Source: an uncultured Eubacteriales bacterium
Lineage (GTDB): Bacteria; Bacillota; Clostridia; Oscillospirales; CAG-272
Direction: 5' to 3'
NCBI GenBank assembly: GCA_900549725.1
Contig: URPL01000002.1
Location: forward strand, 17,077 to 81,076
Length of the DNA: 64,000 nt
Of this stretch, positions 1-64,000 are shown piece by piece. A model generated the notes under the pieces. It worked only from the letters and a program-made list of their open reading frames with translations. It had not been told where the DNA came from and made no database searches. The position numbers were made by a program, and so were the translations under genes. Each line of letters begins with the position of its first letter. The first letter of the stretch is position 1.

Positions 1-1
1 C

Positions 2-565
2 CCCGGCGCCGTCGACGATGAAACCTATGCCGGAAATCTTTCCCTTTTGCGCAGCGGCGCGCGGGTCATCACCTGCGCCGAGGACCTTCTTGCGGATTTT
101 GAACGCAGCGGCGCTTCTCCGTTTTTCAAAAACCGTATCGAGCTTGATGATTTTTATGATCGGTATGCTCCGCTGCCCGCCTCTGCGGACAACGCTTTGC
201 CGCGGCAAGCCGAGGATTTCACCGCATTGCTCCGCGCTATGGATACGGCGCAGACAAAAACCGCTTCGGCTCCCTCCGACACGCCTCTCTCCATGCCGCG
301 CATGCGGCAATTCGCGCCGCAGGATGCGTTTATCCGAAATGATGCGTGCGCGCAGGCAAACGAAACCCCCGCGCAAACGACGGAAAAAGAAGCGCTTCCC
401 GCTCCGCAGCGCGTGCTGCATGCGCTCGGGAAACACGGCGCAACCCCCGAAGAGCTTTGCGAGCGCCTTTCGCTTTCGCTCTCGGAAATCGAGCTGATCC
501 TTCTGCAGCTGGAGCAGGACGGTCTTGTGCGTGTCAGCGCGGGAGAACGCTATTTCTCCCTGTAA
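2..565 (+). CDS. dprA: DNA-processing protein DprA, C-terminal part (5' end lies outside the window)
   Basis: The frame is open from the window edge. The translation begins PGAVDDETYAGNLSLLRSGARVITCAEDLL, which is the DprA Rossmann-domain end motif. It ends in a winged-helix-like tail (ELCERLSLSLSEIELILLQLEQDGLV). It lies directly upstream of topA, as in the Firmicutes dprA-topA-trmFO synteny. Confidence 0.7.
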   Translation, partial: PGAVDDETYAGNLSLLRSGARVITCAEDLLADFERSGASPFFKNRIELDDFYDRYAPLPASADNALPRQAEDFTALLRAMDTAQTKTASAPSDTPLSMPRMRQFAPQDAFIRNDACAQANETPAQTTEKEALPAPQRVLHALGKHGATPEELCERLSLSLSEIELILLQLEQDGLVRVSAGERYFSL

Positions 566-603
566 CACTGCAACAGTTTAAAATAAAGATGAGGAAAACA
601 CGA

Positions 604-2868
604 ATGGCAAATCTTGTGATTTTGGAGTCTCCCCATAAGGCAACCACCGTCAAGGGGTATCTCGGCAGCGGCTATAAGGTCATGGCATCCGACGGGCATG
701 TCCGCGATCTGCCCAAGAGCCGCCTTGCCGTTGATGTCGACCATGACTTTGCCGTTGATTATATCAACATCCGCGGCAAAGGAGAGCTCATCCGCTCTCT
801 TAAAAAAGAGGCAAAAGCCGCAAAATATGTTTATCTTGCAACCGACCCTGACCGCGAGGGAGAAGCAATCTCCTGGCATCTTGCAACCGCTTTGGACCTG
901 CCCGCGGAAAAGGTGCGCCGCGTCACCTTCAATGAAATTACAAAAACCGCCGTCAAAGCGGGGATGAAGGCGCCGCGCGCGATCGATATCGATCTTGTCA
1001 ATTCCCAGCAGGCGCGCCGCATTCTCGACCGCATCGTGGGCTATAAGCTCAGCCCGTTTTTGTGGCGTACCGTGCGCAGCGGGCTTTCCGCCGGCAGAGT
1101 GCAGTCTGTGGCGACGCGGGTAATCGTGGACAGGGAAAACGAAATTCGCGCCTTTGTCCCGCAGGAGTATTACACGCTCAGCGCCGTAGTCGGAACAAGT
1201 GAAAAAGAGGCATTCACCGTGCGCTATGCAGGCGGCGAAGCGCCGCATTCTTCCCTTGCAACCCTTGCCGAGGCAGAAAAAATCGTCGCCGCCGTCGGGA
1301 AGGAAATGACCGTGGACGCGGTAAAGAAAGCCGTGCGCCAGAAAGCGCCGCAGCCCCCGTTTATCACCTCCACATTGCAGCAGGAGGCAAACCGCCGCCT
1401 CGGCTTCCAGACGGCGCGCACCATGCGCATCGCGCAGGAGCTTTATGAGGGAATTGACCTCGGCTCATCCTTTGGCGGGGTCAACGGTCTGATCAGCTAT
1501 ATGCGTACCGACTCGCTTCGCATCAGCGCGGAGGCGCAAGCTGCCGCACGGGCATATCTCACCGAAAAATACGGTGCGGAATATGTGCCGGAAAAACCGC
1601 GCGAATACAAATCCCGTGCGGGCGCGCAGGATGCGCATGAGGCAATTCGCCCCTCCGATCTGCATTTTGTGCCGGAGCAGATCAAGAAATATCTCACGGC
1701 AGACCAATTCAAGCTTTACCGCCTGATTTGGAATCGCTTTTTGGCATCCCAAATGGCAAATGCCAAGCTGGATACGCTCACTATTGAGCTCAGCGCCGGC
1801 GGCTATCCGTTCCGCGCCAACGGCTATACCGTGTGTTTTCCGGGTTACAGCGCCGTTTTGGAGGACCATGAGGAAGAGGGCGATGCGGAAAGCGGAAAGG
1901 GGCTGCGCCTGCCTTCGCTTACAAAGGGAGAGCGCCTGCATGTTTTTTCCGCCGACCCCAAGCACCATACCACCGAGCCGCCTGCGCACTATACCGAAGC
2001 CTCTCTGATCCGCCTGTTTGAGGAAAGCGGTATCGGCCGCCCCTCCACCTATGCCACCATCATTTCCACTATTCTCTCCCGCGGCTATGTCGTGCGGGAC
2101 GGGAAAGCCCTGCGCCCTACGGAGCTTGGCGAGCAGACCAACACACTGATGACGGAATATTTCCCGAAAATCGTCGATCTGACCTTCACCGCAGGCATGG
2201 AAGAAGAGTTGGACGAAATCGCAAACGGCAAAACCACCGTTTCCTCCGTGCTTTCCGGCTTTTATAAGGATTTTGCCGCCGACCTTGCAAATGCCGAAGA
2301 AAAAGCGCCCGACCGCGAAAAAGAGACCGCAGCGCAGACCACCGATCTCATTTGCGAGAAATGCGGCGCCGTAATGGTTGTAAAAATCGGGCGCTACGGA
2401 AAATTTGCCGCCTGCCCCAACTATCCCGCCTGCCGCAACACCAAACCCCTCACGGACGAGAAGGAGCAAAAACCGCTTAAAAAAACCGGCGAAAAATGCG
2501 AGCTGTGCGGTGCGGATATGGTGATCCGCCCGGGGCGGTATGGCAATTTCTATGCCTGCAGCCGCTATCCGGAATGCAAAAACACAAAGCAGATCCGCCA
2601 TCCCGTCGGCGTCAAATGCCCTAAGTGCGGCGGCGAAATTCTGCAGCGTTCCGGCAAAAACAGACGCATTTTCTATTCCTGCGAAAATTATCCCACCTGC
2701 GATTTTTCCTCCTGGGATCTTCCCCTGCGGGAAAGTTGCCCCCGTTGCGGCAAGCTTTTGTTTGCTAAGAAGGGCAAAAATCTCATCCTCTGCCACGACA
2801 GGGCCTGCGGCTACAAGCGGGAAATGACCGAGGAAGAGGTTGCACAAAGAGAAAATATGAAAGGGTAA
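604..2868 (+). CDS. topA: DNA topoisomerase I (type IA) with four C-terminal C4 zinc-ribbon repeats
   Basis: The start is MANLVILESPHKATTVKGYLG, a Toprim N-terminus. Also present are DPDREGEAISWH, the active-site region SYMRTDS, and four CxxC...CxxC modules near the C-terminus. The ATG at 604 is in frame with the longer track ORF starting at 346. Confidence 0.95.
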   Translation: MANLVILESPHKATTVKGYLGSGYKVMASDGHVRDLPKSRLAVDVDHDFAVDYINIRGKGELIRSLKKEAKAAKYVYLATDPDREGEAISWHLATALDLPAEKVRRVTFNEITKTAVKAGMKAPRAIDIDLVNSQQARRILDRIVGYKLSPFLWRTVRSGLSAGRVQSVATRVIVDRENEIRAFVPQEYYTLSAVVGTSEKEAFTVRYAGGEAPHSSLATLAEAEKIVAAVGKEMTVDAVKKAVRQKAPQPPFITSTLQQEANRRLGFQTARTMRIAQELYEGIDLGSSFGGVNGLISYMRTDSLRISAEAQAAARAYLTEKYGAEYVPEKPREYKSRAGAQDAHEAIRPSDLHFVPEQIKKYLTADQFKLYRLIWNRFLASQMANAKLDTLTIELSAGGYPFRANGYTVCFPGYSAVLEDHEEEGDAESGKGLRLPSLTKGERLHVFSADPKHHTTEPPAHYTEASLIRLFEESGIGRPSTYATIISTILSRGYVVRDGKALRPTELGEQTNTLMTEYFPKIVDLTFTAGMEEELDEIANGKTTVSSVLSGFYKDFAADLANAEEKAPDREKETAAQTTDLICEKCGAVMVVKIGRYGKFAACPNYPACRNTKPLTDEKEQKPLKKTGEKCELCGADMVIRPGRYGNFYACSRYPECKNTKQIRHPVGVKCPKCGGEILQRSGKNRRIFYSCENYPTCDFSSWDLPLRESCPRCGKLLFAKKGKNLILCHDRACGYKREMTEEEVAQRENMKG

Positions 2869-2889
2869 CAACGGTTCAAGGCCTTGCAA

Positions 2890-4233
2890 ATGACAAATAA
2901 CATTCCCTCCGTCTCCGTCATCGGCGCCGGCCTTGCCGGCTGCGAGGCGGCATATCAGGCGGCGCAGCGCGGCGTTTCGGTCACGCTGATTGAAATGAAG
3001 CCGCAAAGCTATACCCCGGCGCACCATTCCCCGCTTTTTGCGGAGCTGGTCTGCTCCAATTCTCTGCGCTCCGCACAGCTGTTCAACGCCGTGGGACTGC
3101 TCAAAGAGGAGCTGCGCCGCATGGATTCTCTCATTCTGCGCGCCGCTGACGAGAGCGCCGTCCCGGCGGGAGCCGCACTCGCGGTGGACCGCACGCGCTT
3201 TTCGGCGTATATCACCGATGCAATCAAAGCGCTCCCGAAAATCACCGTTGTGCAGCGGGAAATCACCGCGCTGCCGCCGCTTGACGAAATTTCCGTCACC
3301 GCGACCGGCCCCCTTACCTCCGCCCCCTATGCCGATGCACTGCAAAAAGCCTTCGGCATGGACGCGCTGCATTTTTTCGATGCCGCCGCGCCGATCGTGG
3401 ACGGAGAAAGCATCGATTTTGCGCATGCCTATCGCTCCAGCCGCTACGGCAAGGGCGATGCGGATTATGTCAACTGCCCGCTTACCAAAGAGGAATATCT
3501 TGCCTTTGTCAAAGCGCTGACCGAGGCGGAGCTTGCGCCGCTGCATGAATTTGATTCCGAGGCGCAAAAGGATCTCACCGTTTTTGAGGGGTGCATGCCC
3601 ATTGAGGTCATGGCGCGCCGCGGGGTGGATACCCTGCGCTACGGCCCGTTCAAACCCGTCGGTCTGCCCGACCCGCGCACCGGGAAAGAGCCCTATGCCG
3701 TGCTGCAGCTGCGCATGGAAAATACCGCGGGGAGCATGTTCAACCTTGTCGGCTGCCAGACTCATCTGACCTTCCCCGAGCAGCGTCGAGTCTTCTCCAT
3801 CATTCCTGCTCTTGCAAACGCCTCATTTTTCCGCTACGGCGTGATGCACCGCAATACCTTCCTCAATTCCCCCGCGCTGCTGGACGCGACCTACGCCTGG
3901 CGCGCCCATCCGAATCTGTTCTTTGCCGGGCAGATGACCGGCGTTGAGGGGTATGTGGAAAGCGCCGCCTCGGGCTGTGTCGCCGGCATCAACGCCGCGC
4001 GGCGCGCATGCGGAAAAGCGCCTTTTGTTTTCTCTCCCGTCAGCATCATCGGCGCAATGGCAGCATATATTTCAAATCCCGCGCAGATCCGCTTCGAGCC
4101 GATGAATGCGAATTTCGGGCTGATTGCCCCGCTGGAGCAGCGGGTGCGCGGCGGAAAGCGCGCGAAATATGACGAATATGTGCGCCGCAGCCTTGCTTAT
4201 TTTGATTCCCTTGCAAAGGAGGAACTGTCATGA
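2890..4233 (+). CDS. trmFO: Methylenetetrahydrofolate--tRNA-(uracil-5-)-methyltransferase TrmFO
   Basis: An FAD-binding N-terminus VSVIGAGLAGCEAAYQAA is present. The length and the position after topA match TrmFO/Gid. An alternative TTG start lies at 2884. The stop overlaps the plsX ATG (ATGA). Confidence 0.9.
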   Translation: MTNNIPSVSVIGAGLAGCEAAYQAAQRGVSVTLIEMKPQSYTPAHHSPLFAELVCSNSLRSAQLFNAVGLLKEELRRMDSLILRAADESAVPAGAALAVDRTRFSAYITDAIKALPKITVVQREITALPPLDEISVTATGPLTSAPYADALQKAFGMDALHFFDAAAPIVDGESIDFAHAYRSSRYGKGDADYVNCPLTKEEYLAFVKALTEAELAPLHEFDSEAQKDLTVFEGCMPIEVMARRGVDTLRYGPFKPVGLPDPRTGKEPYAVLQLRMENTAGSMFNLVGCQTHLTFPEQRRVFSIIPALANASFFRYGVMHRNTFLNSPALLDATYAWRAHPNLFFAGQMTGVEGYVESAASGCVAGINAARRACGKAPFVFSPVSIIGAMAAYISNPAQIRFEPMNANFGLIAPLEQRVRGGKRAKYDEYVRRSLAYFDSLAKEELS

Positions 4234-5291
4234 AAATCATCATAGATGCCATGGGCGGAGACAACGCCCCCGCAGCACTTGTTGCCGGCGCCGTGCTCGC
4301 CGTGCAGGAGCAGGATGTGGATATTGTTTTGGTGGGAGATGAGGCAGCCATCCGCCGCGAGCTTGCCGTTTGCGGCGGCGAAGAGCTGCTCGGCTCCCGC
4401 ATTGAGATCCGCCATGCCCCGCAGGTGATCACCATGGAGGACGCCCCATTTGATGTTCTGCGCAAAAAGCGCAATTCCTCTATGACCGTCGGGCTGCGCA
4501 TGCTTGCCGCGGGAGAGGGCGATGCCTTTGTCGGCGCGGGCAATACAGGCGCGCTGTTTACGGGGGCTACGGCGATCGTTCGCCCCTATCGCGGCCTCCG
4601 CCGCGCCGCCATCGGCACGATTCTGCCCTTTGAGCGGCCCTTGCTTTTGCTTGACAGCGGCGCAAATGCCACCGTCACCGCGGAATATATGGAGCAGTTT
4701 GCCTATATGGGCGCCATCTATATGGAAGGCCTTTTTCAAAATCCGCATGTCACCGTCGGGCTGCTCAACAACGGCGCCGAGGCGCATAAGGGGCCGCCCG
4801 TTTATGTGGAAACCTATCGGCTTTTGAAAAATTCCTCTTTGAATTTTGTCGGCAATATTGAGGGCAAGGAAATTCCGCGAGGCCGCTGCGATGTGCTCGT
4901 GGCTGACGGCTTTGCCGGCAATATCGTGCTGAAGCTGGTGGAGGGCATGTCCCGCTTTGCGCTGAAAAAGGTCAAGGGGCTGTTTTTCTCCTCCCTTGCC
5001 ACAAAAATGTCCGCCGTGCTCTTCAAAAAGCAATTTGTTTCGCTGAAAAAAGAGCTGGATGCCTCCGAATACGGCGGCGCGCCGTTCCTCGGCATTTCAA
5101 AGCCCGTGATTAAGGCGCACGGCTCCTCGGATGCCCGCGCGGTGAAAAATGCGGTGCGTCAGGCAAAGGCATATTTGGAAAGCGGCATTTCCGACCGCAT
5201 CGCAGAGTGCGCGGCGCTTTGGGTAAAAGCCGCGCCCGGGGACGGAGAAGCGGGCGCACCGACGCCCGATGCCGCAAAGGAGGAAAACTGA
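4230..5291 (+). CDS. plsX: Phosphate acyltransferase PlsX
   Basis: The N-terminus MKIIIDAMGGDNAP and the FVGNIEG and ADGFAGN motifs are characteristic of PlsX. A short low-complexity C-terminal extension is present. Confidence 0.93.
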   Translation: MKIIIDAMGGDNAPAALVAGAVLAVQEQDVDIVLVGDEAAIRRELAVCGGEELLGSRIEIRHAPQVITMEDAPFDVLRKKRNSSMTVGLRMLAAGEGDAFVGAGNTGALFTGATAIVRPYRGLRRAAIGTILPFERPLLLLDSGANATVTAEYMEQFAYMGAIYMEGLFQNPHVTVGLLNNGAEAHKGPPVYVETYRLLKNSSLNFVGNIEGKEIPRGRCDVLVADGFAGNIVLKLVEGMSRFALKKVKGLFFSSLATKMSAVLFKKQFVSLKKELDASEYGGAPFLGISKPVIKAHGSSDARAVKNAVRQAKAYLESGISDRIAECAALWVKAAPGDGEAGAPTPDAAKEEN

Positions 5292-5292
5292 G

Positions 5293-6042
5293 ATGCCTCA
5301 CGAAAAACAAACCGTGCACAGCGTGATTGAGCTGCTGCCCGCCGAGATCGGCACATTGGAGCAAGCCATCGGCTATCGCTTCCGGTCCCGCGAAATTCTG
5401 GCACAGGCACTGACGCATTCTTCCCTGGCGCATGAGCAGCAGGCAAAGGGGCTTTCCTGCCGCTGCAACGAGCGCTATGAATTTTTGGGAGACAGCATCC
5501 TCTCCGTTTTGACAAGCACCTATATTTTTTCGCTCTTTCCGGATGCGCCCGAGGGAGATCTGACCAAGCTGCGTGCGCAGCTCGTCTGTGAGGACGCGCT
5601 GTGGCACAATGCCTGCTCCATTTCTTTGGGCGACTATCTTCTGCTCGGCCACGGGGAAGAAAAAAACGGCGGCAGAGAACGCAAATCCATCCTCGCCGAT
5701 GCCTTTGAGGCGCTGCTTGCCGCAATGTATCTTGACAGCAATTCCTTTGGGCCGGTACAGCGCTTTTTGATGCCCTATCTTGTGCGGCAGGCGGAAACGC
5801 TGCCGGGGCACTCCTCTGATTATAAAACAAAGCTGCAGCAGATCGTGCAGCAGGAGCCGGGTGAAAAGCTGGAATATGTGCTCGTAGCGCAGCTGGGACC
5901 GGACCATGAAAAGCAATTTGAGATGGAGGCCCGCCTGAACAGCAATGTCATCGGCCGCGGCCACGGGCGCTCCAAACGCGAGGCGGAGCAGGCCGCCGCC
6001 AAAGAGGCGCTCTCCCTGTTCGGGCAGGGCAAAGAGGAATAA
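5293..6042 (+). CDS. rnc: Ribonuclease III
   Basis: The RNase III signature ERYEFLGDSIL is present, followed by a C-terminal dsRBD (GRGHGRSKREAEQAAAKEAL). The ATG at 5293 is in frame with the track ORF starting at 5269. Confidence 0.93.
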   Translation: MPHEKQTVHSVIELLPAEIGTLEQAIGYRFRSREILAQALTHSSLAHEQQAKGLSCRCNERYEFLGDSILSVLTSTYIFSLFPDAPEGDLTKLRAQLVCEDALWHNACSISLGDYLLLGHGEEKNGGRERKSILADAFEALLAAMYLDSNSFGPVQRFLMPYLVRQAETLPGHSSDYKTKLQQIVQQEPGEKLEYVLVAQLGPDHEKQFEMEARLNSNVIGRGHGRSKREAEQAAAKEALSLFGQGKEE

Positions 6043-6066
6043 GATTGCACCACGCACCGAAAGCAC

Positions 6067-6105
6067 AAAAAACGGAGCCGGCATTCGGCTCCGTTTTCTT
6101 TTTCG
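6067..6105. terminator. Bidirectional rho-independent terminator between rnc (+) and pepF (-)
   Basis: The sequence reads AAAAAA-CGGAGCCG-gcatt-CGGCTCCG-TTTTCTTTTT. It is an 8-bp GC stem flanked by an A-run and a T-run. Confidence 0.6.
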
Positions 6106-6112
6106 GCTATGT

Positions 6113-7894
6113 TCAGTGCAAAAGCGCTTCCAGCTCGTCCAGGCTTTGCGCAAACACCTGCATGGCATTGCGCACGGTGTCTGGTTTTTCCAGATCCACG
6201 CCGGCGATGCGCAGCTCATTCAGCGGATAATCGCTGCCGCCCGTGGTCAAAAAGCGCAGATAATTCTCGGCGCTGCCGCTTTGCAGAATGTTGTTTGCGA
6301 TTGCAACGGCGGAGCTGAAGCCCGTGGCATACTGGTACACATAAAATGCATTGTAAAAATGCGGGATACGCGCCCATTCGATATCCTGCAGCTCGTCCAC
6401 TACGGCGCCCTTATAATATGCCTCATTGAGTCTGCGGTAAATGGCATTGAGCGCCTTCGGCGTCAGCGGTTCTCCGCGGTCATAGGCCTTGTGCGCCTCC
6501 CGCTCAAATTCGGCGAACAGCGTCTGGCGGAACACCGTCGTACGGAAGCCCTCCAAAAAGTGATTCAGAATATAGGCGCGGCGCGCGGGATCCGTCTCCA
6601 CCGAGAGCAGATATTTTGTGAGCAGCACCTCGTTGACCGTGGAGGCGACCTCCGCCACCATGATTTCATAATCATGGTTGACATAATCCTGCGTATGATC
6701 GGAAAAATAGGAATGCATGCTGTGCCCAAGCTCATGCGCCAGCGTAAACGCATCATCCAGCGTATCCGTATAGTTCAGCAGCACATACGGGTGCACCCCG
6801 AACACGCCGCAGGAAAATGCGCCCGTGGTTTTTCCCTTATTCTCGTAAACATCGATCCATTTTTCCGCAAACGCGCGGTCGAGCAGCTTTGCATATTCCT
6901 CGCCCAGCGGCGCAAGCGCCTTTTTCACCAGCGTTTTGGCGTCGGCAAACGGGACGGAAATATCCACATTTTCCACCATGGGGCAGTAAAGATCGTACAT
7001 GTGCAGCTCCTTGACACCCAGCTGCTTTTTCCGCAGCGCCAAATACCGCTGCATGGTCGGAAATGCATCATGAACGGCATCCGTCAGCGCATCATATACC
7101 GCAATGGGCACGTTTGTGCCGAACAGCGCCGCCTCGCATGCGCCGTCAAAGCCGCGCACCTTGGCATAATAGCAATCCATTTTCACCGAGCCCTCATACA
7201 GCGCGGCAAAGGTATTGATATACCGCTTGAATTCTCCGAAATACGCCTCAAACGCCTCCTTGCGCACTCTTTGGTCGCGGCTTTCGCGGTATACGGCGAA
7301 ATTGCCGTGGCTCAGGGTGACGCTTTCCCCGGCTTCATCCGTAATTGCAGGGAAGCTCATATCCACGCTTTCCAGCATGGAAAAGGATTTGCGGAAGCCG
7401 CCTGCCGCATCCGAAAGCATTGCAAGCATTTTTTCCTGCTCTGCGCCGAGCACATGCGCGCGCCCGCGCACAATATTGCCGATCAGATGGCGATAGGTCG
7501 CAAGGCGCTCCTCCTTCAGATATTCTGCAAGCGTCTTTTCATCAATCGCGAGAATCTCCGGCTCCAAAAATGCAGTATTGGTGGAAAATTCGACATACAG
7601 CGTTGTGGATTTTCCGCTCATCTCCTGCCCGCCGGGGTCCGCATTGTCGCCGTCGCGGCGCAGCGTGGCATAAATATATGCCCGCTCCACAAGCGCGCTT
7701 GCCGCATAAATTTTGTCAAGCCCGTCTGCCAGTGCCTGCGCGGAGGCGCCGAGGGTGCCGGGCAGCCCTTTCAGCTCCTTCACCGCTTCGGCGGCTTTTT
7801 CCATTGCGCGCTCCCAGGCGGCGTCGTTTTCATAAACGGCAGTCAGATCCCATTGATATGCAGGGTCCATCTGCGCTCTTTGCTTTAGTTCCAT
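6113..7894 (-). CDS. pepF: Oligoendopeptidase F (M3B family)
   Basis: The zinc motif HELGHSMHS is present and the length is about 594 aa. The start MELKQRAQMDPAYQWDL is preceded by GGAGG. The longer track ORF extending to 8206 has no RBS support. Confidence 0.88.
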   Translation of the reverse strand: MELKQRAQMDPAYQWDLTAVYENDAAWERAMEKAAEAVKELKGLPGTLGASAQALADGLDKIYAASALVERAYIYATLRRDGDNADPGGQEMSGKSTTLYVEFSTNTAFLEPEILAIDEKTLAEYLKEERLATYRHLIGNIVRGRAHVLGAEQEKMLAMLSDAAGGFRKSFSMLESVDMSFPAITDEAGESVTLSHGNFAVYRESRDQRVRKEAFEAYFGEFKRYINTFAALYEGSVKMDCYYAKVRGFDGACEAALFGTNVPIAVYDALTDAVHDAFPTMQRYLALRKKQLGVKELHMYDLYCPMVENVDISVPFADAKTLVKKALAPLGEEYAKLLDRAFAEKWIDVYENKGKTTGAFSCGVFGVHPYVLLNYTDTLDDAFTLAHELGHSMHSYFSDHTQDYVNHDYEIMVAEVASTVNEVLLTKYLLSVETDPARRAYILNHFLEGFRTTVFRQTLFAEFEREAHKAYDRGEPLTPKALNAIYRRLNEAYYKGAVVDELQDIEWARIPHFYNAFYVYQYATGFSSAVAIANNILQSGSAENYLRFLTTGGSDYPLNELRIAGVDLEKPDTVRNAMQVFAQSLDELEALLH

Positions 7895-8049
7895 AGGGGG
7901 GCCTCCTTTTTCCTCATTTCTTTTTTTCATTATACTATACCTTTTCCCGTTTTGCAATGCCGCCGTCTCATTTCCGCGCGAAACGATTGTAGTTTTTGTG
8001 GGTTTTTCGAAAAATATAAAAACGGATTGTGTTTTTTTGCGTTTTTGCG

Positions 8050-8078
8050 TTGACGGATCCGTCGTTTTCGTGTATAAT
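8050..8078 (+). promoter_or_regulatory. Sigma-A-type promoter upstream of uvrB
   Basis: TTGACG (8050-8055), a 17-nt spacer, then TATAAT (8073-8078). It lies 35 nt upstream of the uvrB start. Confidence 0.5.
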
Positions 8079-8112
8079 AACAGGTGTGACTTGTGATAGG
8101 GAGGTGTCTTTT

Positions 8113-10140
8113 TTGCTGAATACTCCGTTTTCTCTGCAAAGTGATCTGCGTCCCACAGGCGACCAGCCGCAGGCGATTGCGCTGCTTTCCGAAGGGGTGG
8201 AAGCAAAGCTGAGAGACCAGGTGCTGCTCGGCGTAACCGGCTCCGGCAAAACCTTCACCATGGCAAATATCATTGCAAAGTGCAACCGTCCGACGCTGAT
8301 CATCGAGCCGAATAAAACGCTTGCGGCACAGGTCTGCTCCGAAATGCGGCGTTTTTTCCCGCAGGATGCCGTGGAATATTTCGTTTCCTATTATGATTAT
8401 TACCAACCCGAGGCATACATTCCGGGCAAGGATCTTTATATCGAAAAGGACGCGCTGATCAACGAAGAGATCGATAAGCTGCGCCACAGCGCGACCTCCT
8501 CCCTCTTTGAACAGCGCAATACCATAATTGTCGCCTCCGTTTCCTGCATTTATTCCCTGGGCGACCCGAGCGAATATCAAAACCTCGTGCTCGCCGTGCG
8601 TCCGGGCATGGCGCTTGACCGCGACGCGCTCGCTGCGCGCCTGGTGGCGATCGGGTATTCACGCAACGATTTAAGCCTCACGCGCGATCATTTCCGCGTG
8701 CGCGGCGATACCGTGGAAATCGTCCCGGCAAACAGCGCGGAAAAGGCGCTGCGCATTGAATTTTTCGGGGACGAGATCGACCGCGTCTGCCGCATCGATG
8801 TGCTCACGGGCGCGGTGCTTGCCACGCTGCGCTATGCCGCCGTGTACCCCGCAACGCACTATGCCGTCTCGGCGGACAAGCGCGAAGCGGCGCTTTCCGT
8901 GATTGAAAAGGAAATGGTCGAGCGCGTCCGGTATTTTAAGGACAAAGGTAAGCTGCTGGAAGCGCAGCGCATTGAGCAGCGCACCCGATATGATCTTGAA
9001 ATGCTGCGGGAGGTCGGCTCCTGCTCGGGCGTGGAGAATTATTCGCGCGTGCTCAGCGGGCGCGCCCCCGGCTCCACCCCCTATACCCTGCTTGACTTTT
9101 TCCCGCAGGACTATCTTATGTTTATTGACGAATCCCATGTCGCCATTCCGCAAATTCGCGGCATGAGCGGCGGCGACCGCGCCCGCAAGGAAAATCTCGT
9201 TTCCTTCGGCTTTCGCCTGCCCTCCGCCTTTGATAACCGCCCGCTGTTTTTCAATGAATTTGAAAAGAAGATCAATCAGGTGATCTATGTCAGCGCAACC
9301 CCGGGCGACTATGAGCTGGAGCATTCCATGTGCACTGCCGAGCAGATCATCCGTCCCACAGGTCTTTTGGATCCGCGCGTTGAGGTGCGCCCCATTGCGG
9401 GGCAGATCGATGATCTGCTCGGCGAGATCCGTCTGCGCGCCGCAAAGGGGGAGCGCGTTCTTGTGACGACGCTCACCACAAAAATGGCAGAGGACCTCAC
9501 GGAATATTTTGAAAACAACGATGTCCGCGTGCGCTATATCCACCATAAGGTCGATACCCTGGAGCGCACCGAGCTCATCCGCGATCTGCGCCGCGGCGCC
9601 TTTGATGTGCTTGTGGGCATAAATCTTCTGCGCGAGGGGCTGGACCTGCCCGAGGTTTCCCTGGTTGCCGTTCTGGATGCGGATAAAGAGGGCTTTTTGC
9701 GCAGCGGACGCTCCCTGATTCAAACCATCGGCCGCGCCGCCCGCAACGCAAACGGAACGGTGATCCTCTATGCCGATACCGTAACGGGTTCTATGGATTA
9801 TGCCATCAAGGAAACCGAGCGCCGCCGCCGCCTGCAGGCTGCCTATAACAGCGAGCACGGCATCTCCCCGCGCACCATCCTCCGCCCGGTGGAAGAAAGC
9901 ATTTCCATCGCCCTTGAACAGGAGCCGCCCGCCCCGAAAAACAAGGCAAACTCCTCCAAAAATGGAGGCAAAGGGCGTGGGAAGGCGCCGTTTGCCTCCA
10001 CGCAGGATTCTCTGCCCGCCGACCGCTCCGCAAAAATCGAAGCGCTGCGCGCCGCCATGAAGCAGGCCGCCGCCGCCCTGGAATTTGAGCAGGCTGCCTA
10101 TTATCGCGATCTCATTGCTGAGCTTGAGAAAAAGGCTTGA
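8113..10140 (+). CDS. uvrB: Excinuclease ABC subunit B
   Basis: The TTG start at 8113 is preceded by GGGAGGTG. The motifs PTGDQPQAI and [12 protein letters not shown] (Walker A), the helicase motifs, and a C-terminal UVR domain ([15 protein letters not shown]) are present. Confidence 0.95.
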
Positions 10141-10206
10141 TGCCCTTTGCTCCGCTGTTCCGTTTTCTTTCCTGTTCCATTTCTAATTCATAAAAGGAGA
10201 ATTTCT

Positions 10207-13065
10207 GTGTCTGCACCGTATTTGATTTTGCGCGGTGTCCGCGTGAATAACCTGAAAAACATCGATGTGAAAATCCCGCGGGATAAGCTTGTGGTTTTCA
10301 CCGGGCTCTCAGGCTCGGGAAAAACCTCCCTGGCGTTTGAAACCATCTATGCCGAGGGACATCGGCGGTTTGTGGAGTCTCTCTCCTCCTATGCGCGCAT
10401 GTTTTTGGGGCAGCTGGATAAGCCCGATCTTGACAGCGTTGAGGGGCTTTCCCCCGCCATTTCCATCGATCAGAAAACAACCTCCCGCAATCCCCGCTCC
10501 ACCGTGGGAACCGTGACGGAGATCTACGACTATCTGCGCCTTTTATATGCCCGCATCGGCGTGCCCCATTGCCCTGTCTGCGGCAAGGAGATCCGCCGCC
10601 AAAGCGTGGATCAGATCGTAAACCGCATTCTTGCCCTGCCCGCCGATTCCCGCCTGCTGGTGCTTGCGCCCATGGTGCGCGCGAAAAAGGGCATGCATGA
10701 AAAGGTGCTGGATTCCGCCCGCAAAAGCGGCTTTGTGCGCGTCAGAGCAGACGGCGCCATGTATGATCTCTCCGAGCCGATTGCCCTTGATAAAAACCTG
10801 CGCCATGATATCGATATTGTTGTTGACCGCATCATTCTGCGCGCCGACGGTGACCGGAAAAAGCTTTCCTCCCGCCTGAGCGATTCCGTAGAAACCGCGC
10901 TCTCCCTGACCGACGGCAACCTTCTCATCGCCCCTGCCGCCCCCGCGGAGGGCTTTGAAGCCGAGCTTTATTTTTCGCAGAATTATGCCTGCGAGGAACA
11001 CAATTTCAACGTCGGCGAATTGACGCCGCGCATGTTTTCGTTCAACAACCCATTCGGCGCCTGCCCAGAATGCTCCGGCCTTGGGCAGACGCGCTCCATC
11101 AGCGCTGCAAAAATTCTGCCCGATGAAGAAAAATCCCTGCGGCAGGGCGCTGTCAATGTCAACGGGTTCAAAACCGTCGGGGAAGACACCTGGATGGGCC
11201 CGTTGCTCATCGCTGTCGGAAAAAAGCACGGCTTTACCATCGATACCCCGCTGAAAGCCTTTTCTAAAGAGGCGCGCGCCGCTCTTCTTGAGGGAACAGG
11301 CAAAGAGACCTATCACATCGTGCGGTATTTTGACGGGGTGCGCCATGAGCAATCCGTTCCCTTTAAGGGGCTGCTCTCCATCATTGCCGAGCGCGCCGAT
11401 ACCTTTCAAAACGAATATTATGATGAATTTACCGTGGTGCGCCCCTGTCCGCGCTGCCACGGCGCGCGGCTGAACGAAGCTGCGCTCGGCGTTACGGTGG
11501 GCGGAATCAATCTCGATACGCTGTGCCGCAAAAATATCACCGCGGCGCTTGATTTTTTCAACAGCCTGACTCTGAGCGAAACGGAGGAGCAGATCGCCCG
11601 CGAAATTCTCAAGGAGATTCGCGCGCGCCTGGGCTTTTTGCAGAATGTGGGGCTGGAATATCTCACCCTTGCCCGCAGCGCGGGAACTCTCTCCGGCGGA
11701 GAGGCGCAGCGCATCCGCCTTGCAACGCAGATCGGATCCGCCCTGACCGGCGTGCTTTATATTTTGGATGAGCCGAGCATCGGGCTGCATCAGCGCGACA
11801 ATGCCAAACTGATTGCAACGCTCAAGCGTCTGCGCGATGTAGGAAACAGTCTCATCGTGGTCGAGCATGACGAGGAAACCATGCTGCAGGCGGATTATAT
11901 TCTTGATATCGGTCCGGGCGCCGGGGTACACGGCGGGCAGGTGGTCGCCGCAGGAACACCAAAGCAAATTATGAAAAACCCCGCCTCTCTTACGGGAGCC
12001 TATCTCAGCGGGCGCAAAAAAATTCCCGTGCCCGCCGCGCGCCGCGCGGGAAACGGGCAGCTGCTCACCGTGCGCGGCGCGCGGGAACATAATCTGAAAA
12101 ATATCGATGTTTCATTTCCTCTCGGGCTCTTTCTCTGTGTCACGGGGGTCTCAGGCTCCGGAAAATCCTCCCTGGTCAATTCCATTCTTTATGCTTCCCT
12201 TGCGCATACGCTCAACCGCGCCTATACCTTTGCGGGAGATCATGACGGGATTGACGGTGTAGAAGCGCTCGACAAGGTCATCTGCATCGATCAAAGCCCC
12301 ATCGGCAGAACCCCGCGCTCCAACCCTGCAACCTATACCGGTCTTTTCTCCGATATTCGCGACCTCTTTTCCCTCACGCCCGAGGCAAAAGCCCGCGGCT
12401 ATAAGCCCGGCCGCTTCTCCTTTAATGTCAAGGGCGGCCGCTGCGAGGCATGCGAGGGCGACGGCGTGAAAAAAATCGAAATGCATTTTCTCCCAGATGT
12501 TTATGTGAAATGCGATGTCTGCCACGGAAAGCGATATAACCGCGAAACGCTTGAATGCCATTATAAGGGTAAAAGCATTTCCGATGTGCTGGATATGACC
12601 GTGGAGGAGGGTCTTTCCTTCTTCTCCGAGCTGCCAAAACTCCGCCAAAAGCTGCAAACGCTCTATGATGTCGGGCTTGGATATCTTCGCATCGGGCAAT
12701 CCTCCACAACGCTCTCCGGCGGAGAGGCCCAGCGCGTGAAGCTTGCAACGGAGCTTGCCCGCCGCCAAACAGGAAAAACCCTGTATATTCTGGACGAGCC
12801 CACCACCGGGCTGCATACCGAGGATGTCTCTCATCTGATCGCCATTTTGCAGCGCCTGGTCGACATCGGAAATTCCGTCGTCGTGATCGAACATAACCTG
12901 GATGTAATTAAAACCGCCGATTATCTTATTGATCTCGGCCCCGAGGGCGGAGACGGCGGCGGCACCGTTGTGTGTGCCGGCACCCCCGAGCAGGTCGCCG
13001 CTTGCCCCGCTTCTTATACCGGGCAATATCTAAAGCCCCTGCTCCCTGCCTTTTCCGGGCAATAA
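10207..13065 (+). CDS. uvrA: Excinuclease ABC subunit A
   Basis: The GTG start at 10207 follows AAAAGGAGA. Two ABC modules are present ([12 protein letters not shown] and [10 protein letters not shown], each with LSGGEAQR), together with zinc-finger CxxC pairs. Confidence 0.95.
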
Positions 13066-13115
13066 ACGGCTCTCATCCTGCGCTCTCTTTTGAAAACGCC
13101 GCGGCAAAATGAAAA

Positions 13116-13156
13116 GAGACAGTTTACAACTCTTTGTCGTAAACTGCCTCTTTTTT
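13116..13156. terminator. Rho-independent terminator after uvrA (also usable by the convergent SDR gene)
   Basis: GAGACAGTTTAC-aactctttgtc-GTAAACTGCCTC (a 12-bp stem with one mismatch) is followed by TTTTTT. The minus-strand reading is also followed by a T-rich run. Confidence 0.6.
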
Positions 13157-13247
13157 GTTTTGTCAAAAAGTGACATAAAAATGCTTCTTTTCGGGCGCAT
13201 TCAAACGCTATGCCCGCTTTTTTCATGCTGCCCGCTCTTTTTTTCGT

Positions 13248-14075
13248 TTACACACCGCTGTATGCGGAGAAACCGCCGTCCACGGGAATGACAACGCCGG
13301 TGATAAAACCGGAAGCCTCCTCATCAACAAGGAAGCGAAGCGTGCCGAGCAGCTCTTCCGGCTTGCCGAAGCGCCCGGTGGGGGTTGCGGCAAGAATTTT
13401 TTCGGTGCGGGGGGTCGGGGTGCCGTCCTCCCGGAACAGCATCGCGCGATTCTGATTGGTTACAAAAAAGCCGGGGGCAATGGCATTCACGCGGATATTT
13501 TCTTTTGCAAAATGCACCGCAAGCCATTTTGTAAAGTTGGAAACGGCAGCTTTTGCGGCGCTGTATGCGGGAATTTTCGTCAGCGGCGTAAAAGCATTCA
13601 TCGAAGAAATATTCAAAACGCTGCAGCCGGGGCGGCCGAGCATATCGGGCAGAAAAATTTGGCTCGGCAAAAGAGTGCCGACAAGATTAAGCCCAAAGAC
13701 AAAATCAAAGCCGGAGCGATCGATATTAAAAAAGGTGGTAAACTCCGTAACGGCTTCATCGCCCGCCTCATAGAATTCATGCGCGGTGGTACAGCGGGGA
13801 GAATTGCCGCCGGCTCCGTTGATAAGAACATCGCATTTACCGAAGGCCTCGTCTATTTTTGCTTTTGCCTGCAAAAGGCTCTCTTTTTCAAGAACGGAGC
13901 AAGGGCAGGCAAGCGCTTTGCCGCCGCCTTCAGCATTGATTTTTGCGGCAAGCTCGTTCGTTGCCTGTTCATTGAGATCCAAAAGGGCTACATTATGCCC
14001 GTCGGCGGCAAGGGCGCGTGCAAACGCGGAGCAAAGAACACCTGCTGCGCCGGTAATAACAATTGTCTTTTTCAT
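13248..14075 (-). CDS. SDR-family oxidoreductase, UxuB/YjmF-like (probable fructuronate/mannonate reductase)
   Basis: A TGAAGVL Rossmann N-terminus, the catalytic YSAAK motif and the tail NAIAPGFF...GRFGKPEEL...VDGGF are present. It is co-oriented with and adjacent to uxaC. Confidence 0.75.
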   Translation of the reverse strand: MKKTIVITGAAGVLCSAFARALAADGHNVALLDLNEQATNELAAKINAEGGGKALACPCSVLEKESLLQAKAKIDEAFGKCDVLINGAGGNSPRCTTAHEFYEAGDEAVTEFTTFFNIDRSGFDFVFGLNLVGTLLPSQIFLPDMLGRPGCSVLNISSMNAFTPLTKIPAYSAAKAAVSNFTKWLAVHFAKENIRVNAIAPGFFVTNQNRAMLFREDGTPTPRTEKILAATPTGRFGKPEELLGTLRFLVDEEASGFITGVVIPVDGGFSAYSGV

Positions 14076-14093
14076 GGGGATATCCTTTCTTCT

Positions 14094-15464
14094 TCAAAAT
14101 ATTTCACTTTTTTGCGCCGGGGCAAGCCAGTCACGCATTGTTTCATAGCTCAGGCGCCTTGCAAGCTTTTCCGCGTTCGGATAGGAGAGCGTTCCGTCAT
14201 TTACGGACTGCGCAAGAAAAGAGCTCAAAATGCGGCGGAAGAAATCATGTCGGGCATAGGAAAGAAAGCTGCGCGAATCGGTTAGCATACCGGGAAACGA
14301 AGAAAGCGAAGCCGCCTCAGCCAGGGAAGAGAGCGTTTCGCGAATGCCGCGCCGATGATCCAAAAACCACCATGCCGCGCCGATATGCACATTGCAAAAG
14401 GAAGCGCTCAGGGAACACATAGCATCCCGCATTGCAGGATTCAGGCAATAAAGAATCGTGCGGGGAAGACCTTTTCCGTCCGCCTCTATGCCGTTGAGCA
14501 GCGCTGCGATTCTGTCAACGCCGATGGGCTCTCCCATGCAGTCGCTTCCGCAGTCTGCGCCGAGCTTTTTTGAAAGAGAGAGGCATGCATTGCGCTTGAC
14601 CGCCATATGCCATTGCATGATGATATTTTTCTCCCGATAAAGCCTGCCCAGCTGCACAAACAGTGTGCCGCGCAGCGCGTCCTTTTCCTGCTCACTCACC
14701 GCATCGCCGCGCAAAACAGAGCGAAAAATTGTATCGGCTTTCGAAAATTCCGCTGCCGTATGCGGAAACTGCTCAATGCCGACATCGCTGACGCGGCAGC
14801 CGTTTTCGCAGAAAAAATCCAAACGGGTCGAAAGCGCTGCAAGCAGCGTTTCCAGCGATGTTATTTTCACACCGCTTGCCTCTTCCAAAAGCGCAAGATA
14901 TGTTTTTTCAAAGGAAAACACCCGGTCGGTGCGAAAAGAGGGCAGCACACGCACCTCATAGCCCTCTTCCCTCATTTTTCGATGGTATTCCAGGGAATCC
15001 GCGGGGTCGTCCGTCGTTGCGATAAGCCTGACATTGGCGCCGCACACGATTTTGCGGGGAGAGAGCTTTCTCTCCGTGATTTGCTGCTGCACCTCATCAT
15101 AAATATCCGCAGCCGTTTCTTCACACAGCCGCTGTTCAATGCCGAAAAAGCGGGAAAGCTCCAGCGTTGTAAAATCGACGAGCGGATTTGCGGGAGAGAG
15201 GCTGATTGCGCGCGCATAGGCAATAAATTTTTCCTTTTCGTCCCGCTCCCCCGTAATATATTCCTCGGAAATACCTGCAGATCGCATCAGGCGCCATTTA
15301 TAATGATCCCGCCCGAAGATCAACGCTCCCGCACTTGCAAAGGGTCTGTCCTCATAAAGCTCTTTCGGGTCCAAATGACAATGATAATCCAAAATAGGCA
15401 GCACGCGCACCGCGCGGTATAAGCTTCTCGCCGCCGGCGATTCCAACAAAAATTCTTCCTGCAC
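14094..15464 (-). CDS. uxaC: Glucuronate isomerase
   Basis: The LPILDYHCHLDPKE signature is present and the length is about 456 aa. The GTG start is preceded by GGAGGGAG. Confidence 0.9.
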   Translation of the reverse strand: MQEEFLLESPAARSLYRAVRVLPILDYHCHLDPKELYEDRPFASAGALIFGRDHYKWRLMRSAGISEEYITGERDEKEKFIAYARAISLSPANPLVDFTTLELSRFFGIEQRLCEETAADIYDEVQQQITERKLSPRKIVCGANVRLIATTDDPADSLEYHRKMREEGYEVRVLPSFRTDRVFSFEKTYLALLEEASGVKITSLETLLAALSTRLDFFCENGCRVSDVGIEQFPHTAAEFSKADTIFRSVLRGDAVSEQEKDALRGTLFVQLGRLYREKNIIMQWHMAVKRNACLSLSKKLGADCGSDCMGEPIGVDRIAALLNGIEADGKGLPRTILYCLNPAMRDAMCSLSASFCNVHIGAAWWFLDHRRGIRETLSSLAEAASLSSFPGMLTDSRSFLSYARHDFFRRILSSFLAQSVNDGTLSYPNAEKLARRLSYETMRDWLAPAQKSEIF

Positions 15465-15544
15465 TGTATCATCTCCCTCCGTGACATTCTTTCCTCCTCA
15501 TTATACTGTTTTCCTTCGGGTTTGTAAAGGGCACGGAAGGCGGT

Positions 15545-15611
15545 TTTTCCACAGTTTGTCCGCATTTTTCCGTGGAAAACTATTGTCAAAAAACCGCTTT
15601 CATGTTATAAT
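15545..15611 (+). promoter_or_regulatory. dnaA promoter region with flanking DnaA boxes
   Basis: TTTTCCACA lies at 15545-15553 (1 mismatch to TTATCCACA). CGTGGAAAA lies at 15571-15579 (reverse orientation, 2 mismatches). The promoter is TTGTCA (15583-15588), a 17-nt spacer, then TATAAT (15606-15611) preceded by TG. Confidence 0.5.
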
Positions 15612-15719
15612 GGTATATATATAATGGAAGCAAGTTTCAAAAAACCGACGCGGACAAGCCGCAATAAGCGTTTTTTTCGATATCCTGCGCCCTGCCGCGC
15701 GGAAAGACGAGGACAAAGC

Positions 15720-17195
15720 ATGACAGGCAACATCGACATATGGAATTTAATGTATCAAAAGCTTTCGGAGCATTTTCCGGGCACCGTGGGAGATTTGTGG
15801 TTTTCGGGGCTCGGCCTTGTCGCTATGGACGATACGCAGTGTATTCTTGTATCCGACAGCGATATGAAAGCGCATATTATTAATACAAAATATGCAGATG
15901 CGGCGGCGAAGGTGATTGAGGATACCGTAGGCTTTCCGCTGAAGCTCTGTGTTTTGAGCAAGGAACATACCGAAATCGATCCCGAAAAGATTAAAGAGCT
16001 CCTTGCTGCGGGAGAAGAAATCAAGCCCTTTGTCATCGGTCCTGCGAAAAAAGAGGAGCCTTTGCAAAGCGAAGCTGTATTCTCTGCCGATGTACAGGAG
16101 CAGCAGCCTCAAAAATCGCAGCCTCTTTCCACCGCAGAGCTTGACACCACAACGGATCATCCGCATCGCTCTCTTTCCTCGCGCGAATATACCTTTGAAA
16201 ACTTCATTGTAGGCAGCTCGAACTCTCTTGCCTGCGCCGCGTGCGTAGCCGTTGCAAATAAACCTGCCTCTACAAATTTCAATCCCCTGTTTATCCACGG
16301 CCCGAGCGGCCTTGGAAAAACGCACCTTTTGTATGCCATTACCAACCGCATCCTTGAAAACAATCCGCAGGCAAATATTATTTATATCAAGGGCGAGGCC
16401 TTCACTAATCAGCTCATTGCATCCATTTCTGCGGGCACCACGGAGGAATTCCGCAATAAATATCGAAAAGCGGATGTCTTGCTGATCGACGATATTCAGT
16501 TCATCGCCGGAAAAAACTCCACACAGGAGGAATTTTTCCATACCTTCAATGCGCTGTATGAGGACCGCAAGCAGATTATTCTGACCTCCGACCGCCCTCC
16601 AAAGGATATCAAAACTCTTGAGGACCGCTTGCGCACCCGTTTTGAATGGGGAGTGATCATTGATATTCAGCCGCCGGATCTTGAGCTGCGCGTCGCCATA
16701 GCCAAAAGCAAGGCAGAGAGCATGAATCTTGATATTCCTTATGAGGTTCTGACTTATCTTGCCGAAAAGCTGCGCAATAATGTGCGCCAAATTGAAGGGG
16801 CTCTGCGCCGCCTGAGCGCTTATACAACGCTATCCCGAATGCCAATAACCATGGAAGCGGCGCGGGACAGCATTGCGGATGTTCTCACGGGAGCGGAACC
16901 AACCAATGTCACTCTGGACCGTATCTTTGCCGTGGTTTCCAAAAAATACGGCGTTACCCCGGCAGATATCAAAAGCGCGCGCCGCTCCAAGGAAATTGCC
17001 TTTGCGCGTCATGTCAGCGTATACATTGTGCGGCAGGTTACCGATCTTTCCCTGCCCTCCATCGGAAAAATACTCAACCGCGATCATACCACCATTCTTT
17101 CCTCCATCAAATTTGTAGAGAAAAAAATGGAGGATTCCTCTTTGCTCAAACAGGAAATCACGGATATGATCTCGGAGATCCGCAAGGAAATGTAA
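15720..17195 (+). CDS. dnaA: Chromosomal replication initiator protein DnaA
   Basis: AAA+ Walker A GPSGLGKTHLL, Walker B LLIDDIQF, and a C-terminal box-binding domain (ARHVSVYIVRQVTDLSLPSIGKILNRDHTTILSS) are present. The ATG at 15720 (MTGNIDIWN) is in frame with the track ORF. Confidence 0.95.
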   Translation: MTGNIDIWNLMYQKLSEHFPGTVGDLWFSGLGLVAMDDTQCILVSDSDMKAHIINTKYADAAAKVIEDTVGFPLKLCVLSKEHTEIDPEKIKELLAAGEEIKPFVIGPAKKEEPLQSEAVFSADVQEQQPQKSQPLSTAELDTTTDHPHRSLSSREYTFENFIVGSSNSLACAACVAVANKPASTNFNPLFIHGPSGLGKTHLLYAITNRILENNPQANIIYIKGEAFTNQLIASISAGTTEEFRNKYRKADVLLIDDIQFIAGKNSTQEEFFHTFNALYEDRKQIILTSDRPPKDIKTLEDRLRTRFEWGVIIDIQPPDLELRVAIAKSKAESMNLDIPYEVLTYLAEKLRNNVRQIEGALRRLSAYTTLSRMPITMEAARDSIADVLTGAEPTNVTLDRIFAVVSKKYGVTPADIKSARRSKEIAFARHVSVYIVRQVTDLSLPSIGKILNRDHTTILSSIKFVEKKMEDSSLLKQEITDMISEIRKEM

Positions 17196-17498
17196 TCACA
17201 GCTTTTCCACATATCCACAAGGGCTTTCCCCATTTTTTTAACAGCAGAACAAGCCGTTTTCCTCTTTTGCATTTCTCCGTTTTTCTTTTGCGGAAAGGAG
17301 AAGATTTTCGCACAGCTTTTCAATTTCTTTTCCACCGCGTTTTCCGGCTTGTTTTTTTTTCATTGATACCCGCAATAGCAACGTTTTTTTCACTTTTTCA
17401 CAGTTTCCCCACCCCCTATTACTGCTACCTCTACTATATCCATTAAAGAAAGGACAATACGGTTTCTGCTTTTTGAAAGCCGGAAAGGAATCCATTTC
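17196..17498. promoter_or_regulatory. oriC-like dnaA-dnaN spacer (DnaA boxes, GC cluster, trinucleotide-periodic tract)
   Basis: DnaA-box-like 9-mers are TTTTCCACA (17203-17211), ATATCCACA (17211-17219), TTTTCCACC (17328-17336) and TTTTTCACA (17394-17402). These are followed by CCCCACCCCC (17407-17416). A 3-nt periodic tract then reads 5'-TAGTAGAGGTAGCAGTAA-3' on the minus strand (17419-17436). Confidence 0.55.
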
Positions 17499-18674
17499 AT
17501 GAAAGTCGTATTTGAAAAAGACAGTTTAACACAGGCAATCGCAAAAGCGCTCAGTGCCGTTGCAACCTCCGGAACCATCAAAGCCATTGAAGGCATTCAG
17601 ATGATCGCGCAGGCAAACGGTGATGTTACGCTGAATTCCTTCGATCTTGAAAAAGGAATTCGCTGTACCGTCAAAGCAACGGTAAAGGAGGAGGGCAGCT
17701 TTATCATCAATGCGCAGCGCCTCTCTCAGATTTTGCGCGTGATGCCCTCGCCCATTGAAATCGATATAGATGCAGCGGGCCATACAAAAATTCATTCCGG
17801 GCTCTCCGAATATACGCTGAGCGCGCTGCCGGGAAGCGATTTTCCGAACACGCCGATGCTGGAGGGAGACTGGGGCTTTACCATGCAGCAGGGGCAGCTG
17901 CGCGATATGATTGCAAAAACGATTTATGCCGTTGCCAATAACGACCCGCGCCCTGCGCTCAACGGCATGTTGTTCCGCATTGAAAATGAAAGAATCGTTT
18001 TGGTCTCTTCGGACAGCTTCCGTCTTTCCATTTGCGAAAAACAGCTGGATCTGAAAAAGGAATCATTTGAAAATAAAGATCTTTCTCTTTCCATGGTCGT
18101 CCCGGGTAAAACCGTTTCCGAGCTTTATAAGCTGCTTGCGGATAATGAAAAGCCCGTGCGCATTTTGGCAACCAATAAGCATATTATTTTTATTCTCGGA
18201 AACACCTTCTTCTTCTCGCGCCTGATCAACACAAGCTATATTGAATATGAAAAATTCATTCCGAAAAACCCGAAAACCTTCGTGATTGCGGACCGAATGG
18301 AACTGCTGGAATCCTTGGAGCGCGTTGCGCTGGTTTGCGAAGAAAAAGGGCAGGGAAAATCAAAGGGAGCCGTTGCATGCAAATTTGAGAGCGACGGAAG
18401 GCTTATGCTTTCCTCTACCTCTCAAAGCTCTTCCGTTTACGATGAGGTTACCATTGAAATTGAAGGAGAATCGCTGGAAATCGGCATGCATTGCCGTTAT
18501 CTGATCGATGCTTTGCGTGCGGCGGATACGGAGCGCATTCGGATATCTTTGGTCAGCCCCCTTGTGAGCATTGTGATGGAGCCTTTGTATCGGCAGGAGG
18601 ATGAAAAGGCTTGGAAAAAACAAGGCATTGCAAAGGAAAGCTTTTTGTTCCTGGTTGTGCCGGTAAGGCTTTGA
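17499..18674 (+). CDS. dnaN: DNA polymerase III beta sliding clamp
   Basis: The position after dnaA, the length (391 aa) and the three-domain clamp pattern fit DnaN. The N-terminus is MKVVFEKDSL and the C-terminus is LVVPVRL-type. Confidence 0.95.
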   Translation: MKVVFEKDSLTQAIAKALSAVATSGTIKAIEGIQMIAQANGDVTLNSFDLEKGIRCTVKATVKEEGSFIINAQRLSQILRVMPSPIEIDIDAAGHTKIHSGLSEYTLSALPGSDFPNTPMLEGDWGFTMQQGQLRDMIAKTIYAVANNDPRPALNGMLFRIENERIVLVSSDSFRLSICEKQLDLKKESFENKDLSLSMVVPGKTVSELYKLLADNEKPVRILATNKHIIFILGNTFFFSRLINTSYIEYEKFIPKNPKTFVIADRMELLESLERVALVCEEKGQGKSKGAVACKFESDGRLMLSSTSQSSSVYDEVTIEIEGESLEIGMHCRYLIDALRAADTERIRISLVSPLVSIVMEPLYRQEDEKAWKKQGIAKESFLFLVVPVRL

Positions 18675-18678
18675 TTTT

Positions 18679-19794
18679 ATGAAGCTGGAGGAGCTTTCCT
18701 TTTCCGCTTTTCGTAATCTTGAAGCGCAGACGCTGCAGTTTTCGGACGGGATCAATATCCTAAGCGGGGATAACGCGCAAGGCAAAACCAATGCAATCGA
18801 GGCAATCTATCTGTTTGCTGCCGGGAAAAGCTTTCGCGGCGCAAAAGAAAGAGAAATGATTCGTTTTGGGGCACAAAGAGCAAGAGTGGATTTGATATTT
18901 TCCGAAAAAAAGAGAGATATCACGGCTCTTTCCGTCGAGCTTTTTGAAAATGCCCCGAAAAAATGTCGCGAAAACGGCGTAATCGTACCCCGCATGAAGG
19001 ATTTTTTGGGGCAATTTCGCGCGGTTTTGTTTTGCCCGGAGCATCTTTGGCTGATCAAGGGCGCAAGCAGCGAACGAAGAGCTTTTTTAGACGGCGCAAT
19101 TTCACAGCTGCGCACAAGCTATGCGCTTTCTCTTGCGGAATATCAAAAGCTTTTGCGGCAGCGCAATGCTCTTTTGAAAGAAGAAAATCGTTCTGCGCGG
19201 GAAAAAGCGATTTTGCTTGAAATTTTTGTGCAGCAGATGGCGCCGCACAACGAGCGTATTCAAAAATGCAGAATGCAGTATTTGGAGGCCGTGCAAAAAG
19301 AGCTTGCGCAGACGATGAAAAGCATCAGCGGCGGACAGGAAACGGTGTGCCTGTGCTACGGGCAAGGAGAAGAGAAGCTGCGCGCCGAAGAAATCAGTCA
19401 GACATTTTATTATGAAAATGCGATGCGTTCCATCGAGCGCGAAATTGCGGCAGGAGTGACGCTGCATGGATGCCACAGAGATGATTTTTTTGTCTATGTG
19501 AATGAAAAAGAGGCGAAAAAATATTGTTCGCAGGGGCAGGACCGCTCTCTTGTGCTCGGGCTGAAGCTTGCCGAAGGGGCGCTCAGCGCGCGACAAAGCG
19601 GAGAAGAGCCCGTCTATCTTTTTGATGATGTGCTCAGTGAGTTGGATGCAAAGCGGCGCGCTTATCTGAAAGATCATTTGGAGCAAAAACAGGTGATTCT
19701 CACCTGCTGCGATGAAAAAGATGCGAGCAGCATGCAAAGCGGGGATATGCTTTGCCGCTATGAGGCAAGCGGCGGCAAATTTACCCGAAAATAA
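18679..19794 (+). CDS. recF: DNA replication and repair protein RecF
   Basis: Walker A GDNAQGKTNAIEAI, the signature region and Walker B LFDDVLSELD are present. It occupies the conserved dnaN-recF position. Confidence 0.93.
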   Translation: MKLEELSFSAFRNLEAQTLQFSDGINILSGDNAQGKTNAIEAIYLFAAGKSFRGAKEREMIRFGAQRARVDLIFSEKKRDITALSVELFENAPKKCRENGVIVPRMKDFLGQFRAVLFCPEHLWLIKGASSERRAFLDGAISQLRTSYALSLAEYQKLLRQRNALLKEENRSAREKAILLEIFVQQMAPHNERIQKCRMQYLEAVQKELAQTMKSISGGQETVCLCYGQGEEKLRAEEISQTFYYENAMRSIEREIAAGVTLHGCHRDDFFVYVNEKEAKKYCSQGQDRSLVLGLKLAEGALSARQSGEEPVYLFDDVLSELDAKRRAYLKDHLEQKQVILTCCDEKDASSMQSGDMLCRYEASGGKFTRK

Positions 19795-19818
19795 GAAACG
19801 AGAAAATGGAAAAAGGCT

Positions 19819-20094
19819 ATGTTTTTACACGGCGGCGGAAATAAGAATCTGAAAAAAAGCGAAATTATCGGCATTTTTGATTTGGACAGCGCCTCTGTCG
19901 GGCAAAAAACAAAAGAATTTTTGCGGCGAACGGAAAAACAGGGAAAAACAAGAAATATAGGCACGGGTCTGCCGAAATCGTTTCTTGTGACTGTTTCTAA
20001 AACAGAAGGAGAAACCGTCTATTTCAGCGCGCTTGCCGCAACAACGCTGGCGCAGCGCGCAAAAGCGGACTATACGAATCTGAGCAAAGAATAA
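19819..20094 (+). CDS. remB: DUF370-family protein, RemB/YaaB-like
   Basis: This is a 91-aa ORF between recF and gyrB, as yaaB is in B. subtilis. The IIGIFDLD...KSFLVT...YFSALAATTLAQRA pattern matches the DUF370 family from memory. Confidence 0.7.
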   Translation: MFLHGGGNKNLKKSEIIGIFDLDSASVGQKTKEFLRRTEKQGKTRNIGTGLPKSFLVTVSKTEGETVYFSALAATTLAQRAKADYTNLSKE

Positions 20095-20125
20095 AAGAAT
20101 CAATCCGAAAAGAAAGGATGCTATC

Positions 20126-22048
20126 ATGGCAATCGAAAACGAGAAAAATGTTTATACAGATGATCAAATTCAGGTGCTGGAGGGGCTGGAAGCCGTCAGA
20201 AAGCGCCCGGGTATGTATATCGGCACGACCTCTGCGGGCGGGCTGCATCATCTGATTTATGAGATTGTGGATAATTCGATTGATGAGGCCATGGCGGGCG
20301 CATGTGATTTGATCACGGTGCGGCTGCATACGGACGGTTCCGTTTCCGTACAGGACGACGGGCGCGGCGTGCCGGGCGGCATCCATGCAAAAATGAAAAT
20401 TCCGACCCTTGAGGTTGTTTTCACCGTGCTGCATGCAGGCGGTAAATTCGGCGGGCAGGGATATAAAATTTCGGGGGGGCTTCACGGTGTGGGCGCTTCC
20501 GTTGTCAATGCTTTGTCCGAATGGATGGAAGTTGTCAACTGCAATGAGGGAAAAAAATACACGGAGCGCTTTGAAAAGGGTCATGTGACAAGAGCGTTCC
20601 GCTGCGAGGGAGATACGACGGAGCACGGGCTTTATGTCCGCTTTAAACCGGATGCCACAATTTTTGAAACCGTGGAATTTGATCATGATGTCGTCCGCAC
20701 GCGCCTGAGAGAACAGGCATTTCTCAATGCCGGTGTAAAGCTGCGCCTGATCGATGAGCGCGAAGAGACGCCCGAAGAAGAAGATTTTTGCTATGAGGGC
20801 GGCATTGCTTCTTTTGTTTCCTATCTGAATGCGCAAAAGCATTGCGCCCTGGTGCATCCCGATGTCATCTGGGTTAAGGGCTCCAAGGGAGATATGACGG
20901 CGGAAATTGCCATTCAGTACAATGACAGCTATAACGAAACGGTCGTCACCTTCGCAAATAATATGAGCACCGTAGAGGGCGGCACGCATGAAACTGGCTT
21001 CCGCTTGGCGCTGACCAATGCGCTCAATACCTATGCGCGCAAATGGAAATTTCTCAAGGATAAAGATAAAAATCTTTCCGGAGAGGATGTCAGAGAGGGC
21101 ATCTGCGCGGTGATTTCCGTAAAGCTTCCGGATGCGCAGTTTGAAAGTCAGACAAAGGCCAAGCTTGGAAATTCCGAGGTGAGAACCTTTGTGAATAATC
21201 TGCTCAGCGCAAAGCTGGAAGAATATTTGGAAGAAAATCCGAGCGTAGGCAAGGCAATTCTTGATAAAGCTTTGGCTGCCTCCCGCGCAAGAGAGGCGGC
21301 AAGAAAAGCAAGAGAGCAATCCCGCAAAAGCGTGCTGGACAGTTCCTCTACGCTGCCCGGCAAGCTTTCCGATTGCCAGGAAAAAAGAACGGATCTGACC
21401 GAGATCTTCATTGTAGAGGGAGATAGTGCAGGAGGCTCCGCCAAAGACGGGCGCGACAGCCGCTTTCAGGCAATTCTTCCTCTGCGCGGCAAGGTGCTCA
21501 ATGTGGAAAAGACCCGCATTGATAAAGTGTATTCCAATCCTTCCATAACACCGATTATTCAGGCGCTGGGCTGCGGTATCGGGGAGGACTTTGATATTGA
21601 AAAGCTGCGCTACGGAAAAATCATCATCATGGCGGATGCCGATGTGGACGGCGCGCATATTCAAATTCTGCTTTTGACCTTCTTTTATCGCTATATGAAG
21701 CGGCTGATCGAAGAGGGGCATGTCTATCTTGCGCAGCCTCCGCTTTATAAGGTTTTTAAGGGCAAGCAGCAGCGCTATGCTTTTTCCGATGCGGAAAGAG
21801 ATAAATATATCGCCGAGCTCGGCGGAGAAAAGGTGGAAGCCGAGCGGTATAAAGGTCTTGGCGAAATGGATAAAGAGCAGCTTTGGGAAACCACGATGGA
21901 TCCGACCTGCCGCACGATTCTGCGCGTGACGGTGAATGATGCCATCAAAGCAGACGAGACCTTCTCCGTTTTGATGGGAGACTGCGTGGAGCCGCGCCGC
22001 GCCTTTATTGAAGAAAATGCAAAATATGCGGAGAATCTGGACATCTGA
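20126..22048 (+). CDS. gyrB: DNA gyrase subunit B
   Basis: LEGLEAVRKRPGMYIGT, the GHKL ATPase, the Toprim motifs EGDSAGG and IMADADVDGAHI, and a C-terminal NLDI are present. Confidence 0.97.
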   Translation: MAIENEKNVYTDDQIQVLEGLEAVRKRPGMYIGTTSAGGLHHLIYEIVDNSIDEAMAGACDLITVRLHTDGSVSVQDDGRGVPGGIHAKMKIPTLEVVFTVLHAGGKFGGQGYKISGGLHGVGASVVNALSEWMEVVNCNEGKKYTERFEKGHVTRAFRCEGDTTEHGLYVRFKPDATIFETVEFDHDVVRTRLREQAFLNAGVKLRLIDEREETPEEEDFCYEGGIASFVSYLNAQKHCALVHPDVIWVKGSKGDMTAEIAIQYNDSYNETVVTFANNMSTVEGGTHETGFRLALTNALNTYARKWKFLKDKDKNLSGEDVREGICAVISVKLPDAQFESQTKAKLGNSEVRTFVNNLLSAKLEEYLEENPSVGKAILDKALAASRAREAARKAREQSRKSVLDSSSTLPGKLSDCQEKRTDLTEIFIVEGDSAGGSAKDGRDSRFQAILPLRGKVLNVEKTRIDKVYSNPSITPIIQALGCGIGEDFDIEKLRYGKIIIMADADVDGAHIQILLLTFFYRYMKRLIEEGHVYLAQPPLYKVFKGKQQRYAFSDAERDKYIAELGGEKVEAERYKGLGEMDKEQLWETTMDPTCRTILRVTVNDAIKADETFSVLMGDCVEPRRAFIEENAKYAENLDI

Positions 22049-22077
22049 TTTTCACGACTTTTGCGGAGGACGAGGCT

Positions 22078-23037
22078 TTGAGATATGCAACACTTACGCT
22101 TAACCCCTGCCTTGACCACCTGATTGCCCTTGAAACGAGCTTTCAGCCGGGTGCGCTGCATCGGTTTGACAGCACGACGCTTTTGGCAGGCGGAAAGGGA
22201 GTGAATGTGTCAAGAATGCTGCAATGGCTCGGCGCAAAAAGTGATGCGTTCGGCTTTTGCGGCGGACAAACGGGGGAACTGCTTTGCTCCATTTTGAAAA
22301 AAGAGGGCATTGCACAGCGCTTTACAAAAACAAAGGCGCAAACGCGCCTGTGTGTAAAATTTACCGATGCCGACGGCATCTGTTCGGAGCTTAACGCAAA
22401 GGGAGGGCCGATCGGCAGGGCTGAATTTTCCGCGCTGCTTTCCGATATGTCGGATTATCTGCTGAAAAAAAACAAAGAGGAAGAGCCTACCACCGTATTT
22501 TTGTGCGGCAGCGTGCCGCGCGGCATTTCGCAGGAGGTCTATGCCGACCTTATTCTCTTTTTTGACGAGAAGCGTGTAAAAAATCTGCGATTTGTGCTGG
22601 ATGCGGATGCCGGTGCGCTTTCGGCGGGGCTTTCCAAGCGGCCGTATTTGGTTAAGCCAAACCGCGCGGAGCTTTCTTCCGTGCTCGGCTTTACCGTGGA
22701 CAGCGCGCAAACGGCGCTGTATGCCGCAAAGCGCATTTATGAAGAATACGGCACGCGCGTATGCGTTACGCTGGGGGCGGAGGGCTCTCTTTATGTCGGA
22801 GATGAGGGCACCTATCTTGTCAATGCGCCTGCCGCCGTTTTGCGAGGCTTTGTGGGCGCGGGAGATGTGTATCTTGCAACGCTTGTTTATTCCATGGATC
22901 AAAAGCTTCCGATGGAGGAATGCCTTTGCCGCGCAGCTTCCATGGCAGGGGCAAAGGTGCAGTCGCGCAATGCCGTTCCGCCCTCCGAAGAAACGGTGGA
23001 GGAGATTGCGGCGCGTGTACAGGTGAAAAAAATATAA
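22078..23037 (+). CDS. PfkB-family carbohydrate kinase (1-phosphofructokinase / tagatose-6-P kinase type)
   Basis: The TTG start follows GGAGGA. The N-terminus TLTLNPCLDH...AGGKGVNVSRML...GFCGG and the C-terminal GAGD motif (VGAGDVYLA) are present. Confidence 0.8.
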   Translation: MRYATLTLNPCLDHLIALETSFQPGALHRFDSTTLLAGGKGVNVSRMLQWLGAKSDAFGFCGGQTGELLCSILKKEGIAQRFTKTKAQTRLCVKFTDADGICSELNAKGGPIGRAEFSALLSDMSDYLLKKNKEEEPTTVFLCGSVPRGISQEVYADLILFFDEKRVKNLRFVLDADAGALSAGLSKRPYLVKPNRAELSSVLGFTVDSAQTALYAAKRIYEEYGTRVCVTLGAEGSLYVGDEGTYLVNAPAAVLRGFVGAGDVYLATLVYSMDQKLPMEECLCRAASMAGAKVQSRNAVPPSEETVEEIAARVQVKKI

Positions 23038-23090
23038 TGGTTTTGCGCAAGCGGATGACGAAAGTATAAAGAAAGGATTCATCTTTCAAA

Positions 23091-25685
23091 ATGGATAACA
23101 AACAGGACATTACCTTTGCCGATCAAAAGATCGTGCCGGTACAAATCGAAAAAAATGTGCAGAAATCGTTCATTGAATATGCAATGAGCGTAATTGTCTC
23201 CCGCGCACTTCCCGATGTGCGCGACGGGCTGAAGCCGGTGCATCGCCGCATTCTGTATGCGATGTACGGCGATAATCTGACCTATGATAAGCCGTTTCGC
23301 AAGAGCGCGACGACGGTCGGTAATGTGCTGGGTAAATATCATCCACACGGCGACAGCGCCGTATATGATTCCATGGTGCGCTTGGCGCAGGATTTTTCTA
23401 TGCGCTATCCTCTGATCGAGGGGCACGGAAACTTCGGTAACGTCGACGGCGACAGCGCTGCGGCATATCGTTATACCGAGGCGCGCATGGCAAAAATGGC
23501 GAATGAAATGCTGGCGGATATTAAAAAGAATGTCGTCGATTTCACGCCGAACTTTGATAACAAATTAAAAGAGCCTGTGGTTCTGCCCTCTCGTTTTCCG
23601 AATATTCTGGTCAACGGCTCTATCGGGATTGCCGTCGGCATGGCGACGAACATTCCACCGCATAACCTTTGCGAGGTGATTGACGGCACGATTTTTTATA
23701 TGGAGCATCCCGATGCTACCGTTGCCGATGTGATGCAATATATCAAGGGCCCGGATTTTCCGACCCGCGCCACCATTTACGGCACCGCGGGTGTTCATGC
23801 CGCCTATGCAAGTGGAAAAGGCCATATCACCGTGCGTGCAAAAGCGGAGGTGCAGCAGGAGCATCACCGCATTATCATCACCGAGATTCCATATATGGTC
23901 AATAAGAGCCAGCTCGTGAAATCCATGGCGGATCTGGTCAAGGAAAAGCGCGTGGAGGGCATTACCGAAATTCGCGATGAAAGCGGCCGTGCCGGAATGC
24001 GCATCGTTGTGGAATTTCGCCGCGACACCAACGGGCAGGTCATTCTCAATCAGCTGTATAAATTTACGCAGCTGCAGGATACCTGTGCGGTGAATATGAT
24101 TGCGCTTGTGGACAATCAGCCAAAGCTTCTCGGCTTGCTTGACATTCTGCGCTATTATATCGCGCATCAGCAGGATGTGATCTCCCGCCGTGTGCGCTTT
24201 GATTTGGATGAGGCGCTGCGCCGCGCACATATTCTGGAGGGGCAGAAAATCGCAATCGACTTTATCGATGAGGTTATTGCGCTCATCCGCGCAAGCCAAA
24301 GCGTTGTGGATGCCCGCGACGGGCTTATGGAGCGCTTCGGGCTGAGCGAAGCGCAGGCGCAGGCAATTGTGGAAATGACGCTCGGCAAGCTTGCAGGGCT
24401 CGAACGCATTAAAATCGAAGAAGAGCTTGCGGAAAAGAAGAAACTCATTGAGGAGCTGCGCGCAATTCTTGCAGATGAGGGGCGCATTCACAATATTATT
24501 AAAGAGGAAATGCTGGAGATCAAGCGCCGATTCGGGGATGAACGCCGCACGGAGATCTGCGAGGCGGAAAATGAAATTCTTTTGGAGGATCTCATTGAGC
24601 GCCATTCCTGCGTGGTGACCCTGAGCCATGCCGGCTATATCAAGCGCCAGCCCGTGGATACGTATTCCGCGCAGCGCCGCGGCGGCAAGGGCATCATCGG
24701 CATGGGCACCAAGGATGAGGACTATGTGGAGAGCGTTTATGTGGTCAACAGCCATTCCTTCCTGCTCTTCTTCACAAATTTCGGGCGCGTTTATGTGAAA
24801 AAGGCATATACACTGCCGCAGGCGGGACGCACCGCAAAGGGCACGAACCTTGTGAATATTCTGGAGATGATGCAAGGCGAGAGCGTCACGGCGGTGGTCG
24901 CGCTGGATGAATTCTCCGAAGAGGAATATTTGATGATGGTGACAGAGCGCGGCGTTTGCAAGCGCACGCGCATCAAGGAATTTGAATATCAGCGCCGCGG
25001 CGGCAAAATTGCAATTTCCCTGGATGAGGGAGACGCGCTGACCTATGTGCGCCGCACCGTGGGCGACGATGAACTCATCATCGCAACCAAACAGGGTCGC
25101 TGCACGCGCTTTGCAGAGACCGAGGCGCGCATTATGGGTCGTACGGCACGCGGTGTGCGCGCAATGCGCCTTGCCCAGGGAGATACCATTTGCGGCGTTT
25201 GCGTGGTGGATGATACAAAGACGCTGCTCACCGTAACCGAAAGCGGATACGGCAAGCGTACGGAATTTTCCGAGTATTCTGCGCACAGCCGCGGCGGCAA
25301 GGGCTTTGCCGTTGCCAATCTGACGGAAAAGACCGGGCTTTTGGCGGGCATTGCAGCCGCCGGCGAGGACGACGATGTGATGATGATCACCAATGAGGGC
25401 ATGCTTGTGCGCACTCCCGCGCAGCAGATCCGCCTGTGCGGCCGCGTCAGCCAGGGCGTCATTGTCATGCGTCTTGCACCCGGGCAGAGCATTGTGAATA
25501 TTGCACTTGTCCCAGAGGAAGAAAAAGAGGAAGACGACATGGCGGCGCCACAGGACGATTCCGTTCTTTACAGTCCCGCCGATGAGGGCGCGCAGGCGGC
25601 GCCGGAAGGGGTTTTGGCTGCCTCGGAGGCAGCAGATCGCATGATCGCGCATGCAAAAGAAATCGAAGACGGGGCAAACGAGTAA
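23091..25685 (+). CDS. gyrA: DNA gyrase subunit A
   Basis: [17 protein letters not shown], the QRDR-like region [14 protein letters not shown], the active-site [10 protein letters not shown] and C-terminal beta-pinwheel repeats are present. An acidic tail follows. Confidence 0.97.
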
Positions 25686-25689
25686 TACC

Positions 25690-26706
25690 ATGGAAAAAAC
25701 GCTGACCCTTTTGGCAATTGAATCTTCCTGTGATGAAACGGCGGTTGCAGTTGTCCGGCGGGAAGAGAACGGCACTTTGCGGGCGCTGTCAAATGAAGTC
25801 AATTCGCAGATTCCGCTGCATGCCCGCTATGGAGGGGTTGTGCCCGAAATTGCCTCCCGCGCCCATGCGGAAGCCATTTCAGCGCTGTGCACAAAGGCAT
25901 TGCAAACGGCGGGCGTGCAGCCGGACGGCGTCTGCGTAACAAGTCATCCCGGGCTGATCGGGGCGCTGCTGGTCGGAGTGAATTTTGCAAAAGGCTATGC
26001 CTTTGCAAACGATCTTCCCCTTTGCGAAGTGGATCATATCAAGGGGCACATTGCCGCCTCCTATTTTCTGCCCGAGCCTCCAAGGCCCCCCTTTTTGGCG
26101 CTGGTTGCCTCCGGCGGGCACACCTCTTTGATTTATGTGCGCGATTATACCCGGTTTGAAACCGTCGGCAGCACAAGAGATGATGCCATCGGCGAGGGGT
26201 TTGATAAGGTCGCCCGCGTGATGGGCATCCCCTATCCGGGCGGCGCCGAAATGGACCGCCTTGCGCATGCGGGCAATGCCGATGCCTATGCGTTCCCGAG
26301 CGCGGCAATTCATGACGACAGCCTTGATTTTTCGTTTTCCGGGCTCAAGACCGCGGTGATCAATCAGCTGCATCGTTGTGAGCAAAAGGGCGAGCCCTAT
26401 CAAAAGGAGGATGTAGCAGCTTCCTTTACCCGCGTGGTTTGCGAAAGTGTGTGCAAAAAAACGCTTGCGGCGCTGCGACGCTACGGGCTTTCAGGCTTTG
26501 TGCTGTGCGGCGGGGTCGCCGCCAATTCTCACCTGCGGCAGGCACTCGGAGCGCTGTGCGCGCAGGAAAACGTTCGGTTTTTCGTGCCGGAACGGGCGCT
26601 TTGCGGCGATAATGCCGCCATGATCGGCGCGCAGGGAATTTATGAATTTTCAGCGGGCAAGCGCGCGGGAACCGACCTTAACGCAAGCGCATCCGATGCG
26701 ATCTGA
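25690..26706 (+). CDS. tsaD: tRNA N6-adenosine threonylcarbamoyltransferase TsaD
   Basis: The motifs LAIESSCDETAVAVV, HIKGHI and CGGVAANSHLR are present. The ATG at 25690 (MEKTLTLL) is in frame with the track ORF starting at 25651. Confidence 0.93.
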   Translation: MEKTLTLLAIESSCDETAVAVVRREENGTLRALSNEVNSQIPLHARYGGVVPEIASRAHAEAISALCTKALQTAGVQPDGVCVTSHPGLIGALLVGVNFAKGYAFANDLPLCEVDHIKGHIAASYFLPEPPRPPFLALVASGGHTSLIYVRDYTRFETVGSTRDDAIGEGFDKVARVMGIPYPGGAEMDRLAHAGNADAYAFPSAAIHDDSLDFSFSGLKTAVINQLHRCEQKGEPYQKEDVAASFTRVVCESVCKKTLAALRRYGLSGFVLCGGVAANSHLRQALGALCAQENVRFFVPERALCGDNAAMIGAQGIYEFSAGKRAGTDLNASASDAI

Positions 26707-26850
26707 GCACAAAAACCACAAACGGTTTTGAGAAAACCGCCGCGCCTTTGCATGGAAGAAGAAGGCGAAAATTTGTGCCGAAATCGCTCCGTGCCCCGTA
26801 GAAAAAAGCGGTACAAAGCACCGAAAACGGCAGATAATTTCCGCTTTCGG

Positions 26851-26967
26851 TTTTCCACAAACTGTGGGAAAGACTGTGGATAAAACAGAATAAAAACGAG
26901 AAAATCCCGATAAATCAAGGAAATTTTGCCGCAAAGCTGTGGAAAACCGTGTGGATACTGTGGAATA
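26851..26967. promoter_or_regulatory. DnaA-box cluster (six 9-mers in 117 bp), followed by an AT-rich tract at 27008-27050
   Basis: Six 9-mers are present (mismatches counted against TTATCCACA): TTTTCCACA 26851-26859 (1 mismatch); TGTGGGAAA 26863-26871 (2); TGTGGATAA 26875-26883 (perfect reverse complement of the consensus); TGTGGAAAA 26938-26946 (1); TGTGGATAC 26950-26958 (1); TGTGGAATA 26959-26967 (2). Confidence 0.6.
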
Positions 26968-27116
26968 CCGACCTGTTTTTCCGCAAAAGGGGAAATTGCT
27001 TCATGCTTTGTTCTTAAATTCTTAAAAATATTTTAGAAATCAATTTTGTAGTCCCTGCTCCTCGTCGCCTCTTGGACGAACGGGCAAACAATATAGAATC
27101 GTTTGGGAGGTTTTGT

Positions 27117-28292
27117 ATGATGAAACAGAATTACGACGCACAAATCGAAGCCGCAGCCGCACACTTTAAAGAGGTGCTGCGCTCTCAGCTTGCCCGCAAT
27201 GAAAAGATTGAAGCAGCTGGCGATTTTATCGAGTATGATAAGCTGCCCTGCCTTGTGATCGGCGTTTGCGGCGGCGACGGAATCGGCCCGATGATCACAA
27301 AGAGCGCCGAGACGGTTTTACGCCGTATGCTGGCGCAGGAAATTGCAAGCGGCAAGGTTTGCATCAAAGAAATTAACGGGCTGACGATTGAAAACCGCGT
27401 TGCGCATATGCAAGCGATTCCGGATGAGGTGATGGAAGAGCTGAAGGCTTGCCATGTGATTTTGAAGGGCCCGACGACTACGCCGCGCGCGGGCGACCCC
27501 TGGCCCAATATCGAAAGCGCGAATGTTGCAATGCGCAAAGCACTGGATCTGTTTGCAAATGTGCGGCCTGTGAAGGTTCCCTCCGAGGGCATCGACTGGA
27601 CCTTCTTCCGCGAAAATACCGAGGGCTCTTATGCGGTCGGTTCGCAGGGGGTCAATGTTACGCCGAGCCTTGGGGTCGATTTTTGCGTGACCACCACCGA
27701 GGGTACCAACCGCATTGCGCGCCTTGCCTATGAATTTGCAAGAAAAAATCATAAGGATCATGTCAGCATTGTCACCAAGGCGAATATTATCAAAACTACC
27801 GACGGTAAATTTTTAAATCTGTGCGAGCAGATGGCAAAGGAGTATCCCGAAATCCGCACCACGGAATGGTTTATCGACATTATGACGGCAAAGCTTGTGG
27901 ACCGCAAGCGCCGCACCGATTTCAAGGTCTTTATTTTGCCCAATCTTTACGGGGATATTATCACGGATGAAGCTGCCGAGTTCCAGGGCGGCGTCGGTAC
28001 GGCGGGCAGCGCCAATATCGGCAAAAAATATGCAATGTTTGAGGCGATTCACGGCTCCGCGCCGCGCATGGTCACCGAGGGGCGCGCCGAATATGCCGAC
28101 CCGTGCTCCATGCTCCGTGCAACGGTGATGATGCTTTCCCATGTCGGATATACCGAAAAGGCGGATAGGCTTGAACGCGCTTTGGATAAATGCATGTTTG
28201 AAGAAAAAAAGCTTGTTATGACCGGCCGCGATACAGGCGCCACCTGTGCCGAGTTTACGGAATATGTCATGCAGACGCTGGAAACTCTGTAA
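27117..28292 (+). CDS. Isocitrate/isopropylmalate dehydrogenase family protein (probably NAD(P)-isocitrate dehydrogenase)
   Basis: GGGAGG lies 6 nt before the ATG at 27117. The motifs GDGIGP and NLYGDIITDEAAEFQGGVGTAGSANIG are typical of the beta-decarboxylating dehydrogenase family. Confidence 0.8.
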   Translation: MMKQNYDAQIEAAAAHFKEVLRSQLARNEKIEAAGDFIEYDKLPCLVIGVCGGDGIGPMITKSAETVLRRMLAQEIASGKVCIKEINGLTIENRVAHMQAIPDEVMEELKACHVILKGPTTTPRAGDPWPNIESANVAMRKALDLFANVRPVKVPSEGIDWTFFRENTEGSYAVGSQGVNVTPSLGVDFCVTTTEGTNRIARLAYEFARKNHKDHVSIVTKANIIKTTDGKFLNLCEQMAKEYPEIRTTEWFIDIMTAKLVDRKRRTDFKVFILPNLYGDIITDEAAEFQGGVGTAGSANIGKKYAMFEAIHGSAPRMVTEGRAEYADPCSMLRATVMMLSHVGYTEKADRLERALDKCMFEEKKLVMTGRDTGATCAEFTEYVMQTLETL

Positions 28293-28406
28293 TCCTTTAG
28301 CGGATCTCTGATATGGATGCGCAGTGTTTGCGGGGGCAGAGCGTAAAAAGCGCACCGCAGACGCTGCGCCCGTTTTTCGAAACAATAGGAGGAATTACAC
28401 GGAACC

Positions 28407-29168
28407 ATGAGCATAGCCGAAAAGAAAAAACAGAAGAAACCGTCCCGGGCGGAAAGCAAAACCGAAGAAGGGGCTGCTTTTGCAGGGCAAAAATCACCGG
28501 AAACGGCGAAACCCTCCCCCCAGCCTGTGTCTTCTGCGGTGATCAACCGCCTGCCGCGATATTATCGCTATTTGGGGGACTTGCTCCAAAAAGAGGTCGG
28601 GCGCATTTCCTCAAGAGAACTTTCCGCAATGATGGGGGTAACCTCATCGCAGGTGCGGCAGGATTTTAACTGCTTCGGGGGGTTCGGACAGCAGGGCTAT
28701 GGCTACAATGTGAAATATCTCCATACGCAGATTGCCGAAATTCTCGGTGTAACCGACCATATGAGCGCCGTGATTGTCGGGGTCGGAAACCTCGGCAGGG
28801 CGCTGATCGGCTCCCCGATGTTCTCAAAGCGGAATGTGACAATCGTCGGTGTATTTGACCGCGACCCTGCCCTGATCGGTACGGTGCAGCAGGGCTATAC
28901 CGTGATGGATATTGCAACCGCCGAGACATTTCTGTCCGAGGTGGCGGTGGATATCGGCGTAATCACCGTGCCGCGTGCCGAAGCGGCTTCAACAGCGCTG
29001 CTGCTCTGTAAAAACGGCGTGCGCGGGCTTTGGAATTTTTCCAATACGGAAATGGATCAGAACACCCTCGGCGTTCCGATTGAAAATGTGCATATGGGCG
29101 ATTCGCTGATGAAACTGATGTTTTCTCTTACTCAACAAAAGGTTGTCTTCGGGTCAGATCTCGGCTGA
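28407..29168 (+). CDS. rex: Redox-sensing transcriptional repressor Rex (with about 45-aa Lys/Pro-rich N-terminal extension)
   Basis: RLPRYYRYL...ISSRELS...GVTSSQVRQDFNCFGGFGQQGYGYNV and the Rossmann motif VIVGVGNLGRAL are present. The last five codons and the stop lie inside repeat copy 1. Confidence 0.85.
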   Translation: MSIAEKKKQKKPSRAESKTEEGAAFAGQKSPETAKPSPQPVSSAVINRLPRYYRYLGDLLQKEVGRISSRELSAMMGVTSSQVRQDFNCFGGFGQQGYGYNVKYLHTQIAEILGVTDHMSAVIVGVGNLGRALIGSPMFSKRNVTIVGVFDRDPALIGTVQQGYTVMDIATAETFLSEVAVDIGVITVPRAEAASTALLLCKNGVRGLWNFSNTEMDQNTLGVPIENVHMGDSLMKLMFSLTQQKVVFGSDLG

Positions 29169-29360
29169 GGATATGTTCCAACCTCCACAAGGTTTATTTT
29201 GCCGCATGACGGCTTGCGGCAATTTTGCCTGCGGCAAAACCATAAAAAGCGGAACGCTATGTCCTACCATGGAGAACAAATTCCGTGCCCCTGACTTTAG
29301 GTTATAAATTGCCGGATGAGTTAGGGAGCACGGGGGATTCAGATCAGATCTCGGCTGAGG
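29154..29360 (+). repeat. Structured intergenic repeat element, copy 1 (core about 172 bp bracketed by 17-nt direct repeats TCAGATCTCGGCTGAGG)
   Basis: TCAGATCTCGGCTGAGG occurs at 29154-29170 and again at 29344-29360. The core between them is about 90% identical by hand alignment to the reverse complement of 49630-49800. It contains nested complementary segments, TTTTGCCGCA/TGCGGCAA/TTTTGCC/TGCGGCAAAA and CCGTGCCCC...GGGAGCACGG. Confidence 0.85.
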
Positions 29361-29483
29361 GGGGGCAATCTTTCTGTGCCTGGCATTGAGATTCCATTCG
29401 GTGTAACAAATCTTTTGAAATACCGTTCCTGTTGCCTCAAATAAGGAACGGAATACTCCAAAAAGGATGATAATCCTCGTGCG

Positions 29484-29500
29484 GTCATAATTGTGACCAT
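29484..29500. repeat. 17-bp near-palindromic motif GTCATAATTGTGACCAT, copy 1
   Basis: It matches 49473-49489 exactly. It lies 123 nt inside the inner boundary of repeat copy 1. Confidence 0.8.
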
Positions 29501-29582
29501 ATGCGGATTCTTTAATAAAACTGAAAAAGAAAAGTGCACATCGGGGACAAAACGGAACCCGATATGCGCTTTTTGAGTTTGC

Positions 29583-29706
29583 GGAAAACGAGTGCAGATA
29601 AAAGGAGCACAGAGATAGAAAGGGGCGGATAAAAAGAGGAAAAAGAGCGCGGGGGAGAAGAGAAAAAGGGGAGAGAAAGTGCATTAAGGAGGGAGCGGGA
29701 AAACGC
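29583..29706. repeat. Polypurine (plus strand) / polypyrimidine low-complexity tract
   Basis: About 120 nt are almost exclusively A/G on the plus strand (for example AAAAGGAGCACAGAGATAGAAAGGGGCGGATAAAAAGAGGAAAAAGAG...GGGGAGAGAAAG). The tract lies immediately 3' of tatD. Confidence 0.7.
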
Positions 29707-29708
29707 GC

Positions 29709-30518
29709 TCAAAGCAAGGAAAAAACGCGCAGGGCGTTTTCGCGGGTCTGGCGGCGGATTTGTTCCGGGTCCGCATTGCGCGCAGCGGCGACGGCAGCCG
29801 CGATATAGCCAAGATAGCCCGAATGATTGCATTTGCCGCGCATGGGAACGGGTGCAAGATAGGGGCAATCCGTTTCGATCAACAGCCGGTCTTCCGGCAC
29901 GGCGCGCACCGCATCGAGAATGCCGCGCGCATTTTTGAAGGTGACGGGACCGGAGAAAGAAATATAGTAGCCAAGATGCAACAGCTCTTTGACGCTTTCT
30001 GCAGAAAAGGCGCAGCTGTGAATCACGCCGCGCACACCCGAAAAGGCGCGCAGCACGGCAAGGGTCGGCTCTGCCGCCTCTCGGCTGTGAATCACAACGG
30101 GAATATTTTTTTGCTTTGCCAGCTCCATTTGCAGCGCAAAAAGGCGATGCTGCTCTTCCCGCGGGGAAAAATCATAGTGAAAATCCAGCCCGATTTCGCC
30201 CAGCGCAACACATTTTTCCTCTGCAAGCAGTGCTTCCAGCTGCGTCATGACGGAATCGATTCCGCTGCGCAGCGCTTGTGCTGCCTCATGCGGATGAATC
30301 CCCGCAGTGAAAACGACGCCGTCAAGTGCATTTGCCAGCGCCCGTGCCGCGCGGGCCGAGGCAAGATCGCTTGCGCTGTTGCACACGCCGCAGACCACCC
30401 CGCGGGAAAACAAATCGCGCAGCACTGCCGCGCCGCCCCCCGGAAAGCTTTCGGCAAAGCGCGAGTCGTCGTAATGCGCATGGGCATCAAAAAAGCCGAT
30501 TTCGGAAAAAGGTTTCAT
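29709..30518 (-). CDS. tatD: TatD-family metal-dependent hydrolase/DNase
   Basis: FFDAHAHYDD and the histidine/aspartate metal ligands spaced as in TatD are present. It follows metG, as in many Firmicutes. Confidence 0.88.
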   Translation of the reverse strand: MKPFSEIGFFDAHAHYDDSRFAESFPGGGAAVLRDLFSRGVVCGVCNSASDLASARAARALANALDGVVFTAGIHPHEAAQALRSGIDSVMTQLEALLAEEKCVALGEIGLDFHYDFSPREEQHRLFALQMELAKQKNIPVVIHSREAAEPTLAVLRAFSGVRGVIHSCAFSAESVKELLHLGYYISFSGPVTFKNARGILDAVRAVPEDRLLIETDCPYLAPVPMRGKCNHSGYLGYIAAAVAAARNADPEQIRRQTRENALRVFSLL

Positions 30519-30550
30519 AGGGCTTATTTCACCTCCTGCCTCAAAAGTTC

Positions 30551-30588
30551 AAAAGAGCTCTCACCGGATGCGGGAGAGCTCCTTTTTT
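30551..30588 (-). terminator. Hairpin with T-runs between metG and tatD (possible partial terminator)
   Basis: GAGCTCTC (30555-30562) pairs with GAGAGCTC (30574-30581). T-rich runs follow the stem on both strands. Confidence 0.4.
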
Positions 30589-30594
30589 GTTCGC

Positions 30595-32547
30595 TCAGCG
30601 GATGCGCGTGCCGAGCGGCATCGCATCGTCCAAAAAGATCACCTGCGGAAGTTCCTCTCCGCCTGCCAAAATCATCCCGTCGCTTTGCACACCGCGCAGC
30701 TTTGCGGGCGCAAGATTGCAAAGAACAATTACCTTTTTCCCCAGCAGCGCCTGCGGCTCATAGGCTTTGGCAATGCCGGAGACGATCTGCCGCGTCTGTG
30801 CGCCAAGATCAACCTCAAGGCACAGCAGCTTATCCGATTTCGGAATACGTTCCGCCTTGATGATCTGCCCGCAGCGCAGTTCAAGCTTTGAAAAATCGTC
30901 AAAGGCGATCTGCGGGAGCTGCTCTGCCGCCGCGGCCTTCTGCTTTTGTGCCCGCGCAGCCTCTTTTGCCGCTTTTTCCACGGCATTTTGCTCCGCTTCC
31001 ATCTCGGCAAGCACCGCCTTTTCGTCAAGACGGGCAAACAAAGCTTCCGCTTTGGCAAGTATTGTGCCGCTTTGCAGCGCAAAGAACTCTGTGCTGTCGT
31101 CTGCGCCGCCGAGCTGCGCGCGGATCTTATCCGCCGTTGTCGGCAAAAACGGGGTCAGAAGCGCAGCCCCGTAGCGAATTGCCTCCAGAAGATAATACAT
31201 CACGGTACCGAGGCGCTCTGTTTTGCTCTCATCCTTGGCAAGCGCCCAGGGCATGGTCTCATCGATATATTTATTGGCTCTGCCAAACAGCGCAAACAGC
31301 GCGTCGACCGCGTCTGCAATGTGATAGGAATCCAGCGCTTCCCAAACGCGCATCTTTGTCTCTTCGCAGAACACCCGCAAAGCGGCATCCGTTTCGGTCT
31401 CTTCTCCGCGTGCGGGGATTTTGCCGCCGAAATATTTTACGGTCATGGCGTGCGAGCGGCTGACCAGATTTCCGAGGTTATTGGCAAGATCGGTATTATA
31501 CCGCGCGATGATGGCGGAGGGGGTGATGGAGCCGTCGGATGCATAGGGCATTTCCGCAAGACAGTAATGCCGCACGGCATCGACGGAAAAACGCGCTGCC
31601 AAATCGTCCGCATAGAGCACATTTCCCTTGGATTTGCTCATTTTATCCGTGCCGAAGAGGAACCAGGGGTGACCGAAGAGCTTTTTCGGCAGCGGCTGGC
31701 CGAGCGCCATAAGGAAGATGGGCCAATAGATGGAATGGAAGCGCATGATATCCTTGCCGATGACATGGCAATCCGCCGGCCAGTATTTTGTATAGGCTGC
31801 ACCGGGGGCGTCAACATCATAGCCGAGCGCCGTTGCATAATTAAACAGCGCGTCGATCCACACATAGATGATGTGATTTTGGTCAAACGGCACGGGAATG
31901 CCCCAGGTAAAGGAGGAACGGGAAACGCAAAGATCCTGCAGCCCCGTTTTAAGGAAGTTATTCACCATCTCCTTGCGGCGGCTCTCCGGCGCGATCCAGT
32001 CGGGGTGTTCCTCAATATAGCGCAGCAGGCGATCCTGATAGGCGCTCATACGGAAGAAATAGGCTTCTTCTTTTGTTTTTTGCAGCGGGGCGCCGCAATC
32101 GGGGCAGCAGCCGCCGTGGTCATGCGCCTGCGTTTCGGTGAAGAAGGATTCGCACGGCACGCAATACCAGCCCTCATAAGCATCCTTATAAATATCGCCC
32201 TGCTCGTAAAGACGGGTGAAAACGCGCTGCACCGCGGCGACATGATCCGCATCCGTTGTGCGGATGAAACGGGTATAGGAGACCCCCATGAGATCCCAAA
32301 TGCGTTTGATCTCGCCCGCAACGCCGTCGACATATTCCTTGGGGCTGACGCCCGCCTCTTCGGCGCAGCGTTCGATTTTTTGGCCGTGCTCGTCCGTGCC
32401 GGTCAAAAAGAAAACGTCATAGCCGCGCTGGCGCTTATACCGCGCGATGGCATCGGTTGCGATGGCTTCATAGGTATTGCCGATGTGCGGCTTGCGGGAG
32501 CTGTATGCGATTGCCGTTGTAATATAAAATGTCTTTTTTTCATCCAT
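30595..32547 (-). CDS. metG: Methionine--tRNA ligase with C-terminal tRNA-binding (Trbp111/EMAP-like) domain
   Basis: The HIGH-type motif KPHIGNTYE, KMSKSKGN, the zinc knuckle CVPCE...CPDCG and the C-terminal LELRCGQIIKAERIPKSDKLL are present. The start is MDEKKTFYITT at 32547. Confidence 0.95.
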   Translation of the reverse strand: MDEKKTFYITTAIAYSSRKPHIGNTYEAIATDAIARYKRQRGYDVFFLTGTDEHGQKIERCAEEAGVSPKEYVDGVAGEIKRIWDLMGVSYTRFIRTTDADHVAAVQRVFTRLYEQGDIYKDAYEGWYCVPCESFFTETQAHDHGGCCPDCGAPLQKTKEEAYFFRMSAYQDRLLRYIEEHPDWIAPESRRKEMVNNFLKTGLQDLCVSRSSFTWGIPVPFDQNHIIYVWIDALFNYATALGYDVDAPGAAYTKYWPADCHVIGKDIMRFHSIYWPIFLMALGQPLPKKLFGHPWFLFGTDKMSKSKGNVLYADDLAARFSVDAVRHYCLAEMPYASDGSITPSAIIARYNTDLANNLGNLVSRSHAMTVKYFGGKIPARGEETETDAALRVFCEETKMRVWEALDSYHIADAVDALFALFGRANKYIDETMPWALAKDESKTERLGTVMYYLLEAIRYGAALLTPFLPTTADKIRAQLGGADDSTEFFALQSGTILAKAEALFARLDEKAVLAEMEAEQNAVEKAAKEAARAQKQKAAAAEQLPQIAFDDFSKLELRCGQIIKAERIPKSDKLLCLEVDLGAQTRQIVSGIAKAYEPQALLGKKVIVLCNLAPAKLRGVQSDGMILAGGEELPQVIFLDDAMPLGTRIR

Positions 32548-33727
32548 GGTCGGCGAGTGTCCTTTCTTCCCTGATTTCTTCCCCGCCGCAGAAGACGCCC
32601 GCAATCACGGGGTCGCCGGCGGCGTTGGTTTCGTTTTCGAGCACCAAAAAATCGGCGCGGCATCCGGCGCGCAGCGCGCCGCAGACGGCATCAAGCCCGA
32701 CGGATTTTGCTGCGTTGATCGTAGCATAGGGCAGCGCCTCTTCCAAAGTAATTTCGCAAAAGCGCATGAAGCGGCACAGCCCCTCAAACAGGGAGATTGT
32801 GCTGCCGGCGATGTGCCCCTCGCGGTTGAGCGCTTTGCCGTCCTTCACGGTCACGCCGATGCCGGCAATGGAATATTCCCCGTCGGCACAGCCCGCCGCG
32901 CTGAGCGAATCCGTGATGAGCACCAGGCGATCCTGCCGTTTTTGCCGTTTTGTCAGGCGGACGACGGCGGGATGCAGATGGAACCCGTCGCAGATGATTT
33001 CACAATAGCCCTCTCCCTCCAGCGCCGCAACGGCGCAGCCGGGGGCGCGGTGATGCATGGGGGGCATGCAGTTATAAAGGTGTGTATATCCCGTGCAGCC
33101 GAGCGCTTCCGCCGCTTTTGCCTGCTCATAGCTCGCGTCGCTGTGCCCGACGGAGCAGGTGCCGCCCATAGCGCAGATCGCGCGGATCATCTCAGCCGCG
33201 CCGTCCAGCTCCGGCGCCAGCGTGAAATGCAGGATACCGCCCTGCGCCGCATCAAAAAATTCCTTTGCCTCTGCGGCACTCGGTGGGGAGAGCAGCTCCG
33301 GCGCATGTGCGCCACGGCGCGCGGGGCTTAAATAGCGTCCTTCGATATGAGCCCCGTCAAAGCCTGCCTGCCGAATGCGGCGCACCGCTTCCAGCATTTG
33401 TGCATAGGGAGCGGAGGCAAGGGTGGGCAAAACGGTCGTTGTGCCGCACAGGGCATAGGCACGGCGCATTTTCTGCAGCTGCGCGGCGGAGGCATCGATA
33501 AAATCATAGCCGATGCGCCCATGCGTGTGCACATCGACAAGCCCGGGAATCACTCTTTTTCCGCCAAGGCTGTGCACCTGTGCGTCCTGTACCGTTTCAT
33601 ATGGCTTCAAAACGGCACGGATTACCCCGTCCTCGCAAAGAAGTGCGCCCGGGAGAAAGGTGCGCGCGGTTATATCATACAGCGCGGCGTCGGTAAATAA
33701 AATGCGCCGCTTTTCGGTTATTTGCAT
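32540..33727 (-). CDS. nagA: N-acetylglucosamine-6-phosphate deacetylase
   Basis: The amidohydrolase motifs GLVDVHTHG, THLYNCM and LITDS are present. The ATG at 33727 is preceded by GGAG. The 3' end overlaps the metG start by 8 nt. Confidence 0.85.
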   Translation of the reverse strand: MQITEKRRILFTDAALYDITARTFLPGALLCEDGVIRAVLKPYETVQDAQVHSLGGKRVIPGLVDVHTHGRIGYDFIDASAAQLQKMRRAYALCGTTTVLPTLASAPYAQMLEAVRRIRQAGFDGAHIEGRYLSPARRGAHAPELLSPPSAAEAKEFFDAAQGGILHFTLAPELDGAAEMIRAICAMGGTCSVGHSDASYEQAKAAEALGCTGYTHLYNCMPPMHHRAPGCAVAALEGEGYCEIICDGFHLHPAVVRLTKRQKRQDRLVLITDSLSAAGCADGEYSIAGIGVTVKDGKALNREGHIAGSTISLFEGLCRFMRFCEITLEEALPYATINAAKSVGLDAVCGALRAGCRADFLVLENETNAAGDPVIAGVFCGGEEIREERTLADHG

Positions 33728-33804
33728 GCGAACTTGCTCCTGTCGGTTGTGTTTTGCGGCGCTTTTTTCCGAAACAGGAGTGCAAAGCGCCGTCTCTACC
33801 CAAT

Positions 33805-33833
33805 AGTATACCATAGTTTCCCCGCAATTTCAA
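33805..33833 (-). promoter_or_regulatory. Sigma-A-type promoter for nagA-metG-tatD
   Basis: The minus strand reads TTGAAA (33833-33828), a 17-nt spacer, then TATACT (33810-33805). Confidence 0.45.
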
Positions 33834-33842
33834 CGCACAACG

Positions 33843-33900
33843 CAAAAAAGTGCGGGAAAGTCCGGGCGCGCTTTTTCAGACGCAGCCGCAGCTTTCCCGC
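33843..33900 (-). terminator. Terminator-like hairpin after proC
   Basis: On the minus strand, GCGGGAAAG...CTTTCCCGC (a 9-bp stem with a long loop) is followed by ACTTTTTTG. Confidence 0.4.
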
Positions 33901-33908
33901 ATGGCGGT

Positions 33909-34709
33909 TTATTTTTTCGCAAGGGATGCCGAGCGGGCACAGGCAGCCGTGACCGCATCGGAAACGGCGCTTTCAAAGCCGCCCGCGCGCAGCGCGGCGA
34001 CGCCCTCGATTGTTGTTCCCGCAGGGGAGCAGACTTTTGTCATAAGCGCGGCGGGATGCTCTCCGGATTGCAGCAAAAGCTCTGCCGAGCCGCGCAGGGT
34101 CGCTGCCGCAAGACGCACCGCCGTTTCATACGGCAGCCCGCAGCGCACGCCGCCCATGGCAAGCGCATCGGCAAAGGCATAGCAATAGGCGGGCCCGCAG
34201 CCGCTGATAGCGCTTGCTGCATCAAATTTTGCTTCTTCCAGGGGGAGCAGCTCCCCCGCCTCGCAAAGCAGCGCACAAAAATCGGAAAGCTGCTGCGCTG
34301 CGGTGTCGACGGCGGTATACAAAATCACCCCCTGCCCGATGGAAACTGGGGTATTCGGCATAATGCGGATGCAGGGGCACTGCGTTTTGAGATGCTGCCG
34401 CAGCCATTCCGTATCGATGCCCGCCGCCATGCTCACAAGTACGGGCGGGGTTTTGCGTGCGGACAGCGACCTTTGCAGGGTATCCAAAAGCGCGGCGAGC
34501 CCCTGCGGCTTTACGCCGAGAAACAGAAAATCGCTTTGTGCCGCCGCTTCTTCGTTTGTGACAACGGTGCCGCCGAGCTGCGCTGCCAGCTCCTGCGCCT
34601 TTTTTGCGGTGCGGTTGGCGAGCAGAAGAGTCGGCTGCAGGGAGGATCTTTGCATGGCGCGCGCCAGGGCGGCGCCCATATTGCCTGTTCCGATAAGACC
34701 GATTTTCAT
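33909..34709 (-). CDS. proC: Pyrroline-5-carboxylate reductase
   Basis: The N-terminus MKIGLIGTGNMG and the C-terminal SPAGTTIEG motif are present. Confidence 0.9.
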   Translation of the reverse strand: MKIGLIGTGNMGAALARAMQRSSLQPTLLLANRTAKKAQELAAQLGGTVVTNEEAAAQSDFLFLGVKPQGLAALLDTLQRSLSARKTPPVLVSMAAGIDTEWLRQHLKTQCPCIRIMPNTPVSIGQGVILYTAVDTAAQQLSDFCALLCEAGELLPLEEAKFDAASAISGCGPAYCYAFADALAMGGVRCGLPYETAVRLAAATLRGSAELLLQSGEHPAALMTKVCSPAGTTIEGVAALRAGGFESAVSDAVTAACARSASLAKK

Positions 34710-34735
34710 AGATGCTTCCTTTCTCGACAGGGCGG

Positions 34736-35980
34736 TCAGGCGCGGATTTGCCCGTTGCCGCGGATGATATATTTATAGCTGACCAGCTCGCAAAGCCCCA
34801 TCGGGCCGCGCGCGTGCAGCTTTTGCGTGGAAATGCCCATTTCGCAGCCAAGACCGAATTCTCCGCCGTCGGTAAAGCGTGTGGAGGCGTTGACATATAC
34901 GGCGGCGCTGTCTACGGCGGCGGTAAAATAGCGCGCCGCGGCTTCGTCCTGCGTTAAAATGGCATCGGAATGGTGTGTGGAGTGTGCCGCAATATGGCGC
35001 ACCGCTTCCCTGACATCTGCGACAATGCCGACCGCCAGCACATAGTCCAAAAATTCCGTATCGAATTCCGGGTCGGCGGCCAGGCCCAAAATGACTGCCG
35101 CCTCGGCATTGCACCGCAGCGTAACGGGGTGCGGCGCCCCTTTGCCGCACAGGCGGGCGGAGAGCTTTGGCAAAAATTCCTTTGCGATTGCACGGTGCAC
35201 AAGAACGACTTCTGCCGCATTGCACACGGAGGGGCGGCTGACCTTGGCATTTTCGATAACGGAAAGCGCTTTTTCCGTATCGGCGCTCTTATCCACAAAA
35301 ATATGGCAGATGCCCGTGCCCGTTTCGATGCAGGGCACGCAGGCATTGCGCACGCATGCCTCGATCAGCCCCTTTCCGCCGCGCGGAATCAAAAGATCTA
35401 CAAGGCCGCGCGCCTGCATCAGCTCATTGGCGCTTTGCCGCGTGGTATCCTCCACCAAAAGAATCATATTCTCGGGCAGCCCCGCCTCTTTGACGGCGCG
35501 GCGCATGGAGCGGGTGATTGCCGCAGCGCTTTTGTGCGCCTCTTTCCCGCAGCGCAGCACACAGGCGCTGCCTGCCTTGAGCGTCAGCGCGGCTGCATCG
35601 GAGGTGACATTGGGTCTGCTTTCGTAAATAATTGCCACAACGCCGAGCGGCACGCTCACTTTTTCAATGACGATTCCGCTTTTTGCGGTATGAGTGGAGA
35701 GCGTTTTTCCGACAGGATCGGGCAATGCCGCAACCTCCTCCACGCCCTTTGCCATACCGTCAATGCGCACCTTGGTCAGCGCGAGGCGGTCCAGCATCAC
35801 GGGGCTGATCTTTCCCTGCGCCGCAAGCATATCTTCTTCGTTTGCCGCAAGAATTTCGGCGGTATCGGCGCGCAGGGCGTCGGCAATGCCCAAAAGCGCC
35901 CGGTTTTTTTGTTCGGTTGTGAAAAAAACGGCGTCCGCCGCCGCGGCTTTTGCCGCGCAGAGCAGCTCGTGCGTTGTCAT
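34736..35980 (-). CDS. proA: Glutamate-5-semialdehyde dehydrogenase (gamma-glutamyl phosphate reductase)
   Basis: An aldehyde-dehydrogenase-like fold with SRPSVCNAAEVVLVH and STRFTDGGEFG is present. The ATG at 35980 overlaps the proB stop (ATGA). Confidence 0.93.
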   Translation of the reverse strand: MTTHELLCAAKAAAADAVFFTTEQKNRALLGIADALRADTAEILAANEEDMLAAQGKISPVMLDRLALTKVRIDGMAKGVEEVAALPDPVGKTLSTHTAKSGIVIEKVSVPLGVVAIIYESRPNVTSDAAALTLKAGSACVLRCGKEAHKSAAAITRSMRRAVKEAGLPENMILLVEDTTRQSANELMQARGLVDLLIPRGGKGLIEACVRNACVPCIETGTGICHIFVDKSADTEKALSVIENAKVSRPSVCNAAEVVLVHRAIAKEFLPKLSARLCGKGAPHPVTLRCNAEAAVILGLAADPEFDTEFLDYVLAVGIVADVREAVRHIAAHSTHHSDAILTQDEAAARYFTAAVDSAAVYVNASTRFTDGGEFGLGCEMGISTQKLHARGPMGLCELVSYKYIIRGNGQIRA

Positions 35981-36756
35981 ACGCTTTTTCTCTCTTTCGC
36001 TAAAAACTTTGTGCCGATGGGTTTGCCGTCCATCCAATCGTATAGAATGCTCGGGTGCGACCCGTTTGCGATGATCATGGAAACGCCTGCCTCCGTTGCA
36101 ATTTTGGCGGCGCTGAGCTTTGTCTGCATGCCGCCGGTACCGAAGGCGCTGCATGCGCCGCATGCAGCCCGCTCCATTTCGGGAGTAATCTTTTTGACAA
36201 GAGGGATCAATGTTGCGTCGGGGTCCCGATGCGGATCGGCGGTATAGAGCCCGTCGATATCGGAGAGCAACACCAAAAGATCCGCCCCGATGTTTTTTGC
36301 AACGATTGCGCCGAGGGTGTCGTTGTCTCCGATACCCATCTCCGCAGTCGCAACGGTATCGTTTTCGTTGATGATGGGCAGGGTTCCGAGCTCTAAAAGG
36401 CGAAAAAGCGTGTTATGGAAGTTTCCGGCGAGGGAGGGGCTTGCAATGTCCTCCGCCGTGATCAGGATCTGCGCCACAACATGATGATATTGCGAAAACA
36501 GCTTGTCGTAAATATACATCAGCTCGCATTGACCCACCGCGGCAGCCGCCTGCTTTGTCGGAATATCCGTCGGGCGATGCGCAAGAGAAAGTTTGCCCAC
36601 CCCCATGGCGATGGCGCCCGAGGAGACAAGAACGATTTCATGCCCTGCATTTTTCAGATCACTGCAAACGCGGCAGAGTTCTTCCACGCGGCGAATATTG
36701 AGATTCCCCGTGGAATGGGTCAGGGTTGAGGTGCCGAGCTTTATGACAATGCGCAT
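35977..36756 (-). CDS. proB: Glutamate 5-kinase (short form, no PUA domain)
   Basis: MRIVIKLGTSTL...VLVSSGAIAMG...NDTVA...GTGGM are present, and the length is 259 aa. Confidence 0.93.
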   Translation of the reverse strand: MRIVIKLGTSTLTHSTGNLNIRRVEELCRVCSDLKNAGHEIVLVSSGAIAMGVGKLSLAHRPTDIPTKQAAAAVGQCELMYIYDKLFSQYHHVVAQILITAEDIASPSLAGNFHNTLFRLLELGTLPIINENDTVATAEMGIGDNDTLGAIVAKNIGADLLVLLSDIDGLYTADPHRDPDATLIPLVKKITPEMERAACGACSAFGTGGMQTKLSAAKIATEAGVSMIIANGSHPSILYDWMDGKPIGTKFLAKERKSV

Positions 36757-36802
36757 ACCGATGCTTCCTTTACTTTATTACTTTATCATGATAATATAAC
36801 CT

Positions 36803-36831
36803 ATCATACCACGCCGTCGCATAAAATGCAA
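36803..36831 (-). promoter_or_regulatory. Sigma-A-type promoter for proBA(C)
   Basis: The minus strand reads TTGCAT (36831-36826), a 17-nt spacer, then TATGAT (36808-36803). The leader is only about 45 nt, so there is no room for a T-box. Confidence 0.45.
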
Positions 36832-36926
36832 GAGAAAAATCCCTCGCTTTTTGCTGACCCGCGAACTTTCGGGGTTAGTTGCCTTTTTTTGCTTGCGAAA
36901 AAGCGGGCGATGCCGGAGGCATGTTT

Positions 36927-37865
36927 TTAAAATTGCTTGCAGGGTTTAAGCGCAGGGGCTTCCGGGTCTTCATTTGTACCGACAACCGCCTGTCCCAACG
37001 CAAAAAAGGAGCCGGAGGCATCGCACAGGCGCACATAGGCGCCATTTGGAAGTGCAAGCCCGAGCTTTTTCAGGCTTACCGCAAGTCCCGCGCGGCACAG
37101 ACGCTCAAAAAAGGCTGGCAGACGCACGGCGGGATATTGCAAAAACAGATGTTCCGTCGGCAAAAGGAGCGCGCAGCGCTGCGCGGGGCTCATTGCCTCC
37201 AAGGCTTCAAAGCAGATGCTTTCCCGCTCGGAAAACGGCCCGCTTTGCGTGCGCCGCAGCGCCGCCATCACGCCGCCGCAGCCGAGCGCATTTCCGATAT
37301 CCTCGCACAGCGTTCGGATATAGGTGCCCTTGGAGCAATGCACGCGCAGGGAAAAATCCGTTTGGCTGAGCTGTGTTGCCGAGATGGAATAAATTGTGAT
37401 GGGACGGGGGGTGCGCTCCGCGGTAATGCCCTGTCGCGCCAGATCGCACAGCTTTTTGCCGCCGACCTTGAGCGCCGAATACATCGGCGGGCACTGCATG
37501 GATTGCCCCGCAAAGCTCTGAGCGGCGGCATAAATCGCTTCGGGCGGCGCAATTCGGTCAAAGCGCTTTGTCACCGTGCCGCTGATATCCTGCGTATCGG
37601 TGCAAAAGCCCAGGCGCAAAACCGCCTCATAGCACTTATCCTTTTCCGTCAGATATTCCGCGGCTTTTGCCGCTTTTCCGACCAGAATCGGTAAAACGCC
37701 CTCCGCCATTGGATCGAGTGTGCCCGCATGGCCGACTTTTTTTGTGCCGTACAGGCGCCGCACCCGCGCAACGCAGTCAAACGAGGTGCAGCCCTGCGGC
37801 TTATATAAATTGAGCACGCCGCAGGGCTCTGTGCCCGCGGCGGCTTTTGCAAGCGTATCGTTCAT
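36927..37865 (-). CDS. truB: tRNA pseudouridine(55) synthase
   Basis: GVLNLYKPQGCTSFD and HAGTLDPMAEGVLPI (catalytic Asp) are present. The ATG at 37865 overlaps the nrnA stop (ATGA). Confidence 0.93.
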   Translation of the reverse strand: MNDTLAKAAAGTEPCGVLNLYKPQGCTSFDCVARVRRLYGTKKVGHAGTLDPMAEGVLPILVGKAAKAAEYLTEKDKCYEAVLRLGFCTDTQDISGTVTKRFDRIAPPEAIYAAAQSFAGQSMQCPPMYSALKVGGKKLCDLARQGITAERTPRPITIYSISATQLSQTDFSLRVHCSKGTYIRTLCEDIGNALGCGGVMAALRRTQSGPFSERESICFEALEAMSPAQRCALLLPTEHLFLQYPAVRLPAFFERLCRAGLAVSLKKLGLALPNGAYVRLCDASGSFFALGQAVVGTNEDPEAPALKPCKQF

Positions 37866-38869
37866 ACGGGCGCCTCTTTCCCAAGCTGCGCCGCCACGGT
37901 GCGCAAAACGGCTTGCTCCGCCAGCTGCGGCGTCTTTGCAAAAACGGTGCAGCCGGCAGCCTTTTCGTGCCCGCCGCCACCGAGCGCTTTGCACACATCG
38001 CAGACATTGGCATCGCCCTTTGCGCGCATGGAAACCTTATATTCCGTATCGCCGCGGTTTTTCAGATGAATTGCAATGCGGATGCCACGAATGGAGCGGA
38101 TGAGGTTGACAACATCGTCAATATCTTCTTCGCACAGTCCGTTTTCCGCCATCAGCGCCTCCGAAAAAGTGACAATGCCGACCGTGTTGTCGAAGAAAAG
38201 ATGCAGATTTTCAAGCGCAACGCGCTGCGCTGTGAGCTGCGAGAGCGGTCGCTCTTCATAAAGCGCGCAGTTGATGGCGGCGGCATCGATTCCGCAGGAT
38301 AAAAGAGCCCCGGCAAGAAAATGGGTGCGCGCCGTGGTGTTGGAATAGCGAAAAGCGCCCGTATCGGTGTTGATGCCGGTATACAGTGCCCGCGCGATCG
38401 GCGCGGTCAGCTCGCCGCAGCACAAAACAAGATCCGCAATGATCTCCGCGCAGGCGGCGGCGCCGGCATCGCAAAAGCACTGCTGCGCAAACGGGGTGGA
38501 AACGCGGTGATGGTCAACGGAAAGCGCAACGCCGTGTTCGCTCAGAAACGGCGCGGCGTCCCCGGTCATGCCAAGGCTTGCAACATCGACCGTGAGCACT
38601 GTTTTCCCCTGCAGAAGCGCCGCTGCCCGCGCTGCGGAAAACACCGTAATGCCGGCGCTTTCCCATAGAAACGCATAGCGCGCCGGCGGGGTGTCCGGGC
38701 AGATAAATTCGCAGCGCTTTCCGACAGCGCGCAAAAAGTCGCGCAGGGCAATGCCGCTGCCCAGGGCATCGCCGTCGGCATGGGCATGGCAGAAAATCAC
38801 ATAATCGTCCCCTGTGCGCAGCGCTGTCCAAAGCGCAGGGGTAAATTCAAACAGAGAAGGTTTCATCAT
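37862..38869 (-). CDS. nrnA: DHH/DHHA1 phosphoesterase, NrnA-like oligoribonuclease/pAp phosphatase
   Basis: HAHADGDALGSG, the DHH motif (SVDHHRV) and DHHA1 GGGHEKAAG are present. The start MMKPSLFEF follows GGAGGA. It occupies the conserved rbfA-nrnA-truB position. Confidence 0.85.
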   Translation of the reverse strand: MMKPSLFEFTPALWTALRTGDDYVIFCHAHADGDALGSGIALRDFLRAVGKRCEFICPDTPPARYAFLWESAGITVFSAARAAALLQGKTVLTVDVASLGMTGDAAPFLSEHGVALSVDHHRVSTPFAQQCFCDAGAAACAEIIADLVLCCGELTAPIARALYTGINTDTGAFRYSNTTARTHFLAGALLSCGIDAAAINCALYEERPLSQLTAQRVALENLHLFFDNTVGIVTFSEALMAENGLCEEDIDDVVNLIRSIRGIRIAIHLKNRGDTEYKVSMRAKGDANVCDVCKALGGGGHEKAAGCTVFAKTPQLAEQAVLRTVAAQLGKEAPV

Positions 38870-39287
38870 CCGCTTCCTCCTGCCCCGCAAGAGATGCCTG
38901 CGCCTCTGCGGCGTCGCGGGCGTCCGCCGCGCGCAGCGATTCCTCCACGCCGTGCAAAAGGGCGGAAATTTTCGCGCCGTGCGCCATGGAGCCATCCTCA
39001 AGGAAGCTCAGCTCCGGGGTAATGCGCAGATTGAGCTTTGCGGCAAGGCAGCGGCGGATATAGCCCGCCGCGCTGTAAAGCCCCTGCTTTATCGCTTTGT
39101 GATCAATCGGCTTTCCCTGCTCCATCACGGAATAATAAATTTTTGCGTATTTCAGGTCCGGCGTTACGGAGCAATGCGTAACGCTGATGAAGTTGCGGGC
39201 AATGCGCGGGTCCTTGATATTGCGCAGAATGATCGCCATTTCATTTGTAAATTGTTCGTTGATGCGGTCGATGCGATAATTTCCCAT
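38847..39287 (-). CDS. rbfA: Ribosome-binding factor A (with acidic C-terminal tail)
   Basis: The start MGNYRIDRINEQF follows GGGAGA. The RbfA pattern DPRI...ISVTHCSVTPDLKYAKIYYS...LNLRITPELSF is present. Confidence 0.9.
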   Translation of the reverse strand: MGNYRIDRINEQFTNEMAIILRNIKDPRIARNFISVTHCSVTPDLKYAKIYYSVMEQGKPIDHKAIKQGLYSAAGYIRRCLAAKLNLRITPELSFLEDGSMAHGAKISALLHGVEESLRAADARDAAEAQASLAGQEEADDETFSV

Positions 39288-39291
39288 AGTG

Positions 39292-39813
39292 TTATTCTCC
39301 CGTAAAATCGCCCGAAAGCCGCGCAAGAATCAGCGCGCTGCAGGCGGTTGCTGTTTTTTGATCGTTTAATACAAACAAAGTGCTCTCTCCGCCCGATTGC
39401 CGCAGAGAAAGGCAGCGCCCATGCGCCGAGCAGGCTTCAAGGCGATTATAGTGATATTCAAGGCGTGTCGGCGGCTGCTGCTCCGCGGAAAAGAAAACAA
39501 TGCCGCGCGCAAAGAGATAGAGCCTGCCGCCGGGCAGTCGACGGCTGTGCCGAATGTATTCCTGCTTTTGGGACGGGGGCACAATCCGCTCTCGGCACTG
39601 CACCGTGTGCAGAATCGGCTCGGAAAAGGATTGTTCAAGTTCGCGGTAACGGCGGCTGATGCGGGAAAGAAGAGGATAGGATGCGCCCGCGCAGAAAATG
39701 CCGAAGCACCCGCCGGCACCGATACAAAAGCGTTGCTGCGCATTCGTGCAAAGGCGCAGCGCAAAAAACAGGGCAAGACCGAGGCACAGCCCGATGCAAA
39801 GGTTCTTTCGCAC
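39292..39813 (-). CDS. Hypothetical small membrane protein (two predicted TM helices plus an approximately 105-aa soluble domain)
   Basis: The GTG start at 39813 (VRKNLCIGLCLGLALFFALRLC...) is chosen so the ORF does not overlap the acetyltransferase. Hydrophobic segments are NLCIGLCLGLALFFALRLC and FCIGAGGCFGIFCAGASYPLL. The C-terminal part (GRLYLFARGIVFFS...) loosely resembles a bacterial PH/GRAM-like pattern. No family was recognised with certainty. Confidence 0.45.
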   Translation of the reverse strand: MRKNLCIGLCLGLALFFALRLCTNAQQRFCIGAGGCFGIFCAGASYPLLSRISRRYRELEQSFSEPILHTVQCRERIVPPSQKQEYIRHSRRLPGGRLYLFARGIVFFSAEQQPPTRLEYHYNRLEACSAHGRCLSLRQSGGESTLFVLNDQKTATACSALILARLSGDFTGE

Positions 39814-39833
39814 CTCGCCCGTTCCTTTGCCGC

Positions 39834-40433
39834 TCACCGAAGGCTCTCGCCTGGCGCGGTGCGATATTTCTCGCGGTCCTTTTCCGTGAGCTTTCGGATT
39901 ACGCGGCAGGGGTTGCCCGCCGCAAGCACGCCGGCGGGAATATCGCGCAGAACGACGCTGCCGCAGCCGATGACGGCGTTGTCCCCGATGGTAACGCCGC
40001 CGATGATGGTTGTGCTGCCGCCGATCCATACCCCGTTTCCGATGGTGACCGGAAAGGCGTATTCCAGACCGTCGCGCCGCTGCTGCGGGTCAAACGGGTG
40101 CCCTGCGGCATAAATGCTGACATTGGGGGCAATGAGCACATTATCGCCGATGCGGACCATATTCCCGTCCAAAACGATAAAATTATAGTTGGCAAAAAAG
40201 TTTTCGCCCACCTCGATATGATAGCCGTAATCGCATTTGAACGGCGGCAGAATGTCTACCTTTTCTCCCGTTTTGCCGAGGATTTTTTTGATGGCTGCCG
40301 TGCGCTCCTCCAAATGGGAGGGCGGAATTTTGTTGTATTCAAACACGGCGTCCTGAATTTTGTAGCGGTGCTTTACAAGCTCTCCGCTCGGCAGGTAAAG
40401 ATAGCCTGCCTCCATTTTTTCTTTTTCCGTCAT
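39834..40433 (-). CDS. Sugar O-acetyltransferase (Maa/LacA-type, hexapeptide left-handed beta-helix)
   Basis: An N-terminal Mac-like segment (MEAGYLYLP...) and hexapeptide repeats (IGDNVLIAPNVSIY, IGNGVWIGGSTTIIGGVTIGDNAVIGCGSVV) are present. The ATG overlaps the stop of the upstream helicase (ATGA). Confidence 0.85.
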   Translation of the reverse strand: MTEKEKMEAGYLYLPSGELVKHRYKIQDAVFEYNKIPPSHLEERTAAIKKILGKTGEKVDILPPFKCDYGYHIEVGENFFANYNFIVLDGNMVRIGDNVLIAPNVSIYAAGHPFDPQQRRDGLEYAFPVTIGNGVWIGGSTTIIGGVTIGDNAVIGCGSVVLRDIPAGVLAAGNPCRVIRKLTEKDREKYRTAPGESLR

Positions 40434-42700
40434 TTGGCTTGCTCCTGCTCTGTTTTTGTTTTTTCCTGTTCCGCGCGCATACGCTTCAGTGCCGCAGCCG
40501 CTGCGGCCGGGTCCAACCGGTCGAGCGCAAATGCTTTTTTCAAAAGCGCTGCGGGAATCATGGGGTCGTATTTTTCAAAAATCGGCGTTTCTCCGGCGCC
40601 GATCAGGCTTTGCGGGTCGATGCCGTTTTCGGAAAGGCTGCACAGCGTATCAAAAAAGTGCGCCGCGGCGCCGTCCTCCAGCCGAAACACCATAAAGTAG
40701 CATCCCTCATACGAAAGATTGGAAAGCCCGAGCCCGGCGGCATGGGCTTTCAGATAGCGGCGCAGCGTGCGGAAGGCGCGTGTGCCGAGCCATGGAAACA
40801 GCGCATAGCTCATGCCGCCCAGCGACAGCAGCGGTTTTTGCGCAAGATGCGTTGCGCGGGCGAGGGCTCTTGCCGTGCGCAGGCGTGCCATGGCGTTTTC
40901 TTTCAGATAGGGATATTCGGTATCCTCCAACAGGATTTGGCGCATGCGCTGCACGATTTTGGTGTGCACCTCGCCGTAGTCGCCCGGCCAGGAAACTTCC
41001 ATTTTTCCGGGCACGCTTTTCACAAAGACAAGCTTGCGCCCCACATCCAGCTCCGTGACCTCCCAAACGCGCCCCGCCAGGGCGAAACGGTCGCCGACGG
41101 GCACGGGCGAGGTGATCGTGCCGATTTCGTCCGATTCGCATCGCACGGAAAATTCGGCGTTTTGGTCGCGAAAGACGGCAAAAAAGCGGAAATTGTTGAT
41201 CAGCTTTTCGCCGCGCAGCCCGAGAATCAGCCCCTTTTCCTCCGTCATTTCAAGATAATCCGATGCAATCATGCCGATCAGCAAAGCCTTGTAATCGGCG
41301 GGGTCGATGTGTTCAAAGGGCGGCAGGGTCAACACGCGCTGCGCAAGCGCACGCGGGCTGAGCTCCCCGCAGGCGCCGAGCACGGAAAGCGTTTGATGAA
41401 ACAGCAGGCTCAGCGGCATCTTGCGCGTGCGCGGGGGTTCTATGAATTGCTCCTCCAGCGTCAGCTGCACCAGCGCAATGCCGCGCAGAAGATTCCAGGG
41501 AATCAGCTGCGGCAGGGGCGTCTCCGGTGTCGGGTTTTCTTCCCGAAAGACCATCATCATCTCGGGCGGCGCGCCGCGGCGGCCGCTGCGCCCCAGGCGC
41601 TGCAAAAATGAGGAGACGGAGTGCGGAGCTTCGGCCTGCATCACGCGGTCGAGCCGCCCGATATCAACGCCGAGCTCCAGGGTGACCGTGGCGCAGGTGA
41701 CGATGTTTTGCGCATCATCCTTCATTTTTGCTTCCGCTTCCTCCCGCAGCGCGGCGGAGAGATTTCCGTGGTGGATCAAAAAGCGGTCCGGCTCGCCCCG
41801 CCTTGCCGCAATCTGCCGCAGCGTGGCGGTGAGAAATTCCGTTTCTTCGCGGGAATTGGAAAACACAAGCGCTTTTTTCTCTTTCACGCAGGCATAGATA
41901 TATTCATAGCCCGCGTCGATCGCCGCTCGCTGCTCCGTTTTGCCGGAAAGCGGCGCCGATTGATCCGGCGCGTCGTTTTGTACAAAGAAATGCTCCATGC
42001 CAAGGCGAATGCGCCGATGCGCCTCTGCTGTGTCCGGGTGCTGCACGGCTATATCCGTGCCCCCCGCAAGCCAGCGCGCCGCGAGCTGCGGCTCGCCCAT
42101 GGTGGCGCTTAGCCCGATGCGGCGCGGGGTATGCCCGATCAGGCGCGCAATGCGGCAGAGCTGGCAGAGGATCTGATCGCCGCGGTCGGAACCCATGAGC
42201 GCATGAATCTCATCAATCACCACAAAGCGCAGATCGCAAAATAATCTGTAGATATCGTTCGGACGGCGCAAAAGCATTGCCTCCAGGCTTTCCGGGGTGA
42301 TTTGCAGAATGCCGCGCGGACAGCGCAAAAGCGCCTCTTTTTGAGAGGAGGGCACATCTCCGTGCCAATGCGTTACGGGAATGCCCGATTCGTCGAGCAG
42401 GGTCTCCATGCGGTAAAACTGATCGTTGATCAGGCTTTTCAGCGGCGCAATATAGAGGCAGCCGATACTCTGCGACGGGTCCTCCCAAAGCATAGTCAGA
42501 ATCGGGAAAAACACGGCCTCCGTTTTGCCCGAGGCGGTGGAGCCGGAAAGCAGTAAATGGTCCTCGCTCTCAAACAGGACCCGCGCCGCCGCCGTTTGTA
42601 CGGCGCGCAGCTCCGCCCAATTCTGCCGATAGATAAAATCCTGCACAAAGGGAGCGTAGCGGTCAAAAAGAGCCCCTTGTGCCATAGCTTCGTTTGACAA
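40430..42700 (-). CDS. Superfamily-2 DEAD/DEAH-box helicase, Lhr-like (BrxHI-like)
   Basis: The TTG start at 42700 is preceded by GGAGGA with 7-nt spacing. Helicase motifs are I (GSTASGKTEA), II (VVIDEIHAL), III (LSATMG) and VI (FLQRLGRSGRRG). The protein is 756 aa, with a large C-terminal domain as in Lhr-core proteins. Confidence 0.85.
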   Translation of the reverse strand: MSNEAMAQGALFDRYAPFVQDFIYRQNWAELRAVQTAAARVLFESEDHLLLSGSTASGKTEAVFFPILTMLWEDPSQSIGCLYIAPLKSLINDQFYRMETLLDESGIPVTHWHGDVPSSQKEALLRCPRGILQITPESLEAMLLRRPNDIYRLFCDLRFVVIDEIHALMGSDRGDQILCQLCRIARLIGHTPRRIGLSATMGEPQLAARWLAGGTDIAVQHPDTAEAHRRIRLGMEHFFVQNDAPDQSAPLSGKTEQRAAIDAGYEYIYACVKEKKALVFSNSREETEFLTATLRQIAARRGEPDRFLIHHGNLSAALREEAEAKMKDDAQNIVTCATVTLELGVDIGRLDRVMQAEAPHSVSSFLQRLGRSGRRGAPPEMMMVFREENPTPETPLPQLIPWNLLRGIALVQLTLEEQFIEPPRTRKMPLSLLFHQTLSVLGACGELSPRALAQRVLTLPPFEHIDPADYKALLIGMIASDYLEMTEEKGLILGLRGEKLINNFRFFAVFRDQNAEFSVRCESDEIGTITSPVPVGDRFALAGRVWEVTELDVGRKLVFVKSVPGKMEVSWPGDYGEVHTKIVQRMRQILLEDTEYPYLKENAMARLRTARALARATHLAQKPLLSLGGMSYALFPWLGTRAFRTLRRYLKAHAAGLGLSNLSYEGCYFMVFRLEDGAAAHFFDTLCSLSENGIDPQSLIGAGETPIFEKYDPMIPAALLKKAFALDRLDPAAAAAALKRMRAEQEKTKTEQEQAK

Positions 42701-42741
42701 CGGTTTGTCCTCCGTTCCTCGGTGATGTTTCCGGTCGGCGC

Positions 42742-44094
42742 TTAAAAGTCTAAATCGGCAAAGGTGACGGTGCTCTTCTCCTGCGGCGCTGCCGATGCGG
42801 GCGTTTCCTTTGCGTCCTGCTCTTCTTCTCCCGGCGCTGCATGGGCAAGGGTCACGGTCTTTTGCACAATGCTTTCATAGGTGGCATCCGGGTTTTGATA
42901 AAGCAAATTGAGCACGGCGCAGAAATCGCGCAGGATTTCGCGCGGGGTGATCATGGTGTCGGCGCCGGCGCGGGCAAGGCAAAGAGACACAAAATCTTCG
43001 AGCTCGGCATCGCTCAGGCGCACCTGCCAGCCGTAATATTCTCCGTGCAGCCGCGCCATGCGCTGCACCAGCGCCAAAAGCTCGTCGTCGCTCAGGCGCT
43101 TTAATCGAATCACGGGAGAGAGCATGTCCACATAGCCGCCGGCGGAAAAGCGGTCGTCACACAGGCGGCTTTTGAGCGCGTCATAGCTGTAAAGCCCGCG
43201 CCGCTCGTCCTCCAGAAAACGCGGCGTTCCGCCGAGCAGCAGCATCAGGTGCTGCGCTTTGCCCTGCAGGGTGTCGTTGAACATGGAAAGAATTTTTTCA
43301 TAGTTGTTTTCCCGGCTTTGGCGATTTGCAATTTTATAAAGATTTACACATTCATCGATCATGACCACAAAGCCGCGATAGCCGATCTTTGCAAAAAAGA
43401 CAGCCCAAAGCTTGAGATAATCATACCAGTTGTCGTCTCCGATCACGGCGTTGACCGCAAGGGAGGCCTTGGCTTCGCTTCTTGTACGGGTTTCGCCGCG
43501 CAGCCAGCGCAGCGCCGCTGCGCGGGTTTCGTCGTCGCCGTCGCGATCGGCTTTATAATATGCGCTCAGAACCGCGCCGAAATCAAAGCCGCCGATCTGT
43601 GTCTGCAGCTGCTGCAAAACGGCGAAAATTTTTCGGTTTACCGCGTCCGAAAATTCCACAGTGCACGGCGCAAAGCCTGCCGCGGCCGCCTCGCTTTGCA
43701 GCGCGGAAAACCATTTAGCAAGCACGACCGTGAGCGCGCCGCCCTCTGCGGCGGTTTTTTCGGAGAGGTTTCGGATCAGCTCGCGATAGGTCGCCAGCCC
43801 TCCGCCGTTTGATGCGCAGAGTCTGCGCTCAGGCGAGAGATCGCAATCGGCGCAGACGAAGCCCTGCTCCAGCGCATAGCCGCGCAAAAGCTGCATCAGA
43901 AAGCTTTTACCGCTGCCGTATTTTCCGATGAGAAAGCGCATGGAGGCGCCACCCTCGGAAATCAGTGAGAGATCGCGGCAAAGAGCCTGCATTTCCGCGC
44001 CGCGCCCGATGGCAAGATATGCGGCGCCCGTGCGCGGCACAACTCCTGCGCCGACCGAGGCGAGCAGGGCGGAAAGAATTCGTTTCGGTATCAT
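42742..44094 (-). CDS. P-loop ATPase, DUF2791 / BrxD-like
   Basis: Walker A GKYGSGKSFL and Walker B VVMIDECVNLY are present. The length (450 aa) and the N-terminal VP..G...LAIGR..E...L..DL...EGG.S.RFLIG pattern match what I remember of PF10923 proteins. The assignment was made by eye only. Confidence 0.65.
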   Translation of the reverse strand: MIPKRILSALLASVGAGVVPRTGAAYLAIGRGAEMQALCRDLSLISEGGASMRFLIGKYGSGKSFLMQLLRGYALEQGFVCADCDLSPERRLCASNGGGLATYRELIRNLSEKTAAEGGALTVVLAKWFSALQSEAAAAGFAPCTVEFSDAVNRKIFAVLQQLQTQIGGFDFGAVLSAYYKADRDGDDETRAAALRWLRGETRTRSEAKASLAVNAVIGDDNWYDYLKLWAVFFAKIGYRGFVVMIDECVNLYKIANRQSRENNYEKILSMFNDTLQGKAQHLMLLLGGTPRFLEDERRGLYSYDALKSRLCDDRFSAGGYVDMLSPVIRLKRLSDDELLALVQRMARLHGEYYGWQVRLSDAELEDFVSLCLARAGADTMITPREILRDFCAVLNLLYQNPDATYESIVQKTVTLAHAAPGEEEQDAKETPASAAPQEKSTVTFADLDF

Positions 44095-44136
44095 GATGCA
44101 GCCTACCCCCTGATTTTTGAAAGCTTTGTTTCATTA

Positions 44137-44165
44137 TAGTATACCACACCGCATGCCCACGGTCA
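44137..44165 (-). promoter_or_regulatory. Strong sigma-A-type promoter for the ATPase-helicase operon
   Basis: The minus strand reads TTGACC (44165-44160), a 17-nt spacer, then TATACT (44142-44137) with an upstream TG. A second overlapping TATAAT follows. Confidence 0.55.
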
Positions 44166-44206
44166 ACGCGAAAATGCGATTTTCCCGCCGAAATTGCGGA
44201 AGGCTC

Positions 44207-44235
44207 TTGACGCGGTGCGATTTGCGTGCTATGAT
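44207..44235 (+). promoter_or_regulatory. Sigma-A-type promoter for the cysteine desulfurase gene (divergent from the promoter at 44137-44165)
   Basis: TTGACG (44207-44212), a 17-nt spacer, then TATGAT (44230-44235). Confidence 0.5.
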
Positions 44236-44293
44236 GTGCTGTAATACGGCGCCCTTGGCGGTGCCGATCTTTGATTTTTTCGAGAGGCATACC

Positions 44294-45484
44294 ATGAAAC
44301 GGACGGTGTACGCGGATCATGCGGCGACTGCCCCGCTGCGCCCCGAGGCGCTTGCGGCAATGCTGCCGTTTTTCTCCGATGAATTTGCAAATCCATCCTC
44401 TCTGCACTCCCCGGGGGAGCGGGCGGCAAAAGCAGTGCGCGCGGCGCGTGCCGAGATGGCGGCGGTGCTTGACTGTGCACCGGGCGAGGTTGTATTTACA
44501 AGCGGCGGAACCGAGAGCGATAACCTTGCGCTGCACAGCGCGGCACAGGCGGGGCGGCGCGCCGGCAGGACGCATCTGATTGTCAGCGGCGTTGAGCATC
44601 ATGCGGTGCTGCGGGCGGCGGAAGAGCTGCAAAGACAGGGCTTTTCCCTGAGCGTTTTGCCTGTGGACGGCGACGGGCGCGTGTCGGTGGAGGCTCTGCG
44701 TACTGCGCTGCGCCCCGATACGGCGCTGGTCAGCATCATGACGGCAAATAATGAAATCGGCACGGTGCAGCCCATTGCCGCGCTTTCCCGCGTTTGCGCG
44801 GCGGCGGGCGTTCCGTTTCATACGGACGCGGTGCAGGCTGTCGGGCATTTGCCGCTTTCCTTTGCGGCGCTCGGGGGCGATTATCTTTCGCTCAGCGCGC
44901 ATAAATTCGGCGGACCGAAGGGCGTCGGTGCGCTGCTTGTCCGCAAAGGAGCCCCGTTTGTTCCGCTTTTGCGCGGCGGCGCTCAGGAACGAGGGCGCAG
45001 AGCGGGGACGGAGAATGTGCCGGGAATCCTCGGCATGTCAAAGGCGCTTTCCTGCGCGGCGGCGGAGCAGGAGCCGGAAAGCAAGCGGCTTGCGGGACTG
45101 GGAAAAAAGCTCTGCCGCGGAATCGCCGAGATTCCGCATGTGAAGCTCAACGGCGGCGGCGAGCGGCTCCCGGGGATTGTTTCCGTTTGCTTTGAGGGAA
45201 TTGAGGGGGAATCGCTTCTTTTGATGCTGGATAACGAGGGCATCTGCGCCTCCGCGGGTTCCGCCTGCGCCTCCGGCTCACTGGAGCCGAGCCATGTGCT
45301 CACGGCGATCGGTGTCCCTCCGCAGCTTGCACTCGGCGCTTTGCGCCTTTCCCTCGGTGCCTTGACGACCGAAGCGGACATCGACCGTATTTTGCAGGTG
45401 CTGCCGCCGCTTGTGGCGCATCTGCGGGAATTTTCTCCGCTTTGGGCTGAACTTTGCGCCGGAACAAAGCCGCACCTTGCCTGA
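44294..45484 (+). CDS. Cysteine desulfurase, NifS/IscS family (class V aminotransferase)
   Basis: YADHAATAP, TSGGTESDN, the PLP-lysine region SLSAHKFGGPKG and the active-site loop SAGSACASG are present. The ATG at 44294 follows GAGAGG. Confidence 0.9.
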   Translation: MKRTVYADHAATAPLRPEALAAMLPFFSDEFANPSSLHSPGERAAKAVRAARAEMAAVLDCAPGEVVFTSGGTESDNLALHSAAQAGRRAGRTHLIVSGVEHHAVLRAAEELQRQGFSLSVLPVDGDGRVSVEALRTALRPDTALVSIMTANNEIGTVQPIAALSRVCAAAGVPFHTDAVQAVGHLPLSFAALGGDYLSLSAHKFGGPKGVGALLVRKGAPFVPLLRGGAQERGRRAGTENVPGILGMSKALSCAAAEQEPESKRLAGLGKKLCRGIAEIPHVKLNGGGERLPGIVSVCFEGIEGESLLLMLDNEGICASAGSACASGSLEPSHVLTAIGVPPQLALGALRLSLGALTTEADIDRILQVLPPLVAHLREFSPLWAELCAGTKPHLA

Positions 45485-45487
45485 ATT

Positions 45488-45503
45488 GTTTCACGTGAAA
45501 CAT
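45488..45503. repeat. Perfect 16-bp palindrome TGTTTCACGTGAAACA, copy 1
   Basis: It was read directly from the sequence and lies 4 nt after the desulfurase stop codon. Confidence 0.9.
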
Positions 45504-45529
45504 ACGCCTTGTGCGATTGATGATAAAAA

Positions 45530-45574
45530 TGAGAAACAGCTCTGCGCCAAGCATGTGGCACAGAGCTGTTTCTC
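45530..45574 (-). terminator. Rho-independent terminator after the SLOG/DUF1273 gene
   Basis: GAGAAACAGCTCTG (45530-45543) pairs perfectly with CAGAGCTGTTTCTC (45561-45574). On the minus strand the stem is followed by ATTTTTATC. Confidence 0.6.
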
Positions 45575-45576
45575 TG

Positions 45577-46068
45577 TTAAAAAGGTTCGCCCGGCAGACC
45601 GGCTGTCAGGATGATTTCTTTTCCAAGGGCACGCGCATAGCGGACGGTATGCCCTGTTCCGCTGCGCGAACGGTTATAGAATGCTACACAGACTGCGCTG
45701 CGCTCCACCAAAGCATTGTCGCGTCTGAGAAATGTTTCACGTGAAACAAAGTCGCTTTCACACAAAAATTCGACGGTATCGGCTGCGCACAAAACTGCAT
45801 TGTAACGAGCCCGCCATTCGCGCGTCCACCGTTTTTGCTGATTGCGGCAAGGCAGAAGCATGCAGAGGCGGAGCTCCGGCAGCTGCGCGCGCAGCGCAAG
45901 AACCGCCTCGGCAGCCATGAGATCAAACCCCATTGCGCCGCCGCTGTAAAAGAAGCGAAAGCCTCGCGCATAAAGCGAGCGGATCTGCTGCGGCAGCCAG
46001 GTATTGAGATACAGGCGGTTTGCCTCATGCATGACGCGGTGCCCGGTAAAGCAGACGGAATGCTCCAT
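45577..46068 (-). CDS. SLOG-superfamily protein, DUF1273 / YpsA-like
   Basis: The 163-aa ORF starts CFTGHR and contains F..GGA.GFD..AAE..L patterns (FYSGGAMGFDLMAAEAVL) and GTGHTV, typical of DUF1273 from memory. Confidence 0.7.
   Translation of the reverse strand: MEHSVCFTGHRVMHEANRLYLNTWLPQQIRSLYARGFRFFYSGGAMGFDLMAAEAVLALRAQLPELRLCMLLPCRNQQKRWTREWRARYNAVLCAADTVEFLCESDFVSRETFLRRDNALVERSAVCVAFYNRSRSGTGHTVRYARALGKEIILTAGLPGEPF
45733..45748. repeat. Perfect 16-bp palindrome TGTTTCACGTGAAACA, copy 2 (inside the DUF1273 coding region)
   Basis: It was read directly from the sequence and encodes FVSRETF on the minus strand. Confidence 0.9.
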
Positions 46069-46142
46069 GCCCTTTCCCCCTTCGTGTTGCCAAAGGCAAG
46101 CTGTTTTCGCTGCCCGCGATTTTGAGATGCGTGCTTTGCGGG

Positions 46143-47306
46143 TCAGTGGCGATCGAGTGTGAGAACAACGCGATAACGGGGATCAAGCGCCTGCAGCGCG
46201 TTTTTGATCTGCTGCAGCTTTTTCTCATATTCCGATTCTTTTTGCGAAAGCGGAACGACAATGTCGAAAATCAGGTTGATCTGCTGCTCTCCGTCCGTGA
46301 TGCGGAAATCGTGAAAGGAATAGGCGGGATCCACCTCGGCAATCACCGCGGCAAGGCGTTCCCGCAGCGCATCCAGCCGCGGGTCGTCCGTAATGATCGG
46401 ATCCATATGGATTACAAGCGTTGTGCCGAGCTCCGTTTTTGCCCGCTGCTCCAATGCGTCGATCACCTCGTGCGTGCGGCAAAGATCGCAATTTGCGTCG
46501 ACCTCCGCGTGCACGGAGGCAATGTTGCGTCCGGGGCCGTAGTTGTGAATGATAAGATCGTGCGCGCCGAGTACGCCTTCCCCGCTGAGCACAAGCGCGC
46601 GCAAAGAGGAGGTGAGCGCTTCGTCCGGCGCCTCCCCGATGAGCAGATCAATGGTTTCTTTGGCAACGGAAATGCCACCGCGCAGAATCAGCAGGGAAAC
46701 GCAAACACCGAGCAGCGCATCCATCGGGAACGAGACAAACAGCCCGAGCACGGAACCGAGCAAAACGACGGTTGTGGCAATCGCGTCAAACAGGCTGTCC
46801 TGTGCGGCTGCACGCAGCAGGACGGAATCGATGCGTTTGCCGATGCGCCGATTATACCAAAACATAAAAAGCTTGCACAGCACGCTGAGCAGCAAAATGA
46901 CAGCTGTCAGCACGGAAAATGTAACCGGAGCGGGCGAAAAGAATTTTTCCACAGAGCTTTTGCCAAGCTCAAGCCCTACCAAAAGAATCATCACGGCAAC
47001 GCAGAGAGCCGCAATATATTCAAGTCTGCCGTGCCCGTAGGGGTGTTTTTCGTCCGGCTGCTGCGCGCTGAGCTTTGCGCCGACAACGCCGACGGCGGAG
47101 GAGCCGAGATCGGAGAGGTTATTGAAGGCGTCCGAAAGCACGGCGACCGAGCCGCTGAGAAGCCCCGCGGCGAGCTTTATACCGAACAGGCAAAGGTTGA
47201 AGAAGATGCCGAGCAGACCGCAAAACAGCTCATAGCGGGCGCGTGCACGCGGAGAAAGACCCCCTCCGTCGTCGCCCGCAAAGCGGCGAATCAAGGAAAG
47301 CAGCAT
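46143..47306 (-). CDS. Cation diffusion facilitator family transporter
   Basis: Six hydrophobic segments are present, with the metal-site motifs LSDAFNNLSD and HGRLEY-type residues. A C-terminal cytoplasmic domain (IHNYGPGRNIASVHAEV) follows. Confidence 0.88.
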   Translation of the reverse strand: MLLSLIRRFAGDDGGGLSPRARARYELFCGLLGIFFNLCLFGIKLAAGLLSGSVAVLSDAFNNLSDLGSSAVGVVGAKLSAQQPDEKHPYGHGRLEYIAALCVAVMILLVGLELGKSSVEKFFSPAPVTFSVLTAVILLLSVLCKLFMFWYNRRIGKRIDSVLLRAAAQDSLFDAIATTVVLLGSVLGLFVSFPMDALLGVCVSLLILRGGISVAKETIDLLIGEAPDEALTSSLRALVLSGEGVLGAHDLIIHNYGPGRNIASVHAEVDANCDLCRTHEVIDALEQRAKTELGTTLVIHMDPIITDDPRLDALRERLAAVIAEVDPAYSFHDFRITDGEQQINLIFDIVVPLSQKESEYEKKLQQIKNALQALDPRYRVVLTLDRH

Positions 47307-47318
47307 GGCGAGCCTCGC

Positions 47319-48302
47319 TTATGTGCGCCGCTGCAGCTTTTGCAGGCGGACGTCGCGCCCCTGGAACAAAAGCGCCCGAGAGGAGCCGAACAGGCGGGAA
47401 ACGATGCGATCCTGATATTTTTTTTGCAGCTCGTCCGCACCGAGGTTTGTATTGATGATCCACGGCTTTTCGCGATTGATGCGCGCATTGAGCAGCTCGT
47501 ACAGGCAGGAAACGGAATACTGTGTGATCGGTTCCGTCCCAAGGTCGTCCAAAATGAGCAAATCGCAGCAGGCGGGACGCATGTTCGGCGCGGCATCGTC
47601 TTCCCGGGAAAAGCGTGTTTCTTCAAAGGTGCGGAACAGCTCCGCCGCCGTGACATAATATACATCGTATCCTTTTTCCATCACCTGCCGTGCGATTGCG
47701 GTGGAAAGGTGCGTTTTTCCGAGACCTGTCGGACCGGTCAGCAGCAGCCCCTGCGTGGTGGTTTCGTCAAAAGAGGAGGCATAGCTGCGGCAAATTTCAA
47801 GATTTTGTTCCATACGGGTGCGCTCTGCGCCCGTGTAAAAGGAAAGGTCAAAGCTTTCAAAGCTTTGTGTGCGGATCAGGGCACCGAGCCCGGAATGCTC
47901 AAAGCGTTCCATCGCAAGCATTTTTTTCAGGCAAATGCACATTTTCCCGTCCGTATAACCCGTGTCCTTGCACAGGGGGCAGGCATAGCGCGGCTGCAGA
48001 TAATCCGAGGGAAAGCCCGCTGCGCGCAAAAGCTCTTCGCGGTCGGAGAGCAGTGCGTCGATGTTAGCTTTCTGTGCGTCGATGCGCGCGTCGAAAGCGG
48101 CTTTGTCCTCCCGGCTGTGCGCCGAAATCGCGCTTTTCATCAGCGCAAACCCAAGCTGCTTGGTTGCGGCGTCTACCTGTGCAATTTCCGGGCATGCCGC
48201 ATAGACCTCGGCGCGGCGCAGCTGCGCTTCCAGCTCGGCGCGGGTGCGGGAGGCTGCAAGACGGTCCTTCGCTGCCCGCAGATATTGGGCATCCTGCTTC
48301 AT
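47319..48302 (-). CDS. DnaC/DnaI-like AAA+ helicase-loader ATPase (IstB-like fold)
   Basis: An N-terminal zinc-module-like CPLCKDTGY...CICLKK is present. Walker A is LLLTGPTGLGKTHL and Walker B is LLILDDLG. It is paired with an upstream DnaD-domain gene. Confidence 0.8.
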   Translation of the reverse strand: MKQDAQYLRAAKDRLAASRTRAELEAQLRRAEVYAACPEIAQVDAATKQLGFALMKSAISAHSREDKAAFDARIDAQKANIDALLSDREELLRAAGFPSDYLQPRYACPLCKDTGYTDGKMCICLKKMLAMERFEHSGLGALIRTQSFESFDLSFYTGAERTRMEQNLEICRSYASSFDETTTQGLLLTGPTGLGKTHLSTAIARQVMEKGYDVYYVTAAELFRTFEETRFSREDDAAPNMRPACCDLLILDDLGTEPITQYSVSCLYELLNARINREKPWIINTNLGADELQKKYQDRIVSRLFGSSRALLFQGRDVRLQKLQRRT

Positions 48303-48374
48303 AGTTTTCTCCTTTTGTCTGTTACGCGCACCGCGCGTTTGTCTTTTTGTGCGGGAAAAAGCGATTGCTTGCGG

Positions 48375-49436
48375 TCAATTTACTTTGTCCTGCTGCTGGG
48401 GTTGCGCTTCGTTTTGCGGCAGCTCGACGCCGTAAGAGCGTGCAAGTGCGGCATCCAAAAAGGCGGAGGATTCAAAGCTGTGTTTTTGCTGCGCAGAGGC
48501 ACCGTTTTTATCCCGCGCGGCACGAAAGGCGGCTTCTTTTTCCTGTGCCTGCGCCGCCGTTGTAATGCCGTCTTCATGCGCGCGGCGCAGCACCTTTGCC
48601 ATATAATTCAGCGTCGGGCGGGTTGTATGTGCTACGGTTTGCTCATAGGCAAACTGCAAAAGCTCGTCGGAAATATCCCAAGAGGTAAGCTCTTCCACGG
48701 TTTTTTTCTCTTTTGCGGTGAGCGCGCGCTCGCCGAGGCCGAGCAGGCGGCGCAGCTTCTGCTCCGTTTGCTCCGTGCGGTCCAAAAAGGCGAAGCGCTC
48801 CTGAAGCGCGCCGACGGTCGTGATGCCGTCGTCATACAGCCCGGCGGCGGTCGCTTCTATGTAGCGCATATTTGCCTTGTTCTTTTTGGCAAGATATGCA
48901 AGCAATGACAAAATATAGTGCGCGTCGAATCCGAAATAGTCGTGCAGTGCCACCAAAGAAGCAACCTCGTGTTCGGAAAACACCTTGCCGACCACGGTTT
49001 GCGCCAGCTCGATCATGGGGCTTGCCTCTGCATCGGAGGTCAGGATGTGCGCAATTTCCTCATTGGAGTAGGCGGGAATGCGATTTTTGCGCGGGCGGCC
49101 CGGCAGCGGTTGCGCCGTTTTTTGCACGGGAGAGGGAGCCTGCGGAGAAACCGGGGAGAGCTGCGGAGCTTCTTTTTCGGGCTGCTGCAAAACGGCGGGA
49201 ACTAAAAGCCCCTGCTCTGCCAATGACCCGACGGCATCCTGCGCCGCCGCAAGCGAAACGCCTGCCGCAGCGGCGATCGCCTCATATTTTGTTTCGGTGT
49301 CAATGCGCAAATCCGCATTCGCGGCAAGGGCAAGCAAAACTTTTGCACAGTCCCCGCCAAGCGTCGGCAATGCGCGCAGGACAGCCTCGCGCGGCAGATT
49401 GATCACGCCGAAGCCGTACGAAAAAATAAAATGCAT
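48375..49436 (-). CDS. DnaD/DnaB-domain replication protein
   Basis: The start MHFIFSYGF follows GGTGGTGA. An N-terminal winged-helix-like segment, a Pro/Gln linker and two DnaD-type C-terminal repeats (YILSLLAYLAKKNKANMRYIEATAAGL and TLNYMAKVLRRAHEDGITT) are present. Confidence 0.72.
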   Translation of the reverse strand: MHFIFSYGFGVINLPREAVLRALPTLGGDCAKVLLALAANADLRIDTETKYEAIAAAAGVSLAAAQDAVGSLAEQGLLVPAVLQQPEKEAPQLSPVSPQAPSPVQKTAQPLPGRPRKNRIPAYSNEEIAHILTSDAEASPMIELAQTVVGKVFSEHEVASLVALHDYFGFDAHYILSLLAYLAKKNKANMRYIEATAAGLYDDGITTVGALQERFAFLDRTEQTEQKLRRLLGLGERALTAKEKKTVEELTSWDISDELLQFAYEQTVAHTTRPTLNYMAKVLRRAHEDGITTAAQAQEKEAAFRAARDKNGASAQQKHSFESSAFLDAALARSYGVELPQNEAQPQQQDKVN

Positions 49437-49472
49437 GTCATTCACCACCTTGCGGCACAGTCGCCGCGCATA

Positions 49473-49489
49473 GTCATAATTGTGACCAT
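49473..49489. repeat. 17-bp near-palindromic motif GTCATAATTGTGACCAT, copy 2 (overlaps the likely promoter of the DnaD-like gene)
   Basis: It matches 29484-29500 exactly. It lies 122 nt inside the inner boundary of repeat copy 2 and 37 nt upstream of the DnaD-like ATG. Confidence 0.8.
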
Positions 49490-49611
49490 GCACGCCTTTC
49501 AATCCGTTTTTTCAAAAATCCGTTTTTTTGAAGCAGCAGGAAAGCTGCTCCAAAAAATTTGCAGCAAAGAATTCGGTTTTTGTGCCGAGCACATAAAAGC
49601 CCGGAACGCGG

Positions 49612-49817
49612 CCTCGGAAAAGAACTGACCCGAATCCCCGTGCTCCCTAACCCAACCGGTAATTTATAACCCAAAGTCAGGGGCACGGAATTTGTTCTCC
49701 ATGGCAGAACAAAGCGTTCCGAGTTTTATGGTTTTGCCGCAGGCAAAATTGCCGCAAGCCGTGATGCGGCAAAATAAAACTTGAGGGGGTTGGAACGTAA
49801 CCTCAGCCGAGATCTGA
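49612..49817 (-). repeat. Structured intergenic repeat element, copy 2 (inverted relative to copy 1)
   Basis: The reverse complement of 49630-49817 aligns with 29154-29343 at about 90% identity by hand alignment. The outer 17-mer (49801-49817) is identical to TCAGATCTCGGCTGAGG. The inner 17-mer (49612-49628) matches it at 12/17 positions. The copy starts 2 nt after the stop codon of the glycyl-radical enzyme gene. Confidence 0.85.
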
Positions 49818-49819
49818 CC

Positions 49820-51988
49820 TTAGGACAACCCTTGTTCGGAACGCTCAATAATCATCTGCTGCCATTCATCGCACAGCGTAACAAACCGCGCGGACCAGCC
49901 CGAGACGCGTACCGCAAGGCTTTGATATTGCTCGGGATGCTTTTGTGCTTCGCGCAGAACGGCGGTGTCAACCACATCAACCTGCATAAAATAGCCGCCT
50001 AAGGCGCAAAAACCGCGCAAAAGCCCTTCAATGGCGCCGATGCCCTCTTCCCCGTTGACGCAGGTCGGGTCAAGGCGGAGATCAAGGGTGGTGCCGCCGA
50101 GCAGCTCGGTGTAGTCTGCCTTGCAGCAGGAGCGGATGATGGCGGTTGCGCCGTTGACATCCGTAGAGGGCGTGGGGGAGATGTTGCCGGCAAGAATATC
50201 GCCGCGGCGGAAGCCGTGGGCATGGGCAAAACGGGTGTCTTTCCAGTCCACCTGGCGCCCGAAGGTGCTGATGCCGGCGGTGCGGATCACACCGCAGCGC
50301 TTTTTCACCTTAGCCATTTCGGCGCAATAGTCATGTATGATGCGGCACACAAGCAGATCCGCCTCATCGCAGTCGTTTCCGTAATAGGAATATGCCCCGC
50401 GCACATATTGGCGCAGATCCTCATGGCCCTCCCAGTTGTTTTTCAGGATTTCAACCAATTCGGAAAGGGTCAGCCGCTTTTCTTCAAAGACAAGCTTGCG
50501 CACGGCGAGCATGCTGTTGGCAATATCCGGAATGCCGCCGACATGCAGCGAGCAAACCACATAGTCCGGGCCGCCGCATTCATAGTCGCGGGCGTTTTCA
50601 ATGCAGGAATCCTCAAACAGCGCGATGAGCGCAACAATCGGCAGCTCATTTGAAATAAAGGAGTCCGCCGCGGACTGAAACCATTCGACAAGCCCCTGCA
50701 TGCCACGGTGGTATGCGGCATAAAAGGCTTCGAAATCGGGATACTCGACAACGGCTCTGCCGTCCATGCAGAGAGCCTCATTCTGATAAACGGCATACAG
50801 ATCGCGCGGGTAGTAGGCAAAACGCGTTCTGCCCGGAATCTGAACCTCCCAGCAGCCGTCGTTTGCAAAATGCGAGGCGGTTTTGGCATCGTAACCCGTA
50901 GCGGCAAGCGTTTTGAGCACAACCTCCTCGTTATATACGGCGACAACGCCGCTGCCGTGGCGAATGACGCGCGCCATGAGCTGATAAATGTCTTTTGGGG
51001 TCTTTCTGTTGAGGCGAACCGCAATGGGAAAATCTGCGATGGGCAGCTCTTCCACCACCTCGAGCACCAGGCGAGTCATCGGGCCGCATTGGTCGATGCC
51101 GCCTTCATTGATGCCGCCGAGCACGATGTTCTGATAATGCTGCCCGTCGCCCGTGCCGCGGAACTCGAGATTCACCCATTCGCAGCCTTTGATGAAGAAA
51201 TGCGCCACCAGCTCGCGCGCCTCGTCAAGCGTGAGCGCGCCGCTGTCCAAATCCTTTTGCAAAAGATCGTTGAGCATCACATCGATGCGCCCGATTCCCG
51301 GCCAGGAGCCGCACAGGCGGATGAACGAAAAGGTAAACCAAAGGGATTGCAGCCCCTGCCGGAACGATTGCGGCGGGGCAAACGGAACGGTTTGCAGCGT
51401 TTCGCGCAAAACGCGGTAATGCTCCGCTTCCTCCGCGGTTGCAGCGGCGGTCTGCTTTGCAAGCAAAGCCTCCATGTAGCGGGCGTGATAAACGCCGAGC
51501 GCATCCAGCATGGCGTCAAGCGCGCCGAGAAAATCCTTCTCTTTTTCCGTGCAGGGCTGCTTGCGGCGCGCGGCAATTCGGGCGCGGAAGGAATCGGTTC
51601 CCTCGCGCAGCACGCGGTCGAAATTGGCGGTGAGATGGCTGTTGGACCAAAAGACCATCTCGTCTTCTTTGTTTTTGTCAACCCGATAGGGAATTTTATG
51701 GCTGATTGCGGTGCCGAGCGTCGCCGCCCCGCAGAGCAGCTCGCCGGGAACCAGGCGCAGGGGCGCGCGGCTTGCAATGCCGCCGTAGCAAAGAGCGGCA
51801 CGCTCAGTTTGCGATTTTTCAAAAAAATCGGGAATATCGTCAAAGATCGGCGGGTTTTTCAGGGCTTCTCTGCCGTATTCGCCGCGCAGAGAGCGGTCCG
51901 CAAAGGCGCGGGTCGCGGCGCTGAGGCGAATGGGGCGCGGGGTTTTGCAGGGCGTCGGAAAAATTACGGGAGATACGGTGCTTTGCAT
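49820..51988 (-). CDS. Glycyl radical enzyme (PFL2 / dehydratase-lyase type), substrate unknown
   Basis: The C-terminal glycyl-radical motif LAVRVSGWSARF and the Cys-loop NDGCWEV are present, and the protein is 722 aa. The ATG at 51988 follows AAAGGA. Confidence 0.85.
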   Translation of the reverse strand: MQSTVSPVIFPTPCKTPRPIRLSAATRAFADRSLRGEYGREALKNPPIFDDIPDFFEKSQTERAALCYGGIASRAPLRLVPGELLCGAATLGTAISHKIPYRVDKNKEDEMVFWSNSHLTANFDRVLREGTDSFRARIAARRKQPCTEKEKDFLGALDAMLDALGVYHARYMEALLAKQTAAATAEEAEHYRVLRETLQTVPFAPPQSFRQGLQSLWFTFSFIRLCGSWPGIGRIDVMLNDLLQKDLDSGALTLDEARELVAHFFIKGCEWVNLEFRGTGDGQHYQNIVLGGINEGGIDQCGPMTRLVLEVVEELPIADFPIAVRLNRKTPKDIYQLMARVIRHGSGVVAVYNEEVVLKTLAATGYDAKTASHFANDGCWEVQIPGRTRFAYYPRDLYAVYQNEALCMDGRAVVEYPDFEAFYAAYHRGMQGLVEWFQSAADSFISNELPIVALIALFEDSCIENARDYECGGPDYVVCSLHVGGIPDIANSMLAVRKLVFEEKRLTLSELVEILKNNWEGHEDLRQYVRGAYSYYGNDCDEADLLVCRIIHDYCAEMAKVKKRCGVIRTAGISTFGRQVDWKDTRFAHAHGFRRGDILAGNISPTPSTDVNGATAIIRSCCKADYTELLGGTTLDLRLDPTCVNGEEGIGAIEGLLRGFCALGGYFMQVDVVDTAVLREAQKHPEQYQSLAVRVSGWSARFVTLCDEWQQMIIERSEQGLS

Positions 51989-52011
51989 AGAAAAATCCTT
52001 TCTGCCTTAGC

Positions 52012-53436
52012 TCAGGCAATAGGCAGCGCTAAGAGAACGGCGCTGTCAACGGTTACGGTGTGTGCGCTTGCAAGCTCGGAGACGGCCTTGGTTTTGGCTT
52101 GGCTGCGCAGTGCGGCGCGGGAGAGCGCGTAGTAATACGGTTTTCCCTGCCCGATATAGTAAAGAACGGAGGCGCCGCGATCTTTGTCATATAAAAGAAT
52201 CGTATCGCCGCTTGCGCGGTCGGAGGAAAAAGCAAAGTCGCCGACTGCCGCAGAAAGATCGGTGCGGCGCACATCGCTTTGCAGCCCGTCCAGGGCGTCT
52301 CCGGTGAAATTATTGTTTGCGGCAAGGGAGGCAAATTCTGCGGCGCTGCCATCGGTTTTTTCAAAAGCGTCAAGAAACGCCTGCGCTTTTTCGCGGCAGG
52401 TTTTTTCTGTTTGAAATACGGAAAGCGGGAACAAAACCTCATGGATGCTGACGGTTTCGTCAAGCGGCAGATACGGCGCTTTTTCCACGGCGTAAACACG
52501 GTATGCACCGTTTTCTTTGTCTTCGATCACGGTGGTGTCGCCCGCTTTTGCGGTGCCGGAGAACAGAAAATCGCCAAGGGCTCCGCCATCGTCAAGCACG
52601 CCGGTAAAGAGTGCTTTTTTCACTGTTTGTGCCGCCTTTTCCGCGTTAGCACCCTCTGTCTGCATTATAGTGCTTTGTAAATGCTCTGCAAAGCTTTCGC
52701 CCTTTGGCACCTGCGCAAGCGCTGCGGCACGGTCCCGCGCGGCGGCGATGCTTTCAACATTGCCTGTCGTATAGAAAAAAGCATATCCGTAAAGGTCCGC
52801 TGCGTAGGCGCCGCCGCGTAAAACGGAGGCATTTGCTTCAATCTCATCATCGGTGAACTGTTTTTGTTCCAATGTGTCGGAATAGCTTTGCGCCAAATAG
52901 TTCAGCTCCAACACGCGCGCCACATCCTCGGCGCCGACGCCGTTTGGCAAAGAGGTAACCGTCTGCGCCGCGGCAAGCATGTTCTGCTTTGCATCCTCCG
53001 GAACCGAAATGCCGGCCTCCTTTGCTCCCTCGGCATACAAAAGCGTTTGCTCCGCCTGTGCGCGGGCGCCATCGAGGATGATCTCATATGCCGTCTTTTG
53101 CCCGATCTGCTGCGTGCGCAGTGCTTTTTGCGGGTCAATGCCGGTCTGCGTTTTGAAATCGTCTCCCAGGGTCTGCTGCAAATTTGCATAGTAGCGGGAG
53201 ACATAATAGCTCATCATTGCGCCGTCGATTTTGAAGTTTTCGCTTTGCAGCGCCGTTTGCCTGCGCAGCTTTGCGCCGGGGGTATTTGCCTTGTCATAAA
53301 GCCAGGCGCCGAGCAGCGCGCCGCCGAGCAGCAGCAGACAGAGCGCGCCGATGAGAATGGTCAGAAGGCGGCGCTTTTTTTGTTGTTTTTTCGCGGCATT
53401 TTCGCGCGGGGCGGTGGCAGCGGTTGTTTTTTTCAT
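52012..53436 (-). CDS. Membrane-anchored extracytoplasmic protein with two degenerate parvulin/PpiC-like repeats (putative foldase; weak call)
   Basis: A Lys-rich N-terminus and one TM helix (LLTILIGALCLLLLGGALLGAWL) are present. Repeated segments GGALGDFLFSG...GDTTVIEDKENGAYRVYAV and VGDFAFSSDRASGDTILLYDKDRGASVLYYI follow. The ATG is at 53436. Confidence 0.45.
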   Translation of the reverse strand: MKKTTAATAPRENAAKKQQKKRRLLTILIGALCLLLLGGALLGAWLYDKANTPGAKLRRQTALQSENFKIDGAMMSYYVSRYYANLQQTLGDDFKTQTGIDPQKALRTQQIGQKTAYEIILDGARAQAEQTLLYAEGAKEAGISVPEDAKQNMLAAAQTVTSLPNGVGAEDVARVLELNYLAQSYSDTLEQKQFTDDEIEANASVLRGGAYAADLYGYAFFYTTGNVESIAAARDRAAALAQVPKGESFAEHLQSTIMQTEGANAEKAAQTVKKALFTGVLDDGGALGDFLFSGTAKAGDTTVIEDKENGAYRVYAVEKAPYLPLDETVSIHEVLFPLSVFQTEKTCREKAQAFLDAFEKTDGSAAEFASLAANNNFTGDALDGLQSDVRRTDLSAAVGDFAFSSDRASGDTILLYDKDRGASVLYYIGQGKPYYYALSRAALRSQAKTKAVSELASAHTVTVDSAVLLALPIA

Positions 53437-53597
53437 TATTTTATTCCGTTTGCCGCCTCGGCGGCAATCCTTTCGGCGGCAAAGCGAGTTACCGCTTTTA
53501 TGCGAGAGACACTCCCTCATCTTTCAGTATACCACCGCGGCGGCGCTTTGGCAAGAGAAAAGCAAAAAAGCATGCGGAAAAAATCTTGTTTTCGGGG

Positions 53598-53626
53598 GTG
53601 ACAAGCGGCGCGCGGTGTGGTAAAAT
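53598..53626 (+). promoter_or_regulatory. Sigma-A-type promoter for the GH31 gene
   Basis: GTGACA (53598-53603), a 17-nt spacer, then TAAAAT (53621-53626) with a TGg extension. Confidence 0.45.
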
Positions 53627-53678
53627 AGACAAAACGCCGCCTCGGCGGCAACGGTGCGGTGCTGAGAAAGGAAAAACA

Positions 53679-55991
53679 ATGATTCAAGTTGAAAAAGGAT
53701 ACCAGTGTTATGAGCTGCGTGCGGTAGACGCAGGCATTTTCCGCTTGCGCATCGGATTTTTGGGCGAGTTTCACGACAGTTTGCTCTCCCGCTATCATAT
53801 TCTGCACGAGCAGGGCGACGCGGAGCAGGCGCAGAGCCGCGACGGTGAAAAATATACCCTTTTGTCCACTGCGGGGCAAAGCGCCGTTTTGGATCTTGCG
53901 GCGTCGGAGGTTACATTTCTCGGCGGCAAGCAGCCGCTGACGGTTTCATTTGCGCCGCTGCCCGGGCATAAATATATGAAGGGAGACGGATTCACCCTTT
54001 CCATGCCTTTGCAAAAAGAGGAGCGGCTCTACGGCATTGGGGACGAGGCAAGAGAGAGCATTGCGCGCCGCGGGCATATCTGCAATATCAATATCGTCAA
54101 TGTGCAGGCTTACGGCCCGGTGCCCTATGTCATGAGCACGGGCGGCTGGTCGATTTTGCTCAACTGCACCTATGCACAGGTGTATGACCTCGGAAAAACC
54201 GATCCCGACCGTATCACTATGACCGCGGAGGGCGGCTATGTCGATTTTTATATTTTTCTCCCGCAGGACGGCACCGTTGCGGGAAATCTGGAGCGCGCCA
54301 CGCGTATTATGGGACGGCCGCTGCTCATGCCGAAATCGTTTTACGGATTTACCTTCGTATTCAACGAAATGACCGACGCGCGCACCATGCTGTATGAATG
54401 CAAGATGTTCCGCGACGATGATATTCCGGTGGATACCGTCGGGCTGGAGCCGCAGTGGATGGAAAAATTCTATGATTTTTCCACGGACAAAAAATGGGAC
54501 CACACGCGCTTTTGGCTGCCAGAATGGGAGCCGGAAAATAACAGCGGCAACTGGACCTTCGGCTGGGCGCTGCGCAATCTCGGCTTCAAGCTTTCTCTGT
54601 GGCTTTGCAACAACTACGATCTTTTGTGGGAAGAAGAGCGGCAGGCAGGCTGCTTTGATAAGCCAAAGGAAATTCAATATGCCTATACGGACGCGATGAT
54701 CCGCGATGGGCATTTTGCCAATGCAACCTGGGTGGACGAGCTGACCAAGCGCGATGAGGCATGGTTCAAGCATCTTGAAAAATTTGTGGATAACGGCGCC
54801 GCGGGCTTTAAAATGGACGGCTGCACACAGGTCACGCATCACCCCGACCGCTATTGGGCATGCAAATACCATGACGACGAGGTGCACAATGTTTACCCCG
54901 TGATCTACGCAAAGCAGATGAAAGAAGGCTTTGCGCGCCACACGGACGGGCGCAGAGTTGTGCTGTATACGCCGTGCGTTTATGCGGGCACCTCGCAATA
55001 TGCCGCCTCCTGGGCGGGGGATACGGGCGGCGGCTTCAAAACGCTGACCTCCATGCTCAACTACGGCTTCTGCGGACACACGAATGTTACCTGCGATATG
55101 GACCCGACCCCGCAGGGCATTCATTACGGCTTTTTGCTGCCCTGGGTGCAGTATCTTGGGTGGAACAACTGGCAGCAGCCCTGGTTTCTCGGCGAAAAGC
55201 TGCATACCATGCTGCGCGATTATGCAAAGCTGCGCTCTTCCCTGTTTCCTTATATGTATTCCATGGCATATCGTTCGCATCAAACCGGCATGCCCGTGGC
55301 GCGCGCGCTTTCCATGGTGCATCCCGAGCGGGGGGATTACGATGCGGTGCGCAACTGTTATTATCTCGGGGACAGCCTGTTTGTCGGCGCGTTTGATATG
55401 CATTTGACGCTGCCGCAGGAGACCTTCTTCGATTATTTCACCGGGGAGCGCTATGAGGGCGGGCGCGAGATGGAGTATGCGATTCCGCAGGGGCGCGGCG
55501 GTGCGCTTCTTGTGCGCGGGGGAAGCATTTTCTGCACCATGCAGCCGCAGAATTATATTGAAGAAAAGGTTCCGCAGGAATATAATATCGAGCTTTATCC
55601 CGGCGGTCGGGGAAAGTTTACCCTGTATGATGACGACGGGCTGACCTATGCCTATGAAAACGGCGATTATACCGAAACGGAGATGCTTTGGCAGCCGCAG
55701 GATGATAAAATGTGCCTGAGTATCAAACAGCGGCAGGGCGGCTGGAATGCGCGGCCGCGCAAAGAGGGCGAGCCTTTGTCAACGCCGGACGTTGCGGGGG
55801 TCTCCCCCGTTCCCTCCTTTGTCGTTCGCGTGCACGGATGCAGGAGCGTGCGCGTGTGGGCGCAGGACGGGCGCGAGCTCCCGACGGAATTTGTTGAAAA
55901 GACGGAGAAAACGGATGCCGTATTCACCTTCCGCATTGAAAAAGAGCAGCATGCGGCGGGCGATGTTTCCTATCTCATTGCGCTTGCATAA
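53679..55991 (+). CDS. Glycoside hydrolase family 31 (alpha-glucosidase/alpha-xylosidase-like)
   Basis: The ATG follows AAAGGA. The nucleophile region AAGFKMDG resembles the YicI-type FKTDFGE motif, and WAGDTGGGF is present. The C-terminal beta-sandwich has FTLYDDDGLTYAYENG, typical of GH31. Confidence 0.82.
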   Translation: MIQVEKGYQCYELRAVDAGIFRLRIGFLGEFHDSLLSRYHILHEQGDAEQAQSRDGEKYTLLSTAGQSAVLDLAASEVTFLGGKQPLTVSFAPLPGHKYMKGDGFTLSMPLQKEERLYGIGDEARESIARRGHICNINIVNVQAYGPVPYVMSTGGWSILLNCTYAQVYDLGKTDPDRITMTAEGGYVDFYIFLPQDGTVAGNLERATRIMGRPLLMPKSFYGFTFVFNEMTDARTMLYECKMFRDDDIPVDTVGLEPQWMEKFYDFSTDKKWDHTRFWLPEWEPENNSGNWTFGWALRNLGFKLSLWLCNNYDLLWEEERQAGCFDKPKEIQYAYTDAMIRDGHFANATWVDELTKRDEAWFKHLEKFVDNGAAGFKMDGCTQVTHHPDRYWACKYHDDEVHNVYPVIYAKQMKEGFARHTDGRRVVLYTPCVYAGTSQYAASWAGDTGGGFKTLTSMLNYGFCGHTNVTCDMDPTPQGIHYGFLLPWVQYLGWNNWQQPWFLGEKLHTMLRDYAKLRSSLFPYMYSMAYRSHQTGMPVARALSMVHPERGDYDAVRNCYYLGDSLFVGAFDMHLTLPQETFFDYFTGERYEGGREMEYAIPQGRGGALLVRGGSIFCTMQPQNYIEEKVPQEYNIELYPGGRGKFTLYDDDGLTYAYENGDYTETEMLWQPQDDKMCLSIKQRQGGWNARPRKEGEPLSTPDVAGVSPVPSFVVRVHGCRSVRVWAQDGRELPTEFVEKTEKTDAVFTFRIEKEQHAAGDVSYLIALA

Positions 55992-56000
55992 ATTTTTCGG

Positions 56001-56036
56001 CGGCGCCGCATTTTTGCGGCGCCGGTTTCTTTTTTA
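56001..56036 (+). terminator. Rho-independent terminator after the GH31 gene
   Basis: CGGCGCCGC-attttt-GCGGCGCCG (a 9-bp GC stem) is followed by GTTTCTTTTTT. Confidence 0.7.
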
Positions 56037-56108
56037 AAAAAAGTGCGCCGCGGGGGAAATGTCGAAGAAAAAGCGGGCTCGGCGGGGCTTTTCCCGCGGT
56101 GGTTTTTC

Positions 56109-56137
56109 TTGACAAAGGCGGCGCGGTGGTGTAAAAT
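56109..56137 (+). promoter_or_regulatory. Sigma-A-type promoter for yicC-remA-gmk-rpoZ
   Basis: TTGACA (56109-56114), a 17-nt spacer, then TAAAAT (56132-56137). Confidence 0.5.
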
Positions 56138-56208
56138 AAAATGTATCATGAGAAAAGTGTCGCCGGCTGCAAAAAGGCGGGCGAGGCAAAGCGGAGGAGG
56201 GGTGAGCG

Positions 56209-57096
56209 ATGCTGCGCAGCATGACGGCGTTCGGCAGAGCGCGCGGCGTATTTGACGAGCTTTGCATAACGGTGGAGATCAAAAGCGTCAATAACCGCTA
56301 TTTTGATTGCGCGGTCAAGCTGCCGCGCGGCTATACCTTTTTGGAGGACGGGATCCGGCAGCATCTGGCGGCGCGCGGCATCATGCGCGGCAAGCTGGAT
56401 GTGCTGCTGGGTGTTGAAAACCTCGGCGGCAGCGGCGCGTCGGTGCGCCCCGATTTGGATCTTGCAAGAAGCTATATGGCGGCGCTTGATACCCTGCGGG
56501 ATACCTTTTCCCTGGCAGATGATCGCACGCTGATGAGCCTTGCGCAAAATAAGGAGCTGTTTTTGCCCGAAAAGGCGCAGGCAGACGAAGAAAAAACAAA
56601 GCGGGCGGTGCTCACGGTATTGGAGGAGGCGACGGACGCTTTTCTGGATGCAAGAGAGCGCGAGGGCGCGCGCCTGTGCGCCGATCTGGCAGCGAAAAAA
56701 GCGCATTTTGCCGAGTATCTGCCACGCATTGAGGCGCTCGGGCAAGCGCGCGTGGAGCAATATCGGCAGCGCCTGGAGAGCCGCATGCGCGCCCTGCTTG
56801 CGGAATACGGCGTGTCGGCGGATGAGGGCAGGCTTTTAACGGAGGTGGGGCTTTTTGCCGACCGCGCGGCGACGGATGAGGAAACCGTGCGCCTAAGAAG
56901 CCATCTCGAGGCGTTCGATCAGATGCTGCAAAGCAACGAGGCGGTCGGGCGAAAGCTTGATTTTCTCCTGCAGGAAATGAACCGCGAGACAAACACCATC
57001 GGCTCTAAGGCAAATGATCTTGCCATTACAAAGCTTGTGATCGAGATGAAAAACGAGCTGGAAAAAATCCGCGAGCAGATTCAGAATATCGAATAA
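56209..57096 (+). CDS. yicC: YicC/YloC-family stress-induced endoribonuclease-like protein
   Basis: [18 protein letters not shown] and the C-terminal [18 protein letters not shown]...[15 protein letters not shown] are present. Confidence 0.9.
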
Positions 57097-57113
57097 AAAA
57101 CGAGGTCAAAGCC

Positions 57114-57389
57114 ATGCGATTTATCAATATCGGATTCGGAAATATGGTGGCGGCGGAGCGGGTTGTGGCGATTGTTTCGCCGGACAGCGCGCCGGTCAAG
57201 CGCATGATCCAGGACGGAAAGGATGCAGGACGCATCATCGATGTCACCTGCGGCAGAAGAACGCGCGCCGTTCTGATTACTGACAGCGACCATATCATTC
57301 TGTCCGCCGTGCAGACAGAAACGATTTCAAACCGCCTGAACGACGGCTTTGAGGATGAAGAGGACGAAGAAGAGGACGAGGCGGAATAA
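57114..57389 (+). CDS. remA: DUF370-family regulator RemA (with poly-acidic C-terminal tail)
   Basis: [33 protein letters not shown]...[33 protein letters not shown] is present. It occupies the conserved position between yicC and gmk. Confidence 0.85.
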
Positions 57390-57391
57390 AA

Positions 57392-58057
57392 ATGGAAAAC
57401 ACGACGCAAAACGAAGAGAGCAAGACCATGCGCGGCGTTCCCGTTGTTATTTCCGGGCCCAGCGGCAGCGGAAAGGGAACGGTGGTAGCCCGCCTTGTGA
57501 AGGATTACCCGCAATTTGAGCTGAGCATCAGCGTGACCACGCGCGCGCCGCGCGAGGGCGAGGAAAACGGCAAGCATTATTATTTTATCAGCGACGAAGA
57601 ATTTGAGCATATGCGCAAAACCGACGCGCTTTTGGAGAGCGCAGGGTATGTCGGCCATTATTACGGCACGCCGAAGGCGCCTGTGGAGGCGGCGGTGGCA
57701 AAGGGCGCAAGTCCGCTGCTTGAAATCGAGGTGCAGGGGGCGCTGCAGATCAAGGCGCGCCGACCCGACGCCGTTTTGATCTTTTTGATGCCGCCGAATG
57801 CCGAGATCCTGAAAAAACGCCTGTGCGGCCGCGGGACGGATTCGGCGCAGGTCATTGAGCAGCGCCTGGAGCGCGCCCGGGCGGAGATCGCCCTATGCGG
57901 CAATTATGATTATATCATCATCAACGAGGAAGGCGCTGTTGAGCAGACGGCGCAGCGCATTGCCGAGATTTTAAGAGCGGAGCAATGCCGCACTCCGAGA
58001 ATGCAACCAATCATCGAACACTTTTTCAAGAGCGAGCAAGGAGGAGAAAAAGAATGA
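57392..58057 (+). CDS. gmk: Guanylate kinase
   Basis: The P-loop ISGPSGSGKGT and TTRAPREGEENGKHYYF are present. The stop overlaps the rpoZ ATG. An internal start at 57428 is also possible. Confidence 0.92.
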   Translation: MENTTQNEESKTMRGVPVVISGPSGSGKGTVVARLVKDYPQFELSISVTTRAPREGEENGKHYYFISDEEFEHMRKTDALLESAGYVGHYYGTPKAPVEAAVAKGASPLLEIEVQGALQIKARRPDAVLIFLMPPNAEILKKRLCGRGTDSAQVIEQRLERARAEIALCGNYDYIIINEEGAVEQTAQRIAEILRAEQCRTPRMQPIIEHFFKSEQGGEKE

Positions 58058-58368
58058 TTTATCCGTCGATTGAGGAACTTACCAAGGGAAAATTCAACCG
58101 CTATGCCCTGTGCATCGCCTGTGCAAAATGCGCGCGGCTTGTGACGGACGAATATGTGCAGCAGCGCCATGAGGCGGAGGAAATGATCGCCCGCAAGGAG
58201 ACGACAAAGCCCCTTGCCTCCATGATCAGCCGCGATATTCGCGATGAGAAGGCAGTGAAAAACGCCATCCGCCATTTGTATCAGGGGGATGTCAAAATTA
58301 TTTTCCCGCAGCCCGGGCAGGATGAAAACGATCCTCCCGTTTCCGAAGAGCAAACGGCTGCGCAATAA
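58054..58368 (+). CDS. rpoZ: DNA-directed RNA polymerase subunit omega
   Basis: The ATG at 58054 follows GGAGGAG and overlaps the gmk stop (ATGA). PSIEELTKGKFNRYALCIACAKCARLV resembles clostridial omega. It occupies the conserved gmk-rpoZ position. Confidence 0.85.
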   Translation: MIYPSIEELTKGKFNRYALCIACAKCARLVTDEYVQQRHEAEEMIARKETTKPLASMISRDIRDEKAVKNAIRHLYQGDVKIIFPQPGQDENDPPVSEEQTAAQ

Positions 58369-58391
58369 TGTGCTGCACAGGGGGTGAGCAG

Positions 58392-60929
58392 ATGGCGGGA
58401 TATGCAACGGTCTATCTTTTAGACCTTCCCTTTTCTGCGGATCGCCCCTTTCTTTATTCCCTGCCGCCTGCGCTTGGCGGGCTGCGCCCCGGGCAATTTG
58501 TCTATGTTCCGTTTGGGCGGGGCAATCGGCTGCGCCGCGCCGTGGTTTTTCGGGTCTTTGAGCAGCCGTCGTCGGAAGAAACCGCGCCGCAGCCCCTGAA
58601 GCCTGTTTTCGGGCTGCTCACGGAAAGCATTTTTTTGGATGCGGGGCAGCTGGCGCTGTGCGAATACCTGGCGCAACATTGTTTTTGCTCGGTCGGCGCC
58701 GTGGCGCGCGCCATGGTCCCCGCAGGGGCGTTTGCGGCGGTGCAGGTGCGTTATGCGGCGGGGGGAAATCCGGCGGGGGCGCGCCTTGATGCAGGGCAAA
58801 AAGCCGTTTTGAGCGTGCTTTGGCAAAGCGATGAGCCCCGGGAGGAGCAGGCGCTTGCGGAAAAGTGCGGCATGGATCGCAAAGTGCTGCGCAAAATACT
58901 GGAGCGGCTGTGTGCGCGAGGGTTGGCAAAGCGGTGCGAAAGCGGAAAAACGGCGGAGAATATCCGCTATGAAACAAAGGTTTCTCTGAGAATCGATCCA
59001 AAGAAGGCGCTGATGCTGGCGTCGGACAAAGAGGCGCTGAAAAATGCCCTCGGGCGCCGCACGCGCTCCGGTGCTTATGAAAAGGCGCTGCAAAAGCTCG
59101 CGGCGGGGCCTTGTGCCGCAGCGGAGCTTGCTCTTGACAGCGGGATCACGGCGCAGCAGCGGGAGCTTCTGCAGACGCAGGGGCTGATTTTCTGCGAACG
59201 CGTGCCGAAAAACCGTCTCCTTTTTGAAACAGGGGATCCTCCCGATGAAAATGTGTTGAATGAGGAGCAGCAAGGTGTGTTCAAAGGGCTCTCGGCGCTG
59301 CTTGACGGGCAGGCGCACGGCGCGCTGCTGCAAGGGGTTACCGGCAGCGGAAAAACCCGCGTGATCAAGGCGCTGTGCGACAAAGTGATCGCTGCAGGGC
59401 GGCAGATCATTATGCTGGTGCCGGAAATTGCATTGACGCCGCAGTCGCTGCGCATTTTCTGCTCCTATTATAAGGGGCGCGTCGCTGTTTTACACAGTGC
59501 GCTGAGCGAGGGAGAACGGCTCGACGAATGGCGCCGCATCCGCGCGGGCGAGGTAGACCTTGTCATCGGCACGCGCAGCGCGGTGTTCGCCCCGGTGCAA
59601 AAGCTCGGTATGCTTGTTATTGACGAAGAACAGGAGCACACCTATAAATCCGAGCAGGACCCGAAATTCCACGCGCGCGACGCAGCGCGCTTCCGCTGTG
59701 CCCATGCCGGCGCGCTGATGCTGCTTGCCTCGGCAACGCCGAGCGTGGAGAGCTATTATAAAGCAAAAAGCGGGATTTATTCCCTGTTCACATTGAAAAA
59801 TCGCTACGGCGGCGCGCAGCTGCCGCAGGTGCTGTTTGCGGATCTGCGCATGGCAGACCGCGAGGATGCCGAGGCGCTGCTCTCTCCCGTTTTATTGGAG
59901 GAGCTGCGCAAAAATGAAGCTGCGGGCGAGCAGAGCATTCTCTTTCTCAACCGTCGCGGCTATCACAATTATGTTTCCTGCTATTCCTGCGGCGAGTCGC
60001 TTTGCTGCCCGCATTGCAGCGTTACGCTCACGGCGCACGTGCCGGCATATATTCGCAGAAAAGAATATGATACGCACGGCGTTCCGCAGCAAACGGAGCT
60101 TGTCTGCCATTATTGCGGCTACCGCATCAAAAAACCGAAGGCTTGCCCGAAATGCGGCTCGGAGCATCTGCGCTATTTCGGCACGGGCACGCAGCGCGGG
60201 GAGGATCTTTTGTCCCGCGTTTTGCCGCAGGCGCGCATTTTGCGCATGGACGCCGACTCCACCCGAAAAAAAGGCGGGCATGAGGAAATTCTTTCTGCAT
60301 TTCGCCGCGGCGAGGCGGATATCCTGCTCGGCACCCAAATGGTGACCAAGGGGCATGATTTTCCGCGGGTGAGCCTGAGTGCCGTGCTCAATGCCGACGG
60401 GCTTTTGGCGCAGGATGATTTCCGCGCGCAGGAGAGGGCTTTTTCCCTGATCACGCAGGTGGTCGGCAGAGCGGGCAGAGCGGGCGGACAGGCGCGCGCC
60501 GTGATCCAGACGCGCCAACCGGAGCATAAAACGCTGCGGCTTGCCGCCGCGCAGGACTATGAAGCATTTTATGAGGGCGCAATCGCCGTGCGGCGCGCAA
60601 GGCTTTTTCCGCCGTTTTGCAATATCGCGCTGTTTTCCTTTGCCGCAAAAGACGAAGCGAGGCTGCGCGAGGCTGCGCAGGCGCTTTGCGCTTCGCTGCG
60701 CACGCTGAGCGGGGAAAACGCCCCGTATGCGGACGTGCCCCTTGAGGTGTTCGGTCCGTTTGAGGCGGCGATTTACCGCGTCAGCGACGAGTACCGTATG
60801 CGCTCCGTGGTGAAATGCCGCGACAACAAGCGCCTGCGGGAGCTGTTTCGCACGGTGATTCTTGCGCATGCGGAGCGGTTTCATGAAAGCGTGAGCCTTG
60901 CGCTTGATTTTGATCCGACAAATTTATAA
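58392..60929 (+). CDS. priA: Primosomal replication-restart helicase PriA
   Basis: Walker [11 protein letters not shown] and DEEQ (VIDEEQEHTYK) are present, along with the Cys-rich zinc region CYSCGESLCCPHCSVTL...CHYCGY...CPKCGS. The ATG at 58392 follows GGGGGTGA. Confidence 0.93.
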   Translation: MAGYATVYLLDLPFSADRPFLYSLPPALGGLRPGQFVYVPFGRGNRLRRAVVFRVFEQPSSEETAPQPLKPVFGLLTESIFLDAGQLALCEYLAQHCFCSVGAVARAMVPAGAFAAVQVRYAAGGNPAGARLDAGQKAVLSVLWQSDEPREEQALAEKCGMDRKVLRKILERLCARGLAKRCESGKTAENIRYETKVSLRIDPKKALMLASDKEALKNALGRRTRSGAYEKALQKLAAGPCAAAELALDSGITAQQRELLQTQGLIFCERVPKNRLLFETGDPPDENVLNEEQQGVFKGLSALLDGQAHGALLQGVTGSGKTRVIKALCDKVIAAGRQIIMLVPEIALTPQSLRIFCSYYKGRVAVLHSALSEGERLDEWRRIRAGEVDLVIGTRSAVFAPVQKLGMLVIDEEQEHTYKSEQDPKFHARDAARFRCAHAGALMLLASATPSVESYYKAKSGIYSLFTLKNRYGGAQLPQVLFADLRMADREDAEALLSPVLLEELRKNEAAGEQSILFLNRRGYHNYVSCYSCGESLCCPHCSVTLTAHVPAYIRRKEYDTHGVPQQTELVCHYCGYRIKKPKACPKCGSEHLRYFGTGTQRGEDLLSRVLPQARILRMDADSTRKKGGHEEILSAFRRGEADILLGTQMVTKGHDFPRVSLSAVLNADGLLAQDDFRAQERAFSLITQVVGRAGRAGGQARAVIQTRQPEHKTLRLAAAQDYEAFYEGAIAVRRARLFPPFCNIALFSFAAKDEARLREAAQALCASLRTLSGENAPYADVPLEVFGPFEAAIYRVSDEYRMRSVVKCRDNKRLRELFRTVILAHAERFHESVSLALDFDPTNL

Positions 60930-60976
60930 GGCGAATGAAAGCTCGGCAATTTTGAAAACGAAAAGAGGAAAAGACA

Positions 60977-61423
60977 ATGGCAATTCGAAAAATTCTGACA
61001 GAGGGTGACCGCACGCTGCGGCTGCACAGCCGCCCGGTGCGCGAGGTGACGCCGCACATTTGTGAATTGCTGGACGATATGGCGCAAACCATGCGCAAAG
61101 CAGACGGCTGCGGGCTTGCCGCGCCGCAGGTCGGTGTTTTGCGCCGCGTGGCCGTTGTGGAGACGGAGCCGGGAGAGCTGTATGAGCTGATTAACCCGGA
61201 GCTCATTTATCAAGAGGGTGAGCAGAAAGAGATCGAAGGCTGTCTTTCCATTCCGGGCAAGCAGGGCATCACAACGCGCCCGCAAAAGGTGCGCGTGCGC
61301 GCTGTGGGGCGCGACGGAAAACTGCATGAATATGAGGGCGAGGGGCTTCTTGCAAGAGCGTTCTGCCATGAGATCGACCATTTGGACGGCATTTTGTTTA
61401 TCGACCATGCAACCCTTCTTTGA
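60977..61423 (+). CDS. def: Peptide deformylase
   Basis: The motifs GCGLAAPQVG, EGCLSIPG and HEIDHLDG are present. Confidence 0.95.
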   Translation: MAIRKILTEGDRTLRLHSRPVREVTPHICELLDDMAQTMRKADGCGLAAPQVGVLRRVAVVETEPGELYELINPELIYQEGEQKEIEGCLSIPGKQGITTRPQKVRVRAVGRDGKLHEYEGEGLLARAFCHEIDHLDGILFIDHATLL

Positions 61424-61525
61424 GGCGCTTTTTCAAAAAAAAGAGAAAGAATGCAAGGCGGCGCAAGACCGCGCAGGCGCAGGGATGCGGCGCCGCAGAA
61501 GCAAAACGGGAAAAGGAGAAAAAAC

Positions 61526-62503
61526 ATGGCGCTCAGAGTTTTATTTATGGGCACGCCGGAGTTTGCCGCGGTGCAGCTGTGTGCGCTTTGGGAGCAAAAA
61601 GAGGCACTTGATCTTTCCGTGGTCGGCGCCGTTTGCCAGCCGGATAAGCCGCGCGGCAGGGGCAAGCAGCTGCTGCCCTGCGCCGTAAAAGCATATGCGC
61701 AAAGCGTCGGCATTCCGGTGTTTCAGCCGCAGACTCTGCGGGACGAGGCGTTCGCCGCGCTTTTGCGGGAATGCGATCCGGAGCTGATCGTTGTTGCGGC
61801 ATACGGCAAGCTTTTGCCGGAAAGCGTGCTGCAATATCCGCGCCTTGGCTGCATCAATGTGCACGGCTCTCTTTTGCCGCACTATCGCGGCGCCGCGCCG
61901 ATTCAGCGCGCCGTGATGAACGGCGACAGCGAAACGGGCGTTACCATAATGTTTATGGAAAAGGGCATGGATACGGGCGCAATGCTTGCAAAAAGCGCAT
62001 TTTCCATCACCCCGCAGGATACCTACGGCACTGTGCATGACCGCATGGCGGCACAGGGCGCGGCACTTTTGCCGGGGGTGATCCGGGCGCTGCGGCAGGG
62101 GCGGGCAGATCCAAAGCCGCAGGACGAGGCCCGGGCGACCTATGCGCCGAAGATCGAAAAAGAGGAATGCTTTCTTGATTTTTCAAAAAGCGCCGAGGTT
62201 CTTCATAATCAGATCCGCGGCCTTTCCCCCGCGCCGCTTGCCTGCGCCTATCTGCATTCAAAAAAGGGCGCGCAGCGCATGAAGATCGCGGCGGCGCAGG
62301 TGATCCCGGCCAAAGAGGGCGTTCCGGCGGGCACGGTGTTTTTGTCGGGCGATAAGCCATGCGTTATGTGCGGGCGGGATGCGCTTTTGCTGTGCCGCGT
62401 TGTGCCGCAGGGCAAAGCGGAAATGGATGGGGCGGCATATGCCCGCGGCAGAGGCATTGCCCCGGGCGACCGCCTCAGTCAAACGGAAGAAGAAAACGGA
62501 TAA
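61526..62503 (+). CDS. fmt: Methionyl-tRNA formyltransferase
   Basis: The start MALRVLFMGTPEFA follows AAAGGAGA. The motifs NVHGSLLPHYRGAAPIQ are present. Confidence 0.95.
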   Translation: MALRVLFMGTPEFAAVQLCALWEQKEALDLSVVGAVCQPDKPRGRGKQLLPCAVKAYAQSVGIPVFQPQTLRDEAFAALLRECDPELIVVAAYGKLLPESVLQYPRLGCINVHGSLLPHYRGAAPIQRAVMNGDSETGVTIMFMEKGMDTGAMLAKSAFSITPQDTYGTVHDRMAAQGAALLPGVIRALRQGRADPKPQDEARATYAPKIEKEECFLDFSKSAEVLHNQIRGLSPAPLACAYLHSKKGAQRMKIAAAQVIPAKEGVPAGTVFLSGDKPCVMCGRDALLLCRVVPQGKAEMDGAAYARGRGIAPGDRLSQTEEENG

Positions 62504-62513
62504 GGAGAGAGCT

Positions 62514-63248
62514 ATGGGACCCGGATATTATGATCTGTATTACGGCGGATTTTCCCCGCTTTACTATATTGCAATGCTGGCGCTGCTGGCGTTTTCCCTG
62601 TATGCGCAGATCCGCGTGAAAACAAGCTTTTCCAAATATTCCGCCGTACATTGCCGCAGCGGCATGACGGGTGCGCAGGCGGCGCAGGCCATTTTGCGCG
62701 CAAACGGGATTACCGATGTGCGCATTGAGCCGATCTCGGGAGATCTGACCGATCATTATGACCCGCGCGCCAAGGTGATTCGCCTGAGTGAGCGGGTGTA
62801 CGGGGCGGATACGGTCGCCGCAGTCGGCGTGGCTTCGCACGAGGCGGGGCACGCCGTGCAATATGCAACGGGCTATGCCCCCGTCAGGCTGCGCGCCGCC
62901 ATTATCGGGGTGACAAGCTTTGCCTCCCGCTTTGCCATGCTGCTTTTTATCGGCGGGCTGATTCTTTGCGCCGCCGCGCAGCAGCTGATCGTTCTTGCCT
63001 ATATCGGCTTTTTCCTGTATTGCACGATCTTTTTCTTTCAGCTTGTTACGCTGCCGGTGGAATTTAATGCAAGCCGCCGCGCTATGGCGGAAATTGCCGC
63101 CGGAGGAACATTGACGGAAGAGGAGCGCAGCGGTGCGCGCCGCGTGCTTACCGCCGCCGCTTTGACCTATGTTGCGGCAATGCTGACCTCGCTTTTGCAG
63201 GTTTTGCGGCTGCTTTCCATTTTGCGCCGCAACGACCGCGACCGATGA
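62514..63248 (+). CDS. Membrane zinc metallopeptidase, YugP-like (Zn_peptidase_2 type)
   Basis: The ATG at 62514 follows AAGGAGAGA. TM segments and the HEAGHAVQ motif are present. Confidence 0.8.
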   Translation: MGPGYYDLYYGGFSPLYYIAMLALLAFSLYAQIRVKTSFSKYSAVHCRSGMTGAQAAQAILRANGITDVRIEPISGDLTDHYDPRAKVIRLSERVYGADTVAAVGVASHEAGHAVQYATGYAPVRLRAAIIGVTSFASRFAMLLFIGGLILCAAAQQLIVLAYIGFFLYCTIFFFQLVTLPVEFNASRRAMAEIAAGGTLTEEERSGARRVLTAAALTYVAAMLTSLLQVLRLLSILRRNDRDR

Positions 63249-63258
63249 AAGAGGCAGT

Positions 63259-64000
63259 ATGAATACACGCCAGGCAGCCTTTGTTTCCCTGCAGAAATAT
63301 GAAAACGGGGGCAAATATCTCAATATCGAAGCGGATACCGCCATTCGCCGCAATGCGCTCGAAGGGGCGGATCGGGCGCTGTATACCAATATCGTTTACG
63401 GTACCGTTGAGCGCCGCATCACGCTGGAATATCTTCTTGCGCAGCTGTGCGACCGTCCGCTTGCAAAAATTGACAGAAATGTTGCAATTATTCTGCGCAT
63501 GAGCCTTTACCAGCTGCGGTATCTTGACCGCGTGCCGGCATATGCCGTGCTGCAGGAGGCAGGCGAGCTGACCCGCCGCTTTGCGGCGCAGAGCGCCGTC
63601 GGCTTTGTCAATGCGGTGCTGCGGGAATATGAGCGGCGCGGCGCCGAAATTGCAATGCCCTCCCCGCAGGCGGATTTTGAGCGGTATCTTTCCGTTACCT
63701 ATTCCTATCCCGCCTGGTTTTGCGCGCTTTTGGTGCGATGCTACGGCAAGCGGCGCGCCGAGGCGATTTTGAAAGCATTTGAGAAAAATCCGCCGCTGAC
63801 TCTTTTTCCGAATTTGCTGAAAACCGACCGCGCAGGGTTGCTTCGGGCGCTGCGCGCCGAAGGAATCGCCTGCGAAGAAACACGGTATTCCCCCTATGGC
63901 GTGCGGCTGAGCCGCCATGTGCCCATCGATGCAATCACGCCGCTTGCGCAGGGGCTGTGCTTTGTGCAGGATGAAGCGTCGCAGCTGGCGGCGCTGGCGC
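63259..64000 (+). CDS. rsmB: 16S rRNA (cytosine967-C5)-methyltransferase RsmB, N-terminal part (3' end outside the window)
   Basis: My own translation from the ATG at 63259 reads MNTRQAAFVSLQKYENGGKYLNIEADTAIRRNAL...GFVNAVLREYER, a NusB-like N-domain. It continues to CFVQDEASQLAA, the start of the methyltransferase domain. The frame stays open to the window end, and the position after fmt is conserved. Confidence 0.85.
   Translation, partial: MNTRQAAFVSLQKYENGGKYLNIEADTAIRRNALEGADRALYTNIVYGTVERRITLEYLLAQLCDRPLAKIDRNVAIILRMSLYQLRYLDRVPAYAVLQEAGELTRRFAAQSAVGFVNAVLREYERRGAEIAMPSPQADFERYLSVTYSYPAWFCALLVRCYGKRRAEAILKAFEKNPPLTLFPNLLKTDRAGLLRALRAEGIACEETRYSPYGVRLSRHVPIDAITPLAQGLCFVQDEASQLAALA

What the first reader, a model, noticed from the sequence alone, without database searches (positions are those of the whole stretch)
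39292..44165. Stand-alone BrxD-like ATPase + Lhr/BrxHI-like helicase module with no other BREX/Pgl genes, located directly upstream of rbfA
What the sequence shows:
- Two tightly linked minus-strand genes sit behind a near-consensus promoter (TTGACC-17-TATACT, 44165-44137).
- The first (42742-44094, 450 aa) has Walker A GKYGSGKS and Walker B VVMIDE.
- The second (40430-42700, 756 aa) has SF2 motifs GSTASGKT / DEIH / SAT / QRLGRSGRRG and a long C-terminal domain, i.e. Lhr-type.
- The helicase stop overlaps the ATG of a Maa/LacA-type O-acetyltransferase (ATGA).
- A 2-TM protein and rbfA-nrnA-truB then follow, with gaps of 4-20 nt or overlapping ends.

Established knowledge, from my memory of the original BREX classification:
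- Type 2 BREX/Pgl loci carry brxD (a DUF2791/PF10923 P-loop ATPase) followed by brxHI (an Lhr-like helicase), in this same order.
- There they sit next to pglW/X/Y/Z.

What is absent:
- No methyltransferase, PglZ phosphatase or kinase occurs anywhere in this 64 kb.

Inference:
- This is an orphan ATPase-helicase pair that may act autonomously, for example as a minimal defence or DNA-damage/recombination module.
- It sits where nusA-infB normally precede rbfA.
- It is the most accessory-looking content in an otherwise housekeeping window.
Basis: partly seen in the sequence, partly recalled or inferred. Interest (0 to 1): 0.7.

Follow-up and report, generated by a model that had tools for sequence, protein, structure and literature searches.

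The report
Shango ATPase–helicase pair without TerB
Two intact genes just upstream of rbfA encode the ATPase and helicase of the Shango anti-phage system (cousins of BREX BrxD/BrxHI) but not its third, TerB-type gene; related gut Clostridia keep the same pair and promoter at the head of a housekeeping gene string, so this is a modest new variant of a known system.

Summary
Two minus-strand genes (42742-44094, 450 aa; 40430-42700, 756 aa) sit behind a near-consensus promoter and carry the stated motifs. They run with overlapping or 4-nt junctions into maa, a 2-TM ORF, rbfA, nrnA and truB.

The ATPase is a strong PF10923 member. However, both proteins match the Shango models SngB and SngC far better than BrxD and BrxHI, and the ATPase fails NCBI's BrxD cut-off.

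Canonical Shango has a third gene, sngA (TerB_N/TerB_C), directly upstream of sngB. A 69-sequence SngA profile finds none in the 64 kb window. It also finds none in the same-species contigs or in three other SngA-less lineages.

Of 80 related species loci, 71 have sngA next to sngB. The SngA-less loci group together in an SngB tree, apart from one (L072).

A lineage about 70% identical has the same block, sngB-sngC-maa-small TM-rbfA-nrnA-truB-proBAC, and the same promoter. That points to vertical inheritance.

A sister genome carries sngB and sngC on separate contigs, so sngA could lie elsewhere in this genome.

Verdict: a new variant of a known kind, of moderate interest. Function is inferred, not shown.

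The parts
44138..44166 (-). Sigma-70-type promoter TTGACC-17-TATACT with a TG-extended -10, driving sngB
   Evidence: Consensus scan, 10 of 12 with TG; sequence read. The block GCGTTGACCG...TGTGGTATACTATAA is conserved in L101 inside an otherwise diverged spacer.
42742..44094 (-). sngB: PF10923 (BrxC_BrxD family) P-loop/AAA+-type ATPase, 450 aa. Walker A is GKYGSGKS and Walker B is VVMIDE.
   Evidence: Pfam 1.8e-152. PADLOC SngB 1.4e-161 against BrxD 4.2e-50. NCBIfam BrxD 169 bits, below the 350 cut-off. Retains all ~150 columns that are invariant among 26 homologues.
40430..42700 (-). sngC: Lhr-like SF2 DEAH-type helicase, 756 aa, TTG start
   Evidence: DEAD plus Helicase_C. PADLOC SngC 3.7e-240, full length. 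Best PDB relatives are Lhr 5v9x/7lhl at 5e-31, then YprA/MrfA. Foldseek top hit is 5v9x, from a low-confidence model. Within-species pN/pS is about 0.1.
39834..40433 (-). maa/lacA-type hexapeptide O-acetyltransferase, ATGA-coupled to sngC
   Evidence: Mac plus Hexapep domains. NCBIfam maltose/galactoside O-acetyltransferase about 1e-57, below the equivalog cut-offs. 88% identical and in the same position in L101. Absent next to sngC in L002 and L050.
39292..39837 (-). Small predicted 2-TM protein (181 aa, GTG start, GTGA-coupled to maa), no family match
   Evidence: No Pfam or PADLOC hit. Within-species pN/pS is 0.1-0.2. A 165-aa ORF occupies the same position in L101 but has no detectable similarity.
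38847..39287 (-). rbfA, 4 nt after the 2-TM ORF
   Evidence: PF02033 1.4e-29; junction read.
37862..38869 (-). nrnA-like DHH/DHHA1 phosphoesterase; its likely ATG at 38869 overlaps the end of rbfA
   Evidence: DHH and DHHA1 domains; same order in L101.
36927..37865 (-). truB, ATGA-coupled to nrnA; last gene of the tightly packed string
   Evidence: TruB_N 7.6e-52. A weak terminator-like hairpin follows at 36847-36828.

Best explanation
This is a chromosomally fixed derivative of the three-gene Shango defence module (SngA TerB-like protein, SngB ATPase, SngC helicase) that lacks SngA.

Shown:
- The two proteins are full-length, motif-intact members of the SngB and SngC families.
- They are linked and sit behind a phylogenetically conserved promoter.
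- They head a gap-free gene string: sngB-sngC-maa-2TM-rbfA-nrnA-truB.
- The whole block is inherited vertically across roughly genus-level divergence.
- No SngA lies nearby in any member of this sub-clade.

Inferred:
- The string is one transcription unit, expressed constitutively together with the ribosome- and tRNA-maturation genes.
- SngB is an ORC/Cdc6-like AAA+-type ATPase. It oligomerises with ATP and loads or activates SngC on DNA, as proposed for the homologous BrxD-BrxHI dyad.
- SngC translocates 3'->5' on single-stranded DNA, as Lhr does. It unwinds or strips abnormal or invading DNA.
- The most likely role is still interference with phage or other mobile DNA.
- In canonical Shango the TerB partner probably supplies triggering or regulation. 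Here it has been lost (my slight preference) or acts from another locus.
For: Family assignment:
- PADLOC gives SngB 536 bits and SngC 797 bits, both full length. That is 2-3 times the BrxD and BrxHI scores. PF10923 scores 1.8e-152.
- The relatives' upstream TerB_N/TerB_C proteins match PADLOC SngA at 1e-40 to 6e-63.
- A Clostridium estertheticum plasmid shows the canonical order, TerB_N protein - ATPase - helicase, next to relaxase and IS genes.

Absence of SngA:
- tblastn with a relative's SngA finds nothing in the window. PADLOC on 138 window ORFs lists no SngA.
- A profile of 69 SngA sequences finds only the positive control (1.4e-173). It finds nothing at E<=10 in the window or in L001, L089, L090, L101, L102, L002, L050, L009-13, L103-105 and L108.

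Phylogeny and inheritance:
- In an NJ tree of SngB the loci without an adjacent sngA cluster together: window, L001-4, L009-13 and L021 in one clade, with L050 basal beside it. L072 is the one exception, inside an AB- clade. 71 of 80 species loci are A-linked.
- L101 and L102 carry the same 10-gene order and the same promoter footprint. Identities to the window are SngB 71%, SngC 70%, RbfA 71%, TruB 64%, ProB 79% and Maa 88%.
- Three same-species contigs are collinear with the window at 99.3-99.4% nt identity, and both genes are intact in all of them. SngC pN/pS is 0.08-0.16.
- G+C is 0.58-0.60, like the flanks.

Mechanism leads:
- The nearest solved relatives of SngC are the Lhr core, then MrfA.
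- The SngB model gives weak AAA+ and ORC/Cdc6 matches.
- BrxD is classed as an ORC/Cdc6 AAA+ ATPase and forms a tightly linked dyad with BrxHI. It has been proposed as a loader or activator of that helicase (PMC12839542).
- BREX type 2 shows that this kind of dyad can work with no TerB protein.
Against: - No experiment bears on function. Shango's own mechanism is unknown in the literature I could search.
- Only 64 kb of the genome is visible, so SngA may be encoded elsewhere. Assembly GCA_965320665.1 keeps sngB and sngC on different contigs.
- The A-less SngB proteins show the same conservation profile as the A-linked ones. Only three conservative diagnostic changes separate them. That would fit a retained SngA interaction.
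- SngB pN/pS within the species is 0.3-0.8, but on only 5-7 changes.
- Structural support is thin. The SngB Foldseek matches have TM <= 0.38. The SngC model has pLDDT 64 and pTM 0.38.
- Co-transcription with rbfA is inferred only from gene spacing and the lack of another consensus promoter.
- The locus sits in a core region about 25 kb from dnaA, not in a defence island.
Confidence: 0.45

Rival explanations
1. Split but complete Shango. The genome still encodes SngA at another locus, and the three proteins act together in trans. The pair would then be neither orphan nor autonomous.
For: - One sister assembly has lone sngB (L108) and lone sngC (L104) on separate contigs. Both are full-length matches to the PADLOC models.
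- 21 of 80 loci have sngA-sngB with no sngC within at least 2.5 kb (about 10 kb in most), and lone sngC genes exist.
- A-less SngB proteins are as conserved as A-linked ones, with only F245M/I, T347A and Y391F as diagnostic changes.
Against: - In every A-linked locus sngA lies immediately upstream of sngB, usually abutting or overlapping it. The A-B junction is the most conserved feature of the family.
- Yet every member of one SngB sub-clade lacks it, in at least four different genomic contexts.
- No lone sngA was seen in any fetched locus.
Confidence: 0.3
2. Domesticated host DNA-maintenance module. In this Oscillospiraceae-like lineage the ATPase-helicase pair no longer serves immunity. It acts instead in repair or replication restart, as Lhr-type helicases do.
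For: - The pair is embedded in a housekeeping string near oriC and is probably expressed constitutively.
- It is inherited vertically at a housekeeping-like rate.
- Relatives sit tightly against repair genes: sngB-nth in L010, L011, L012, L105 and L108; udg-sngC in L103; sngC-addB-addA in L085.
- Other relatives sit against alaS, valS or bacA-ftsK.
- The best NCBIfam hit for SngC is the ligase-associated DNA-damage-response DEXH helicase family, at 216 bits, far below its cut-off.
Against: - The repair-gene adjacencies are few and partly share descent. I did not test them formally, and by my rough estimate they do not exceed chance.
- Some related loci do border RM or Ssp-type genes.
- The family's only tested function is anti-phage (PMC10250203; Millman preprint).
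- No LexA-type box lies near the promoter, though that test was uninformative.
Confidence: 0.15
3. Remnant of a BREX type 2 (Pgl) locus. On this reading the genes are brxD and brxHI left behind after loss of pglW/X/Y/Z.
For: - PF10923 is named for BrxC/BrxD.
- The BrxD and BrxHI models do hit, at 4e-50 and 2e-123.
- The gene order, ATPase then helicase, is the same.
Against: - The Shango models score 2-3 times higher over the full length.
- NCBI's BrxD equivalog gives 169 bits against a cut-off of 350.
- 71 of the 80 best-matching related species loci carry a TerB_N/TerB_C gene upstream of sngB.
- No fetched locus that I annotated, and no PADLOC scan of flanks from 13 loci, showed a PglX or PglZ gene.
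Confidence: 0.03
4. Decaying leftover with no function. It would be retained only because its promoter now drives rbfA-nrnA-truB.
For: - The promoter footprint is conserved.
- The downstream essential-type genes lack another consensus promoter.
- SngB within-species pN/pS is 0.3-0.8 on very few changes.
Against: - Both ORFs are intact in four same-species assemblies and in L101, L002 and L050.
- All catalytic motifs and about 150 (SngB) and about 300 (SngC) invariant columns are kept.
- SngC pN/pS is about 0.1.
- About 3.6 kb of dead coding sequence would not stay open across roughly 30% protein divergence.
Confidence: 0.04

Closest known systems
Shango (SngA-SngB-SngC; Millman et al. 2022 preprint 10.1101/2022.05.11.491447; Johnson et al. 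2023, PMC10250203)
   Same: SngB and SngC are full-length best matches to the PADLOC models. Gene order is B then C. The relatives form canonical A-B-C operons.
   Different: No TerB_N/TerB_C SngA gene lies in the 64 kb or in the related A-less loci. The pair sits in a housekeeping gene string near oriC rather than on a mobile island or plasmid. It is translationally coupled to maa, a small membrane ORF and rbfA. Anti-phage activity has not been tested.
BREX type 2 BrxD-BrxHI dyad (PMC12839542)
   Same: A PF10923 ATPase is followed by an Lhr-like SF2 helicase as a tightly linked pair. This dyad shows that the pairing can operate without a TerB protein. It is also the source of the loader/activator hypothesis.
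   Different: Scores are much lower than for the Shango models and fall below NCBI's BrxD cut-off. No BrxC, PglX, PglZ or PglW is present.
Lhr / Lhr-core helicases (M. smegmatis Lhr, PDB 5v9x and 7lhl) and the ligase-associated DEXH helicase family TIGR04121
   Same: These are the closest solved structures by sequence (5e-31) and by fold search. The best NCBIfam hit is TIGR04121. The DEAH-type motifs are shared.
   Different: The PDB sequence match to Lhr covers only the helicase core, residues 38-302; TIGR04121 aligns residues 19-602. The WH_Lhr hit is below threshold at E 0.009. TIGR04121 gives 216 bits against a cut-off of 850. Lhr proteins are not paired with a PF10923 ATPase.
MrfA/YprA-family helicases (PDB 6znp) of DISARM, Dpd and Druantia
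   Same: Second-best structural and sequence relatives. PADLOC DpdJ and DruE hits at 1e-17 to 1e-30. SngC, BrxHI, DruE and DpdJ were grouped as one defence-associated SF2 clade in PMC12278908.
   Different: No DUF1998-type C-terminal domain was detected, and the scores are far weaker than for SngC.

Membership tests
Shango | SngB: PF10923-type ATPase matching the SngB model | tested here: met
   PADLOC PDLC03959 at 1.4e-161, residues 2-418 on model positions 6-422 of 439. Walker A and B intact.
Shango | SngC: DEAD/DEAH helicase matching the SngC model, encoded next to sngB | tested here: met
   PADLOC PDLC03960 at 3.7e-240, residues 12-736 on model positions 6-715 of 720. Lies 41 nt downstream of sngB.
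Shango | SngA: TerB_N/TerB_C protein encoded directly upstream of sngB | tested here: not met
   The upstream neighbour is a divergent class-V aminotransferase gene. tblastn, PADLOC on 138 ORFs and a 69-sequence SngA HMM find nothing in 64 kb. The rest of the genome cannot be examined.
Shango | Confers resistance to phages when expressed | not testable with these tools
   Shown only for the Pseudomonas aeruginosa PA14 and E. coli three-gene systems.
BREX type 2 (Pgl) | BrxD by NCBI's equivalog model NF033438 | tested here: not met
   169.2 bits against a cut-off of 350.
BREX type 2 (Pgl) | Core genes BrxC/PglY, PglX methyltransferase, PglZ and PglW in the locus | tested here: not met
   None among the PADLOC hits of all window ORFs of at least 120 aa. 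None in the neighbourhoods of L101, L002 or the other relatives I annotated.
BrxC_BrxD superfamily (Pfam PF10923) | Score above the Pfam gathering threshold over the whole domain | tested here: met
   508.5 bits against a threshold of 22.2, model positions 1-412 of 414.
Lhr helicases | Lhr-type helicase core (RecA1, RecA2, WH, domain 4) | tested here: inconclusive
   The PDB sequence match to 5v9x at 5e-31 covers only residues 38-302. WH_Lhr is at E 0.009, below threshold. Foldseek puts 5v9x on top (1.5e-15, TM 0.29), but the model is poor, with pLDDT 64.
Lhr helicases | 3'->5' ssDNA translocase and helicase activity | not testable with these tools
   Biochemistry is needed.

The most novel reading that the evidence does not exclude
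In this group of gut Clostridia, the ATPase-helicase engine shared by Shango and BREX type 2 may have been domesticated. On this reading it works without any TerB partner and is transcribed constitutively with rbfA-nrnA-truB near oriC. It would serve host chromosome maintenance (repair or replication restart), or a permanently 'on' DNA surveillance, rather than an inducible, mobile defence. The scattering of sngA-sngB, sngB and sngC next to nth, udg, addAB and alaS in relatives would then reflect integration of a former defence system into core DNA metabolism.
Probability: 0.15. Interest if true: 0.65.

Novelty: new variant of a known kind. Interest (0 to 1): 0.38.

Why it matters
**A mechanistic handle.** Shango's mechanism is unknown, and so is the role of the homologous BrxD-BrxHI dyad in BREX type 2. 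A natural lineage has kept only the ATPase-helicase pair, intact and under its own conserved promoter, across genus-level divergence. That suggests the dyad is the separable engine and the TerB protein an exchangeable or dispensable input. It also offers a minimal two-gene construct for biochemistry.

**A gap in automated annotation.** As I recall them (not checked here), the rule sets of defence-annotation tools require all three Shango genes in one locus. If so, they will miss such pairs, and also the lone or split sngA-sngB, sngB and sngC loci that appear common in gut Oscillospiraceae-like genomes. Defence content in these taxa would then be under- or mis-counted.

**A regulatory consequence.** If transcription from the sngB promoter really reads through into rbfA-nrnA-truB, a defence-derived module has become the leader of a ribosome- and tRNA-maturation operon. 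That would constrain how it can be regulated.

Tried and rejected
**Checked and rejected**
1. BREX type 2 remnant. Rejected on comparative model scores and the failed BrxD cut-off, and because the relatives carry TerB genes rather than Pgl genes.
2. SngA hidden in the window, or replaced by a fused domain. tblastn, PADLOC and a custom HMM are all negative. SngB and SngC align end to end with the models and have no extra domains.
3. The 2-TM ORF or Maa as a conserved Shango partner. Both are absent next to sngC in L002 and L050. The L101 counterpart of the 2-TM ORF has no detectable similarity, and neither protein gives a TerB hit.
4. Other PADLOC hits in the window (mad3, mad8, DpdF, SspA/DndA). 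I did not map them to individual ORFs. Given the Pfam annotation of the large window genes, they most likely reflect gyrase and topoisomerase subunits, the PriA/UvrB helicases and the NifS-like desulfurase, not defence genes.
5. Recent insertion or mobile element. There is no G+C anomaly, the arrangement is identical in four same-species assemblies, and the same block occurs in L101. No relatives were found in viral contigs.

**Tried, but inconclusive or uninformative**
6. Conserved flanks across the family. All-against-all clustering of neighbours in 89 sequences (88 fetched loci plus the window) found no flanking family in more than 10 loci. The data therefore point neither to a universal position nor to a clear defence island. 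PADLOC on the flanks of 13 loci gave a few RM or Ssp hits among mostly housekeeping genes.
7. SOS control. No Cheo-type box lies near the promoter. The pattern was also under-represented window-wide, so the test says nothing.
8. RNA elements. No Rfam match between 33 and 47 kb.
9. Structure. The SngB model (pLDDT 74) gave only weak AAA+, ORC/Cdc6 and RdrA matches. The SngC model was poor. SngB has no sequence relative in the PDB.
10. Anantharaman et al. 2012 on Ter systems is not held in the library. Its prediction of a TerB-ATPase-helicase system is cited from memory only.


Full report
**1. The observation**

The translations contain the stated motifs:
- ATPase: GKYGSGKS and VVMIDE.
- Helicase: GSTASGKT, DEIH, SAT and QRLGRSGRRG.

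A divergent promoter-like site at 44207-44235 faces the class-V aminotransferase (NifS-like) gene on the other strand.

A consensus match alone means little. The scan found 5 sites against 3.1 +/- 1.7 expected in shuffles. What makes this site credible is conservation, described in section 4.

The junctions are as described:
- The sngC stop and the acetyltransferase start share ATGA.
- The acetyltransferase stop and the GTG start of a 181-aa two-TM ORF share GTGA.
- rbfA starts 4 nt after that ORF.
- The rbfA/nrnA and nrnA/truB ends overlap.

No Rfam family matches between 33 and 47 kb.

**2. What the proteins are**

The ATPase is an end-to-end PF10923 (BrxC_BrxD) protein, at 1.8e-152.

Defence-system models separate two sub-families, and both genes fall on the Shango side:

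| Protein | Shango model | BREX model |
|---|---|---|
| ATPase | SngB, 536 bits (1.4e-161) | BrxD, 169 bits |
| Helicase | SngC, 797 bits (3.7e-240) | BrxHI, 411 bits |

NCBI's curated BrxD model gives 169 bits against a cut-off of 350.

Shango is a three-gene anti-phage system:
- It comprises a TerB-like protein, an ATPase and a DEAD/DEAH helicase.
- It was validated in P. aeruginosa PA14 and in E. coli (PMC10250203; preprint 10.1101/2022.05.11.491447).
- I found no mechanistic study of it.

For the helicase, the nearest solved structures by sequence are mycobacterial Lhr (5v9x and 7lhl, 5e-31, core only), then B. subtilis MrfA/YprA. A fold search with a low-confidence AlphaFold model (pLDDT 64) ranks the same two first. 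'Lhr-like' is therefore a fair description, but membership of Lhr proper is not established.

SngB has no sequence relative in the PDB. Its model (pLDDT 74) gives only weak matches (TM <= 0.38) to RdrA, HslU and ORC/Cdc6 proteins. That is compatible with the published ORC/Cdc6-type AAA+ classification of BrxD, but does not prove it (PMC12839542).

**3. The missing third gene**

In canonical loci sngA lies immediately upstream of sngB, usually abutting or overlapping it. One example is a Clostridium estertheticum plasmid with a TerB_N protein, an ATP-binding protein and a DEAD/DEAH helicase next to relaxase and IS genes.

In the window the upstream neighbour is the divergently transcribed aminotransferase gene. 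Three searches for SngA were negative:
- tblastn with a relative's SngA.
- PADLOC on all 138 other ORFs of at least 120 aa.
- A profile HMM built from 69 SngA proteins.

The HMM recovered its positive control at 1.4e-173. It found nothing at E <= 10 in the window or in any related A-less locus.

The other PADLOC hits in the window (mad3, mad8, DpdF, SspA/DndA) were not mapped to individual ORFs. They most likely belong to housekeeping paralogues, since the window carries dnaA, gyrB, gyrA, topA, uvrA, uvrB, metG and priA. The cumulative GC-skew minimum falls at about 17-18 kb. This is therefore the origin region, and the pair lies about 25 kb from dnaA.

**4. Relatives**

The family is very large in Clostridia:
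- A protein search saturated at 8000 hits.
- 587 of the first 600 pattern matches in GTDB species genomes encode a relative. The best is only 65% identical, so this species is not among the representatives.

I classified the 80 best loci with phmmer, using window proteins and a relative's SngA:

| Arrangement | Loci |
|---|---|
| A-B-C | 33 |
| A-B with C 0.2-2.5 kb away | 11 |
| A-B, no C within at least 2.5 kb (about 10 kb in most) | 21 |
| A-B at a contig end | 6 |
| No A, despite at least 1.9 kb of upstream sequence | 8 |
| Uninformative | 1 |

In an NJ tree of SngB, the A-less loci cluster together. The window, L001, L002-4, L009-13 and L021 form one clade, and L050 sits basally beside it. 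L072 is the exception, inside an AB- clade.

Within that group there are at least four contexts:
- (i) The window type.
- (ii) L002: B-C between sortase/RlmA-like genes and an FkbH-like gene.
- (iii) L050: B-C after a PAP2 gene.
- (iv) L009-13, L105 and L108: sngB alone. In five of these loci it is followed 4-17 nt later by an endonuclease III (HhH-GPD) gene.

The most informative relative is L101/L102:
- The gene order is sngB-sngC-maa-165-aa ORF-rbfA-nrnA-truB-proB-proA-proC, the same as in the window.
- The upstream flank is different.
- Protein identities to the window are SngB 71%, SngC 70%, RbfA 71%, NrnA 51%, TruB 64%, ProB 79% and Maa 88%.
- The pair therefore diverges like its housekeeping neighbours.
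- In the spacer upstream of sngB, which has otherwise diverged, GCGTTGACCG and TGTGGTATACTATAA are conserved with the same 17-nt spacing.

Three same-species metagenome contigs are 99.3-99.4% identical to the window and collinear with it, and both genes are intact in all of them. Within the species, SngC pN/pS is 0.08-0.16. SngB pN/pS is 0.3-0.8, but on only 5-7 changes.

G+C matches the flanks. This is a long-resident, vertically inherited block, not a recent accessory insertion.

**5. Is the pair autonomous?**

This cannot be settled from 64 kb.

Points against assuming autonomy:
- Assembly GCA_965320665.1 carries a lone sngB (L108) and a lone sngC (L104) on different contigs. Both are full-length matches to the models.
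- The ABC-transporter genes that precede the lone sngC in L103 and L104 also precede sngA-sngB-sngC in L031. The lone copies are therefore rearranged descendants of a complete locus.
- This clade evidently tolerates unlinked components.
- A-less SngB proteins have the same conservation profile as the 71 A-linked ones. Only F245M/I, T347A and Y391F are diagnostic.

Points for real loss:
- The A-B junction is otherwise the most constant feature of the family.
- Every member of one SngB sub-clade lacks it, in every context.
- BREX type 2 shows that a homologous ATPase-helicase dyad can work with no TerB protein.

I lean slightly to loss.

**6. Likely mechanism**

Everything in this section is inference except the domain assignments.
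- The gene string from sngB to truB has no gap above 41 nt and no other consensus promoter on its strand. A weak terminator-like hairpin follows truB at 36847-36828. I infer one constitutive transcript.
- By analogy with the proposal for BrxD-BrxHI (PMC12839542), SngB would oligomerise with ATP and load or activate SngC on DNA.
- By analogy with Lhr, SngC would translocate 3'->5' on single-stranded DNA.
- The target could be invading DNA or damaged host DNA. That is open.

The only tested function in the family is anti-phage. The housekeeping embedding and the neighbours of relatives (nth, udg, addB-addA, alaS, bacA-ftsK) keep a repair or maintenance role alive. By my rough estimate those adjacencies are too few, and too dependent on shared descent, to count as evidence. 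I did not test them formally.

**7. Comparison and verdict**

- The pair works like, and descends from, Shango. It is not a full member, because the SngA criterion was tested and not met locally.
- It is not BREX type 2.
- It resembles Lhr only in the helicase core.
- I rate it a new variant of a known kind.

It is of interest mainly as a natural minimal version of the ATPase-helicase engine shared by Shango and BREX type 2. It also shows that Shango-type genes in gut Clostridia often sit, whole or in pieces, inside core gene strings, where rule-based defence finders would miss them.

Noticed in passing
L108 (GCA_965320665.1 contig CBDNWG010000055.1) 5001-6455; L104 (same assembly, contig CBDNWG010000005.1) 9082-11334: One MAG carries a lone SngB gene and a lone SngC gene on separate contigs. 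The SngB gene is followed 17 nt later by an HhH-GPD/endonuclease III gene. Both proteins are full-length matches to the PADLOC models. The Shango components are therefore unlinked within one genome.
   Followed up: partly
L085 8366-21292 (Ruminococcus sp. RUG12346): sngA-sngB-sngC is followed directly by addB and addA, with the start of addB overlapping the sngC stop. Then come ypsA on the opposite strand and rbfA. rbfA, nrnA or truB also lie within 10 kb of the Shango genes in L014 and L031. This hints at an old linkage between the Shango locus and the rbfA region in this order.
   Followed up: partly
L026, L047, L048, L078, L086, L088 (downstream of sngB): In six species sngA-sngB is followed 28-75 nt later by the same ~880-aa gene family, with no sngC within at least 3 kb (about 9-10 kb in five of the six). 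Pfam on the L026 member identifies it as alaS (alanyl-tRNA synthetase). Other A-B loci are followed by valS or by bacA-ftsK.
   Followed up: partly
window 42742-44094 (SngB residues 245, 347, 391): Three positions are at least 93% conserved in 71 SngA-linked SngB proteins (F245, T347, Y391). In the SngA-less clade they are replaced by M/I, A and F. Two of the changes remove a hydroxyl group, so these may be partner-contact or modification sites.
   Followed up: no
window 39292-39837 (-); L101 12832-13329: The small 2-TM ORF between maa and rbfA has a positional counterpart in the lineage about 70% identical, but the two share no detectable similarity, although the neighbouring genes are 70-88% identical. 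Within the species its pN/pS is 0.1-0.2, so it is probably a real, fast-evolving gene of unknown function.
   Followed up: partly
window 15624-25682: This is the chromosomal origin region. dnaA (15624-17192), gyrB (20126-22045) and gyrA (23091-25682) lie here, together with a G+C dip to 0.46-0.50 and the cumulative GC-skew minimum at about 17-18 kb. topA, uvrB, uvrA, metG and priA are also in the window.
   Followed up: partly
window 44207-44235 (+) and 44288-45484 (+): A second near-consensus promoter (TTGACG-17-TATGAT with TG) faces away from the sngB promoter, 40 nt from it, and would drive the NifS/IscS-like class-V aminotransferase gene. That gene gives strong PADLOC SspA/DndA hits, as any cysteine desulfurase would. 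No other dnd or ssp gene is present.
   Followed up: partly
window 45577-49502 (-): A YpsA-type SLOG protein, a cation-diffusion-facilitator transporter, a DnaC/IstB-like ATPase and a DnaD-like protein lie beyond the aminotransferase gene. The same set is present in the same-species contig L001.
   Followed up: no
PLSDB plasmids: 696 plasmid records encode SngB relatives, all no more than 50% identical. 449 are from Klebsiella and 144 from Salmonella, and most are conjugative. No relative was found in the viral contig collection with the motif-based scan.
   Followed up: no
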